From positions 17,486,001-17,550,000 of the forward strand of contig OZ076409.1 of NCBI GenBank assembly GCA_964187785.1: a stretch of DNA of 64,000 nucleotides, written 5' to 3'. The notes below the pieces were generated by a model that was given only the letters and a program-made list of their open reading frames with translations, made no database searches and was not told where the DNA came from. This stretch comes from Amphiscolops sp. MND2022 (Eukaryota). Made by a program: the position numbers and the translations under genes. Of this stretch, positions 1 through 64,000 are shown piece after piece (the first letter of the stretch is position 1; every line of letters begins with the position of its first letter).

Positions 1-521
1 GCAAACTAACAGGATTGATAATGCGATTTCGCCAACATTCAGTCGCAATATCCGCCGACATTGAGGCCATGTTTATGCAAGTGCTTGTGGGTTCTAAAGA
101 CCGACAGTATCTACGTTTTTTATTGAGTAACGACACGAAGACAATCGAATTCGAGTACACCAGACATATTTTCGGGGCAACAGACTCCCCCTGCTATGCC
201 GTCCGCAAGTGTGCCAAGGACAATGAAGCTGTTTATCCTGGTCTGCCCGAAGTTTTAGCATCAGGAGGTTTCAACCTAACCAAATGGAGCACGAATTTTC
301 AAGGTTATGTTTTGTTTCCATACCCTTCATAGTCAACCCTTTATGTGAACTGTTACATTGAATTAAGCCTAAGTCTTAGACCGCTTTCTTGAAAATTCAA
401 TATGAAATATTACTAAACCCTTTACTAAGTAACGCCTTTCATTTCCGGTAATTGGAGACTGCCTGGAGAATTACAGGTACTAAGTAGTCTTTCTCTAAAC
501 TTTCTTCAACTACTATACACA
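1..521 (+). mobile_element. 3' part of an upstream tandem copy of BEL/Pao element 1: RT fragment (1-~294) fused to the 3' ~230 bp of an LTR (~292-521)
   Basis: 1-294 is near-identical to 2050-2353, with an extra 9-bp deletion. 292-521 matches 3346-3573 and ends TATACACA. The junction has GAA microhomology. Confidence 0.85.
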
Positions 522-527
522 TTATTT

Positions 528-545
528 TGGCGCCCCTTATTCTGA
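528..545 (+). promoter_or_regulatory. Putative primer-binding site of BEL/Pao element 1
   Basis: TGGCGCCCC lies 6 nt after the LTR end (...ACA at 521). The cognate tRNA was not determined. Confidence 0.55.
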
Positions 546-678
546 CCCGTTTACCCTTAATTACCTTAGTTTTCTTCGTTGGTTTGTGAAATTTTCGTTA
601 TAAAGTTCTAATTTTATTGCCTTATTTTAAGTTTGTTGATTTAATTGACATACTACGAAGGATACCAGTTTGATTAAA

Positions 679-3020
679 ATGGTTTCCACGCGAAGTCAAG
701 GTCAAAATGATGACAACGTGGATGTTGATATAGCCAATGGCAATGGCTCGACGCATTGAATTTGGCTCATGGGCAAACTTCCAACGATAGCATTGCTAAC
801 ATGCAAGTGGCGCAAAATGATAATGAAATTTCACGCTTGTTGTCACTACAGCAACTCAGTCTGGACGACATTCATTGCTCACTTGATTTTGTCAATAATT
901 GTATTGACGCAAACGAATCCACTGATATGTGTCGGGAATTTTTTGTGGAAACAGAGCAAAAGGTGGATGAATTTGAGTCTTTAACGAAAGAAATCATTCT
1001 ACTTGCAAATACCCACCTGCATACCCAGTCAGAACGACTAGCTGGGGTTAAGAATGACTTGCGAACTATTCGCTTGAAGTTAATGAAAAAGCGCAGTTCT
1101 GATCAATTGTGCAAAACTGCTCGGCCTACGGTAAATGACACAACTTCTAATGAACGTATAGTCACTTCTAACAACCCTCTACCGGCCTTCACAACTGCTG
1201 ACCTCTCTTCAGAGTCGAATATTCCTGGAATTTCTTCAACAATTGCTTGAACCATTACGACGTTATTTCGCGAAGCCACAGTCAATCAATCGCATTTCGC
1301 TCCTTATTTTCCTCAAGGAGTTGGATTATCACAGAGAATGTCTTTAACATTCCAAAAATCAATTCCCAAAGTCACACCCACAGTGTTCAATGGAGACCCT
1401 AATAATGTTTCACTCCTGATCGGAGTGGACGCTTATGATGTTATTTGCAGCCGAGAAGTCATTCATGGACCACCCAACACGCCCAAAGCACTGAACACAG
1501 TTCTTGGATGGTCAATAGTAGGAACCAGCAGTCATCAGCTACCAACGACAGCAGAGACACTCCTCGTCCGAACGCCGACATTGGATGACGAACTTTTCCA
1601 TCAAGTTCAAAATTGGATGCGACTTGACAATGAAGGAGTTTCTTCAACCAAAAAAGCGTTTTCAGCCAACGATCGTCGCGAGAACATTCTCCAGTCTACA
1701 ACAACGAAAGTTGGAGACCGATACCAAATCGGCCTTCTCTGGAAACCAAATGTTGATCTGCACAACAATCGATGGGTTGCCGAACGCCAGCTGCGCACCC
1801 TCGAACAACGCTTGCAGAAAGACCCAACTTTCAAAGAGCAATAACAGAAAACAATCGATGACGATCTTGCCAAAAGTTACATCGTAGAAGTACCGACAGT
1901 CGACGCCACCTTGAAAAAATGGTACCTTCCACATCATCCAGTTACCAACGTTAACAAACCAGGAAAAGTTCGTCGCGTGACAAATGCCAGCAGTGTCTTC
2001 AAAGGACAGTCACTCAACAACAGTTTACTTACAGGACCGGATTTTCTTTGCAAACTAACAGGATTGATAATGCGATTTCGCCAACATTCAGTCGCAATAT
2101 CCGCCGACATTGAGGCCATGTTTATGCAAGTGCTTGTGGATCCTAAAGACCGACAGTATCTACGTTTTTTATTGAGTAACGACACGAAGACAATCGAATT
2201 CGAGTACACCAGACATATTTTCGGGGCAACAGACTCCCCTTGCGTTGCCTGCTATGCCGTCCGCAAGTGTGCCAAGGACAATGAAGCTGTTTATCCTGGT
2301 CTGCCCGAAGTTTTAGCATCAGGAGGTTTCAACCTAACCAAATGGAGCACGAACAGCCGTAATTTCCTAGCGGGTTTGAGCCCCGAACTACGAGCAACTG
2401 GAGCCAATCCCGACGATAAATTGACACTGCATCGGGTCCTTGGTTTGCCATGGGACCCAGAGAAAGACACGTACCTCATCCAACCCGAAAGCTACCGCAA
2501 AGCCAAGGACATTCGAATACCAACTCAACGCAATCTGCTGAAATTTACTTCTTCTATATTCGATCCCTTAGGCATCACAGCACCGTTAATCATTCGATTG
2601 CGATGTATTATGCAGCTTGCTTGGAGCACCGGACAACAATGGGACAAACTTATTCCAGAAGATCAACTCGCAGAATTCCACCAGTGGACTGAGGAAATCG
2701 ACCATCTCGACAATATTCAACTACCTCGACAGCTGCATAATTACCGAAGTCAGCCCAAACATCATGAACTTCATGTTTTCTCCGATGCGTCCGAGAAAGC
2801 ATTCGCCGCAGTTGCTTACCTGCGTACAACTCACGACGACAGTCACGTCAGCATCACTTTTCTAATCGGAAAAGCAAGAGTCGCCCCAATGAAACGACTC
2901 ACAATTCCGAACTTAGAACTTCAAGCAGCCACATTAGGAAGCCGCCTTGCTACCTACATCAAAGAGGAATATGGCCCGTTGGAAGAGTTAAATCCGTCAT
3001 TAGAGGAACTGACAATGTAG
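679..3020 (+). pseudogene. Internally deleted BEL/Pao gag-pol (gag N-terminus, RT lacking YxDD, RNase H; no integrase)
   Basis: Pao-type motifs WYLPHHPV, LLTGPD, ADIEAMF, FGATDSP, ELHVFSDASEKAF and KARVAP..LELQAA in ORF 1911-3020. Upstream fragments (679, 756-1250, 1338-1844) are broken by stops and frameshifts. Confidence 0.88.
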
Positions 3021-3573
3021 CCCGCTCATGTGACCTCGCCACATCTTCTGGAATTATAAAAAGACCTGCAGTGAATTTTTCGAAACTCTTCATTTGTGAC
3101 CGCGACTAACCCAGACCTTCTCAAACTTGATGACTTGCAAACTCTGATAGTTTATTTGCCTCCTGCAAATGGGGCCGGCCATGTCATGCAATGCATGATT
3201 TAATTTCTCGGACTTTTATAACAATGAAATTGACTGATGAATCACGCCATTGATGAATCATTATTGCCTTTGATGTCACTCAATCCAAATAATTGACAAT
3301 TTAATCCCGCAAAATGGATTTTCAACTGGAGATGTTTCGACAAGGAATTTTCAAGGTTATGTTTCGTTTCCATACCCTTCATAGTCAACCCTTTATGTGA
3401 ACTGTTACATTGAATTAAGCCTAAGTCTTAGACGGCTTTCTTGAACATTCAATATGAAATATTACTAAACCCTTTACTAAGTAACGCTTTTCATTTCCGG
3501 TAACTGGAGACTGACTGGAGACATACAGGTACTAAGTAGTCTTTCTCTAAACTTTCTTCAATTACTATACACA
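3016..3573 (+). repeat. 3' LTR of BEL/Pao element 1 (558 bp, TGT...ACA)
   Basis: Starts TGTAG at the end of the pol ORF and ends TATACACA. Its 3' part is repeated at 292-521. The 5' boundary is inferred from the TG start only. Confidence 0.75.
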
Positions 3574-4099
3574 AGCTATGAAATAGTAGTGGAAGATAGT
3601 CAAGGATTCCTCAGAATACTTTTCCCCTGTTAGTTTCCAAATATTTGTATTATACAGACTGGACGTTTGTCTTGAATAAATCTAAAAAATCTAAACAAGG
3701 AAACTGGTAATCATGATTGTTGAGTTCTCTGGTCTGACATGGTCGTTCTACAGTCTGGGCAGTCTATATGTCTCGTCATTGGTAGGTTTTTGTTGCTTTT
3801 AGTAAAACCCACATGAACGGATTAGAAACTCATTAGACTGACTCTTTTAAAAATTTTCAGATTGAGGGAGAAGCGTTTATCGAACAACTTCTGCCGGACT
3901 ATTTTGATCTATTCAAGATGCTGAAATTGACCAAATCAGGTGACTACAACTGTCAGGTGCCCCAGTTAATTGCCAGACGGTTGGGTTCGAATCGTGTCAG
4001 AGCGAACATTTCTCATGTTTCTAAACTGAACTACAAAGATAATTTTTTGTTATACTGTAATTAATGTAATAAAAGTCGGATATACCGAAAACAATAGAC

Positions 4100-5765
4100 G
4101 ATACAAGAACTTCCGAAATGGGCTCCCTGTTTATAGCTCAAAAATGCAAAAGCAGTTTCAATTTGCGCGAAGGCTGTTTTTATTAAAACTTCCGAAAAAT
4201 CTCATAGAGCCAAAAACATTCACAAGGAGCTTTCTTCTTATTGAGCCCTAAGACGTTCCCAATTTGTTTTCAGTTTGAAAAAAGAGACTTTTTCAAGCTT
4301 GAAGGGTTCTTTTGTTTTTGGCACTGTGTTATTTTTTAAGTTTCCAACAATCAAAAAACTTTGTTTTCACCATTTCTCAAGTTTTGTTATCTCCAATTTT
4401 TAGTTAACCGAAACTCTCTAAGGCATCCAGGGGCACTAAAGGACCCCCGATGATTCATTTCACTGTTTAATTAACATAAGGGTTGTACTTGAAGTTTTTT
4501 TGGCACTGTGAAAATTTTCTGAAATCCTTTTCAGTTTTTGAAATTTTCAAGTGGAAAACCAATCAATCTCCTATTCCAAAGGGTCATCCATCTTTTAACT
4601 TAGGCATTGTGCGACTTCTATTGAAAAATTTCATTTCACTGAAGGGTCTTACCTTCGAATGTTTGGATTTTCTGTTTGAAATTTGTTTTTCAGCATGATA
4701 AGGACTCCTTTGGGTTTTTGACGGCGATTCAAGGCTTTTTTAAAGTTTTTTGTCACCATTCAGTCATTCACGGGACGGGAGTTTGAAACTCTCAGTTTCA
4801 AAGTACTGTATTTTTTCAAATGGTATGGTATTGAATCCTTTTTTTTTGATAAGACGCCTTCTTCCGATCCAAAACAAAGTTTTTCGGGAAAAAATCCGAG
4901 TTTTTTTATTGTGAGCCCGAATTGATTTAGGTATTGCCAGGAAAAGTGTGGGGTTTGACTCTTACTATTGTCGAAATTTTGTATAAGTTCAATTTGAACA
5001 ATGAATTGGGGCGTTTGCGTAACTTTTATAACGATAGGAAAAGCATTCCGAAAAATTCCACGTTTTGCTAGTATCGGTTAAATGCTCGACCCTGGTAAGG
5101 AGGAACGTTTTGTATGTTTTGATTTTGAATACCATTTTTGCCGTTTTCTGTTACAACATACAACAGGCCTTATATCCAAATTTTCAACGTTATCACAAAG
5201 TTATATTGGTTTTTGCGGAGACGGAGGATCTCTATTGGCATAGCTGCATTAACTAGTTTTCAGATCAGTAGATTTTTTCAGTTTATTTGTTTTCAATATT
5301 TTCTGCCAAACAATTGAGACCGGAGGGTGTCTGATTTTTTCTGATAGCTGAATATACAAGAATAATCTTTTTGCAGAAACTACTAAAACTACTGAGGCCA
5401 AGTTCGGCCAGCGGAAATTAGTGCCTAGGGTCCCCTTTCATTTCTTACTTTTTCAACGTAACCTACAAAACCGGACGAGACCAAAGGGTTCCCATTTTCA
5501 ATTTTTTTGTCGCTTCGAGATTTTTTGAATTTTTTTGCCTTTTTCACTCCAAATGGTCCCCTTTCGATTTTACCCTCGTAATATCCGAAGTGAAGCGCTA
5601 TATCCGAACTTCTGACGTTAGATCCGAACTTTATTGCGTTTTATTGAGGAGGAGGCAGATGTTCGAAAAGAGGAGTTTTTGATGAAAAATTCCCACGCAT
5701 ATTCCAAAAACTGAGCATTTTGAGCCTAAGTTGCAGCACTGACTTTAGACATTCCCATCTTGTTT
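4100..5765. mobile_element. Cluster of decayed HINE/Helentron-like non-autonomous repeats
   Basis: GGGTCCCC-type internal units, and a 3' end TTTTGAGCCTAAG...GCACTGACTTTAGACATTCCCATCTTGTT (5718-5764) homologous to the ends at 57303-57348 and 55430-55474. Confidence 0.5.
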
Positions 5766-6099
5766 GTATGGAAACGTAAATTGTTTTAAAAATGACAAGA
5801 ACACGTGCGAGAATTGATGAGCGGTAATTGGTATAACCCATATGTGATTGGATTGGAATTTGCAGATCAGAAATGTTTTCTTCCCTTACTAGCCATTTGG
5901 AACAGAGAGGAAGGAACAGGAAAAATTATTTGAAAGGATTTACAATAATATAAGTTAATAGGAGTTTATTAAACATATAAATAATTAATCCAAACTGGAC
6001 AGAAATCTAATTTATGCAGCCCTTCGAGTTTCTGCCCCACATCAAAAAAGCTGAAAGATTGCAGGAAAAAAGTTCAAAGTATTTCTTCAATGTTATCAC

Positions 6100-7818
6100 T
6101 CAGTTGAGTAGGCAAATGTACGGTACAGTCATGAAAGTGTATCGAAGATCGATATGCTAACATTACTCCTCATAAAAAAATTCCGAAATTTTTTCGAGTT
6201 GTAGAGAAATTTACGAGTTACTCAAACGCTTCATACCTTTGGGTATCAAATCCCTGTCTTTTAGCCAGTTGTATGCAGGCCGTAATCCGTTTTCAGCCGA
6301 TTTCGATTCAGTGACAGTAGGACTGTAGGGGATAGCTAACAGTCCCTCTTTGCTCCTGATCAATAAAACACACTTGACCCGTTGATTTTTTGTCAATTTT
6401 TTCTCTTATGTAGTTAGTTACAGAACTGATTGCATGAACGCACGATCGTTTTTTCGAAACTCAAATTGCTTCGATCAAACCATTTAAACTTTGAGAGAAA
6501 ATGAACCATGCGATTGCACAAAATTTTTTGGAGATTTTGCTGTTCGAACATAACAAACTTATCGGCCTGTAGATCTCGGAAGAAGTTTTATCTCCTTTTT
6601 TGAAAATAGGAACAACCTACGCTAGTTTCAGGAATTCTGAAAATTTTGTTTCGAGATGCTCATAATAAAAGGTTCATTCAGGTATTTCTCGATTACTAGG
6701 GAACAGTATTTCAGCATTTCGTTGCTCAATCCGTCATGACCAACACTTTTTGTTTTTTTTTTAGTGCGTTTAATAATTATGTCACTCCATTTTAGTCACA
6801 GTAAATGATTACTATTGTCTTTTCGAAAGTTGGTACGTTCACTGGGGTATCGTATTCTGGGACTTTTGGTGATAGGATTCCTCCGACGGATGTGAAATAT
6901 TCATCATTGTTTTTGATGTCTTGGATGACATTCTCGAGTTCATTTTTTGCCAGTTGTTGTTTCAGTGTGCGGTATATGGTTTTACTGGAGGGATTAAGTC
7001 CGAGTATTTTGTAGTTACAATCTCGCTCTGCATTCATAGTTAGTGATGTAACTATAAATCTATGTCTCTTGTGCAGATCCCTGTTATTTTCACTTGGCGA
7101 TTGGTAATGATAGCTTATTGTAGATTTGATCGTTTTGTGTTCAACTTGATAGCATGTTATTACATGATCAACTCAGGTAGGTGACGAAGCGGTTACGCAG
7201 ATAGGGTCATTGTTCCGCCTTTTGTTATTTTACGTCGAAAGAAGATTCTCGTAGTTTGTTTTATCTATTGAGTTCTTGAGACATTCAATATTAAAAGCTC
7301 CGAAGAAAACAGTATCGTAGTTCAACTTACGTTGAAATTGTAGAAGGTTCTCAAATTCCGACAAGAAACGGGACATTTTGTTGATGTGCGGTCTGTATAT
7401 CAAACAGAAATTTCTATACTGGTTATAGTTGAAGAACACTTCAACTATAGCACATTCAATATCACTATGATAATCGATCTACCTGTATGTTAGAGATTCG
7501 TGTACATAAAAACCCAAGCCTCCTCTTTTTCTACCAGTATCCCTAAGCATTGATAACAATGGGTGGTAATTAGCAAAGCTATAGTGTTTTTTTGAAGTTA
7601 GCTTTACCCCTTTTGGTCTGTTTAACCGGTTCAGTGTCAATTTTTGCCAGCCAAGTCTCGGTGAGTGCTAGGATTTTCGGTTTTTTGTCATATTTTTCGA
7701 GTTCGCCAAAAAAATTGTCATGAAGACATCTAAGTGATCGAGTGTTCAGTCCTAGTAGGAAACACTTCTCTCCTAACACCTTGTCAGCATTTGATTGGTT
7801 TTTCATTGACTTAGCCAT
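6100..7818 (-). pseudogene. Decayed non-LTR retrotransposon ORF2 (CR1/L2-like; APE endonuclease + RT remnants)
   Basis: Fragments with LNTRSL, LALTETWL, LIYRP..FLSEF and FGAFNI (GDFN-like), then pre-RT and C-terminal remnants; many stops and frameshifts. Confidence 0.75.
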
Positions 7819-10726
7819 TTGATTGGACTTTAAAGTTTTTGCTGCTTTTGTTATGCAATTTTACCAAATGTATTCAAGTATTACGAATTAACATTTCAGC
7901 TTTAGTGAACATGTACGGAAGCAGAGGATCGCTTTCTGTTTATATTAGGAAACACGAAATTAGCGAAAGATCGAGAAAAGTCTTAGAATTAGCAAATCGG
8001 TCGACGGAAATTCGCTCCCTGTTGTTGCTAGGCAGATTCACAAGCTAAACGAATTGCTCGCAGCGGAAAATCGTTTTGAACCCTATTTTGCACAACTTCA
8101 TTCTTTTTATTGTTACTCTTTGCGGAAAAGCTCCGCAAGTGTAATGTATTGAACTGTTAGCTCTGTGGTTTAAACAACAAACGTTGAAAAAACAAGTTTT
8201 TTTGTTCTTCAAGACATGGATTATGTCACAATTTTAAAAAGATTTCATAACTGCATCCTTTAGAGCTTTTTTTCTGGTCTGGAGACAGTGATGCATATGC
8301 TTTAGCTAGCTTTTCTCCATTATCTTGTATATCAATAAAGTTGCGTTTGGTTGTTGTTTCTTTGGACAGCAACAGCAGCAGCAGTGTTCCGCTTTACAGG
8401 ATTTTCGAGACTTTCGATATCTTTCTCACAACTCACGCTGACAATTGTTTTGCTCCTTTCCCGTCGTCGTAAAGCACCGAAGCTGTGCCGTTACTTGTAG
8501 TAGTAACATAATTTCTATGATCACCCTAAGGTTTTAACATAGATCCAATAGGCGGCAGTTTTCATTGATATAAATATTTACCCATTTGCTTTTTGAGTTC
8601 CTTGTTTCCTCAAGAAAAAATTTGTTTTACGTGGAAATTTTTCTAATGTTTTAGAGTTCAGTCGGTTTTGGAGACACCAAAGAATGTTTGAAATGAATGT
8701 GAGTTTTTCTGCAATGAAGTTGCGACCTTGAAGTTGCGAAAAACGTTAATCAAGTGGCAACATGTTCAATGCTTCTGTGAGCCTGAGAGAAAATTCAGTT
8801 GGACGAGTGAGTTCTTACCAACTATGCTTCACCAAAAAGCTTTGTGAGTTCCACAGTAACGAAAAAAATCAATTGAAAGACATTTGGTGTCTCTCACATT
8901 TACCAGCAACAAAAAATTCCCTTTAATGCTAGCGTAGTAGGAAAACCAAACTTCTAGTTTATTTTTTTGTGTTATATTTCGTCAATACTTTCGGTTTTCT
9001 TGCTGACTCCATATAGGAAAACATTAAGACTAAATTTGAGCTGAAAATTGATAACAGCTATTTTTGTCAAACTCGTGAAGTGTAATGATCGTTCAACATG
9101 ATGCACGAACGATTAATCACTAAACAAAGTCAACTTTACTGACTTTTGTATTCTAATTTCCAGAGCTGTGATAAGATTTCCTAGTCTTCAAAGTGTTTTA
9201 CCTGGACATTTTTTGGGTATATTATTCATTTTTTCACCTTTTTGTCACGGATTTATCTGAAATTGAAGGTTCCGTGAATTGATTTTGAGATTTTTCACAT
9301 TGACTCAAGATGGAGAAGTTGAAATTTTCGTCTTATATTTTCTCACGGGGAAGGAAAAATTCAGGCATTTTTTTTTCAATTTTGCCATGTTCCAATACTA
9401 TACCCAAATGACGGAAGTTTTTCCATAGAATTCAACTACCATAAAATAAGATTATAGCACATACATTTGCGAAGATATTTCAACTTCGTTCGGAAAAAGT
9501 GTACACAAAGAGGTAAGTTGAACCAAAATGTCATTTTTTGAGATTACAGTGTATTGCAAATTAGTTAATTAGGCCTGTATTGATGCGGTATCAGGTTGAA
9601 ATTTCTCTCAACTCGTCATAATTGAGCCATAAGCAAGTCAATCATCGCTAGCGTAGACTAGCGTAGTGTTATTTAATGAAATCAACCAAAAAGTGCTAAA
9701 AAATTCAATTTTTTGAAAAAAATGCTGCAAAAATATGTTGTCGCTAAAAAAGTTCGGGACGGAAAATGTCCCAGTGCTCGTTGGGCGTCTCGTTTTTAAA
9801 CGAGTGAGTGCATTTTGGAAGTGTTTTTGAATGCACGTGTCGAGACTGCATCAAAAAGTCTAATCTTGACAATCTCAGATAAAAAATGCTACAACTAAAC
9901 ATTGAAAAACACTCACCTGAATCAATCAACAGGTGTAAGTGTGAGTTTCAAAGATGGGGTGTCGATTTTCAGATAATTGATCCATCGGTATATCCAGCTA
10001 CAATGAGATTACTGTTACTATGGCATTGACGTTGTAGTTTTTCAAGTATTATAAATCATCCAGACATGCTTTCCAAACGTATTTGAATTGCATATGCAAT
10101 TCCCGAATATGGATAACTTGCAATGTGTTTCCTTTCAATGAATTTCGTTTGGTTTTGAGAATGCAATTTGGTCCTGAATATACTTTTGTTTGGCTACGAA
10201 ATTAGATAAGAATGAAACAATAATACACTTCTAGGCTCAACAAGACAGCCGACCAATGGTTTGTCAGAGCAACAAAAATGGTCCAGGATGATTCGGAAAT
10301 TCCCCGAAATTTGACTGGCGTGCATAAATTTATAATTAAATGTATGTTCTTCACGAAATCCGTTCATTCATGACGCGCATACTGAGCATCGATGCATTTC
10401 AAAAGCTCTTAGATGGTTTTCCCAAGTTTTTTTCTGAATTGTCCCGACAGGAGATGAGAAATTGTATGTAAGGAAAAAGGGATGAAAGTTTCCGGCTGGT
10501 TGCAATTTGGCGCCATAAAATTAATACTTGTATACTAAATGAAATACAGTGTTAAGTATGAATTGGGAAACCAAAGTGAGAACTAGCAAATCAGTCTGCG
10601 CAACCATGCGAAGCAAAAACAACGGCACTGTCAATTGGAAAAGTAACGTTTCAAAACGTGAATTTAGGCTTATAAAATAACGAGAAAAGTGTAGCCAAAT
10701 GTAATGCAACCATTACTGAAAAAAAT

Positions 10727-11226
10727 GGACCATGTGTCGCATTTCCGCCCCAAGCGGCCGTAGGGGGGAAATAGGACACAAGGTTCAAATACCATATGTC
10801 GAAACAGTTTGCGTTGAAATTTTGGTCAATAAAATGATTGATGTCGACATAATCCTATCCATTACATTGATTGTCAGCTGAACGTTGGTCATTAAATTTT
10901 ATCACGGAAAAAATAGGAGCCTTTTTATACGATTTTAACTTGTTCCAAGCGTGAATGTCTGCTATTTTCGATAATAGTATCAAAAAATTCGGGTAATTTT
11001 TTCCCAAAAGTGTCAAAACAGTTGTAGAGACAATACTCTAAGTATTAATACTTAGAGTATTGTCTCTACAACTGTTTTGACAGTTAATTAACATTCATAT
11101 AATATTCTCGAATTAGTGAAATATTTCTATTCAAGAACAAAATGTGTTTCGCGTTGGAGGGGGGATTAACAACAAGATGTTAACAACAGACTAACAACAT
11201 TGGGAAATCAATCGAACACATGGTCC
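10727..11226. mobile_element. 500-bp MITE with 11-bp TIRs and 8-bp TSD
   Basis: GGACCATGTGT (10727-10737) and ACACATGGTCC (11216-11226), flanked on both sides by AAAAAAAT (10719-10726, 11227-11234). The TSD is low complexity. Confidence 0.6.
11011..11082. repeat. Perfect 72-bp palindrome with no spacer
   Basis: TGTCAAAACAGTTGTAGAGACAATACTCTAAGTATT is immediately followed by its exact reverse complement. Confidence 0.97.
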
Positions 11227-12524
11227 AAAAAAATGTTATTGTTTAAAAAGGACACCAATGAGATAGATTAGTTTTTATTGCAGCTTTTTTTTCACAGGTG
11301 TCAGTGGCATGTTGTGAGTTTCAATTGTTGTTCAATGAAAATGTTTCTCAATTTTCTTTTCCGAGAAATTTTTTGATAAAGGAAAAAGAAGCTCTGGAAA
11401 AAGCTACATCCGGAGGTCACCACAAGGAACCATGGTTTCAATGTAATTCTGCAACAATTTAATTTCTGAACCAATCAAAATTAAGTACACAAACAAGTAC
11501 TCGAGACAAGAAGAAAGAAAACAAAACTATTCCAGTTTGTGTCAAATTGTGAAGTTTTTCGTGGGTTAGCAGGTTCAAGACGTTCCAGGACGAAAGAACT
11601 AGCTACAAAAGGCGACTTTTTGAAAAAGGGGTTGCAGTGACTCATATGATCTCAAAACTCAAATATCAAGAAAAAAATTTTTTACGCTTCCATAAAATTC
11701 CTACAAAGTTTTTGAGAAAATTTCGGTGGTTAGAATGCTGAGCAAATTCAACAAAGAACAAAATTGTTATTCATTTGCCCTTTTTGAACAGATGTCTGCT
11801 GATTGATGTTAGGAAATGCCACAAATTTGCCCCAAAATATCGGAAAAGTCTTGATTTTTCACTTTTCGAGCATTTTTGTTACTTTTTGTGGAAAACTATG
11901 AAAATTTGAACTTACTTTTAGAAAATGAGAAAGTTTACGGAACTTCAAGTTTTTGCATATTTCGTACATTTTCAAGAGATTTAATGCGTTAGATCAATGA
12001 AAACTTTAAATCACACACAAACGCGTTATCTAGTCGATTTCCTGAGGGAAAATGCTACAAAATTTAAAGTTTCCTTCTCTGTTTACGCAATTTTTGTGAG
12101 ATTTTTAGGAAAGTTCGTGGACTAGATTCACAAAAACAACAAAAGGGAATGCCGTAGTTATCCAGTTCGCGTCTTCGAAAAGATACTTTCAGTTTGCAGA
12201 GAGAAAAGTGTCTCGGATTGACCCTCTAAAAGAATATACCAACTCGTTTTTGACAGTTTTTATGAGCCCTAATCATTATTAAGGATTTTTGTTAGTAAAA
12301 CAATTTTGTGGTATACAATAGTGTAAACAATCAAAAACGATTGAACATAGTACCCAAAAGGTGCTTCTGGAGATACAACTGCATTTGCTTTATAGAATAG
12401 GTCTCAAAAGAACCCAAAACCCAAAAAGCTTTGGAAATTGCTCGTTTCATGAGAAATTTGTCCCATTTTTTTTCAATTGATGAAATTTGTGTCGAACAGA
12501 ACTTTCTTTGACTTGAACGTTGAA

Positions 12525-14310
12525 CAGGGCCCGGATTTTCATGCGTAAAAAATATGCCAAATATGCGTAAAAACATGCGTAAAAAATCCTAAAATATGCG
12601 TAAAAATATGCGTAAAAATTTATTGGTTTTCATACACAGTATTATACCAATAGACACATAAATGGTGTTTCAAGTTTTCAATGGTAAGTGACATTCTTTG
12701 TGGAGTTTGAATTTGTCCCATTTCTGAGAAAACTCTCTCTATATCGGCAGAAACCAGGGGTGCATATCGGTAAATTGGAGCATCTAGTGGTGGCACATCA
12801 GAACTGACTCTCTCTCCTCTCAGAATTTTTGCAAAATCTTGCAAAATTTTAAAATCAGGATTTCGGGTTAAAACAGCATCGAGTTTCTCTTTATAGTTGT
12901 CGCCTTGTACGTTGACAATAACTTTCTCCAAAATAACAAACTGATCACACAACGACAGTCGTCCCTGTAACTTCGTAATGGCCTCTGGTAAAAAATCGAA
13001 AGATGCAACTAAAAATGCCATTTCTTGCATGAGCGCGTTGTCCATGAGGTCCAAAATTTTCGTGATTTCTGAATTATTGGGTTCTTCACTTCCCAAGTGA
13101 ATCAGAAATTGTTGAAATTCGGCAAAATACTTGGCGTAATAAAACACTGCAATTAGCCACGAAGACCATCTGGTGATAACAGGCACAGGCGGTAAGGGCA
13201 ACCCTGTCAATTCTCGGAATAATCGTTGTCTGCGACTACAATTGCAGAATAATTTTGCCACCTTCGATATGAAAAAATCAGTAGCAGAATTTGTGGATCG
13301 AACATTTTCTGCAAGCCGATTTAAACCGTGGGCTAGACAGGTAATGTGTAGCAGTTTCGGGAATAAGCCTTTTAACAGCTTGCCTGCTTTAAGCATGTAA
13401 CTGGCACCATCTGATACAAATAAACGAAATTTTGAATAGTCCATCTCGTCAAAAATCGAGCAAAGACTCGAATTAACTATTTGGTTTATGGCTACAGCAT
13501 CCGTTTTCTCAGTCTCAGAATCTACCAAAAATCTACCTGCGGGGTCTGTCGCTTCGTCTACCATAATGTAGTAATTTTTCCCAGTAACCGCCTCTTTAAT
13601 TGCTGATATAACTTTATTGAACTGTTTCGGCAAATAATTCTTTCGAAGTGTAGACTCGTCTGGAGCTGCCTGGCCCGACCATGTCTCCAACAGGGATTTT
13701 ACTTTTCGACATTGAAGTTTGTGAAATGGAATAGCTGCTGAGGTAAATGCTTCAGTAATATGATCAAAGAATTTGTTAGAAGTTTCATCCGAAAACTTAA
13801 GCGCATCCTGTCTCTTTGCATTTAATGATAACTGCCTTTTATGCCTGTCGCTATCTATATGCTGGTGTACTCGAAAATTAATGTTCGAAGCTGAATAATC
13901 GAAGCCATTAACACATAACTTGCAAACAATTTTGTTACTCGATTGCTCGTAATTCCAGTTTTGCATACCACCAGGCAATGTCTTCACATAGTCAGAACCG
14001 TGCAATTTGTGTTTTGGCATCTTGGACAAATGCACAGTAAGCAAGATCAAATGGCAATACAATACTGTAAACACTGAGAACGAATAAAGCAGTGCCAGAC
14101 AGACAGGCACCACATAACCGCAATGTTTGCTCACTGAAATCTGTCACACTCACATACACATTCCTGAAAGTAAATTGTCACTGCAGTCCAATTCCTTGTC
14201 AATTTTGGCTAAATATGCGTTAAGTTCATGAAAATATGCGCAAAAATAAATTTAGGCCAAATATGCGTAAAAACATGCGTTATGAACTTCTCATATAAAT
14301 CCGGGCCCTG
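12525..14310 (-). mobile_element. hAT-superfamily DNA transposon (1786 bp)
   Basis: 14-bp perfect TIR CAGGGCCCGGATTT, 8-bp TSD ACGTTGAA (12517-12524, 14311-14318), and subterminal ATATGCGTAAAA repeats at both ends. Confidence 0.95.
12620..14020 (-). CDS. hAT transposase (CGGBP1-like group), 466 aa from first ATG
   Basis: N-terminal C2H2 finger (CKLC...HIDSDRH), MVDE, SDGA, CLAH, TRWSSW and C-terminal SADIERVFS. The frame is open upstream to 14134. Confidence 0.9.
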   Translation of the reverse strand: MPKHKLHGSDYVKTLPGGMQNWNYEQSSNKIVCKLCVNGFDYSASNINFRVHQHIDSDRHKRQLSLNAKRQDALKFSDETSNKFFDHITEAFTSAAIPFHKLQCRKVKSLLETWSGQAAPDESTLRKNYLPKQFNKVISAIKEAVTGKNYYIMVDEATDPAGRFLVDSETEKTDAVAINQIVNSSLCSIFDEMDYSKFRLFVSDGASYMLKAGKLLKGLFPKLLHITCLAHGLNRLAENVRSTNSATDFFISKVAKLFCNCSRRQRLFRELTGLPLPPVPVITRWSSWLIAVFYYAKYFAEFQQFLIHLGSEEPNNSEITKILDLMDNALMQEMAFLVASFDFLPEAITKLQGRLSLCDQFVILEKVIVNVQGDNYKEKLDAVLTRNPDFKILQDFAKILRGERVSSDVPPLDAPIYRYAPLVSADIERVFSEMGQIQTPQRMSLTIENLKHHLCVYWYNTVYENQ

Positions 14311-14351
14311 ACGTTGAACTGCGAGCCTATTTAAAACGGATAGGTCTCTTT

Positions 14352-14503
14352 TAGAATAGGTCTCAAAAGAACCCAAAACCCAAAAAGCTTTGGAAATTGC
14401 TCGTTTCATGAGAAATTTGTCCCATTTTTTTTCAATTGATGAAATTTGTGTCGAACAGAACCTTCTTTGACTTGAACGTTGAACTGCGAGCCTATTTAAA
14501 ACG
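14352..14503 (+). repeat. Tandem duplicate of the hAT target region, in the empty state
   Basis: Equals 12393-12524 plus 14319-14338 with a single ACGTTGAA; one mismatch. Confidence 0.92.
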
Positions 14504-16720
14504 CTAGTTCTGGTGAGAAAACGGATAGAGTCCACAAATTCGATAAGTAGAATTTTTACGAGAACTACAGTGTTTTTTTAAACGATTGAGCAAAAATCCC
14601 GTTCTCATTTTTTGACAACATACGTTCAATTTTGGACAACGTTCAAATGTTTTCTGGTATCAAAACACCATAGGCACAGCTTTGAAACATGTAGCTATCA
14701 GAACGCGATTTAAAAAAGTAATCTCACAAAAACTCCATAAAAATTCTTTGAAAACGAAAAATGGCTTTTTTGATTTCTTGTCAAGTTATGTATAACACCT
14801 AGCTATGTATTACGCTTCCCTAAAAAACTATTGCAGTTTTCAAGACAGAAATATACTTTGTGTTGAAGAATGGCCCGAAAGTATCTACAGTGTGGAAAGC
14901 TTTTGACGTTTCATGCAATTATTTTGTGAAATTCGGAAAATAGTTTGGGACGGAAAATATTCCGCTTGTCAGCGGGCATTTAATTCAATGATGGATTGCC
15001 TGCTAGAATGTGCGATCGACCTTGAACTCTGGGACATTCTTCTTAAGAGTCATTGAAGGATATATATCTTCAAAGTTTTACAATCTTTCAGATATCAAGA
15101 TCCTTGTACATAGAAACAAATCTTCTTTGACCAGGACTGAATAGAAATCAAAATATATCTCTAACAACACTTCCAGAAAATTGTCAAAAGTGTATAGTAG
15201 TACTCCGCTAAAAATTACTAACTTGAAAAGTTTAGGCGCTGGCTTCTCTGAATATTTCACTTGGGCTTTTAATTGACTTGTTGTCAAACTTTATAACCGT
15301 TTAGTGATTTATTCTGTAGTCTTTGCAAATAAGAGAGAGGCTTTCAGGCAACTTCAACAGTCATTGCTGCTTCACCGTTCCAATTACCAATGTATCTAAA
15401 GGGACAATAAAAGTACCATATTTGGTACACTTCTGGCTCATTTAATGCCTCAGACATTAGAAACAGCATTTCCCGTAGAATGTTCTGCTCGGTAATGATG
15501 TGTAGAAATACGAATAGTTGTTACACCAGCAGCATCACGTGTTAGTACCATGCGTGCAGAAATTGCGCATAATCAGCAGTAAAATTTTTCCAAAGGGTCA
15601 TATTGCGGCATTTTTTATGGTAAATAAAAGAGCAAGCGTGAAAACTTGTCCATAAAGGGTATTACTTTGTTGTCAGCGAGGAATCGATATTAGTCACAGC
15701 CTTTTTGTCCGCGGACATATTTCTGGTTGAAAATATAGACTTTGGCAGTAATTCGGGTGAAATTTTTTGTATCAATCGTACTTTCAACACTGGGTTGAAA
15801 CCTTTAGATGGCGCAAAATTTTTCCATACTTTGAGAGGAAACTAAAATACAACCGCGCCACTGGTTTCAAAATGGCACATATAAAACACTAGTAAAGCGA
15901 TTTCCCATATCTGCTGTATGATCTAAAATCTAGAATTCTTTTTGATGCCAATATCAAAGTCAAGTATCGGCCTTTGATTAGCGCAGACGTCCTCTTCTTT
16001 TTTATTTTTTTTTGAAATTTTCTCGGGAGGAGTCTGGAGAGTTAGAAAGTTGACATCAAAAAATATATTTGTAGGTAAATTTCCAAAGGTAACTTCTAGC
16101 ATAGACTGAATGAACATGGATTGGACACTTAGGATATAGAACGCAAGAACTGAAAAAAAACGATGATTAGAATTCAGAAATTGTTCCTGTGTTTACAATT
16201 TTGACAGTATTATTTGGAGCAAATTTCCGACGCATATACAATCTCTCCTCAGAGGTACCGTTTTATATATGTACAGGCTTTATTTTATTTCAGGCAGAGT
16301 TTGAGAACTAAGATGAATTATCAACTAAATTCCGGCAAAACAATTTAGAGTTTCCACAAAACCAATAAGAACAAATTTAGGAAAAAGTGTCAAATTTACA
16401 AAAATTGTCCACAGTATTTGTTGATTAGCCTTTACAATCTCCAGTTATAGCGTGGAATTACAAAGAAAAGAAAACTGTTAATATTTTAAATGTGACCGAA
16501 GTCTATCCACGCAATGACCACAGAACTACACAACGAATCGATGAGCGGTTTGTCATTGAAACGATTAGAAGAGCTCTTAGCTAATTGTTTTATGTCGGAC
16601 AATGGTTCACATGACTACAGAACAGGCTTCTTCGAATTGCAATCAGAAGAATACAGAAACTCAGAAGATACCTGGGAACGGCTACTAGATGTCGAAACAA
16701 AATTAAACTTCCATTGTATC

Positions 16721-17044
16721 TGTTGCTGATGCAAAAGTCTCAACGACCTAAAAGACAATTAGTTAGTTTTGACCTTGACCGAAAATGTAGTACGCCGTAT
16801 CACGTGACTTTGATTACGTAATGCGTACCGTACAGTACTCCCGATTCTAGTACGTTTGACCTTTAGTACTCCGTAAACCAGCTTTTGTTTACCACTCATA
16901 TAAAGTAAAAGTGTTTTGCCGTCATACTCCGTTTGTCACAGGACCTCCATTGTGCAAAACAGTTAACATTACATTTAACCATTGTTCTTTTAATAAAACC
17001 TTCTTGGAAGACAACCGTTTTGACTTCAACCGTGAAGACGAGCA
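16721..17044 (+). repeat. 5' LTR of BEL/Pao element 2, followed by PBS-like TGGTCC at 17051
   Basis: The first ~140 bp match the truncated 3' LTR copies. AATAAA at ~16992. The 3' boundary is inferred from PBS position. Confidence 0.75.
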
Positions 17045-18065
17045 AATTTCTGGTCCCGCGACCCACTGGTGACTGGACTTAGCTGGCAACCCGAACCCGA
17101 TCCGAAGCTGGGCGAAGTGCAGTCAAAGTGAAGTATCCAGGGAATTCCCGCCCGGGGCTCAACCCTTCAATCAGTTGTCCGAAATTCCCTTTATCTTCCG
17201 ACAAAAAAACTGTTAGATCTTTCTGATTATTCCGAAAAACTTTAGCTGTTTCAAAACTCTAAACATTTAGCTCAATCCGCTTAACGAAAAACATTCGAAA
17301 CTTAAACTCCTTTAAATATTTATTTGATTGTAAATTTTCATTCAGTGTTGACGGTACAACACACATCCCGGAAAAAAACCTTCAACTTTGGCAAACGCAA
17401 CACTTGAAACGAGAGTACTGTCGCCCGTCCATGTTCGTCCTCGGTGCTAGCTCCTTCGATTACGCACTGTTTTCTTTGAACAAGCGGACTCAAAAACAAT
17501 TAAAAAAGAGTGTTCTTGCCACACGTGGACTTAGTCTGAATCCTTTCGCCACGAATGCTCGAAAGACAGTTCAGTTTTACTCGAACAACTCCTTGAAATT
17601 TCACCGAAATAAATAACTCCGTGTCAAACCATCCCTCGAATAACAACCGACCTCTTAGCCCTTCCGAACCTGTTGAAAACCTTCTCAATTATCGTCACCA
17701 AATTTTGGCGGTCGTTTATTGTCGACGTCGTGGCATTCAGGACGTCTACCCTGACTTGCAAGCGAGTGGGATTGTTACCATTAGCATCCTTCGCGACATC
17801 ATCTCTAAGCGCAAGGCAAAAGACCTTGAATTGGTGAAAAAATACTTCGCGCTTCATCAAGTACCTTGCTTGGAAATCAAAACCCTCACAATAGTTCGTC
17901 ATTATAGTGCACACTTTTCCGTCCTTGTCAAAAAGAAACTGCGGAAAAAGCTTTCCAAGCGCAGAAACCGAGCCAAGCGAAACACTCGGTTATCTTGTGA
18001 ATTTATTTGAGTCGGATATTGTTGAAACCTGTTTTCAAAGGTACTGACTGGAAGTACTATCCACG

Positions 18066-18512
18066 TACGAAACTTGAGTTTCGATTGTGACCTCGGGTTC
18101 ACTCCCAAGGGGTTATGAGAGAGCCTGAGTTCCGTAATTCTCTAACAGCATAGTTTCCCTAAGATCGACTTTCATTAGTATGTTTCGAAGAATAGTCTTT
18201 TCCTGTTTGCATTGTCCTTCTTGAGCAGTGCGGTGTCCTCGGGTTAACTCCCAGGGGTATAGGACTGCTCAAATGTTATGTTCGCTTCTTTTGAGGAATA
18301 CCCTTCGGCCTTCTCGGTGTCCTCGAGTTTATTCCCTGGGAGTATAGAGGATTTGAACTTTTATCGTAAGTGGTACCGCTCACATTGAATGGTGTGACCT
18401 CTCTTTCGCTGGGTCTTTAGGTAGTCCTAACTGAAGTTATCCCAGGTGAACATACACCATTGAGTAACTTGGTGTCCTCGGGTTAACTCCAGGGAGATAT
18501 AGAGTTGCTTGA
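18066..18512 (+). other. Four repeated stem-loops in the BEL/Pao 2 leader
   Basis: Core GGTGTCCTCGGGTTAACTCCCAGGGGTATA-like at ~18086, 18232, 18316 and 18471, each inside different but self-complementary flanks (e.g. TTGAGCAGT 18221 / ACTGCTCAA 18264). Confidence 0.7.
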
Positions 18513-18559
18513 GGTCCCCTGCCCTGTGTCCCCAGGGTTGAAAGTTGAGTTGCAGAAAT

Positions 18560-21500
18560 ATCAAGGTCACGTCGGAGAAGCATTCAAAAAAAAGGATAGG
18601 GGCGTAAAACTCGAGAAAGTGACTGATTACTGTAAAGAGACAGTATAAAAAGCATTGGCAAAGAACGATGAGATCTTGTTGTTAGCCAATACAGCGAATA
18701 AACCTTAGGCATTTAAAGAACAGCTAGAAAAGAGGTTGCTTGATCTAACTGTGGATGATGACGCAATAGAAATGCCCGTGTTTACATTGAAACATTAGAT
18801 GACGTTGAAGGTACTGAAGTTGCGTCTGTGGGAAAATTGTCTAGCCATATGTCGTCGGAGAGTCCGAGTCACTTGAGTTGGTCATGTAAAACAAAGTCTT
18901 TGTCAGTTTCTTCAAGCTCTCGCAAAAAACAACTTCTGGCAGCAAAGTTGAAGAGAGAAGAAGTAGAGAAACAAAATACAGCACTCCAGTTGTTGGCAGA
19001 GAAAAAAAACAACGCTTTGAGATGGAAGAATTGATCGAGAAAAATCGTCAGAAACTAAATGAAATGGATCTTGAAGACGAAGGGTCCGCTGCAAGTACTA
19101 GTGGAAGTGAACTTGTGGAAGTACTAAGAACTAACAACGATAACGAAGATGAAGAACGAGTTAGGAATGGGGTAAACAATAGTTCAACCGAGAACCAAAA
19201 GCCGTCTTTTTCAGGTTCTATCCCGTTACCGACCGAAGAACTAGCGACCTCGATTTCGAACGAGACCTTCAGTGGTATTCCGAATAGATCTTCAGCTACT
19301 GTACACGTTGAACACCCAACAGCTGGAAACTCTACCACCTTGTTTTCGCCGAATAACAACGCAAATGATAGCACCGATGTTCGGAGTGCATCGGAAACAT
19401 TTGTAGTTGCCGATCATCATGTAGCAGCGCTGAATCATAATGCGCCTCCTTCTGGGTTTCACAATGCAGCCATCTTTTCTGTGAAGTCTTCCGTACCGTC
19501 CATGCCAAATTTGAAGCCGCTATCAGCCCGACCGATTGTGACGTTCAGAGATTCTCTTGAATCACAAATAGCTAACAATGTTGTTTCAACTGAAGTTTCG
19601 ACACACTTAGTTGAGTCCTCGTCTTTAACAGCGCCTGTTGTAACAACTCCGGGTACAACAAATATAAGTGTAACCACGCCATCTGGAACGAATGCAACAA
19701 GTGTTCCTTCTATGTACTCTGGTGGTACTGTTTATTACTACAATCCTGCATCCTTTCCAGCAGCAACTTCTCCGACTGCCTCGCAACAAAAATCACTGTT
19801 TTCAGCCATTCAACTACAGCTCTTGAAGCGACTGACACACCATATCTCGGAACCCTTAGTTTTTGTTCAAGACCTAGCCGAAGCCTTGTTGTTTTCCCGG
19901 AAAATCCGTTACCCGAATGGAAACATTCGCAATACGATGGTGATCCGTTGATGTGGCATGAGTGGTATGGTCATTTCAGAAGCGCTGTTGACATGTGGCC
20001 GCTCAGTGATGATGTAAAATTGACGTATTTGAAAACGTTAGTAACAGGCACAGCTAATGCTGTCATTGCTGATGTGGCCTATTGTGGCGCTATGTACCGA
20101 GACGCACTGAGGTCTCTACAGCCAAAGATTGGACAGCCTCAAACGGTTGTCACCGCACATCTGGATAAACTCAGCAATTTTCCACCATTGAAATTACACA
20201 ACTCGGATAACACAATCAGTTATTCTCTGGCAATCTCGAGTTTAGTCGGTGTATTCAAATCTTTGAACTACGAAGCAGATCTCAGAAGTGCATCGCTTCT
20301 GAACATGGCCATCAGCAAGCTACCTTCGAATATGAAAGAGTCCTGGTCTCTTCACGCAGTTCGACAATTCTCTTCTCAGCTGACTCTTTTGAATTTCAAA
20401 GAATGGCTCAGCGTCAAAGCAGAGGCGCATGAACGGATGCAATCCACCGCTCCAAAGTCAAAAGCAGTTGAATCCAAAACAAAAGCGAAAGTCTTTGTAT
20501 CCACAGCGGAACCGAAAAAGGCATCGAGTCCTTGCCTAGTGTGCAAAGGCAACCATGCCATATGGAAATGCGCAGTTTTCAAACAGAAAACGCCTACTCA
20601 AAGGGCTCATGTAGTTGAGAGTAATCAACTTTGTTTTTCCTGTTTGAATGGGAATCACGGTTTCCGAAAGTGTCCCAAGACACGCAAATGTGCTCACAAG
20701 GATTGTAACAGCAGTCATAACACTCTGCTCCATGGAGCGGAGCGGGATTTTCCGCGCAAAACGTCAACAACTACCACTTCATCCAGGAATACGAAAGGGG
20801 CGAATCAAGACGGACAGACTTCTCCATCAACTTGCTCCGCATCTGTTGCAGATTTGAAGGGTCTTTTACTAATTGCACCAGTCGTAATCCAGGTTAGACA
20901 TAAAAGAAAAAGAGCGCTATCGCTGTGTGATACAGCCTGTAGTCACTCGTGGGTCGACAAGAGTCTAGCTGAAAGTCTCTCTCAATGGAGCGCCTGTCAA
21001 GATAATTCTTAACGGCATCAACTCCAGCGAGATAGTTGACACAGAACAAGTTGCCATTCAGATTACTTCTGATAGTTGCCCTGATTTCTCCATTGACATT
21101 TCACCTTAGGTCAAGAACAACTTAAGTGTTGGTTCTGATCGAATTGACATAGAGACTTTGAAGCGAAAGTTTCCTCACTTGGAACCAATTAAACCTATGA
21201 TCTACAGCTATTCTGACGTACAAATCATCTTAGGGCAAGACGTTTTCCGAGCTATTCGACAATTGAATACTTCGAAAGTGAAGATCGCAATGCACCGGTC
21301 GCAGTTCTGCTCCCAATTGGATGGGTTCTCAGTGGACCAGTTCCATCCACATCAGCATTGGTGTCAACTTGCTTTAGAGCGAACACAGAAGATTCTCTTT
21401 TGGCAGACCAAGTGCGATCATGGTACGAAACTGAATCCTTCGGAACCTACATTGAAGCCGACACGCGCTCGAAAGCGGATCAGCGAGCTGTTAGCATCCT

Positions 21501-24500
21501 TGAGTCAACAACAAAGCACGATGGTACAAGGTACGTAGTCGGCATGCTGTGGACGGATGGCAGCGGTAAATTGCCTGACAATTATTACTCAAGTCTGATA
21601 CCGTTCAAGTGGATCGAACAGCGTCTCTCAAAAAATTTGTCGCTCAAGGAACAATACTCGAAATTGGTAAGGGATGATCTCGAGAAAGTTTTTATCATTG
21701 AAGTTGAAAAACATGGTCCATACTGTCGAACACCAAGAGTGTGGTACGTACCGCATCAACCGGTGGTAAACCCTCATAAACCGGGCAGTGTGCGTCGAGT
21801 CTCGAATACAGCTTCCAAGTTCCACGGTCATTCATTGAACAATGCCTTGCTTATCGGACATGATCTTCTTCAGAACGTTTTGTTGCGCTTCAGACAATAC
21901 ATTTTTGCTCTTTCAGCAGACTAGAAGGAGTGTATTCTTCAAGTTGGTGTACCCAAGGAGGACCAACGATCTCTGCGGTTTTGTGGAGGGTGTTAGTTTT
22001 TCAGTACACACGGCATGTTTTCGGAGCGAAAGATTCGCCGACATGTACGAAATTCGCATTGTTGAAGACAGCGGTCGATAACGAAACTGAATATCCAGAG
22101 GCTGCCCTCGCTGTTCAGCAAAACTTTTATTTGGACGACCTCCTAATTTCTGTACAGTCGGAAAGTGAAGCCTTTAAATTGAGCATTCAATTGTTACCAT
22201 GTTGAAGCTGGGTGGCTTCATTTTAACTAAATTTGTGAGTAACATTCACGAGTTCGCTAACGAATTGAACTCAACGAACAATGACGCAGTCGAACCAGTG
22301 AAAAACATTTCTAACGAGTCAAGCGACGCTTCCCATGATCTTGGGCTCAAGTGGGAATACAAACATGATATACTCAAAGTTAGCCGCGGAATCACTAGTA
22401 GAGAATGTACGAAACCAATCACTCAGCGCATTGTGTTGAGCGTAGTCTCAGCGGTCTTTGACGCTATTGGCCTCATCATACCCTACACGATGAAAACTCG
22501 TCTCTTGCTGAAGGAAATATGAAGGCTGAACGGTCAACGCTGGGATGATCATCTGCCCGATGATATTAGTCACCGCTTTTTGGAATGGTGTAGCGAATTG
22601 CCAAAGCTTGAGCAGTTTTCAATCCAGAGGTCCCAGGCACACCAGAGGATATTGAACTACATGTCTTTGGTGACAGCTCAACAGAAGTTTTTTGCGCCGT
22701 TGCTGTAAGTTAGCAGGTGCAACACACACGACTGTGAGTTTTGTCTTCGCTAAAGCTCGCGTTGCGCCAATGAAAACGCTTTCTGTACCAAAACTTGAAC
22801 TGCAGGCAGCGCCACTCGCTGCAAGACTTAGTTACCAAAATAAGCAAGCGCTCACACTTAATATCACACGAACCTTTTTATGGACCGACCATCGTGGTCC
22901 AGTGGCTCAACTTTTCCAAGAAACAGCCGACTTTCGTCGCAAATAGTGTTGCAGAGATTTTAGAGAACAGCACAGTTGATCAGTGGTTCCATTTGGACAC
23001 TGATAACAACCCAGCTGACGCGGGCACTCGAGGACTGACAATTGATGCATTGACGGGAAGCAATTGGCTCCTGGGTTCCGAGTTCCTCGGAACTTTGGAA
23101 TGGCCTTTCACCCCGATCATCGATATTCTCTTACAGATCAAGCAAAGCACTGATAAGACCGATGAACATCAGCTCCCGATCGTCGCGAACGTCTTCTCTG
23201 GAAACAAGGAATCGAATGTGATCTTCAATTGGGAGAGGTACAGTTCTTTCTCGAAACTTGTTCGAATAACCGTGTACATTCTGAGATTGCACGTCAATCA
23301 CAGACACAACCGCACCGATGCGATTGAGGACCCATTTGAATTAGAGAAAGCGGAACTGAAATTTTTCATCGTTCCCCAGCGGGAAACTTTCTCAAATTAG
23401 TTTGACGCGCTTCAGAAGCAGCAGAACATCTCTAAGTCGAGCCGCATTGTTTCACTATCGCCATTCGTTGTTCCAAAGGGCTTGTTGCGTTGTACAGGAC
23501 GTACGAGGCGTTTGCATGTGTCCGACTTTGACGCAAAACATCCTTTCATTTTGGACGGCCGTCAACCCTTAGTGAAGCATTTGTTCATCACCTGCACGCG
23601 ATCTATTGTCATCAAGGTTCCGACTATATCGGAGCTCAGCTGCAGCAGCGCTTTTTCATTTTGCGAAGTCGTTCACTTTTTCGATCTGTGAAGTCGGATT
23701 GTTTCGTATGCCGCAAACGTAAAGCAGAAACATTGGCTCCTATGATGGCGGATTTGCCCATTGGACGTTTGGGTTACCGACTGCGACCATTTTCTAATTG
23801 CGGAGTGGACTATTTCGGCCCGTTCCACGTCGCAGTCCGCCGGTGAACAGAGAAGGGCTGGTGCTTCTTATTTACTTGTTTAACCACTCGGTCCATACAC
23901 ATTGAACTAGTACCATCGTTAGACGTAAGCTCATGTGTCATGGATATCGAGCGATTCATCTCATGACGCGGACAACCGTCGGTTATCTGCTCCGACAACG
24001 GCACCAAATTCGTTGGCGCAGACAAAGAGTTTCTCCTTTGCGTCGAGAACTGGAATAAAAAAGTACCCCCCTTACTTCCTCACAGGAAGATTAAATGGAA
24101 CTTTAATCCTGCTGGTACTCCCCTTCACGGGGGAGCATGGGAGCGAATGGTGCGTAGTTGCAAACAGGTTCTCTATGTAATACTCGGCAGTCGCAGGTTG
24201 ACTGACGAAGTTCTCCAAACGTTCATTTGCCTCACCGAACAACTCCTAAATGCGCGACCCTTAACATCAGTAAGCAACGATCCGACTAAAATCGAAGCCC
24301 TTACACCGAATCACTTCTTGTTGGGTGGACCTTGTTCTTCTTTCCCATCCTTAGATTCGTGTGACATAAATCATCGCAAGCGGTACGCACGCGCACAAGC
24401 GTACGCTGATTCAATTTGGTCTCGTTGGCTCCGCGAATATACTCCGAGCCTGAATAAGCGTTCGAAATGGTACTCGCCTTACGATAGAGAACTGAAAGTA

Positions 24501-24725
24501 AACAATCTTGTATGGATTGTTGATGCGCAGAACCCTCGTGGCTACTATCCTCTTGGAAGGATCTTGTCTTTAAAATATGGCATCGACGGCATCGCTCGTT
24601 CAGCGGACGTCCGAACCAAATTGGGCACCTACAATCGTCCTGTTGTTAAGCTAGTTCCAGTAATTGATCCAACAACTCTTCCGCGCCCGGAGGATGTTAC
24701 TGATGCAAAAGTCTCAACGATCTAA
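18560..24725 (+). pseudogene. BEL/Pao gag-pol with many frameshifts and stops
   Basis: Gag with Pao-type Cys/His knuckles (CLVCKGNHAIWKC, CFSCLNGNHGFRKC, CNSSHNTLLH), protease LCDTAC, RT NFYLDD, RNase H KARVAP, integrase CFVCR/VDYFGP/SDNG/GGAWE, ending RPVVKLVP. Confidence 0.92.
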
Positions 24726-27700
24726 AAGACAACTAATTAGTTTTGACATTGACCGAAAATTGTAGAAGGTCGTATCACGTGACTTTGGTTACGTAATTCG
24801 TACCGTACAGTACTCCCGATTCTAGTACGTTTGACGTGATTGAAGGTATGTAAAAGGGGGCGATTATGGGGACAAATTATGTAAAACGGTAAACACTCCA
24901 ACATTTTATTCCATACTCCCCACCACGGGGGAGCATGGGAGCGAATGGTGCGTAGTTGCAAACAGGTTCTCTATGTAATACTCGGCAGTCGCAGGTTGAC
25001 TGACGAAGTTCTCCAAACGTCCATTTGCCTCACCGAACAATTCCTAAATGCGCGACCTTTATCATCCGTAAGCAACGATCCGACTAAAATCGAAGCCCTT
25101 ACACCGAATCACTTCTTGTTGGGTGGACCTTGTTCTTCTTTCCCATCCTTAGATTCGTGTGACATAAATCATCGCAAGCGGTACGCACGCGCACAAGCGT
25201 ACGCTGATTCAATTTGGTCTCGTTGGCTCCGCGAATATACTCCGAGCTTGAATATGCGTTCGAAATGGTACTCGCCTTAGGATAGAGAACTGAAAGCAAA
25301 CGATCTTGTATGGATTGTTGATGCGCAGAACCCTCGTGGCTACTATCCTCTTGGAAGGATATTGTCTTTAAAATATGGCATCGACGGCATCGCTCGTTCA
25401 GCGGACGTCCAAACCAAAACGGGTACCTACAATCGTCCTGTTGTTAAGCTAGTTCCAGTAATTGATCCAACAACTCTTCCGTGGCCGGAGGATGTTGCTG
25501 ATGCAAAAGTCTCAACGACCTAAAAGACACTTATTTAGTTTTGACATTGACCGAAAATTGTAGTACGTCGTATCACGTGACTTTGGTTACGTAATTCGTA
25601 CCGTACAGTACGCCCGATTCTAGTACGTTTGACTTGATTGAAGGTATGTAAAAGGGGGCGATTATGGGGACAAATTATGTAAAACGGTAAACACTCCAAC
25701 ATTTTATTCCATACTCCCCACCACGGGAGAGCATGGGAGCGAATGGTGCGTAGTTGCAAACAGGTTCTCTATGTAATACTCGGCAGTCGCTGGTTGACTG
25801 ACGAAGTTCTCCAAACGTCCATTTGCCTCACCGAACAATTCCTAAATGCGCGTTTTTTAACATCCGTAAGCAACGATCCGACTAAAATCGAAGCCCTTAC
25901 ACCGAATCACTTCTCACTTCTTGTTGGGTGGACCTTGTTCTTCTTTCCCATCCTTAGATTCGTGTGACATAAATCATCGCAAGCGGTACGCACGCGCACA
26001 AGCGTACGCTGATTCAATTTGGTCTCGTTGGCTCCGCGAATTTACTCCGAGCCTGAATAAGCGTTCGAAATGGTACTCGCCTTACGATAGAGAACTGAAA
26101 GTAAACGATCTTGTATGGATTGTTGATGCGCAGAACCCTCGTGGCTACTATCCTCTTGGAAGGACCTTGTCTTTAAAATATGGCATCAACGGCATCGCTC
26201 GTTCAGCGGACGTCCGAACCAAAACGGCTACCTACAATCGTCCTGTTGTTAAGCTAGTTCCAGTAATTGATCCAACAACTCTTCCGCGCCTGGAGGATGT
26301 TGCTGATGCAAAAGTCTCAACGACCTAAAAGACAACTAATTAGTTTTGACATTGACCGAAAATTGTTGTACGTCGTATCACGTGACTTTGGTTACGTAAT
26401 TCGTACTGTACAGTACTCCCGATTCTAGTACGTTTGACTTGATTGAAGGTATGTGAAAGGGGGCGATTATGGGGACAAATTATGTAAAACGGTAAACACT
26501 CCAACATTTTATTCCAAACTCCCCACCACGGGGGAGCATGGGAGCGAATGGTGCGTAGTTGCAAACAGGTTCTCTATGTAATACTCGGCAGTCGCTGGTT
26601 GACTGACGAAGTTCTCCAAACGTCCATTTGCCTCACCGAACAATTCCTAAATGCGCGACCTTTAACATCCGTAAGCAACGATCCGACTAAAATCGAAGCC
26701 CTTACACCGAATCACTTCTTGTTGGGTGGACCTTGTTCTTCTTTCCCATCCTTAGATTCGTGTGACATAAATCATCGCAAGCGGTACGCACGCGCACAAG
26801 CGTACGCTGATTCAATTTGGTCTCGTTGGCTCCGCGAATATACTCCGAGCCTGAATAAGCGTTCGAAATGGTACTCGCCTTACGATAGAGAACTGAAAGT
26901 AAACAATCTTGTATGGATTGTTGATGCGCAGAACCCTCGTGGCTACTATCCTCTTGGAAGGATCTTGTCTTTAAAATATGGCATCGACGGCATCGCTCGT
27001 TCAGCGGACGTCCGAACCAAATTGGGCACCTACAATCGTCCTGTTGTTAAGCTAGTTCCAGTAATTGATCCAACAACTCTTCCGCGCCCGGAGGATGTTA
27101 CTGATGCAAAAGTCTCAACGATCTAAAAGACAACTAATTAGTTTTGACAATGACCGAAAATTGTTGTACGTCGTATCACGTGACTTTGGTTACGTAATTC
27201 GTACTGTACAGTACTCCCGATTCTAGTACGTTTGACTTGATTGAAGGTATGTGAAAGGGGGCGATTATGGGGACAAATTATGTAAAACGGTAAACACTCC
27301 AACATTTTATTCCAAACTCCCCACCACGGGGGAGCATGGGAGCGAATGGTGCGTAGTTGCAAACAGGTTCTCTATGTAGTACTCGGCAGTCGCTGGTTGA
27401 CTGACGAAGTTCTCCAAACGTCCATTTGCCTCACCGAACAATTCCTAAATGCGCGACCTTTAACATCCGTAAGCAACGATCCGACTAAAATCGAAGCCCT
27501 TACACCGAATCACTTCTTGTTGGGTGGACCTTGTTCTTCTTTCCCATCCTTAGATTCGTGTGACATAAATCATCGCAAGCGGTACGCACGCGCACAAGCG
27601 TACGCTGATTCAATTTGGTCTCGTTGGCTCAGCGAATATACTCCGAGCCTGAATAGGCGTTCGAAATGGTGCTCGCCTTACGATAGAGAACTGAAAGTAA

Positions 27701-28912
27701 ACGATCTTGTATGGATTGTTGATGCGCAGAACCCCCGTGGCTACTATCCTCTTGGAAGGATCTTGTCTTTAAAATATGGCATCGACGGCATCGCTCGTTC
27801 AGCGGACGTCCGAACCAAAACGGGTACCTACAATCGTCCTGTTGTTAAGCTAGTTCCAGTAATTGATCCAACATTTCTTCCGTGCCCGGAGGATGTTGCT
27901 GATGCAAAAGTCTCAACGACCTAAAAGACAATTATTTAGTTTTGACATTGACCGAAAATTGTAGTACCTCGTATCACGTGACTTTGGTTACGTAAGTCGT
28001 ACCGTACAGTACGCCCGATTCTAGTACGTTTGACTTGATTGAAGGTATGTAAAAGGGGGCGATGATGGGGACAAATTATGTAAAACGGTAAACACTCCAA
28101 CATTTTATTCCATACTCCCCACCACGGGGGAGCATGGGAGCGAATGGTGCGTAGTTGCAAACAGGTTCTCTATGTAATACTCGGCAGTCGCAGGTTGAAC
28201 GACGAAGTTCTCCAAACGTACATTTGCCTCACCGAACAATTCCTAAATGCGCGACCTTTAACATCCGTAAGCAACGATTCGACTAAAATCGAAGCCCTTA
28301 CACCGAATCACTTCTTGTTGGGTGGACCTTGTTCTTCTTTCCCATCCTTAGATTCGTGTGACATAAATCATCGCAAGCGGTACGCACGCGCACAAGCGTA
28401 CGCTGATTCAATTTGGTCTCGTTGGCTCCGCGAATATACTCCGAGCTTGAATAAGCGTTCGAAATGGTACTCGCCTTACGATAGAGAACTGAAAGTAAAC
28501 GATCTTGTATGGATTGTTGATGCGCAGACCCCTCGTGGCTACTATCCTCTTGGAAGGATCTTGTCTTTAAAATATGGCATCGACGGCATCGCTCGTTCAG
28601 CGGACGTCCGAACCAAAACGGGTACCTACAATCGTCCTGTTGTTAAGCTAGTTCCAGTAATTGATCCAACAACTCTTCCGCGCCCGGAGGATGTTGCTGA
28701 TGCAAAAGTCTCAACGACCTAAAAGACAATTAATTAGTTTTGACATTGACCGAAAATTGTAGTACGTCGTATCACGTGACTTTGGTTACGTAATTCGTAC
28801 CGTACAGTACTCCCGATTCTAGTACGTTTGACTTGATTGAAGGTATGTAAAAGGGGGCGATTATGGGGACAAATTATGTAAAACGGTAAACACTCCAACA
28901 TTTTATTCCATA
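24116..28912 (+). repeat. Tandem array, 6 units of ~798 bp (integrase C-terminus + PPT + 141 bp of LTR + ~80 bp LINE 3' end)
   Basis: Integrase-tail ORFs at 24147, 24945, 25743, 26548, 27346 and 28144. Period is 798 bp, or 805 bp for the unit with a 7-bp duplication near 25913. Confidence 0.97.
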
Positions 28913-31823
28913 TTGTGGTCGGTCTATATCATTTTCGCATCTTTTCAAAAGAAACAATTTGATACCTTTTTTCATGGTTTCGTATGAGATTTTCTCCTTT
29001 ATCATATTTTTCGGTAGAGTGTTCCACAAGGGTAATGTTTTTTTGAAGAAACAGTTGTGTAGAAAGTCATATCTTATTGTCATAACTGAGTGTTCAGTCT
29101 GTGTTCATTTATGTATCAGTAACTTTGCAGTCGGCAACTTTAGTTTGTTATTAAAAGCTGGAATCAGGTTATTTTTAAATTTCCAAAGGTATGAAAGGCA
29201 TGCATTTAGAGTCTAAAAATATCGGACAGGAAGGATTTTATGTCGTAATTTGAGATTTATTGAATGGCCAACCTTAGGTCTATTGAAACAGGCTTTGATT
29301 CCCTAAATCAACTGTTTTTCGAGAGTTGTAATCAAGTTTTCACTGATGCCAGTTAGTAAGATAGCAGAATGATGTAGGTGACTAAAAACTAAGGCATTGA
29401 GTAGTAATAAACGTGTCGCAATTAGAAAAGGATCACGCATCGCATAAAGTGTTTTGATGCCGGTAGCCATTTTCCAGAGGATGTTTTTCACTTCATCTTG
29501 AAAAATCAAATTCTGGTCCAGATAAACGCCTAAGTATTTCACAGTTGTTGATGTAATGATAATTTGATTTTTAAACTTCAAGGTATGATTCCTGGCAAAA
29601 TCGTTTCTAGATGGTTTACAAAAACAGATAAACTCCATTTCGTCTGCATTGATCGTTAACTGGTGACTCTCGAAGAATTTGACAAGGCATTCTATTGTTT
29701 GTTGTATATTATTACGAGCTTCCGGTAGATCGTTATGTGAACTAAAGATCATCGTATCATCAGCATATTGAATTAAGTTACAACTTTCTATGACAGATTG
29801 ATGCATGTCATTAACATAAATGTTGAAAAGAAGTGGTCCGAGAACTGTCCCTTGTGGAACACCTTGGTATAGTTGAGTCCAATCTGAGTTACATGTGGAT
29901 AATTTAACCAATTGAAATCTTCCAATTAAAAAACTTTTTATCAGTTTGATTGCCTTCTCATCGAAATTAGGATGATGCAATTTTTCAAAAAGGGTTTCAT
30001 GAGACATCGAATTGATTGCTTTGGATAGGTCTAAGAAAGCGGCTGCAGTGCATCGATTGTCACCTAGATCCTTTCTTAAATTTTCCGTAGCGAATAGTAA
30101 TGTATCGTTGCTGAATATTTTGCTCGCAACCCAAATTGCAATGGGCCCAGTAATTTGTTCCTTCCAAGGTGTTCGTTCATTTGTTCTGTTAGAATTTGTT
30201 CGAAAACTTTTGCTAAAGATGTGATCAACATTGCTCTGTAATTATCAGGATCTTCATTCACCCTTTTTATAGATCGGTATTACATGGGCTTGTTTTAGGT
30301 GCTCTGGAAAATAACCTTCTTCAATAAAGACATTTATCATGAAGCAAATAAACTTTAAACAATCTTTCAGCGCCTGAGCTGGGATGTCAGATGGGCAAAA
30401 CGGTTTGTTCTTATTCAAACGTTTCAAATGTTTTTTGCATTCAAATATGCTCATGGGCTGTTTGCAATTCGTTTTTGGTCAGTGACTATGTCGCCGAAAC
30501 TGTTTTTCAGACTGAAAATTTCTGTTTTCTTTCGTTTACTGTTCCTGGTCTCGTTGATGAAATTCCATCTGTCACGTTCAGATTTCAGATTATTGAAATA
30601 TTCAAATTGAAAATCTGAACGATTAGAGTTAATATTTTCTATTAGGATATTTTGAATTTGCTGGTAAGTTAACGACTGTGGTTCCATCTAAGAGTTAATT
30701 TTCTGTTACAAGTTTTTTGTTTTCTCCTTCATCCATTTTTGTTCTATTGTTAGCTTGTTTTTATCATTTCTAATAAAAATTGTTTTATTGGGTGCACATC
30801 GCCGCAATGCTTTTTTATAATATTTGTGAAAACTGTAAACATCCCTTCAGCACAGGTTTGATTGTAAAACAAACACCAGTTGCTGTTACCGATCAATTTT
30901 CTGAGTTCTTCGACTCGGTAGTCTGTTTTATCGAAAAATTCATTTGAGTGTAACTTTTGGAGGTTTATGCATTTCAATTTCCGTAATGATTGATGTCGCA
31001 TAAGGATCGCTCACTTTTCTCTTGATTGTTCTGAGAAGTGTATCGGATATACAGGTTCGTTTACATTCCAGTAGATCTGTAATGATATAGTCGAGAAGAG
31101 ATATGCAATTGCCTTATATTCTTGTGGGTATATATTCATTTGTGATGTTTTATCCATAAGGTATCATAAGTGTGTCTAAACTTTGTTTTTCTTTCTTATT
31201 GAGATAATCCAAGTTGTAGTCTCCCATTAATGTTATGGGTTAATTTCAGTTACCGCATAATCTATGTTTGTTGATAAATCATCTAGAAAAATATTGGGAA
31301 GAACTTTGCTGGGGTTATAACTCACACTTATCAGTTGTTTCTTCCTATTAGATACATCATTGTTGATATTACACTCAATCCATAAACTCTCAAAAAAACT
31401 TTGGATTGAGATTTTTTGGTACAATTATCATTGATCCACCGCCTCTCGTTTTTTGGTAATTTTCGATCGGCTCGGAATGTTTTGAAGTGATCTTTTTTCA
31501 ATTCCCAAAACGTTTCATCGTCACAATTATTTAGACACGTTTCGGTGAGGCCATAAATACAAATTTCTCCAAGATCGCTAATAATGAATTCAATCTGCGT
31601 TTTTTAGTGCAGCATGCTTTGACAGTGTACATGGAAGAATCTGAGTTGTTTCATGTTTCTGGCGATTTGCTCAGTTAAACACTTGAAATTAATACTTGGA
31701 TCAGGATTTATTTCAACATTCCCTGATAGTAGTAGGCGTTGATTCTTTCTATAACTGTTGTAATACTTCAATAGTCTTGTTTTTGTTCGTTTTGTTGTCC
31801 TTTTGTATTTTTTGTTGTCATTT
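28833..31823 (-). pseudogene. Decayed CR1/L2-like LINE ORF2 inserted in the 3' LTR of BEL/Pao 2
   Basis: Endonuclease remnants (HVHCQS, LTET, YNP, MGDYN) and RT motifs (VIPIYKKG, NYR, QFG, GVPQGTVLGPLLFNIY, QYADD, KYLGVYLD). The 3' end ...TCAATCAA abuts the LTR. Confidence 0.9.
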
Positions 31824-32330
31824 TGTATGAGATTTTCTCCTTTATCATATTTCTTGGTTGAGTGTTCCACAAGGGTAATGTTCTTTTAAAGAAACAGTTG
31901 CGTAGAAAGTCATATCTTATTGTCATAACTGAGTGTTCAGTCTGTGTTCATTTATGTATCAGTAACTTTGCAGTCGGCAACTTTAGTTTGTTATTAAAAG
32001 CTGGAATCAGGTTATTTTTATATTTCCAAAGGTATGAAAGGCATTTATAATCTAAAAAATATCGGACAAGATAGATTTTTTGTCGTATTTGGAGATTTGT
32101 TGAATGGTCAAACTTAGGTCTATTGAAACAGGCTTTGATTCCCCAATTCAGCTGTTTTTCGAGAGTTGTAATCAAGTTTTCACTGATGCCAGTAAGTAAG
32201 ATAACAGAATGATGTAGGTGACTAAGAACTAAGGCATTGAGTAATAATAAACGTGTCGCAATTGGAAAAATATCACGTGTCGTATAAAGTGCTTTGATGC
32301 CGGTAGCCATTTGCCGGAGGATGTTTTTCA
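31824..32330 (-). pseudogene. Second, head-to-tail fragment of the same LINE (ORF2 C-terminal part)
   Basis: Diverged direct repeat of ~28983-29490. Confidence 0.88.
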
Positions 32331-35300
32331 TGAATTTTTTTTCATGAATATTTTTTCATTTTTTCATGAATAAAAGGTGCTTTCGTGCTGGGGGGAAAGT
32401 ACGAAACAATGTTTACCCTGGGAATAAGAAACAAGTGAGAAAAAAGCACTTTCTCTCTCGGTGAGAAAAAAGCACTTTTAAGAGCAAAAGTTGTTTTTTT
32501 TTTGGCACAATAGGACCAGAATTTTCATCGAAACAGTCATTATTGAAACATTTTGAAAGTTAGAATAATACTTTTTCAATTCCAAATAGATTCATTTTGT
32601 TTTTCCCGCTCTGAGATTGAGAATCATTCAAAAATAGTTCCTTAAGGTTTGGATGTCCTTCGCGCATTTTGATTCTTAAACGGTGCCGTTTCCGGTTTCT
32701 TTTTGTTCTTGTTTCAAACACAAAATCTAACTATAGTATTTGCAATGTAATGATTGAAACAAGGTCTGACCTTGAAATCAGGTTTAAGTTTTAAAAATGA
32801 AACTGGGTTGTACTTACGTGGAGTTTCTGAAGGAATGCTTTTTGCCAATGTAAACCATTATTGCAAGTAATGAAAAGGCAGCACTGCTTTTCGAAATACA
32901 ATTGATGCGGAGATTATGTAACTACTTGTGGGATTTGAATTTGATGGCTGCGTAATTAATGTTTCGCACGGATTCTTAGGTAATAAGAAGCTGGCAAGCA
33001 CGTCTATGACATGCAGACTGCTCTACAGTGTAGTCCGTATTAGGGAATTATGACTCTTTGTGATGGAATTTCGGGAAAAAGTGAAAAGAGCAAAATTAGG
33101 AGAGGAACACTTCAAACGAGCTCCGAATTCCGAGGGGAGATGAATTGACTTTTGAACTGATTTTATGCATCTGCAAGGTTGCGCCACCATCTCGGGACCA
33201 TTGGGATCAGACGGAACGAAATCATGATTGCGCAATAAGAGTTATTGCGGCCAAAACAGCCAAGTGGCGCAATATTTGGGCGGAAACCGGGAAGACAGTG
33301 AGAGGAAATGAGGGGGAAATTTTTGGAAATTGGAGCGGAAAAATTATGAGTTTTAGAGGAAATTTATCGATCAAAGGTTTTTCTTGCAAAGATATAGCGT
33401 AAATATGAATCATAGGTAGCGAACCAAAATTTTAGCAACGTACTTAAAAATATTTAAGGCGTGATAGTCTGGATTTTTTATGACGTAACATTAAGGTTAG
33501 AACTACATGTATAAGAAGCTGGTATTAAGTGTCCAGATGGTCACAAAAGAACCGTTGAATCTCGGTCGTTGAATCCCAGACATTTGCGGAACCAAGACGT
33601 GTACGATTGAATTATGCACAATTACGCATAGTTCGGTCTTATTAACTATTCATTGCCAAGTGGAGGTATATATAACGAAGGTATATAGGGTATATATAAA
33701 GTGCATATATACATATTTGGATTTTATCTACCCAAAAAAGGGCTTTCAAAGTAAATGGAAAAGATAGCACACAAGGTAAATGTGAAGATGATGGAGACAA
33801 AAAAGTAGTTTTTTTATGGAAATGGAGGAAGAATATTATGAAAGAGAGAAGTGTTTACACAGGTTCGAATCCATTTCTATTCCAAGCATCAATTTCACCA
33901 AGTATCGTCACTTTATTTGTAACAAAATCACACATGCGTGAAACACATGTGCTGGGATATGCAGACCAACAATTACGAAAAAACACGCGTAACTGCTCGG
34001 TCGTTTTTTCTTGTAGAACGACTGAAAGTCAATGGAAAAGTGAAAAAGGAAGGAACAGTATGAAAATTACATGGCAACAACTTGAGCGTTCATTTATAGC
34101 TCTTTTTATGTTGTGGTTGGGTATCTTTTGGTCATAAAACAAATTCAAGGCGAGAACTTTGAAGGAAGTTTGGATCGTAAAACAATAAAACTGTCGACAG
34201 GGAATGATTTTTGGTGCCATCCAGTTTGTCCCACCAAAATGTTTACAGATGAATGCTAATGAAAGAATTTTAATATCAAAACTGACGAACTGAATCTCCC
34301 AGTTCCGCCTTCGACACAAAATTTCTAAAAAATATGGCATGTTCGATTCCGATTTTTCGCGTTTGAGTGAAATTGATTGGCCTAATTGAGTTCATAATTG
34401 AAATCAAGTATTGTCTAGAGGACTATTGTATACCCTCTGGTTACAGGAGGCGGGATTTCTGGTTGTTCATGAACCACCCCCCAAAAACCAATGTCGTAAC
34501 CAAAGCCAATGAACAAGGATAATTATAGAATGGAATATGAAATGAGATTGGGGAATGTCTCGTCAGTGTGGAAGGAACAAGTACCAATTTGGAAAGAACC
34601 TTTTGAATACCAGATGCAATTTCTCCGTGACTAATGACTCTCTGAATGGTTTCTGTTGCAAGCAACTATCAAGAAATTCACTCGAAGTTGATCTAACACC
34701 ACTTTGCTTAGGTTCAAAAATCAGTAATGATTGGTGACCGTTTTTTATATAGCGTTCAACTTAGATTTTGTAAAAGTTTATCATACTAATACACTTTTGT
34801 CCATTGGAGATTGTCTTTGCTGTTAGTATCTTGAAATTGGTAAACTTTAATAAGGATATTTTGCTTTGTATTTGCATCTTAGAACCCCAGTGGAAAAGTT
34901 GGTGGTTGTCATTAAAAACGGAATTACCAACAAAAATTTTCTTTATTTCTTAGAATAAATGCTTGAATGATCAAGACAACAAGGTGCCAGCAAGGTACAA
35001 ATGGTGATTTTCACTTGAACTGTTCAAATTTTCCAATGTAATTTTCTAAAGTTTTCGATCGTTTTGTTAGCATCATTATCCAGAAAAGACAATAAAGAAT
35101 GTTTTTCCGCATACATTTGAATACAGAAAATTGGATTTTTTGTGCATATTTTGACTTATTTCGCCACCATAAGTTTATTTGTTAGGGTCAACTTTTGAAA
35201 ACAAGTTGTTGCTAAAACATTCCTAGATGAAAAGTATCCTGGTAATCAGCGGGCGGCTTGTTTTAATTATTCCCAATTGAACGTGTGTACCCCGTTCGAA

Positions 35301-35750
35301 TCCATTTGTATTTCTGACGAAATGGTGAGTTTTTCAGTAAACTGTTAAACTGTAAAAGCCATGCCGCTTTGATCTCCATTGCTCAGCAAAATATAGCAAC
35401 ATTTAAGTCCAAATATCCTACAATTGTCACTGATTCAACTATCTAATTTGGTCACAAATTGCTAACTACAAATTTTTCAAAGTGCTGCTTAGTGTCAGAA
35501 AAATGTTTGATGTTTGCGAACTAAGCAAAAGATGGGAATATAATTTTTTGGTTAAATTAACTGAAATTTGAGTTCGTCTAAAGTTTATGACTAAGTTCAA
35601 ATTGTTAGAGCTTTTATCGTTCTGAAACTCTTTGTAATCTTTTCAACCCTTTGAATTGTCTGATTTTGAATCGGCTCCAAATAAGAAACTGAACACGTCA
35701 TTTTGTGGCCATGAGCAATACATTGCATGTATCAATATGGCATTGAGTCA

Positions 35751-37597
35751 TGTCGCAGGCTGCCGCCTGTGACGGCACGACAGTAACTACTTCGGCAGTT
35801 GGTCAAGAATACGTGCCCGGAACCTTACCTATTTATTAAGAACTTACAATCGATATCAAACTTTCACGCCATTTTGTTATTTTGTGCATTATGGTCATTG
35901 ATGACGCTCATTTTATATACAATTAGTCTGTTAAATCTAACAATTGGAAATTTCAATCGAGTTGATGGAGTTGTAAGGCGCTAATTTAAAGCGATAGAAA
36001 ATACAATGAAACGAGCGACTGTAAGGCAGTATAGGAAACGAGTTCAAGTGACGTACGGCAATGTACCGGCAGCGTCACTTGAGCACGTTACCTTAACCAA
36101 TCATATCGCAGTATGCAATCTCGTTTGTTGTTGCTATTTAATTAATGGCCGAGTAAGGCCAGTTGCCGCGTTTTTAATATTCTCTTTTGGTACACTGGTC
36201 AAATGGCCGGTTCCGTCCCATTAGTTCAAGACTGAAATAAGGTGATAATTTAACATGAAACAAGTCATGTTTGTTGAGTTTGTGTTTTCATAATAGCCAG
36301 ATCTCTGTTCATAACTGATGCTTCGCCTTAATACTCAACCTTTTGCTAGGCCCTTAAGGCCATATTTCATTAGTACTTGCCTATTAATTAGCCGGCTATT
36401 TCCGGCCATTGAGATTGTTACGTTCCTTTGAAAAGTGATGCAGTACATATATTTGGGGCTAATCGGTTAATCAACGCATATAATTATTAATATGGCAATT
36501 GGCCGTATTAGGCCTAATAACATGATGTGCTTCACACTGTTGCAAAGCTAATTTTAGGTCACGTGGTGGCACGTGCCTGAAAGGAATGTGTGCAATGTTA
36601 TTTATATTCATGATGAGTACTAGTTCCTTTGATAGACGGAAATTTCATTTGATGCACTAGTAAATATTTTGATGCCGCCTTTGATGAATGAATAGTTGTG
36701 ATTGTAAAATGTTAGGAATTTTCCCAATCGGGACATCACCCTAAAATAGTTGCTTTGAAGTATTAATACCCGATGCCGTAATAATATTTGTCACATGACC
36801 CGTTGAGGACATAACCACATGATATTATCTTGATCAAAGAATCCGTGGAATGTAAGTGTCATCTTTCAGGAGTATATATAGTTACTTTCCTGCAAAGGGA
36901 CACACAATTTCCATAACCTTGCTTTGATAAAGATTGATTTATTACAACGACGTTTGTCAGTTTTCCGGTTTTAATAATTGAATTATTCAACCCGGTTCAG
37001 TTTCAATGCCTACCACAAGGAAACAAAAGAAAGCGAGAAAATCAAGAGAGGCAGAAATGTTGTCAGATATTGAGAATTTAGACATAATGCTTGGAGGAAC
37101 TCATTATAATAGAAATGAAAGAAGTGAGAGTCTAAATAGCAACCAGGCCAGAAGACCTGGTAGTCCTTTTGGCGACGAATTTGAAAATGAGGATGAAAAT
37201 AGGTTATCTAACTCTGAGAACAATGGACCTAGTCCAAATGCCGAACTAGGCCAGAACTCAGCTAGAGGTAGTTCTAACGCCGAGATCAACAGACTGTCGA
37301 GTGAGTTGAATTCCCGTATATCTCGGGAGATGGATGAGATGATGAACAGCGTCAGTGTGCAGATTCAAAGAGCTATAAGTGAGGCAATTAGTAATCAAGT
37401 TCTTCCCCAGATTCAAAATGCCCTTATGACCGATTCTGGACATATGACCAAAGAGAGATGGAACGTTCCGTCTGAGAGACCGGAAGGATATTCTGAAGTT
37501 CTGCGTAATTCGGACTCAAGAAACAATTTGAAGAGTAAGACACTTGGTGACCGTCAGAAGGACGGATTCACATTACCGGACACCCGTGCTTACGACA
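35751..37597 (+). repeat. 5' LTR (1847 bp)
   Basis: Matches 50187-52033. Five substitutions seen by eye (35759, 36175, 36999, 37100, 37295). TATA-like TATATATA near 36873. Confidence 0.97.
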
Positions 37598-38727
37598 TGG
37601 TGACAGGAGAAAACGAATCTCCAATTGAAGTTCCTGAGTTTCTCACAGGACGAATGCCATCCACTAGTCATCTCAACAGATCCTGTGATGACCTTCCGCT
37701 GCTCGACACGACGATCCCAGCACAAGAACGACCCGCTCTGGCATCAGAACAAGACCCCATCAACAGGCTAGCAGATGTTTTGACTAGTATGCAGAACCGT
37801 CCAACGGCCCAACAACTCACTATCCGCCCAGTCAACTCCAACACAATGACATTCGACGGAAAAAGTGAGAAGTTCGAGCTGTTTGAGGATTTATTCCATA
37901 CGATGATCAAGATGCAGCCTGAGATGACCGAACAAATGAAAATCAATCACTTCCATTCCTTGCTGCGAAAGAATGCACTCCAAACATTCAGAAACATCAG
38001 CAACGCCAATAGACAAACTCTTGAGGATGTACTTGTCATTTTCAGACGAAAGTACGTCAAACCCGAATCTCAGGCAACTGCAAAACATAAATGGCATCGC
38101 CTAGTCTTTGACCCTAACACGACCAAATTGCCAGACTTTCTTGAAGAGCTTAACCAAGGAGCAGAAAAGGCCTTCGGAGACAATGCCCAAAAAATGATCG
38201 ACAGTCTCCTATATGCAAAACTGCCACCAAAGCTCAAAAGATCAGTCAACATGGCTAGACTAGAGAATGGCTCTTACGATGAAATTGTCGCTCATCTAGA
38301 ACGAGAACTGGAACTGAATGCACTTGAAGAGTCTGACGACCTGCCCATAGCATCAATGACATCTTCGATTGGCAAGACAAAAACTGTTCCTTCCAACGTA
38401 CAGATGAGTGATATAACGTGCAATTATTGCAAAGAAAAGGGCCATATGGTCAAAGATTGCGAGAAATTGAAGAAGAAAAAAGAAAAAGATGCCCAACAAG
38501 GCAAACAGCCTCAGAAAAAGACGTACCCGGAGTGTGGCACTTGTGGTAAAAAGAACCACCCAGAAGAAAGATGTTGGCAGGGTGCTGGTGCACATCTCAA
38601 ACCCAAACGCACCAGACCAGATGACGCCAATGACGGTAAACCCAATCCAAAGGCGCAGAAACCACAAAACAAATCAACATCTTCCAACTCACAAACCTCA
38701 TCTTCCAATGATGAGTCAAAAAACTAA
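37006..38727 (+). CDS. gag: Gag, 573 aa, starting within the 5' LTR
   Basis: Capsid-like TFDGKSEKFELFED region, and two CCHC knuckles CNYCKEKGHMVKDC and CGTCGKKNHPEERC. Confidence 0.92.
   Translation: MPTTRKQKKARKSREAEMLSDIENLDIMLGGTHYNRNERSESLNSNQARRPGSPFGDEFENEDENRLSNSENNGPSPNAELGQNSARGSSNAEINRLSSELNSRISREMDEMMNSVSVQIQRAISEAISNQVLPQIQNALMTDSGHMTKERWNVPSERPEGYSEVLRNSDSRNNLKSKTLGDRQKDGFTLPDTRAYDMVTGENESPIEVPEFLTGRMPSTSHLNRSCDDLPLLDTTIPAQERPALASEQDPINRLADVLTSMQNRPTAQQLTIRPVNSNTMTFDGKSEKFELFEDLFHTMIKMQPEMTEQMKINHFHSLLRKNALQTFRNISNANRQTLEDVLVIFRRKYVKPESQATAKHKWHRLVFDPNTTKLPDFLEELNQGAEKAFGDNAQKMIDSLLYAKLPPKLKRSVNMARLENGSYDEIVAHLERELELNALEESDDLPIASMTSSIGKTKTVPSNVQMSDITCNYCKEKGHMVKDCEKLKKKKEKDAQQGKQPQKKTYPECGTCGKKNHPEERCWQGAGAHLKPKRTRPDDANDGKPNPKAQKPQNKSTSSNSQTSSSNDESKN
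37598..37615 (+). promoter_or_regulatory. Putative PBS (inside the gag reading frame)
   Basis: TGGTGACAGGAG directly after the LTR-terminal ACA. The tRNA was not identified. Confidence 0.6.
38718..38724 (+). promoter_or_regulatory. -1 ribosomal frameshift slippery site A AAA AAC
   Basis: X XXY YYZ heptamer immediately before the gag TAA. The -1 frame is open from here into pol. Confidence 0.85.
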
Positions 38728-41700
38728 CTTCGCCACGACTCCAATACAACCAACTAATATCTGTCCGACAATACATCAGATCGGACCCTCCAACGCAAAT
38801 TTTTCACCAATACAATCAACAATTGATGGGCTATCCTTCTGTTGTCTGGCAGCAACAAATGGAAAAAGCTACCATTATTACTTACAATAATACCCATTTG
38901 TTCCAAAAACCAATTCCTGTATGGGACCCTGATTACACATCCGCTTTCAATAGCCGATTCAGGCCCATTCCCTTGATAGACAACTACAACCCTACCTACA
39001 TCGATCCTGACTATGGACGAGATCCCTATTGGGATACCGAACTTTACAACCAGGATTTGTTACAATTCCAATACGTTATCGATGATATCGAACTCTATAA
39101 TAGATCAATCCATGACAATCCACCAATCACCCACAACAAGAAAACCAGAGCATTGATTGAAACATGGCAGATGAACGATGGTACAAGCCATCCGGTGTTC
39201 CCAAACCCCTTAGGGACCGAGACCTTAGACAAACCAGAAGAAACAATACCACAGTCACTACTTGACGAACGTCAGTTCCAAAACATCCTCATTACCAGAG
39301 AAGGTGAACCAGACTGTATACCCCTGTCTACCAACATAAACTTGAAATGCAAGAAACGCATGCTATATTTCCCTATGGACTTTGGGGAATTGACCATTGA
39401 TGGACTTATCGACACTGGTGCCTTATCCAGTGCAATCCCCGAAATGGACCTCCGGAAAATTAGACTCCTTTCACCACAATCAGTTATCCGAGAAGGTCCG
39501 CCTCCGAACTTCCAAATCATGGTCGCTAATGGGCAACTGGAAACTCCTAAAAGTACCATAGAGCTCAAATTCGAAGTTGGTGACATTGAGTTCCATGAAA
39601 TCTTCATAGTAATGGAACATCTGACAGGACCAATCATAGGACTAATGTTCCTCCAGCGAAATCATACAGTTCTGGACATGAGGCAAGGAATCCTGAACTT
39701 CCCGTTCTTTTCAATGCAACTAAAAACAGCTGACCATAAATACTCAAACGTGCTAGAACCAATTCTCAACCCTACCGAAATAACCATTCCGCCGAATGAC
39801 AGAGTCCTAATCAGGACCAATTCCCTACTGTACCCCGAGAATGCTGTCACTGGAATTTTACAGCCGAGCGACCTTCTACATGAAGAAGGCGACATCACAT
39901 TCTGCCCAGCCTTGGTCACTCTGAATGACGGCAATATATTGATACCAGTGAACAATTTCACAGACCATCCTTATAAACTTAAAAAGGGATTACATATTGC
40001 CAATTTCTCTGTCATGACGCCAGAGCAAATGAAATACGTCAAACCGGTAGACCCGGCATCAACCTGGCATTTGTTACAAAATGACCAAGAACAAGCAGCC
40101 CATTACGTCAGTAGCCTGATCAAGACAAACAGAAATCCACAAAACACTGAAAATTACTGGTTCCCAACTCCAGAAAACCCTGGAAATCCTGAGGAACACA
40201 CACCCATACAAAAACGAATCCTTCAAGAATTACAGGCCCTACAAGACCTAGAGACTCTTGACCCCACAAAAGACGAAGAATCACGTGCAAAATTCTTAGA
40301 AAACTTTGACTGGAAAGATTCCACCCTTACTCCTGAAGAGAAGGAGAAAATAGAGGAATTGTTAGTGGAATTTCACGACATCGTTGCACGACACCGATTC
40401 GATATAGGCATGAACGAGGACTTCAAGGTGAAACTGACACCTAAGGACGATTCCCCAGCCTATAGTCAAAGTCTTCCAGCTCCTATCAATTTGAAGGAGG
40501 ACATCCTAGTTGAATTAGCCATGTTACACAAATATGGCATCATCACCACTTTACCGTTCTCGAAATACGCCAGCCCAATATTCGCCCAAAAGAAACCAAA
40601 TGGGAAGCTACGACTTTTGGTTGACCTGAGAAAAATCAACAACCTCATCTCGGATGATTATATAAACAATAATCACCCTGTAAGCACCTTGGTTGATGCT
40701 GCCCAACACTTGGCAGGCAAAAAACTATTCTGTAAATTAGACTGTTCGCAGGCATACCATTGTCTACCAATGGCCGACCAACGTTCAATTGAAATGTTGG
40801 CTTTCAATTTTGCCAGTCGCACATTCGCCTACAGACGTCTGGCACAAGGCCTTAGCCGGTCACTATCCGCATTCTCGAGTTTTATGAGAGAATACCTGGA
40901 CAAAGTCATCAAAGCGGATCAGTGTGCCCAGTACGTAGACGATATAGGCATCGCAGCAAATGATGCTGACCACCTCATAGCTAACCTGAGGGCTACATTC
41001 AAATGCATTCAGAAAGCAGGCCTTAAATTGACAATGCATAAATGTCACTTTGGTGCCAAAGAAATTGATTTTCTCGGACGGACTATTACCCCGCAAGGCG
41101 TCAAACCCCAGAAACAAAACGTGCAAAACTTTCTGGAAAAGACCAAGTTCCCAAAGTCGAAAAAGGCTTTGCAGCGCTACTTGGGATTCTTGAATTACTA
41201 CAGAAATTATGTCCCAAGACTTTCAGAACGCCTTGCCCCATTCTACAAGATGCTAAAGAATGACGAAAAGGTCCTGGTATCGAAAGAATTGGTCCAACAA
41301 TTCGAGGAAATCAACAAAGCACTTGACAAATGTTGCGACTTGGCATTACAACAACCCATTCCGAACAAACAAATAGCACTAATGACTGACGCAAGTTTTG
41401 GTGCAGCCGGATACGCGGTCTTAATCGAAGATGACCCGAACCAGAAATTCACGTCACTCAGAAAATCGTATGCACCAGTCGCATACGGATCAAAAATTTT
41501 CACCCCAGCCCAGATAAAGATGTCAATTTATGCAAAAGAATTCCTTGCAATTTACTTTGCATTCAAAGAATTCGGACATATATTCTGGGGTGCGCCGAAA
41601 CCGGTCATCATCCTTACGGACAACAAAGCCGTCACGAGATTTTTCCAAACGAAAATAATACCCCCAGCCCTGTGGAATGCATGTGATTATGTGATTCAGT

Positions 41701-43931
41701 TCAATTTTGTCATAGCACACATCCCGGGGGCACAGAACACAGCAGCTGACTATTTGTCCCGATTGGAGGCAGACCCGAAGGATAAATTAGTCATGAAAAT
41801 CCGTGAGGATGTACAAACTTTACCAATTGAAATCAATGTCCAATCCGCAGGGGTGTCGCAAGAAGAACAAATCTTCTACACCAATGACGACGATGAGACA
41901 GAGGAACAGGCTTGGGCAAGGAAAGAAGCAATCAGGAAAAACCCAGCAATTGATGAGCCCACTGTTACTATACAAACTTTGTCAACAAATCTGGTCAAGC
42001 AACACCCCGATGTACAAGTCCGATTGAGGAAAATGAACCAGATCATCATTGAACAATCCAAAGATACAGTATTACAACAATTGAAGGCGAAACTCCTTCA
42101 TGAAGACTATTCAGAAAACATACTGCAACAAGATGCTCGATATAGACACTATGCAAATAATTTGGAGCGAATCGTACTCAAGGACGAAATCCTGACAAGG
42201 CAATATTTTGATGAAACAGGGAATGTTAAATACCATCAAATTTTGCTCCCACAACACCTACTTCGGGAAGTGCTCCACTCCCTTCATGGGACAGCGCATA
42301 AACATCCCGGGATTTCAAAAATGTTGCAGGAAATCAGACAAAAGTACTACTACCCTAACATGGCAAAACATGTCAAAAAGTGGGTAGAAGGGTGTGAACA
42401 ATGTGCAAAGGACAAACGAGTCCCAAACGCAACAATCACCCCTGAACTACTTAACTTGCCGGAATGGGACCTTGGACCCGAAGACGCCATGCAAATCGAC
42501 TTATTGCCGAATCTTCCCCCAAGTGGAGGATACGAAAATGTTTTAACTGCAATTGATGTCTTCTCTCGATACTTGTTTGCTTATCCTCTTACGGACGCAT
42601 CAGCGATCAATGTAGCTAAAGCAATCATTGATATTATGACCAAACATTCTTACCTACCGACGACGCTCATTACGGACAAAGGAACTGCCTTTACCTCCAC
42701 GATCATTGCGGAAATTACACAGATTTTAGGCATTACCCTAAAATGTGCAACGACGAAACACCCGCAAACTATCGGGAAATTAGAGCGAACGCATGCCTCA
42801 TTGAAAACGAACCTGAAAATGGCATGTGGGGAATATCGCCGACAATGGCATAAATATTTGCCTTTAGCAGTTCTCAATCATAACACTAGTTATCATGCCA
42901 GTATCGGATGCGAACCCACAAGAGTGTTCCATGGGAGAATCCCATACAACATATTGGATCACAAACTTGGAATGAACCCAAATGAGCCAATCCATCCGAC
43001 TACTGAATTTGCCGAAGAAATCCAGAACCGGACCAAACTCCTTATTGACAAAACAAAGCAGAACATCATGCAGTCATATATCAAATATAAGGAGTATTAC
43101 GACCGAAAAGCAAAAGCCGCCCCACTCAAAGAGGGCGATTACTGTTTTGTATTACAGCCGAAAGCGGATCATCAAGGATCAAAAATTCCATTCAGGGATT
43201 ATCGTTGGGTTGGACCGTTTATAGTCCAGAAGACCTTACCTAATGAGAATTACATCGTCCGCAGGCTTAATACAAATAAAACGCAGATATTGCATCGAAT
43301 TCGTCTCAAAAAGTTTGTTCCAAATCAGCCACTTGAGGACAATTTCCGAGAACAGCGTCTACAGCCGGATGACGAAATAATCATTCCGCAAGACGACTTG
43401 TATGTAATAACGTGGGAAACAAACTTTGGCGAACAGCTAGATACACGAGGCAGCGAGCCTATTCCGGCCAGCTTGACGAATGACGGACAGCCGAGTACGG
43501 CAGAAACGAATGCGAGTGACGCAAGCGAGAATGAAGTTGATTATGTAATCACGAGCGACGAATCAAATCTCACTGACCGCGCGTCGCATAGACGGAATGA
43601 ACGACTAATTGATGACGTCACTAAAAGAAATGAAGCTACTGAAGCTATTAGAAATGAAGTATTTGATTGGCCGAATCCGGCCGTCTCCCCAAAAACCCAA
43701 GAAAAATCTTCGCCGGATATGGCAAATGGACCAAACGACGATGAAAATTTTCCAGAAAGAAATTCATCGAATGAAAGCGATGCACAAAATTCTCCAAATA
43801 GGGGGGATGATATTATCGTGCCCGAAATATCTGAAAACGATGCTAGAAATGAAAGTCTGAGCCCTAGAGGAGGGAAATATAATCTCAGGCCTAACCCTAA
43901 CCCAAACTACTCAGAAGACTTCAGATACTAA
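38724..43931 (+). CDS. pol: Pol polyprotein (protease, dUTPase-like spacer, RT, RNase H, integrase), reached by -1 frameshift
   Basis: LIDTGA (~39411), YASP/LRLLVDLR/YVDD (~40932), MTDAS..YAKE..TDNK..AADYLSR, HGTAHKH..CEQC, IDL..TDKG..KLER. No stops. Confidence 0.96.
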   Translation, partial: LTSPRLQYNQLISVRQYIRSDPPTQIFHQYNQQLMGYPSVVWQQQMEKATIITYNNTHLFQKPIPVWDPDYTSAFNSRFRPIPLIDNYNPTYIDPDYGRDPYWDTELYNQDLLQFQYVIDDIELYNRSIHDNPPITHNKKTRALIETWQMNDGTSHPVFPNPLGTETLDKPEETIPQSLLDERQFQNILITREGEPDCIPLSTNINLKCKKRMLYFPMDFGELTIDGLIDTGALSSAIPEMDLRKIRLLSPQSVIREGPPPNFQIMVANGQLETPKSTIELKFEVGDIEFHEIFIVMEHLTGPIIGLMFLQRNHTVLDMRQGILNFPFFSMQLKTADHKYSNVLEPILNPTEITIPPNDRVLIRTNSLLYPENAVTGILQPSDLLHEEGDITFCPALVTLNDGNILIPVNNFTDHPYKLKKGLHIANFSVMTPEQMKYVKPVDPASTWHLLQNDQEQAAHYVSSLIKTNRNPQNTENYWFPTPENPGNPEEHTPIQKRILQELQALQDLETLDPTKDEESRAKFLENFDWKDSTLTPEEKEKIEELLVEFHDIVARHRFDIGMNEDFKVKLTPKDDSPAYSQSLPAPINLKEDILVELAMLHKYGIITTLPFSKYASPIFAQKKPNGKLRLLVDLRKINNLISDDYINNNHPVSTLVDAAQHLAGKKLFCKLDCSQAYHCLPMADQRSIEMLAFNFASRTFAYRRLAQGLSRSLSAFSSFMREYLDKVIKADQCAQYVDDIGIAANDADHLIANLRATFKCIQKAGLKLTMHKCHFGAKEIDFLGRTITPQGVKPQKQNVQNFLEKTKFPKSKKALQRYLGFLNYYRNYVPRLSERLAPFYKMLKNDEKVLVSKELVQQFEEINKALDKCCDLALQQPIPNKQIALMTDASFGAAGYAVLIEDDPNQKFTSLRKSYAPVAYGSKIFTPAQIKMSIYAKEFLAIYFAFKEFGHIFWGAPKPVIILTDNKAVTRFFQTKIIPPALWNACDYVIQFNFVIAHIPGAQNTAADYLSRLEADPKDKLVMKIREDVQTLPIEINVQSAGVSQEEQIFYTNDDDETEEQAWARKEAIRKNPAIDEPTVTIQTLSTNLVKQHPDVQVRLRKMNQIIIEQSKDTVLQQLKAKLLHEDYSENILQQDARYRHYANNLERIVLKDEILTRQYFDETGNVKYHQILLPQHLLREVLHSLHGTAHKHPGISKMLQEIRQKYYYPNMAKHVKKWVEGCEQCAKDKRVPNATITPELLNLPEWDLGPEDAMQIDLLPNLPPSGGYENVLTAIDVFSRYLFAYPLTDASAINVAKAIIDIMTKHSYLPTTLITDKGTAFTSTIIAEITQILGITLKCATTKHPQTIGKLERTHASLKTNLKMACGEYRRQWHKYLPLAVLNHNTSYHASIGCEPTRVFHGRIPYNILDHKLGMNPNEPIHPTTEFAEEIQNRTKLLIDKTKQNIMQSYIKYKEYYDRKAKAAPLKEGDYCFVLQPKADHQGSKIPFRDYRWVGPFIVQKTLPNENYIVRRLNTNKTQILHRIRLKKFVPNQPLEDNFREQRLQPDDEIIIPQDDLYVITWETNFGEQLDTRGSEPIPASLTNDGQPSTAETNASDASENEVDYVITSDESNLTDRASHRRNERLIDDVTKRNEATEAIRNEVFDWPNPAVSPKTQEKSSPDMANGPNDDENFPERNSSNESDAQNSPNRGDDIIVPEISENDARNESLSPRGGKYNLRPNPNPNYSEDFRY

Positions 43932-44172
43932 AGATTGAATTCTTCCCGAAAATGGGAGTTCTTTCTTATTATCTTTTTCTGTTTTTTTTTAAGTCCCTCT
44001 GGTATCTTTGAATAAATAATGGGACGAACGAAGGACCCCTCTCAAAATAAATACGGGGGCGAAAGATACAAACAATGAGGAAACAGAAATCAAGGGCAAA
44101 CGAAAGAATAAATACAACAAAGAAATTAACAAAGTTTACAGTTCGTAAGTACATAAATACATATGTACATAA

Positions 44173-47100
44173 TCAGGCCTTAGTGGAGGAATCCTTACTG
44201 GGGCTCCCAGCAACAGAGGAAGCAGACGATCGTGAGCCGCTCCTACCTCTCCTTCGCTTTTTACAACTGGGAAACTTCACAGCAGACTGATCACACACAG
44301 TACTGCTCTCTCCCAAATCTTCCTGGACTGAAACCCGTTTTGGAGCAGACTCAGCCTTGCGGTAAGTGGACAAGAGGGATTTGTAAATTCCCGACCGACC
44401 GAAAGTATCCACATAGGCCCAAGGATCATAGTCGGAAGAGAAGGCAGAACGACCAAACGATGTGGAGAGAGTCGAAAATTTGGCCAGATTGGAGTCCTCG
44501 CTGCTCCGGACGACAGAACCAATGACATTAGCCATATAACTCTGACAAGGCAGGATAAGGTCAGTGAACCGGCTCTGTCCACCAGCGGTAGTAACTCCCC
44601 CAAAGACGACATCTGGATAGCTGGGACTGGTGACGGTCGTACACAAACAGCTCAATTTGAAGAGGTATAAGAGATGGGAACGTTCATGGAGAAACTCGAG
44701 CCCCATCAGGAACTCGATCAAATCGGCAGACGTACTGGTGATGTCGAAATCAGGCCCGTAGGCGGTTCGGAGGTGATCCAATAGCTGGATATATTGATCC
44801 CGACACTGGGACTCATTTGAATCGTCCACCCAAGATCGGACTGCGAAGCTACTGTACAACACCTCGAAATGTCGTAAGGCTACATCCATTGGCCTCTTCA
44901 GCATAATAAAGGGGTCAAAAGCAGCAAGCCCCTTCACCAGATTAGTGCTGAGCCCAGTTCTTTGATGGATCCCATTGATTACAAACTGGATGTAATGCTG
45001 GCTATCCTTGACGAAATCAGTCTTTACCGTCTCAGCAGTAGCTTGTATGGCAGCGCGCTCTGACTTCTTGCCGAAATGAAGACCTTCGGCTCTTGCTTTG
45101 CATGCGGCTGAAACCTTACTCGCTAGCTTAAGCCGGACAAGGTACTCGTCTCCTGAAAGGAAAGTGGCCTCACTCGTCTGAAAGCGCAAGAGGAGAAACC
45201 AAGCGTTTGCTAGGGGCGCAGTGTCAGGGGTGTATATACGGGAACAGAGCAGGCTGAGAAATCGGCTTACTTCTCCACACAAGTAGAAGGATGAATCGCG
45301 TCGATACTGTAGATTGACTGAGAAACTGGTGACGACTGAAAACAAAACTGTTGTCCAAATCAGGATGATAGACCCTCACTAAGGCTGCGACAGATTATAC
45401 TTACAATCGTTGACGATCCTACTGAAGAATTCCAGTTTGACGACGAAGAATTCGTCGCATATCACCGACCACTCAAAGCTCTGCACCTGAAACAAGACTA
45501 TCATCAACCCTGTGGTAAAACTGGACCCTACCGATCAGATGAAGAAAATTGGTCTATATTCTCATGTGACTTAAAGGAGAAAAGATGAGATCTAACCCTT
45601 CCTCGGGATCCTTGACCTTCTTGCAATGGCGCATGTGTGGTCAGGTACCGCACCACGTTTTTCCATTCGGCGATGAGTTCTCGACAAAGAACAGGCAAGG
45701 TTGTCACTTCGAGCTTACAACTGGTCACAGCCTGGAAAGTACAATAAAGCCGCATGAGGATTCCAGACGAATAAGATGAAAGAGCCCTATATAAGCCTAT
45801 GACTCCGATGAGAGAAATGCAAGGAAACTACTTACTTTGGTAAGTTCTGGGCTGCGGAGAACCCAATCTTCCATGAGGGACCCACCCAGAGAAACCATCA
45901 AGGCTTGAAGGACGGAGAAGAAGTCTATCTTCCCAAAAACACTATAACTCGTCTTGTGCAGGAGATTGGGCAGGCTGAAGTGTTCGAAGCGCAGACAGCT
46001 TTGAACCCCCTGTTTGTAGTACTGTGACTCGTCGATGGCCCTGGGTAATTCAGAGTGACATCCAGAACAGGCCACGATCCCAGGTTTGGTAGATATGGCA
46101 GAGAGGAGTCGGGACAAAGACCCAAGTTCTCCTGTCACGTCTGTAGTGATCTGTGAGCTGCGGCATATGAAGACTCTACAAAGCTCAGAGCCATTCCAGA
46201 ACTTGATGGACATGTGCTTGTAGACTCCTTTGGTCTCGAACTCAAGAGCGAAGCACTGCTGAGTGTTGACATTCTCTGCTATGTCCTCAAGGCAACAGAC
46301 GAAGAAGTGTTGGAAGATCGCCTAGAAACAAAACCTTTTGAAACCTTAGAAGGAATGGAACCTAAGTGGATGAAACGAACAAATGCTTACCGACAATCTC
46401 TCTTCTCCCCAATCAAAGTCGTTGAAGGTAGCCTGATGATTGGTAAATGACCCCATCCGGGACCACAGATTTCGCAGAACCGTCAGATCTCCTTGGCTCT
46501 TGATGAAATCTCCAACCAGGCAGAGCTGAGTCTTGGTGCGAGATTCCGGGGTAACCAAAGCAGTGGTCGATCCTTTGACGAAGTCCTCATAAAAGGGGAA
46601 GCGTTCTCCTATGTCCACAAGCTCAACGTGGATAAATTTGGGCAGCTCCTTAGCCAGCTCAACTTTGGACAACAACTTCCCATTGCCACCTCTGACTCTG
46701 TGTTGCACCTTCCCTGTCACCGGATCCGTGCTCCGCAAATGTTCATAGCGCCAGCGTTGGTCGCGTCGCAGATGGCGCTCCGTTCGGTGGTGTCTCAATA
46801 TCTCGTAAGGGCCCTTGGACTTGATGGAGAAGTTCTTCTTGCAGATATGACACCAAACCATATGAGGATTATGGAGTGGGTCAGCAGGGCCTGAAATGAA
46901 GGACCTGGTCCATCCGATCTTTGCGAAGAACTCTTCTCGCATAGGGACACCTCGTTTGGAGAGATTCCGGTTGCCTCTCTTCTTCTTGGACTTGGACGAA
47001 CCGGCAGCGGCACGTTCTAGGACCTGGTCCCTGACTTCAAGGAGCGTGGCATCTTGACTGCTGTATTCTGGAGTATCAGCCTGAGAATCCAAGCCAGACG

Positions 47101-48397
47101 CCTGCAGAACTAGCGGACCATGCGTCTCAGCGGGTTTCTTGAAGGACTTCGCTATCAAATCCAGCTCAGTAGCATTGTCGCTTTCCCCATAATATGAGGA
47201 ATCTCCAGTGTCTTCCGAACTCGACGATCCGGCAACCCTCTCCCTTGACGTGACTTCCCCTTCAGAGTCACTCCCACTAGAGTCTCCAATACTACTGGGA
47301 CCCGGTGTCTGAGCCCGCCTCCCTGCAAAGAAATGAGCAGTTCGCGATGGGGCGACAGTAGGTTTTCCACGGACTGCATCTGTGACCATTTGTTCCATGG
47401 TCGAAAAAGACCGGCTGAGAGTCTCGTCAGTGAGGACTCTAAGGAGATGGTATACCTGTGGCTCAGTAAATGACACAGTGGTATGACCTACTGGAAGTCG
47501 TACAGAGGGGGACTCGTCAAAGTATTCTTTGAGGATAGCCCGACTTCTACCCGAGAGGTGGGGTGGTTCCCGGTGGGACTCAGCCTGTCCAGGGGCCTGT
47601 CCACTAGTACCAGGGACAAGAAGTTCCGAAGTGGCCTCATCTCCTCCTTCAGTTTCAGAGGCATGTGCGAAGGGAGTGTAACCATACAAGGCCACAGGAA
47701 CCACCACGCTAGATTGGTCAGTAGCTCCTTCATCCCCACTAGGGTCAGTTAGGTACCGAATTTTGCATTCTCCTCCAGGAAGTGGGGGAGCGTCACCAAT
47801 GGATGATGCGGCATCGTAGTCCTGATGTGTCAGGGTGTCACTCTCAACGTTGGCATCGGATTGGGTAACATCCACAAGTTCAGCCAGTTGGGACCCAGAA
47901 CTCTCGACCACTCGCAGAGCAGACTCTAGGGCTGACAAATTAGCTGTTGGGGCCTCCCCCATTTCGGTAACCAAAGGGGTGCTTGCCCTCCTAGTCTCCC
48001 CAACGTTTGAGGCGGACGAATCTTCCTGGACACCAGGGTCCGTACCCTGACTTGGACCGAGCTGTGTGGCTTCTTGTTGAGTTCGGTCTGATGTCTGAGA
48101 ACTCTCTAGCTGTCGGACCATATTCTCGGCATAAATAGTCACGTCCAAATCACTGTCTGTACTATGAATGGAGGTGGCTTCATCGGGTCGACTTTCATTC
48201 TTCTTTCCGTCAGGATGGATGCTGGGTGTGGTTTGGGACGTATCAGGATGTGGGATTTGCGATCCCATCTCAGTTGGAAGACTAACTATCGGGACAGTTG
48301 TAGAAGGGTTGGCTGATGTGCTGGCAATTTCAGTTGTCTGATTCTCTAAACGAAAAGAGATAAAGTTTGGCGGTATGCTTCCTCGAAAAGAATCCAT
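44173..48397 (-). CDS. Predicted five-exon antisense cargo gene, ~1290 aa, hAT-transposase-derived zinc-finger protein. Exons: 48397-46391, 46321-45836, 45731-45597, 45486-45405, 45335-44173
   Basis: Four GT-AG introns (69, 104, 110, 69 bp) join the separate minus-strand ORFs in frame without stops. BED-like finger CHIC...RHHRTERH at 46772-46855. The C-terminal half resembles the hAT fold by eye. Confidence 0.75.
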
Positions 48398-49492
48398 TCT
48401 ACCGCATTAGAAATCTTCCGGAAGTACTTGAGAATTTGAACAAAATGTGCTATCACGCGCTTATTAGTGGAAACAGGAAGCTTATTATGAACGAAGTCTA
48501 GCCCTGATCAAGTTAAACTAGTTCAATATATGAAAATCAGACCAACCTGGGTTCGAAGACATGTTCCCTCAGTGTTGTTGTTCCAACGGAAGTTGTTTGT
48601 GCTGAGAAGAAGACTTTGTAGAGCTGAATTGACTACGACAGGGACAAAAGGAAATCTGGGATACTCCGGAGAGGAGAGCTGGAGGAAGCAGTTGTGTAGT
48701 TGTGGACACACAAGGATGAATGACGGTTAGATAAATACAAATAGCAGAAGCAGATATGAATGATCAGAAATGGAATTGGTTTAGAACTTTAATGTAAAGG
48801 AATTGAAGAGTTGGAGTTCGTGGCTGAAGATTATTACCAGACTAATATTATGGGATTATTTACATATTTATTCTGTACATGGAATCTGCCAGCGAAATGT
48901 ACAAAGATTATTTCATTATTTACAACTTATGGAATTATTGGCCGGTTACGGCCGTTTACCCTATTTCGGTTCACCATCTCGTTCCATTTTGTTTGTTGTC
49001 CTAATTGGGACTTCCGTTATTTTAGTTACTCAAATTGTTTTTTCCGCCATTTTGAATTATTTTAATTGATCATTTTCGCCATTTTATTATTCATTTTTCA
49101 AATTTATCAAAGCTCGAATTTGATTGGCTGGAGCCATTTTAGTAGGCTTTATCTGACGCGTGTCGTTAATTGCTATCAAGCTTGATGTTAATTACCCTCT
49201 TGAAGTGGAGTTATTTGTTGTTGTTAACTTAACACCTCTCTGACTACCTACTTGAGAAGGTGGGCTCGGGGGGCAGCGTTCCGATATTCAAAGGGCGAAC
49301 CGCCGCTGAGAAACCCCATTCAGAAAAGTTTACGACGGATCAGACCGATTAGCCAAAGATTTTGCCGCTGAAACGAAACCCCGGGAAAACGGCCCGAGTC
49401 GGCCTGAGGAAAGTTTTATAAATTCATTCAACTTCGAATCTCACTTGCAACTAGTTGCCTTCATAAACTTCAAAATAGCTAAAAAATTCATC

Positions 49493-50275
49493 ATGGATAA
49501 ATACGCAAAATCTGGAAAGCTCTTCGAGATGGCTGAACTGGACTCAGACTCATCAGGCGATTCAGTCATTTACATAAGCAGCGATGAGGAAACCTCAGTT
49601 GATTTGGACTCAGACTGGTCGACGGACACGGACGAAATGATCAGAAGGGTGGAGAAGCAGGTAGTGTCCAGCCCCATTCTAATTGCCGGACGTGTCATGA
49701 CGACTAGCAGTATGGAGGAAGAAATGGTCGCAGGACCAAGCACCAGGCAGCCGGGGCAAGATGTGACTCCCAAGTTAGACACAAAATACTTTGATCACGA
49801 AAGGTGCTATGCCCCGTCAAAGAGAGCGGAGAAATCACGAATTGAGCTCTGCAAGACGCTGCTGCCAGTGCTAGAATCACCGATGTCTCCACCAATCCAC
49901 GAGAGGGGGCCAAGCCAAGACACTCCTCTGGTCCAGCCCGCAGTAAGTGATTTTCATGTGTCTTATCACGTGCAGAACTCGGTGCCCTACCAAAATGTCA
50001 GCGAGACCCAATATACTGGGTGTATGGTTTGCGGCCGCTCTGTGGATGCAATTAAGAGTGAGAGAGTCAGATGGTATATGGAACGATCCACCCCAAGGAA
50101 TGAGCCCGAGCACATCACGAAGTTGAGGAAAGAAGCCTACGAGAATGGGCTTAATGCGGGATGCTTCCTTTTCATAACACCCGCAGTGTCGCAGCCTGCC
50201 GCCTGTGACGGCACGACAGTAACTACTTCGGCAGTTGGTCAAGAATACGTGCCCGGAACCTTACCTATTTATTAA
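49493..50275 (+). CDS. Unknown cargo ORF, 260 aa, acidic/Ser-rich N-terminus and a CMVC motif; ends 89 nt inside the 3' LTR
   Basis: Long, relatively GC-rich ORF in good ATG context (TCATCATGG), with TATAAA ~75 nt upstream. No family recognised. Confidence 0.65.
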   Translation: MDKYAKSGKLFEMAELDSDSSGDSVIYISSDEETSVDLDSDWSTDTDEMIRRVEKQVVSSPILIAGRVMTTSSMEEEMVAGPSTRQPGQDVTPKLDTKYFDHERCYAPSKRAEKSRIELCKTLLPVLESPMSPPIHERGPSQDTPLVQPAVSDFHVSYHVQNSVPYQNVSETQYTGCMVCGRSVDAIKSERVRWYMERSTPRNEPEHITKLRKEAYENGLNAGCFLFITPAVSQPAACDGTTVTTSAVGQEYVPGTLPIY

Positions 50276-52033
50276 GAACTTACAATCGATATCAAACTTT
50301 CACGCCATTTTGTTATTTTGTGCATTATGGTCATTGATGACGCTCATTTTATATACAATTAGTCTGTTAAATCTAACAATTGGAAATTTCAATCGAGTTG
50401 ATGGAGTTGTAAGGCGCTAATTTAAAGCGATAGAAAATACAATGAAACGAGCGACTGTAAGGCAGTATAGGAAACGAGTTCAAGTGACGTACGGCAATGT
50501 ACCGGCAGCGTCACTTGAGCACGTTACCTTAACCAATCATATCGCAGTATGCAATCTCGTTTGTTGTTGCTATTTAATTAATGGCCGAGTAAGGCCAGTT
50601 GCCGCGTTTTCAATATTCTCTTTTGGTACACTGGTCAAATGGCCGGTTCCGTCCCATTAGTTCAAGACTGAAATAAGGTGATAATTTAACATGAAACAAG
50701 TCATGTTTGTTGAGTTTGTGTTTTCATAATAGCCAGATCTCTGTTCATAACTGATGCTTCGCCTTAATACTCAACCTTTTGCTAGGCCCTTAAGGCCATA
50801 TTTCATTAGTACTTGCCTATTAATTAGCCGGCTATTTCCGGCCATTGAGATTGTTACGTTCCTTTGAAAAGTGATGCAGTACATATATTTGGGGCTAATC
50901 GGTTAATCAACGCATATAATTATTAATATGGCAATTGGCCGTATTAGGCCTAATAACATGATGTGCTTCACACTGTTGCAAAGCTAATTTTAGGTCACGT
51001 GGTGGCACGTGCCTGAAAGGAATGTGTGCAATGTTATTTATATTCATGATGAGTACTAGTTCCTTTGATAGACGGAAATTTCATTTGATGCACTAGTAAA
51101 TATTTTGATGCCGCCTTTGATGAATGAATAGTTGTGATTGTAAAATGTTAGGAATTTTCCCAATCGGGACATCACCCTAAAATAGTTGCTTTGAAGTATT
51201 AATACCCGATGCCGTAATAATATTTGTCACATGACCCGTTGAGGACATAACCACATGATATTATCTTGATCAAAGAATCCGTGGAATGTAAGTGTCATCT
51301 TTCAGGAGTATATATAGTTACTTTCCTGCAAAGGGACACACAATTTCCATAACCTTGCTTTGATAAAGATTGATTTATTACAACGACGTTTGTCAGTTTT
51401 CCGGTTTTAATAATTGAATTATTCAACCCGGTTCTGTTTCAATGCCTACCACAAGGAAACAAAAGAAAGCGAGAAAATCAAGAGAGGCAGAAATGTTGTC
51501 AGATATTGAGAATTTAGACATAATGCTTGGAGGAAATCATTATAATAGAAATGAAAGAAGTGAGAGTCTAAATAGCAACCAGGCCAGAAGACCTGGTAGT
51601 CCTTTTGGCGACGAATTTGAAAATGAGGATGAAAATAGGTTATCTAACTCTGAGAACAATGGACCTAGTCCAAATGCCGAACTAGGCCAGAACTCAGCTA
51701 GAGGTAGTTCTAACGCCGAGATCAACAGACCGTCGAGTGAGTTGAATTCCCGTATATCTCGGGAGATGGATGAGATGATGAACAGCGTCAGTGTGCAGAT
51801 TCAAAGAGCTATAAGTGAGGCAATTAGTAATCAAGTTCTTCCCCAGATTCAAAATGCCCTTATGACCGATTCTGGACATATGACCAAAGAGAGATGGAAC
51901 GTTCCGTCTGAGAGACCGGAAGGATATTCTGAAGTTCTGCGTAATTCGGACTCAAGAAACAATTTGAAGAGTAAGACACTTGGTGACCGTCAGAAGGACG
52001 GATTCACATTACCGGACACCCGTGCTTACGACA
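50187..52033 (+). repeat. 3' LTR (1847 bp), including a truncated copy of the gag N-terminus (ORF 51442-52053)
   Basis: Direct repeat of 35751-37597, followed by the AGTCA TSD. Confidence 0.97.
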
Positions 52034-52398
52034 AGTCACAGACAGAAAAATGATGATTTTTATCTGACAATGAGAAGTTTTAAAATCAAAACACATTAGC
52101 ATAATCGGGAGAATTTGGGGGCGTTTTTTGCTAAGAAGTTTTGGAAAGTTTTTTTCAACTTCCTAAAAAATTGGGGGTGAATGCATTTCTGAATAAATTT
52201 GACCAAAAGTTCAACTTCTGTAATTGCGGTCGAAGAAAATGATATAAACAATTTTTCCAGGTTGACACTTTCATTATGGAGTTTCAAGAAGTTTAGATTT
52301 GAATTTTGTTAAGCAAGGGAGTAGCGTACAATACTGTAAACTTTATATGTACAATTGTATAAAAAACTGAATTTTCGCAAAAAGCGAATGGGAAAAAT

Positions 52399-53107
52399 AA
52401 CAAGCCGGGACCGGCCCAAGTCGGCGCCATATCCAAGGCTCAAAAATAGGAAAAGGACTTCCAAGTGTCATTTTACAGTACTCGAAAATCGAAAAAGCAA
52501 AAAATATAAACCAAGTGGCGCGCCGGGGCCCGCTAGCGCGAGCCCCTGGCGCGCTAAAAGGGGGACACTTCCGAAATTGTCAACATTTTTGTCGCAGTTG
52601 AAGGGGGACCCTTTGGAGAAAAAACAAATTTTCGAAAAAAAAGTCTCACAATGCCGAAAAACTGAAAGGGGGACCTTTTGGGGTTTTTCAACATCCATTC
52701 TGTCGCAAAACATAAAAAACTTGAAGAAGGGAAAATTTTTATTTTCGGGAAAAAAATCTCACAGTGCCGAAAAAAATCGAAAGAGGGGACCTTTCTGGAT
52801 TTTCCAACATCCATTCTGTCGCAAAACAGCAAAAAAATTGAAGGGGGACCCTTCGGGAAAAATTTTTTTCCGAAAAAAAAGTCTCGCAGTGCCGAAAAAA
52901 ATTGAAAGGGGGGACCCTTTGGTCTCACCCGGTATGGTATGTTACAGGAAAAACTTTTTTGGTTCAGTTCGTTAGACCAAATAGTGAAATTTGGTGCAAT
53001 AATATTTTGTAGAACTTTTAAGAACTATTTTGATCAGTTCGTGCGGATTGAAAAAAAAAGAAAAGCCACTATAATAATTGCGTTTCACTTCATTAAGCGC
53101 CGACTAA
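52399..53107 (-). mobile_element. HINE (Helentron-type non-autonomous element)
   Basis: Sub-TIR AGTCGGCGC (52419) / GCGCCGACT (53097), terminal hairpin GCCGG-GA-CCGGC (52404-52415), internal GGGGGACCC tandem units, and T/A-run insertion context. Confidence 0.72.
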
Positions 53108-53570
53108 AAATAGCCCTGAATTTTGATATCTTCTATAAATAATAACAAAATTCAGAGCTATTTTTATTTATATTATTCCAATATAGGTTATTCGAAAATC
53201 AAACAAACATTCTACACTTTTGTTAGGAACTTGAAATGTAGGTTTGCTAATAATAAAGATGACACCTTTTTTCATTGACTGTATTTACTCCTGACTTGGC
53301 AATTGAGACATCATTTTTAGCTCATTATGTAACATTTGGTTTTTAAGTTTAAATGTGAAGAGACTCCTGAAGACATTCAACTCTTTTACTTCAAAGTTAT
53401 AGGTTTTTGTTGACAAGTTTTCTATCTTTCATTTCATTTACTTTCTTAATACGGGGGACTCTTAATACGGGACTTTTTTGCTAAGAATGTGGATTATTTT
53501 GAATTTAGACTTTTGTTTCGACATCAATAATAGCAATAAAATGTGGTAATTAAAGTGATTTGGTCCGGGG

Positions 53571-53722
53571 AGCGGAATAATGTCTAAGTACAAAACAGCA
53601 ATAACGTCTGAAACCAAGTCATGCTCATTCCCTATGTTAAAACATTGAATTTTAAACGTTATCCCTATACACGTTATTCCCGAAACACTCTTAGACGCTA
53701 TTCCTTAGACGTTATTTGCGCT
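53571..53722. mobile_element. Small MITE-like repeat (TTAGACGTTATTCC units), copy 1
   Basis: Inverted ends AGCGGAATAATGTCTAAG / CTTAGACGTTATTTGCGCT; a second copy lies at ~59714-59838. Confidence 0.6.
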
Positions 53723-54265
53723 ACTACTTTTTCCCTTATCTTGAACAATCAATTTGTCTTTCCACTGCCATAACTTTATGAAGAGATTGAAAGAAGTTCC
53801 CATGTAAAAAGGCCAGCTTTGTTTACATGTAGTCCAAGTTTTTTGAGAAATTAAACGTACAGTTCTCTTACACAATTGTATGTCGATCGAGACAAAAGCC
53901 AGCATTGTCCATTTTCAAACGTGGAAAGAGCGAGCATGAATGCTGGAATCGATCGTTTTTATAAAACCAAGGAGCAACATAGCTGGAAGTCACGGACAAG
54001 AATGTGCTAATTTAGTTGAAGTCACGCTGAAACATGGGTAATTTTCACTTGAAATGTCTCCATTTCCAAAAAAGTTATTTTCAAATTGTTGCTTTTATCT
54101 CAGATGTAAATGCAATCTTGCAGTACTCATTTGAATGCGATAAACATTATTTCTTCACGCTTTCATTCGTAAAACGATATTTTAAAGCACAATTGCTTTT
54201 TAAAAAAACACAAAGCTTCACGTTAATAATGGCGAAGTCCGCCTACTATAAAATCACGGAAAATA

Positions 54266-56262
54266 TCACAATTTCATTATTGTTTCGTTATTTTCAAAGA
54301 ATGCCGAAAATTTGTTGATCACTTTCTGGCGTTCTGATTGGCTGTTTTCGGCCAATTGTATTCTACCGATTGTTAGTTTGAACAGTCCATCCCAAGTAAA
54401 GGTGCCATATCTGTTCTTTCGGTTATTAGAACTTCCAATTTTTTTTGTTATTCTCGCATTCCCGTATTCCACGTCTTCCGGAATCTTTCCTCGGAATTTT
54501 ACTTTGTTTTTGTTCACATCTTGGTATCTGTTTGTGATCTTTTGTTTTCCGGGTAATTTCAGTATCTTTTCATCCAGTGGCATTATCGTTATCGGTGATC
54601 CGGTATCAATTATGCATTCTTTCTTTGTCCAGTTTATCTTCACTAATGCCGTGTAGTGTTTGTTCATTTCTTCGATTTTCTTCATTTCTTTTGATATGGT
54701 GTATACTTTTTTCTGATTCTTTCGATGTTTTGTCCCGGTCATCGGTTTCTTCTTCGGTTACTCTTTTCACTTTTCTGTTTTTTTTGTGTATTTCTGTTTA
54801 CACACTTTTGCGTAATGCCATTTTTCCCGCAATTCTTTCAGTTTGTTTCTAATGCTGGTCACTTATGTAATCATATGCACAAAATCTGCACGGTCTGTTT
54901 CCTGTCGATGTAGTTTTTAGGCGGTGCATTCCGTAGAACAACACAGACTATAGTGGTGACTTTTCTTTTTCTAGTCGGCGTTTTTCGTAGTGACTTTTCT
55001 TTTTTTCTTTCTTTTTTTAAGACCAACGAAGTCACTACTTTATAAGCTGGCTTCCACTAACTGCAACAGTAATGTAGCTTCTTCTGCTTCTGATGTTGTG
55101 GATTTTTTGAGGTCTGCCAAGCAGAAGGACGTGGATTCGAGTCTCGACGTTGACCAATATTTTTTTGTGCCGGTTATTTCGGCTTTGTGAGACTTTTTTT
55201 GCAAATTATTTCATTGGTCTCCCTTCAATTTTTTCCTATTTTGCAAGAGAAAGGATGTTCAAAAAGTCCCACAGGCCCCCCTTTTACGTTTTTCGGCACT
55301 ATGCAACTTACTGGAGACCAAAGAAATTTTCGAAAAAATTTTTTAAAAAATTCGGAAACTTCTTTCACTTTTTCCCCATGTGGTACTGTAGAAGAGAATA
55401 CTTGACTCTTTGAAGTCATTTTGCTATTTTTGAGCCTTAGATATGCCTCCGATTTGGGCCGTTTCCGGCTTCTTGGCTCGCACCGAATTTTTCCATTCCT
55501 TGCATCGGTTCTTCGTTGAATGTGTGCCTTTGCTTTGCGGAAATTAACGCCTCCGGTATCGTATTTTTCTTGTTTTTTTTCGTATGTGTCTTGTTTGATT
55601 ATTTCGATCGTCTTTTTCAGTTTTAGTGTCTTTTCTCTCATCATTTTGTCCCGTATTTTTTCCTCGATGATTGCTGTCATATATTTGGATATCGAAAGTT
55701 CTTCGGTTGAGATTGCGCTGAAATTACACTCGTTTTTCGATTTCGATCAGTCTTCTCCGGAATTTTTCGGGTGTCTCTTCTTCCGTTTGTTTTGCCTAAA
55801 AGAAATCTCCACGGTTGTCGTAAGTGTTCCGCTTCGGTAAGTAGTACTCGGTGAATAACCGAATTAAATGTTCAATTTTGATACTTTCCGGTTCCGCTTT
55901 ATATTCGCCACGGGCTATTTGGTACAGCGTTTCGGGTCCAACTCCCCAGATGAAGTCTTCCTGGACTAGTTGTTCTTTTCCGCTCCATCCGGAATTGGTC
56001 ATGTCTTCTGTTTTTATTAGTGGTGTAATGTCTATTTTAGTAAACTGTCGAAATCGCTCTAACCACTGTTTCGGTGTGATTATTGCCTTTCCATCCGAAG
56101 CCCTTGCTTCTAGGTTCGGTATAGGGTTTGTTGCTGACATGTTTCTAATTTAGGAAGGTTTCATTTTGTTTAAAATTTGGCTGACTGCGCCTTGTTCTAT
56201 TCTCACTAACTATCAATTTTAGATATAAGAGAATGTGGTAAGAGAATATCTATAGTTCACCA
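54266..56262 (-). pseudogene. Decayed Gypsy gag-protease with PBS
   Basis: Gag-like PKQWLERFRQF and protease IIDTGSPITI. On the minus strand, ...TTACA GT TGGTGAACTATAG (LTR end at 56265, then PBS). Interrupted by a HINE. Confidence 0.75.
54916..55474 (+). mobile_element. HINE copy inserted in the decayed Gypsy gag
   Basis: 5' TAGTCGGCG (54972; degenerate copy at 54916) and 3' TTTTGAGCCTTAGATATG...GGGCCGTTTCCGGCTTCTT. Confidence 0.62.
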
Positions 56263-56803
56263 ACTGTAATGTAGATACTAAATGTTCATAATAAGCATCT
56301 AATTAAGTATGAATTTGAGTTTTGTTTATCAAGAGTAACCAGGTGGACGAGGCAGTTTCTGACAGTTTATGAACCGAAGCTCGGTAGAGGTCAGCAGGAG
56401 TCCGGAATGAACCGAATATGGCAGTATTCTCTTTGACTGTGCGTAGATATGTGCTAATTCCATTGGAAGTGGTCCACATTCATTGAAAAGATCGCAACTA
56501 CGTAACAGAATGCCCTCCCAAAATTGAAACTTTTAATTAGTACAGTGATGAGCTCATGGAGGGAAGAACCAATGAACACTGCGGATTTCATGAAAGACTT
56601 AAACGGAGCTTTGAATTGAAAAAACGACATTTTTTGCAAATAGAGCTATAATTCAGTACTTGTTTTTCTTTTGTCATTATAATTTGCTACTTTTGTTCTT
56701 CAAGAAGCTTTCATACGTTTCTTTCAATTTTTTCATGTATTTTTTCAATAGATTGGTTATTTGTTTGACATTTACAAGTAATTTTCCACTTTTTGAATTA
56801 CTT

Positions 56804-57348
56804 TTAGTCGGCGCATTTTAGTAGAAAATGTGCCCGACTCTTACAGTGGGTAGTTTTTTTTAGACGCGTAAGGTCCACTTTTTTGTTCATTTGTTCAACA
56901 GCGTCAAACCTCAACAACTTTGAACCTCAACAACTCGAACCTCAAAAGCGCCCAAAACGAAAAGAAGAAACAAAACAGACGTCCAGAACCTCGAAATCAC
57001 ACTAAGGATCCCCATAGCCCCACGTTTTTTCAGCACTATGCGACTTTTTTTGAAACTTTTTGGATTGCACCATAGGGTCCCCCCTTCATTTGTTTCGACA
57101 TTTTGCAACACAATGGATGTCAAAAAATCCCAAAGGGTCCCCCCTTTTACATTTTTCAGCACTGTGACATTGTTCAAAAATCTCATTTTAAATTTTTTTT
57201 GGGAAATTTTTTCAAGTCCCCAGAGGGCTCCCCTTTAATTTTTTTCATATTTTGAAACCAGCTGGAGTTTCACAAAGCCCGAAGGGTCCCCCCTTTTACA
57301 ATTTTGAGCCTTAGATATAGCGCTGACTTTGGCCGTTCTCGGCTTGTT
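56804..57348 (+). mobile_element. HINE copy
   Basis: 5' TTAGTCGGCGC; 3' GCGCTGACTTTG-GCCGttctCGGC-TTGTT; internal GGGTCCCCCC units. Confidence 0.72.
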
Positions 57349-59549
57349 TTTGTTTAAACAAAGTAATTTACTTCTCGAAAAAGAGATGATCTTGACGTTG
57401 AACGTTATAAAATTTGTGAATTCACAAATGAACAACCTTATACACCATTCCACATTGACAAGCAGAAAAAAACTAAAAAAAGACGTAGAATTGATCTTAC
57501 CTGCCGCCACTGAGTTGATCGTGTAGAATCTCTGACCAAAGACTACTTTAAACTGCTTTTTGAAATGTCTGCATTTGAATGTGAATTCACCCAAAAGATA
57601 CGAAATTCAAAAGCTACCAAGTTAACTCCTTGTACTTAACATAAGCATTAAGTAAAGACTTACTTGTGTGTTTATATATATGTTTATGTGTTCAATTTGA
57701 GCACATTCATATGTGATTATTTCATAGCTGTACCGTTAGCTTAGCTAGACAAGGTTTCGTGCTTCGATAGTAAACGTCCTGGGGCTATTTTCTATTCTCA
57801 ATTGAGTTTGAATGAAGTCAGTACAAGTCTGTAAAAAAGCGGTCGAGATCAGTTGGTGTCTCGAAACAGATTTTTGGAGTTCTTGGTTATTTTAAGTGTT
57901 GTGTCCTGTCACTCCTATGGCGTTTTTATCAAAGCTTTCCATACTTCGAAAGTGAACTATACAAATAGCATTTCTGATATACCGCATTTAACGTTGCTTG
58001 GGATTTAATGTCAGTGATTCGAATGAAGCGTATTTTTCCGTTTTTGTATCTTACCGAGAAAAAGGGGTTTGGGTTCGAATCTAACCATAGTCGAATTTTT
58101 GTATTTTTTGAATTAAACGGATAGGTTCTCTGGACAAACGTAAATTATGTAACAAAATTCGGATGTCAGGTTGAAACCGGGTCAAAGAGTCTAATCAATG
58201 TTGAATTTGTCAAAATTTTAGAAGCGAAGTTTGGAAAGTTCGGGAGACATTGAAACTTTCGGATTTTCGGCATTCCGAGACTAAACTAAGACTCAAAGAT
58301 TTCGGAAACTTTTTGCTGTTAAATTTCTTTTTTTTATTTCTTCACCTTGCTTCGGAGATTTTTCAACTAAAAGTTTGACTGTGCTGCATTTTAGCATTTC
58401 ATTCTAATATAAACACGTGCCACAGCAAATACTTTTTGAATATGTTCTTCACACGTTTTTTGAACAAATATTTTCCAAATTGCTATTATTTCTGCGTAGC
58501 TAATTAGGTCGCCCGAAATTAGCTCGTCGCACGGGAGTTTTTTTCCAACTTTTTTTCAAGGTTAAAAGTAATTTTAGCTTAGTCTAAGAATTTTACCAAG
58601 AGGTTGGAATACTATGTCCATTGGCTAAAGCTTTAGTTGTGTTAAAACTCTATCGTCTGTATAGGTCCGCGGATTTAGATTTCATAGCTTCAAAAAAATG
58701 TTCCACTCACTGATTTTCAAGAGAAGCACAATCCAAAACCGGTTGAAATTTGAGTGAACATTCATGGCACGCCTATGTCAAACACGTAACTCACGTTTGC
58801 TTTCCAATTGCTTTTTCACATTTAAAAGATGAAATATTAATGACCCGTTTTCCGACTTAATTTACATATGCAATATGCGATATCCACATGCCCACATGCT
58901 CAATTGGGAAATCTGTTCTTCTTATTCTAGTTATTCTTTTTCTAGTTATTCAGTGATTAACTAGGATTTCTACTGAAGTATAACTAACAACAAAAGTATA
59001 ACTAACAACCCTTCGGAAGTTTGAAAGTTTGAGGGCAAGTTTTGTATGAGTACTTGTACCTTTATGCTCGGTACTGCTATGAATACATGATATGCCTTGT
59101 TTTTATCTCGTCTACAACACAAGCTGCCTTTCCTTTGAGATGCCCCATTCTAAGGTTTGTGATTTGTTTTGCAAGTGATTGTTTGAGCGCGTGGTAAAAC
59201 GTTAAAAAAACCTCGAAGCAAGAAACTCTCAAAAAGGGCGCTTTCTCATGAAGTATAGAGCCAATTAGTACAGTGGTTTTTCACCAGTTCATTTTTCAAT
59301 TCCCTGGTGGTGACCAAAACAGGCTCAGCAAAGGTCGTTTTGCTTGAAACCTGAAGAGCATCCAACGGAGCCAAAAATACCCTTTGGTTATTTCCATTTT
59401 TGTTGTTTTTTGAGACCAATGGAGTTTTTGATGTGTTTGATTTTCTCCTTCTCGGTTTCCTTGACAAGTCGCTGCTCGTCAATAAGTTGCATGTTTTTCA
59501 GCAAAAAAGTTCATGAGCAAGAAGTATGGTTACAGAAGTTAAAGTAACA

Positions 59550-60075
59550 GAGGACAAAATACATGCGGACATATTAAAAGGGGACAAGATACCATGAAGT
59601 CTAGACATCAGAAAATACTAGACAGTCAGAAAACCCAGGCGACAAAATACCAGAAATAAACAATGGCGCGTGAAAGCAGGGCAGAATTACAACAATTGAG
59701 CAAAGTTAAGGAGAGCGGGAATAACGTCTAAGGCCAAGTCATGCTCATTCCCTATCTTAAAACATTGAATTTTAGACGTTATTCCTTTAGATGTTATTCC
59801 CGAAACACTTTTAGACGTTATTCTTTAGACGTTATTCTAAACTATATTGCTACTAAAGTTAACAATGAAGTATTTCGTTGATTATTGAGTTACAATATTG
59901 CTTGTATGCATTGAATGCTTCATTTCGTCAAAACCAGCCGCTGATAAAGAATGGCACCTCGCTCCGCTTCGCTCGGCTAGAAGTTTACGGTGCTGGTATT
60001 TTGTCCTTGTGGTATTTTGTTCCTATGTATTTTGACTTTGTAGTAGTTTGTCCTCTGGTATTTTGTCCTGACACC
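59550..60075. mobile_element. Decayed MITE with inverted GGACAAAATACC / GGTATTTTGTCC subterminal repeats, containing copy 2 of the TTAGACGTTATT MITE (59714-59838)
   Basis: The motif occurs several times in forward orientation at 59550-59655 and in reverse at 59994-60070, ending CCTGACACC. Confidence 0.55.
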
Positions 60076-60104
60076 AGAAGTATATATGGCGATATTATGA
60101 ATAA

Positions 60105-60563
60105 AACAAACAGGGAACAACATAAGTCGGCGCCATATCTAAGGCTCAAAAATAGCAAAAGGACTTCAAAGTGTCAAGTACTCTTTTACAGTACCTAAAA
60201 AACCCAAAAGTTGGAGCGAATCGGCGCGCTAAAAGAGGGGGGAGGGGTTTGCGATTTTTCAACATCCATTCTGTCGCCAAACATCAAAAAAATTGAAGGG
60301 GACTCTTTAAGAAAGTTTTTCCGGAAAAAAAGTCTCACAAAGTCGAAAAAACCTGAAAGAGGGGACCCTTTAGTCTCGCCGGGTATGGTATGTTACGCGG
60401 AAAAACAGGAAAAACCTTTTTGGTTCAGTTCGCTAGGCCAAATAGTGCAATTTGGTGCAATAAAATTTTGTAGAACTTTTAGGAACTATTTTGGTAAGTT
60501 CGTGTGGGTTGAAAAAAAGAGTCACTATAATAGTCGCGTTTCAATTCATGAAGCGCCGACTAA
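60105..60563 (-). mobile_element. HINE copy
   Basis: AGTCGGCGC (60125) / GCGCCGACT (60553); the body is similar to 52399-53107. Confidence 0.72.
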
Positions 60564-62522
60564 TGAATGAGTATCTCATAATCTTGGCTGAATAGATAAG
60601 TCGCAGACTCAAGTCGTCTCTCTAACTTTTTTCCTGGACGATAGTTCCATTCTATGGAATATTCAGTTCAGAAAAGCAAGTAGGTCGATTTGTAAGAGCA
60701 TTCGAATTTTTTGGAGAGATGCTGCAAGCAAAATAATTCTAGACATCCGTGTTCCTATTTTGAGAAAACTAGGGACAATCAAGGTCAATTCGGGTCTACA
60801 AAGACTATGATGTGGTCTCGTTTTTATTAGAGTACGTCAAAATTATTAAAATTTGCTCCTTTGGGCATTGCATCAAACAACGGACATTCGCACACTGTAT
60901 TGAACATTTATCCAATTCATACAAAGCGCAAGCATTTGTTTTAAATGAGAATTTTCTCATTGATTGAAAAATCTAGAAATCAATTTCAATTTCTTGGAGA
61001 AATCTTGATCTCTTGAAATGAGAATCTGACGTCCTTATGATGTATTACCACATGACATTGACTACTTCGGGTATCTGGATAAGAAATATTGAAAAATATA
61101 TTGGAATTATTTCACCTGACGGCCGCTAGCTGACAAATTCAATCTGTTTTACTATGCTTGCCAAAGGTAATTTCTAAAAAATATTTACCGAAAGAAAAAT
61201 CTACTGAAGAATTCCTTTCGCAAACGCTTTTCATGGAAACAGATAGGTAACATACATAGCTTAAAACGGCTAGCGTAAATTGGTTAAGCAAATGAACTGA
61301 TGTCTGTGGGGATCAAAAGTGAAATTAAGTTGAATATCTCAAAGGGCAATTATCAAGTCAACAAAAAACAAAAATTAGGTTTAAAAATAAAAAAGTTACT
61401 CAGCAGAACCACAGTCGGAGAAAACCAGCTACTACAATGAGTCACGCACAAATCACTCTCAACTACGAAGAAGAATCAAAACTTAGAACCGTAAGTATAC
61501 GTAGTCGAACTATTTAGCATCGAATTTACAGGGCACTATAGCAATGGTATAAAATGAATGAAATTTTCACCTCTTTCGTTCCTAGGTAATATCAAATCAC
61601 AATTCGATCCTAGATAACTTTGCACATTTTTCCATCCTGGCTACAAAAATAGATAATTTAGTGTTTTTCCACAGACATTCCCTTTTCAGTTGACAAAGAG
61701 CCTGTGCATCTCAACACATACCCACCAATGGTCATTACAGTAGCCCAGCCCCACTTTGATAAATTATGTGGTGGTCATTGCTGGACCATCAGTGAAAGCG
61801 TCCAAAGTGTTTTTTTTTCAATATAATACGAAAATAGTGACACAAGCTAGCATCGTTCAACTCTACAGTTCGCTCTTTCACCTGTCGACTGCATAAACTT
61901 GTAATTGGTTTGTTTCGAGTGAGCTGTGAGCCACAAACTCATGCGAAAAAGGATAAAACCTACAGGCAAACTTCCTGGATAAAATTAGTGAAATGCATGA
62001 GAAGACTCGAGAAGGACAGCTTAAGAACGACATCCTAACACTGCCAACAAAACTAGTTACATCGGCTGAGGTGGATACCGTAAGGTTTCACTTTAAAATT
62101 ATGGTTCACGGTTTGTTGATTGCGGTTAACGGTTTTGCGGTACGTTTTAAAAACAATTTCCTAAAAACATCTTTATTGGTTTTTAAATGAATTCAAACAA
62201 TTCGATCGGAGTATCACCGTACAAATTTTTTCTCCGATTTCATTGGTAAATATTGGCAAAATTCCTTATTATCGCACCGTATTTTGTATTTTACAAATTG
62301 CATCTTCTCGACAAATTCGACTGATAGTCGTGCTTTTTGGGCAGTACGCACTAGTTTGTGTCGACTGGAACTTCCCTCGACTGAAGCCTCTGAAGCAAGT
62401 TACTTTTGAGAAAGCTGTTCTTTAAACAACCTTAGTGTGAGTGTAAAGTTATGAATAACCATCATATATTTCAGGTGGGTTTGATTTGAATTCAGTGTTT
62501 ATTTTATCACCTACTTTTACAA

Positions 62523-64000
62523 TGGTAGCAGGATGACAACGACTACCGCCTCATTCAAAATCCCACCTATTTGGGGTGCAAGTCAACCGTTTCACTCATG
62601 GAAACACGAAGTTGGAGTGTGGGCTTTGCTGACTGACTTACCGAAAGAGAAAAGAGGTTTAGCTGTGGCGCTATCCCTGACAGAACGCCGGCGTGAAGTA
62701 GCAATGGAGCTTACGCCTGAGGTGCTTGGATCTGAAACAGGGTTGACACAGTTACTCCCCAAACTAGAAGCCATTTTTTGCGAAGCACTCCATTGATATA
62801 GTTTTTGAGAGCTATCATCAGTTCGAGAGAATACAACGCACAGACTGTCAATCCGTTGAGAATTATATTCAAGCATTTGAACGCTGTTATGCAAAGATAC
62901 CACAATGCAAGATGACACTTCCAGACGACGAGTTAGCATGTAAGCTTCTTTGTGATGCCAATCTGGAAGCCAAAGAACGACAGATGGTTTTGGCTACAAC
63001 TCCAGATTTGAAGTTTTCAACGATGCGGAGTTCATTGAAACGCATATTTACCACATCAACAGCGCAATCAACAACCGAGTCGATTGGAGATGTGAAAGCG
63101 GAACCTGCTTTCGTGACAGATACCTCTCAGGATAGTGCGTTTTGGGCGAATGGTCGCGCAAGACCTCAGAACAGACGAAAAGGCTATTATGATCAAAGAC
63201 GGAAACTGGAGCCTGGTACAAAGCCGAAAGACAGTTCTGGAAAAATGACGACGTGCTCTGTATGCGGTTCGAGATATCACTGGCGTCGTGATTGTCCAGA
63301 GAAAGAAGGACCAGCCGCAAAGAAAACAGTTCAGACGTCAGATAATGTAAAGGCGGACGAAGAAAATAACGCTGTATATTTGACCTTCGCAATTGATTGC
63401 ACAAAATTGTTGTCAGAATACTCGTGGTCAGCTATATTAGATTCAGCTTGTACGAAGACAGTAGCAGGTTTAAAATGGCTATCAAGTTATCTAGAAAATC
63501 TGTCAGAAGAATTCCAGGATCTTGTTGAGGAAAAGGAGACAGACAGTGTAATCATGTTTGGCGATGGAAACAGATAAAACTGCTTGAAACGCGTTTTACT
63601 TCCTGTTAGCCTTGGTAACACTTATTGCTTCATTGGAGTAGAAATTGTCAGAGGAGGATTACCACTCTTAATGAGTGTGCACACCATGAAACGAGCAGGT
63701 ATGAGTTTTATATTTCCAGAGAATAAAGTCGTTTTTGCCGATGGAATATATGAGAAATTAGAGTTTTTGTCAACCGGTCATGTTGCTCTGGATATTTTTC
63801 CCAAAGTAAGTGTTTCTGCTCTCACTTTATTCACAGACTCCAAACTAAACGACGAATGTGCTATTACAAAGCTTCATGTTCAGTTTGGTCACTGTAGAGC
63901 GGAAAAATTGTCAGCCTTATTGAAAAACGCAGGATATTCGAACAAGGAGCGGTCAAAATTGATTGAGAAGGTTTGTTCTAGTTGCGATGTAGGCTGTCAG
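62523..64000 (+). pseudogene. Decayed Copia (GalEa-like) retrotransposon 5' part: PBS, gag, protease, start of integrase
   Basis: TGGTAGCAG PBS (tRNA-Met type) just after ...TTTACA; knuckle CSVCGSRYHWRRDC; protease AILDSACTKTV; then KLHVQFGH...CSSC integrase zinc motif directly after PR (Copia order). In-frame stops present. Confidence 0.8.

Follow-up and report, generated by a model that had tools for sequence, protein, structure and literature searches.

An intron-containing antisense gene with a predicted transposase-like build, conserved within a young Ty3/Gypsy element and its relatives

LTR retrotransposons are usually thought to require gag and pol only. A gene beyond these two, brtn of Boty-like elements, was reportedly described by Zhao et al. 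in 2011 (Virology 417:248). According to the articles that cite it, brtn is an additional antisense gene of Boty-like Ty3/Gypsy elements in Botrytis cinerea and Sclerotinia (PMC8365987, PMC7264820). In plants, antisense additional ORFs of Ty3/Gypsy elements are described in two accounts, including gene23 of maize Grande, rice RIRE2, and Retand elements, that of Silene among them, which carry Transposase_28 (PF04195), and in the case of Grande an internal antisense promoter has been reported (PMC7264820, PMC11963269).

The window, that is, the whole stretch of 64,000 nucleotides analysed here, contains a complete Ty3/Gypsy element of ~16 kb at 35751-52033. It is bounded by two plus-strand LTRs of 1847 bp with TG..CA ends (35751..37597 and 50187..52033) and by a 5-bp TSD, AGTCA, identical on the 5' side (35746..35750) and the 3' side (52034..52038). 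In self-BLAST the LTRs align over 1864 bp at 99.5% identity; counted base by base they differ at 5 of 1847 positions, with the last match at offset 1846, and the element carrying the antisense gene is young. A tandem-element reading of the 14,436-bp repeat, which includes the gag start, was rejected, taking into account that other copies share one fixed end point of the 3' repeat, down to the base, and that the TSD AGTCA is present. The gag-like ORF1 (37006..38727, plus strand; Pfam DUF1759, 2.7e-5; zf-CCHC knuckle, 0.003) starts inside the 5' LTR, which harbours a TATA-like site near 36876, the ATG at 37006, and the first ~197 ORF1 codons. Immediately 3' of this LTR, and in frame within ORF1, lies the PBS-like TGGTGACAGGAGAAAACG (37598..37615, plus strand), whose position and TGG start suggest that it acts as the PBS. 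The pol gene (38715..43931, plus strand) is in frame -1 with respect to ORF1, and Pfam places protease, reverse transcriptase (RVT_1, 5.9e-23), RNase H (RT_RNaseH, 4.7e-15), and integrase (Integrase_H2C2, 3.5e-16; rve, 5.8e-11) in this order along its 1738-residue ORF. Both the succession of gag and pol with this domain order and the TG..CA LTRs with a short TSD are those of Ty3/Gypsy elements. The LTR was also searched for tandem or dispersed repeats as candidate binding sites, with nothing convincing, and Rfam and tRNA scans of the window gave no matches.

The antisense gene occupies the minus strand from 48397 to 44173, between the end of pol (43931) and the start of the 3' LTR (50187), which is the placement of an aORF-3R. 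Five exons joined through four GT..AG introns produce a single frame of 1290 codons, with its ATG at 48397 and no internal stop; coordinates, intron ends, and frame agree with those proposed in the initial annotation. Exon 1 (46391..48397; 669 codons) encodes the ~480 acidic Ser/Thr-rich residues of the N-terminus and, after them, a basic stretch, the zinc-finger-like motif, and a linker segment; it is followed by intron 1 (46322..46390; 69 nt, GTAAGC..TCTAG). Exon 2 (45836..46321; 162 codons), for which a helix, strands 1-3, a helix, strand 4, and a helix are predicted in RNase H-like order, precedes intron 2 (45732..45835; 104 nt, GTAAGT..TCCAG). The gene model and the deeper lineages define exon 3 (45597..45731; 45 codons) and exon 4 (45405..45486; 82 nt), which are flanked by intron 3 (45487..45596; 110 nt, GTTAGA..TTCAG) and intron 4 (45336..45404; 69 nt, GTAAGT..TTCAG). 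Finally, exon 5 (44173..45335) provides 387 codons for an all-helical C-terminal region and the stop codon at 44173-44175. Neither AATAAA nor ATTAAA was found within 575 nt downstream of this stop. At the other end of the gene, a block including the start codon and ~190 bp upstream of it (48302..48586, minus strand) shares 83.9% identity with L021-L023, while the coding parts reach 77%, and it could be a core promoter or a 5' UTR. The first 12 residues of the protein are identical in 10 of 11 copies, with one residue changed in the eleventh. Between the antisense gene and the 3' LTR there is, correcting the initial annotation, a conserved sense ORF of 260 codons (ORF3; 49493..50275, plus strand), which ends 89 bp within the LTR. 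It is open in all eight copies examined and contains conserved motifs, with pN/pS about 0.3 and a truncated N-terminus in L024; no Pfam family was found for it.

The antisense gene is not particular to this copy. Ten other copies and two far deeper lineages of this 1.07-Gb genome also have it in a tail-to-tail arrangement with pol: the order pol, antisense gene, ORF3, LTR is colinear in 10/10 further copies, and at 8/8 deeper-lineage loci pol is found on the opposite strand just downstream of the antisense gene. It is present in all or most copies and conserved like the other proteins of the element, as additional ORFs are. The spliced frame is open in 7/11 copies, and at least 107 exon-5 matches were scored across the genome, 96 of 107 being free of internal stops. 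The dN/dS of the whole antisense gene is 0.135-0.169, falling to 0.076-0.117 from residue 481 to the end, with 0.19-0.30 for the N-terminus; distant pairs have reached saturation in dS, and their dN is 0.16. In the same copies, the C-terminal half of pol gives 0.03-0.115. These codon comparisons show purifying selection on the antisense gene, close to that on pol. The initial annotation had regarded the intron-containing gene as an integral and maintained part of a young Gypsy element, and this is upheld by the colinearity seen everywhere examined, by the open frames, and by whole-gene ratios (0.14-0.17) far below 1. Beyond this genome, hundreds of unannotated relatives of the protein exist in public assemblies, with 418 related protein clusters for exon 5 at E<=1e-3 and 115 related proteins for exon 2. 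A word search for relatives longer than 677 residues, which is a weak search, returned none, and viral contigs searched for the DNA context of relatives gave no matches. One metagenome contig (L031) was dropped as a relative, having a 29-residue match only, without any other exon, gag, pol, or ORF3.

The description of the N-terminal part given in the initial annotation is largely borne out. The first 480 residues, said to be disordered and rich in Ser, Glu, and Thr, are of low complexity and rich in S, T, E, and A, with a net charge of -35. The basic NLS-like stretch KSKKKRGNR is present at residues 469-477 (46967..46993, minus strand) and could mediate nuclear import. At residues 516-541 (46775..46852, minus strand) there is a zinc-finger-like C-x2-C-x15-H-x5-H whose Cys/His pattern is conserved: the finger is identical in L029, its Cys and His are kept in L021 and L030, where 1-2 other residues differ, and they are also kept in the deeper lineage L032. 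The motif is C2H2/BED-like in form, and Pfam zf-BED gives no match to it at E<=1.

Taking this material together, the reading that we consider probable, with considerable room for doubt, is that of a maintained Gypsy accessory gene whose product is a transposase-derived nuclear DNA-binding protein kept for the element's own spread. Transcription of the gene would probably begin at a promoter within the element, located in the spacer that precedes 48397. Its introns would persist because the element replicates via the RNA of the opposite strand, from which they cannot be spliced. The predicted product of 1290 residues would combine an acidic N-terminal half, the NLS-like stretch, a C2H2/BED-like finger, an RNase H-like sheet, and a large all-helical region; the predicted sheet and helical region suggest the build of a cut-and-paste DDE transposase, with Hermes, a hAT transposase, as the best structural match. 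Its most likely role would be the regulation of the element's transcription or chromatin, and, less likely, it could serve as a tether or co-factor for integration.

The transposase ancestry is suggested by models, and it has to be read with their quality in mind. The exon-2 model (helix, three strands, helix, strand, helix) is of low confidence (pLDDT 49.8), and in Foldseek it places Hermes second, with E 0.038 and probability 0.85; against the PDB, neither the exon-2 nor the exon-5 model has a match at E<=0.001. In the Hermes chain 8edg_A, exon 2 aligns to residues 153-264 and exon 5 to residues 367-582, colinearly; in Hermes, the former stretch is the beginning of the RNase H-like core, and the latter comprises the helical insertion domain and the return from it to the core. 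Co-folding of exon 2 with exon 5, in which alignments were not used, scored 0.00 with an uncertain partner fold, and counts neither for nor against. Sequence-based comparisons are silent. None of the antisense exons has a Pfam match at E<=1 or at E<=10, and Pfam gives no relevant match to 24 members of the antisense-protein family, 0/24 of which match the hAT dimerisation domain PF05699 at E<=1, a domain matched at 1e-17 by true hATs of the same genome. A sequence-profile search of the PDB yields chance-level matches only (best E 0.88, to Taq polymerase), and hhalign returns probabilities of 0.07-0.19% when the comparison is with an alignment of 27 hAT sequences or with three further hAT transposases from the genome. 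Its best local pairings (the helix before strand 1; YDPW..VD.FGR with YAP..SVDVERSFS) are plausibly placed, but at <=0.2% they are not evidence. No position in the protein can be assigned to the canonical DDE triad, to CxxH, or to the motif of hAT dimerisation, in agreement with the initial annotation, which could recognise neither the DDE residues nor CxxH. Flanking inverted repeats beyond chance, as expected of hAT-type TIRs with an 8-bp TSD, were not found, the gene moving within an LTR element with a 5-bp TSD. Of the proposed hAT descent, what survives the structural and profile comparisons that had been called for is a weak, colinear, Hermes-like model match, without any counterpart in Pfam, PDB profiles, or hhalign; the models hint at descent from a hAT transposase.

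An RNase H-like core of other origin is considerably less probable, although it deserves serious consideration: the core could come from a Transib/RAG1-like, CACTA/Plavaka-like, Kolobok, or P transposase, or from the integrase or RNase H of the element itself, through an ancient inverted duplication whose product would later have gained the finger and the helical domains. In keeping with a transposase-like build, the Atlas neighbours of exon 2 that bear a name are Transposase_21, Plavaka, and RAG1_RNase_H. For exon 5, 25/30 Atlas matches belong to the FAM200/GTF2IRD2-like and Dimer_Tnp_hAT sets, which are hAT-derived and argue against a non-hAT origin; with recognition values of 1835 and 2110, the Atlas comparisons fall short of the 2300 mark. 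Against such an origin it also counts that, among the matches listed, Hermes is the only chain common to the exon-2 and exon-5 models, and in colinear order, and that no other eukaryotic cut-and-paste transposase appears among the matches listed for either model. As for a duplicated integrase, integrases are not known to have a ~400-residue helical region after the core.

It is improbable, in our view, that the antisense protein retains enzymatic activity, cutting or joining DNA for the element as a nuclease or strand-transferase whose acidic site is of a variant kind. The element would then be a class I/class II hybrid machinery, rather than the bearer of the inactive transposase supposed in the initial annotation. 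Several acidic residues are conserved in a manner that would suit it: E27 and E29, on predicted strand 1, occur in 77/81 and 79/81 sequences, D or E is found at position 91, just after strand 4, in 94/111, D97 is kept in 98/111, and the C-terminal YDPW..VD.FGR motif contains two residues that hardly vary, D303 and D309; the core is, moreover, about as strongly constrained as pol. However, the first position of such a site would be Glu rather than the usual Asp, the second Asp, expected directly after strand 4, cannot be placed, the family having S-G-C there, and the third acidic residue is placed differently by the structural and hhalign alignments. An equally doubtful proposal is that the whole Gypsy clade permanently recruited a hAT-like transposase in antisense, introns included, which may be catalytically competent via E27/E29, D/E91, and D309. 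If so, these elements would be true class I/II hybrids, with a second DNA-cutting or DNA-joining enzyme, or a transposase-derived targeting factor, alongside integrase.

The preferred reading of a single accessory gene presupposes that the four introns are spliced, and the case for this is comparative. If the minus-strand ORFs were instead separate small genes or non-coding antisense sequence, the introns would be accidental, and the weak intron 3 donor of the present copy (GTTAGA) would be in keeping with that; in deeper lineages this donor is GTAGGT or GTGAGT. Such a view is very hard to sustain. GT and AG ends are kept in 44/44 intron copies (11 copies by 4 introns), bearing out the intron conservation that the initial annotation had proposed to look for, and length variation out of frame is confined to the introns (69/70/86/87, 98/101/104, 110/111/112/126, and 68/69/70 nt for introns 1 to 4 among the 11 copies). 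The intron cores diverge about twice as much as the exons (p about 0.5 versus 0.25-0.29), dN/dS is about 0.1 across all exons, and intron positions are identical in deeper lineages, down to 39% identity. Furthermore, relatives in other assemblies that lack some of the introns encode the joined peptide unbroken, with exactly the predicted junctions: P0180 is gap-free over junctions 2 and 3, and P0011, P0107, and P0041 are continuous across junction 4. In P0174, intron 1 is read through as a 24-residue insert located exactly at the intron 1 site.

A one-off nested insertion or a host gene captured in the present copy, which the G+C of 46001-48000 (0.52 versus 0.42-0.44 in pol) might evoke, has practically no probability left and is refuted by the colinearity of all ten other copies and all eight deeper-lineage loci, in addition to the many exon-5 matches across the genome, the chance-level quality of the best flanking inverted pair (20 nt at 75%, among 46 pairs), and an AGTCA TSD that flanks the LTRs rather than the gene, so that the TIRs and TSD which the initial annotation had set as a sign of nesting are not there.

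With five exons, 1290 codons, selection close to that on pol, and lineages reaching down to 39% identity within one genome, the case is unusually clear and large, and this Gypsy family appears to bring its own DNA-binding helper. If the core truly came from a DNA transposase, one class of mobile element would have domesticated the enzyme of another class for its own use, and the family would offer a tractable system for asking what the accessory proteins of LTR elements do. Retrotransposition assays employ reporters with an antisense intron, and the conserved introns of this gene are their equivalent in nature.

The layout, in which pol and the 3' LTR enclose a gene in antisense, is already known in plants and fungi; the novelty here lies in how large the gene is and in the transposase-like architecture predicted for its product. 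Our literature search, which had subscription journals and Repbase Reports outside its scope, found no Gypsy element of animal type in which a transposase-like gene is carried in antisense and spliced. The plant antisense ORFs resemble the present gene in lying between pol and the 3' LTR in the same orientation and in most copies, in being conserved similarly to the other proteins of the element, and in their suspected nuclear or DNA-binding role, and the main texts of these accounts do not mention introns, of which there are four here (PMC7264820, PMC11963269). No sequence relation links the plant PF04195 proteins to the present one, no antisense exon having a Pfam match at E<=1 or E<=10, and the protein is here much larger, with 1290 residues from five exons, and combines a zinc finger with a core predicted to be RNase H-like. 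The brtn gene is likewise an extra antisense gene inside a Gypsy element outside plants, in a host of a different kingdom, as far as the citing articles describe it (PMC8365987, PMC7264820). Hermes (hAT; PDB 8edg, 4d1q, 2bw3) is the best structural match for both exon models, and in both proteins the finger is N-terminal to the core. Finally, HBZ of the deltaretrovirus HTLV-1 is, in the accounts consulted, also a spliced antisense gene of a reverse-transcribing element and a nuclear regulator, although its transcription starts from the 3' LTR and its product is a small bZIP factor (PMC10186651, PMC3736048), whereas the gene described here has its start ~1.8 kb into the element, and the large protein that it encodes is unrelated to HBZ.

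The minus strand of the window shows open frames at 44173-45375, 45528-45827, 45797-46321 and 46346-48406 in its ORF listing, and the initial annotation had read this region as a single antisense gene (48397-44173) with four introns. Cut at 46390-46322, 45835-45732, 45596-45487 and 45404-45336, these introns measure 69, 104, 110 and 69 nt, with the ends GTAAGC..CTAG, GTAAGT..CCAG, GTTAGA..TCAG and GTAAGT..TCAG, and the five joined exons give 3882 nt in frame whose sole stop is the terminal one, encoding a product of 1290 residues counted from the first ATG (48397); therefore, the original observation was correct as written. The case for these introns being real is comparative. Among 11 copies of the gene, GT and AG are kept in 44 of the 44 intron copies, the lengths vary by out-of-frame amounts (69/70/86/87, 98/101/104, 110/111/112/126 and 68/69/70 for introns 1 to 4), and p between subfamilies is about 0.5 for intron cores versus 0.25-0.29 for exons. 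Intron positions are also unchanged in deeper lineages of the same genome, where exon 3 is followed by a stronger donor than in the window copy and where, in one lineage, intron 4 is much longer. An independent test of the junctions came from protein databases, whose entries from other assemblies were called as simple ORFs: P0180 aligns gap-free to residues 680-882 of the joined protein, spanning junctions 2 and 3, junction 4 is crossed by P0011, P0107 and P0041, and P0174 carries intron 1 as a 24-residue insert exactly at the junction. Once the introns are removed, 7 of the 11 copies have an intact frame and the other four (loci L024-L027) a broken one.

Self-comparison of the window revealed a direct repeat (35751-37613 and 50187-52049, 99.5% identity) which covers the start of a gag-like ORF and thereby prompted a reading as tandem elements; this was rejected because the downstream repeat in other genomic copies always stops at the base equivalent to 37597. 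The two LTRs differ by five mismatches up to offset 1846 and diverge beyond it, both open with TG and close with CA, and AGTCA flanks both. This is therefore one complete element of 16,283 bp (35751-52033), with 1847-bp LTRs that are 99.7% identical. Immediately 3' of the 5' LTR, TGGTGACAGG... forms a primer-binding-site-like sequence, ORF1 has gag-type Pfam matches, and pol (1738 residues) matches protease, RT, RNase H and integrase in Ty3/Gypsy order. The LTR (35751-37597) includes the ATG of ORF1 (from 37006) and about its first 197 codons, and the primer-binding-site-like sequence (up to 37615) is in frame within ORF1; because the LTR contains this ORF start, a frame of 211 codons likewise starts in the 3' LTR and continues into flanking DNA (51418-52053). 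A further ORF on the plus strand, ORF3 (49493-50275, 260 codons), separates the antisense gene from the 3' LTR and extends 89 bp into that LTR. All eight copies examined have it open, L024 with a truncated N-terminus, and it conserves a CxxC pair and a WYM.RSTPR..P block behind an acidic, Ser-rich N-terminus; since it shows neither a Pfam family nor an obvious membrane segment, it is not an env-like gene. Elsewhere in the window, about six units of ~800 bp (24116-28912, 96-97% identity) are arrayed in tandem in a region of higher G+C (0.46), and several short dispersed direct and inverted repeats of 75-91% identity, just downstream of the element (52394-53107, 55392-55474, 57076-57350, 59720-60563), resemble copies of some small non-autonomous element.

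A search of the genome (1.07 Gb, 1929 contigs) with exon 5 (45335-44173) alone gave at least 107 scored matches from 7223 first-look candidates, in identity bands of 97-100%, 81-84% and 78%, of which 96 of the 107 lack an internal stop. All ten 10-kb stretches compared around such matches are colinear with the window from the end of pol up to the LTR, with the antisense gene and ORF3 in between, and their nucleotide identities to it range from 77% to 99%. Using as queries P0107 and P0041, distant family members, further multi-copy lineages were revealed in the same genome; at each of eight loci of these deeper lineages exons 2, 3 and 5 occur in order, with pol just downstream on the opposite strand; at four of these loci exon 5 is 53-59% identical to that of the window, and at the remaining four 39%. 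A nested or one-off insertion, which the initial annotation had named among the findings that would refute its proposal, is excluded by this colinearity (10/10 and 8/8) and by flanking inverted repeats around the gene being absent beyond chance. Thus, the antisense gene belongs to the Gypsy element, its position being kept at all these loci.

The annotation had also taken the open frame as a sign of a maintained gene, and dN/dS, for which a value of about 1 would have spoken otherwise, bears this out. In closely related copies it is 0.135-0.169 over the whole gene, 0.076-0.117 from residue 481 to the end and 0.19-0.30 before residue 481; distant subfamilies show a saturated dS, with a dN of 0.16. 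In the same copies, pol gives 0.03-0.115 over its C-terminal half, and thus the accessory gene is constrained about as strongly as pol; ORF3 gives about 0.28-0.3. When the modules of 41676-50275 were compared with three further loci, pol dS against L029 was 0.76 and ORF3 was saturated, with an antisense-gene dS of only 0.07, whereas against L021 pol dS was 0.48 and the antisense gene was saturated; L030 was included in the same comparison. L033 shows 90% identity in the pol C-terminus but 53% in exon 5. The modules thus differ in their histories, which points to frequent recombination among co-existing lineages.

Regarding the ancestry of the product, its relatives are numerous and largely unannotated. 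HMMER searches of 1.84 billion representative proteins with exon 5 found 418 clusters at E<=1e-3, of which 98 reach E<=1e-30, with identities down to 27% and nearly all of them unannotated fragments of up to 415 residues, and exon 2 (46321-45836) found 115 proteins, every one from ENA assemblies; VKGLAxFDP, FxLSCLCLT, PVQSY and YDPWxxVDxFGR are sharply conserved in the alignment. No exon of the gene matches Pfam, 24 family members gave nothing there except one chance match, and a PDB profile search returned chance-level matches only. In hhalign, the exon-5 and exon-2 alignments reached probabilities of 0.07-0.19% against hAT alignments (a 27-sequence alignment of the window's DUF659-type hAT for both exons, three other genomic hATs for exon 5 only), and those three transposases themselves match PF05699 at about 1e-17. 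The window's true hAT ORF, of DUF659/CGGBP1-like type (12623-14020, minus strand), is separate from the antisense gene and keeps D155, D204 and the ERxFS motif intact in its alignment, and at least 150 PF05699 matches occur across the genome.

Structure prediction goes further, though its signal is weak. The exon-5 model (24-sequence alignment) is all-helical, with a pLDDT of 75 that exceeds 90 for residues 10-230, and Foldseek returned no match for it at E<=0.001. The low-confidence exon-2 model (pLDDT 49.8, 112 sequences) runs from a helix through strands 1-3, a helix and strand 4 to a last helix, and for this uncertain fold Foldseek ranks the hAT transposase Hermes (4d1q_A) second (E 0.038, probability 0.85). 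Hermes is the only chain common to both match lists, and the two matches are colinear; the catalytic core of Hermes begins with residues 151-264, and its helical insertion domain spans 265-552. Language-model neighbours are of a similar kind: 25 of the 30 for exon 5 belong to FAM200/GTF2IRD2-like or Dimer_Tnp_hAT sets and the named ones for exon 2 are Transposase_21, Plavaka and RAG1_RNase_H, both queries lying below the recognition mark. Taken together, a DDE-transposase-like build is rather probable, and hAT would be the best single candidate for its origin, a tentative assignment that could well go either way. The headline claim of hAT descent thus keeps modest structural scores in its favour, but not a significant match by Pfam, PDB profile or hhalign. 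In the 112-sequence exon-2 alignment, E27 (77/81) and E29 (79/81) lie on predicted strand 1, position 91, shortly past strand 4, is D or E in 94 of 111 sequences, and D97 is present in 98 of 111; S-G-C directly follows strand 4, and the canonical Asp positions could not be placed. Two further acidic residues, D303 and D309, are almost invariant in the C-terminal part of the exon-5 family alignment. Loss of catalysis, which the initial annotation had assumed, is plausible.

The N-terminal half of the product is acidic (net charge -35) and Ser/Thr-rich. Next come KSKKKRGNR and a C-x2-C-x15-H-x5-H finger, and the Cys/His pattern of this finger is conserved between lineages; the parts first described are all present. 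Between subfamilies, the 285 bp surrounding the antisense start codon are more conserved (83.9%) than coding sequence (77%), which fits a candidate promoter or 5' UTR. The short motif GCCATTTT, which presumably resembles a YY1-type core, has three occurrences (49041-49144) in the spacer that separates the antisense gene from ORF3 and one in the LTR (35868), and the 8-bp unit TAAGTACA is repeated 3.4 times (44146-44172), directly abutting the antisense stop codon; neither AATAAA nor ATTAAA occurs on the minus strand within 575 nt past that stop. As the best reading, we infer that the antisense mRNA would be spliced to give a nuclear, sequence-directed DNA-binding protein, which may promote the element's own expression or protect it from silencing. 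A putative function in targeting alongside integrase, or an enzymatic one, is less likely than this regulatory role. The data themselves establish the gene model, its linkage to the element and the selection acting on it.

Extra ORFs on the antisense strand between pol and the 3' LTR have been reported for maize Grande, rice RIRE2, Silene Retand and Phaseolus PvRetro13, with nuclear localisation and an internal promoter reported for that of Grande and, in nearly all Retand clusters, a Transposase_28 domain whose role is described as obscure (PMC7264820, PMC11963269). Outside plants, Boty of Botrytis carries the antisense gene brtn (as cited in PMC7264820, PMC8365987). Therefore, the layout is already known. 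A literature search, with subscription journals and Repbase Reports outside its cover, found no description of such an antisense gene; what differs here is the protein itself, the strength of the comparative splicing evidence and the size of the unannotated family. As far as those sources go, the gene occupies the same place between pol and the 3' LTR as the plant antisense ORFs, but it differs from the plant and fungal genes in its large product, its five exons, and its combination of a finger with a predicted RNase H-like core, and it is unrelated to them in sequence.
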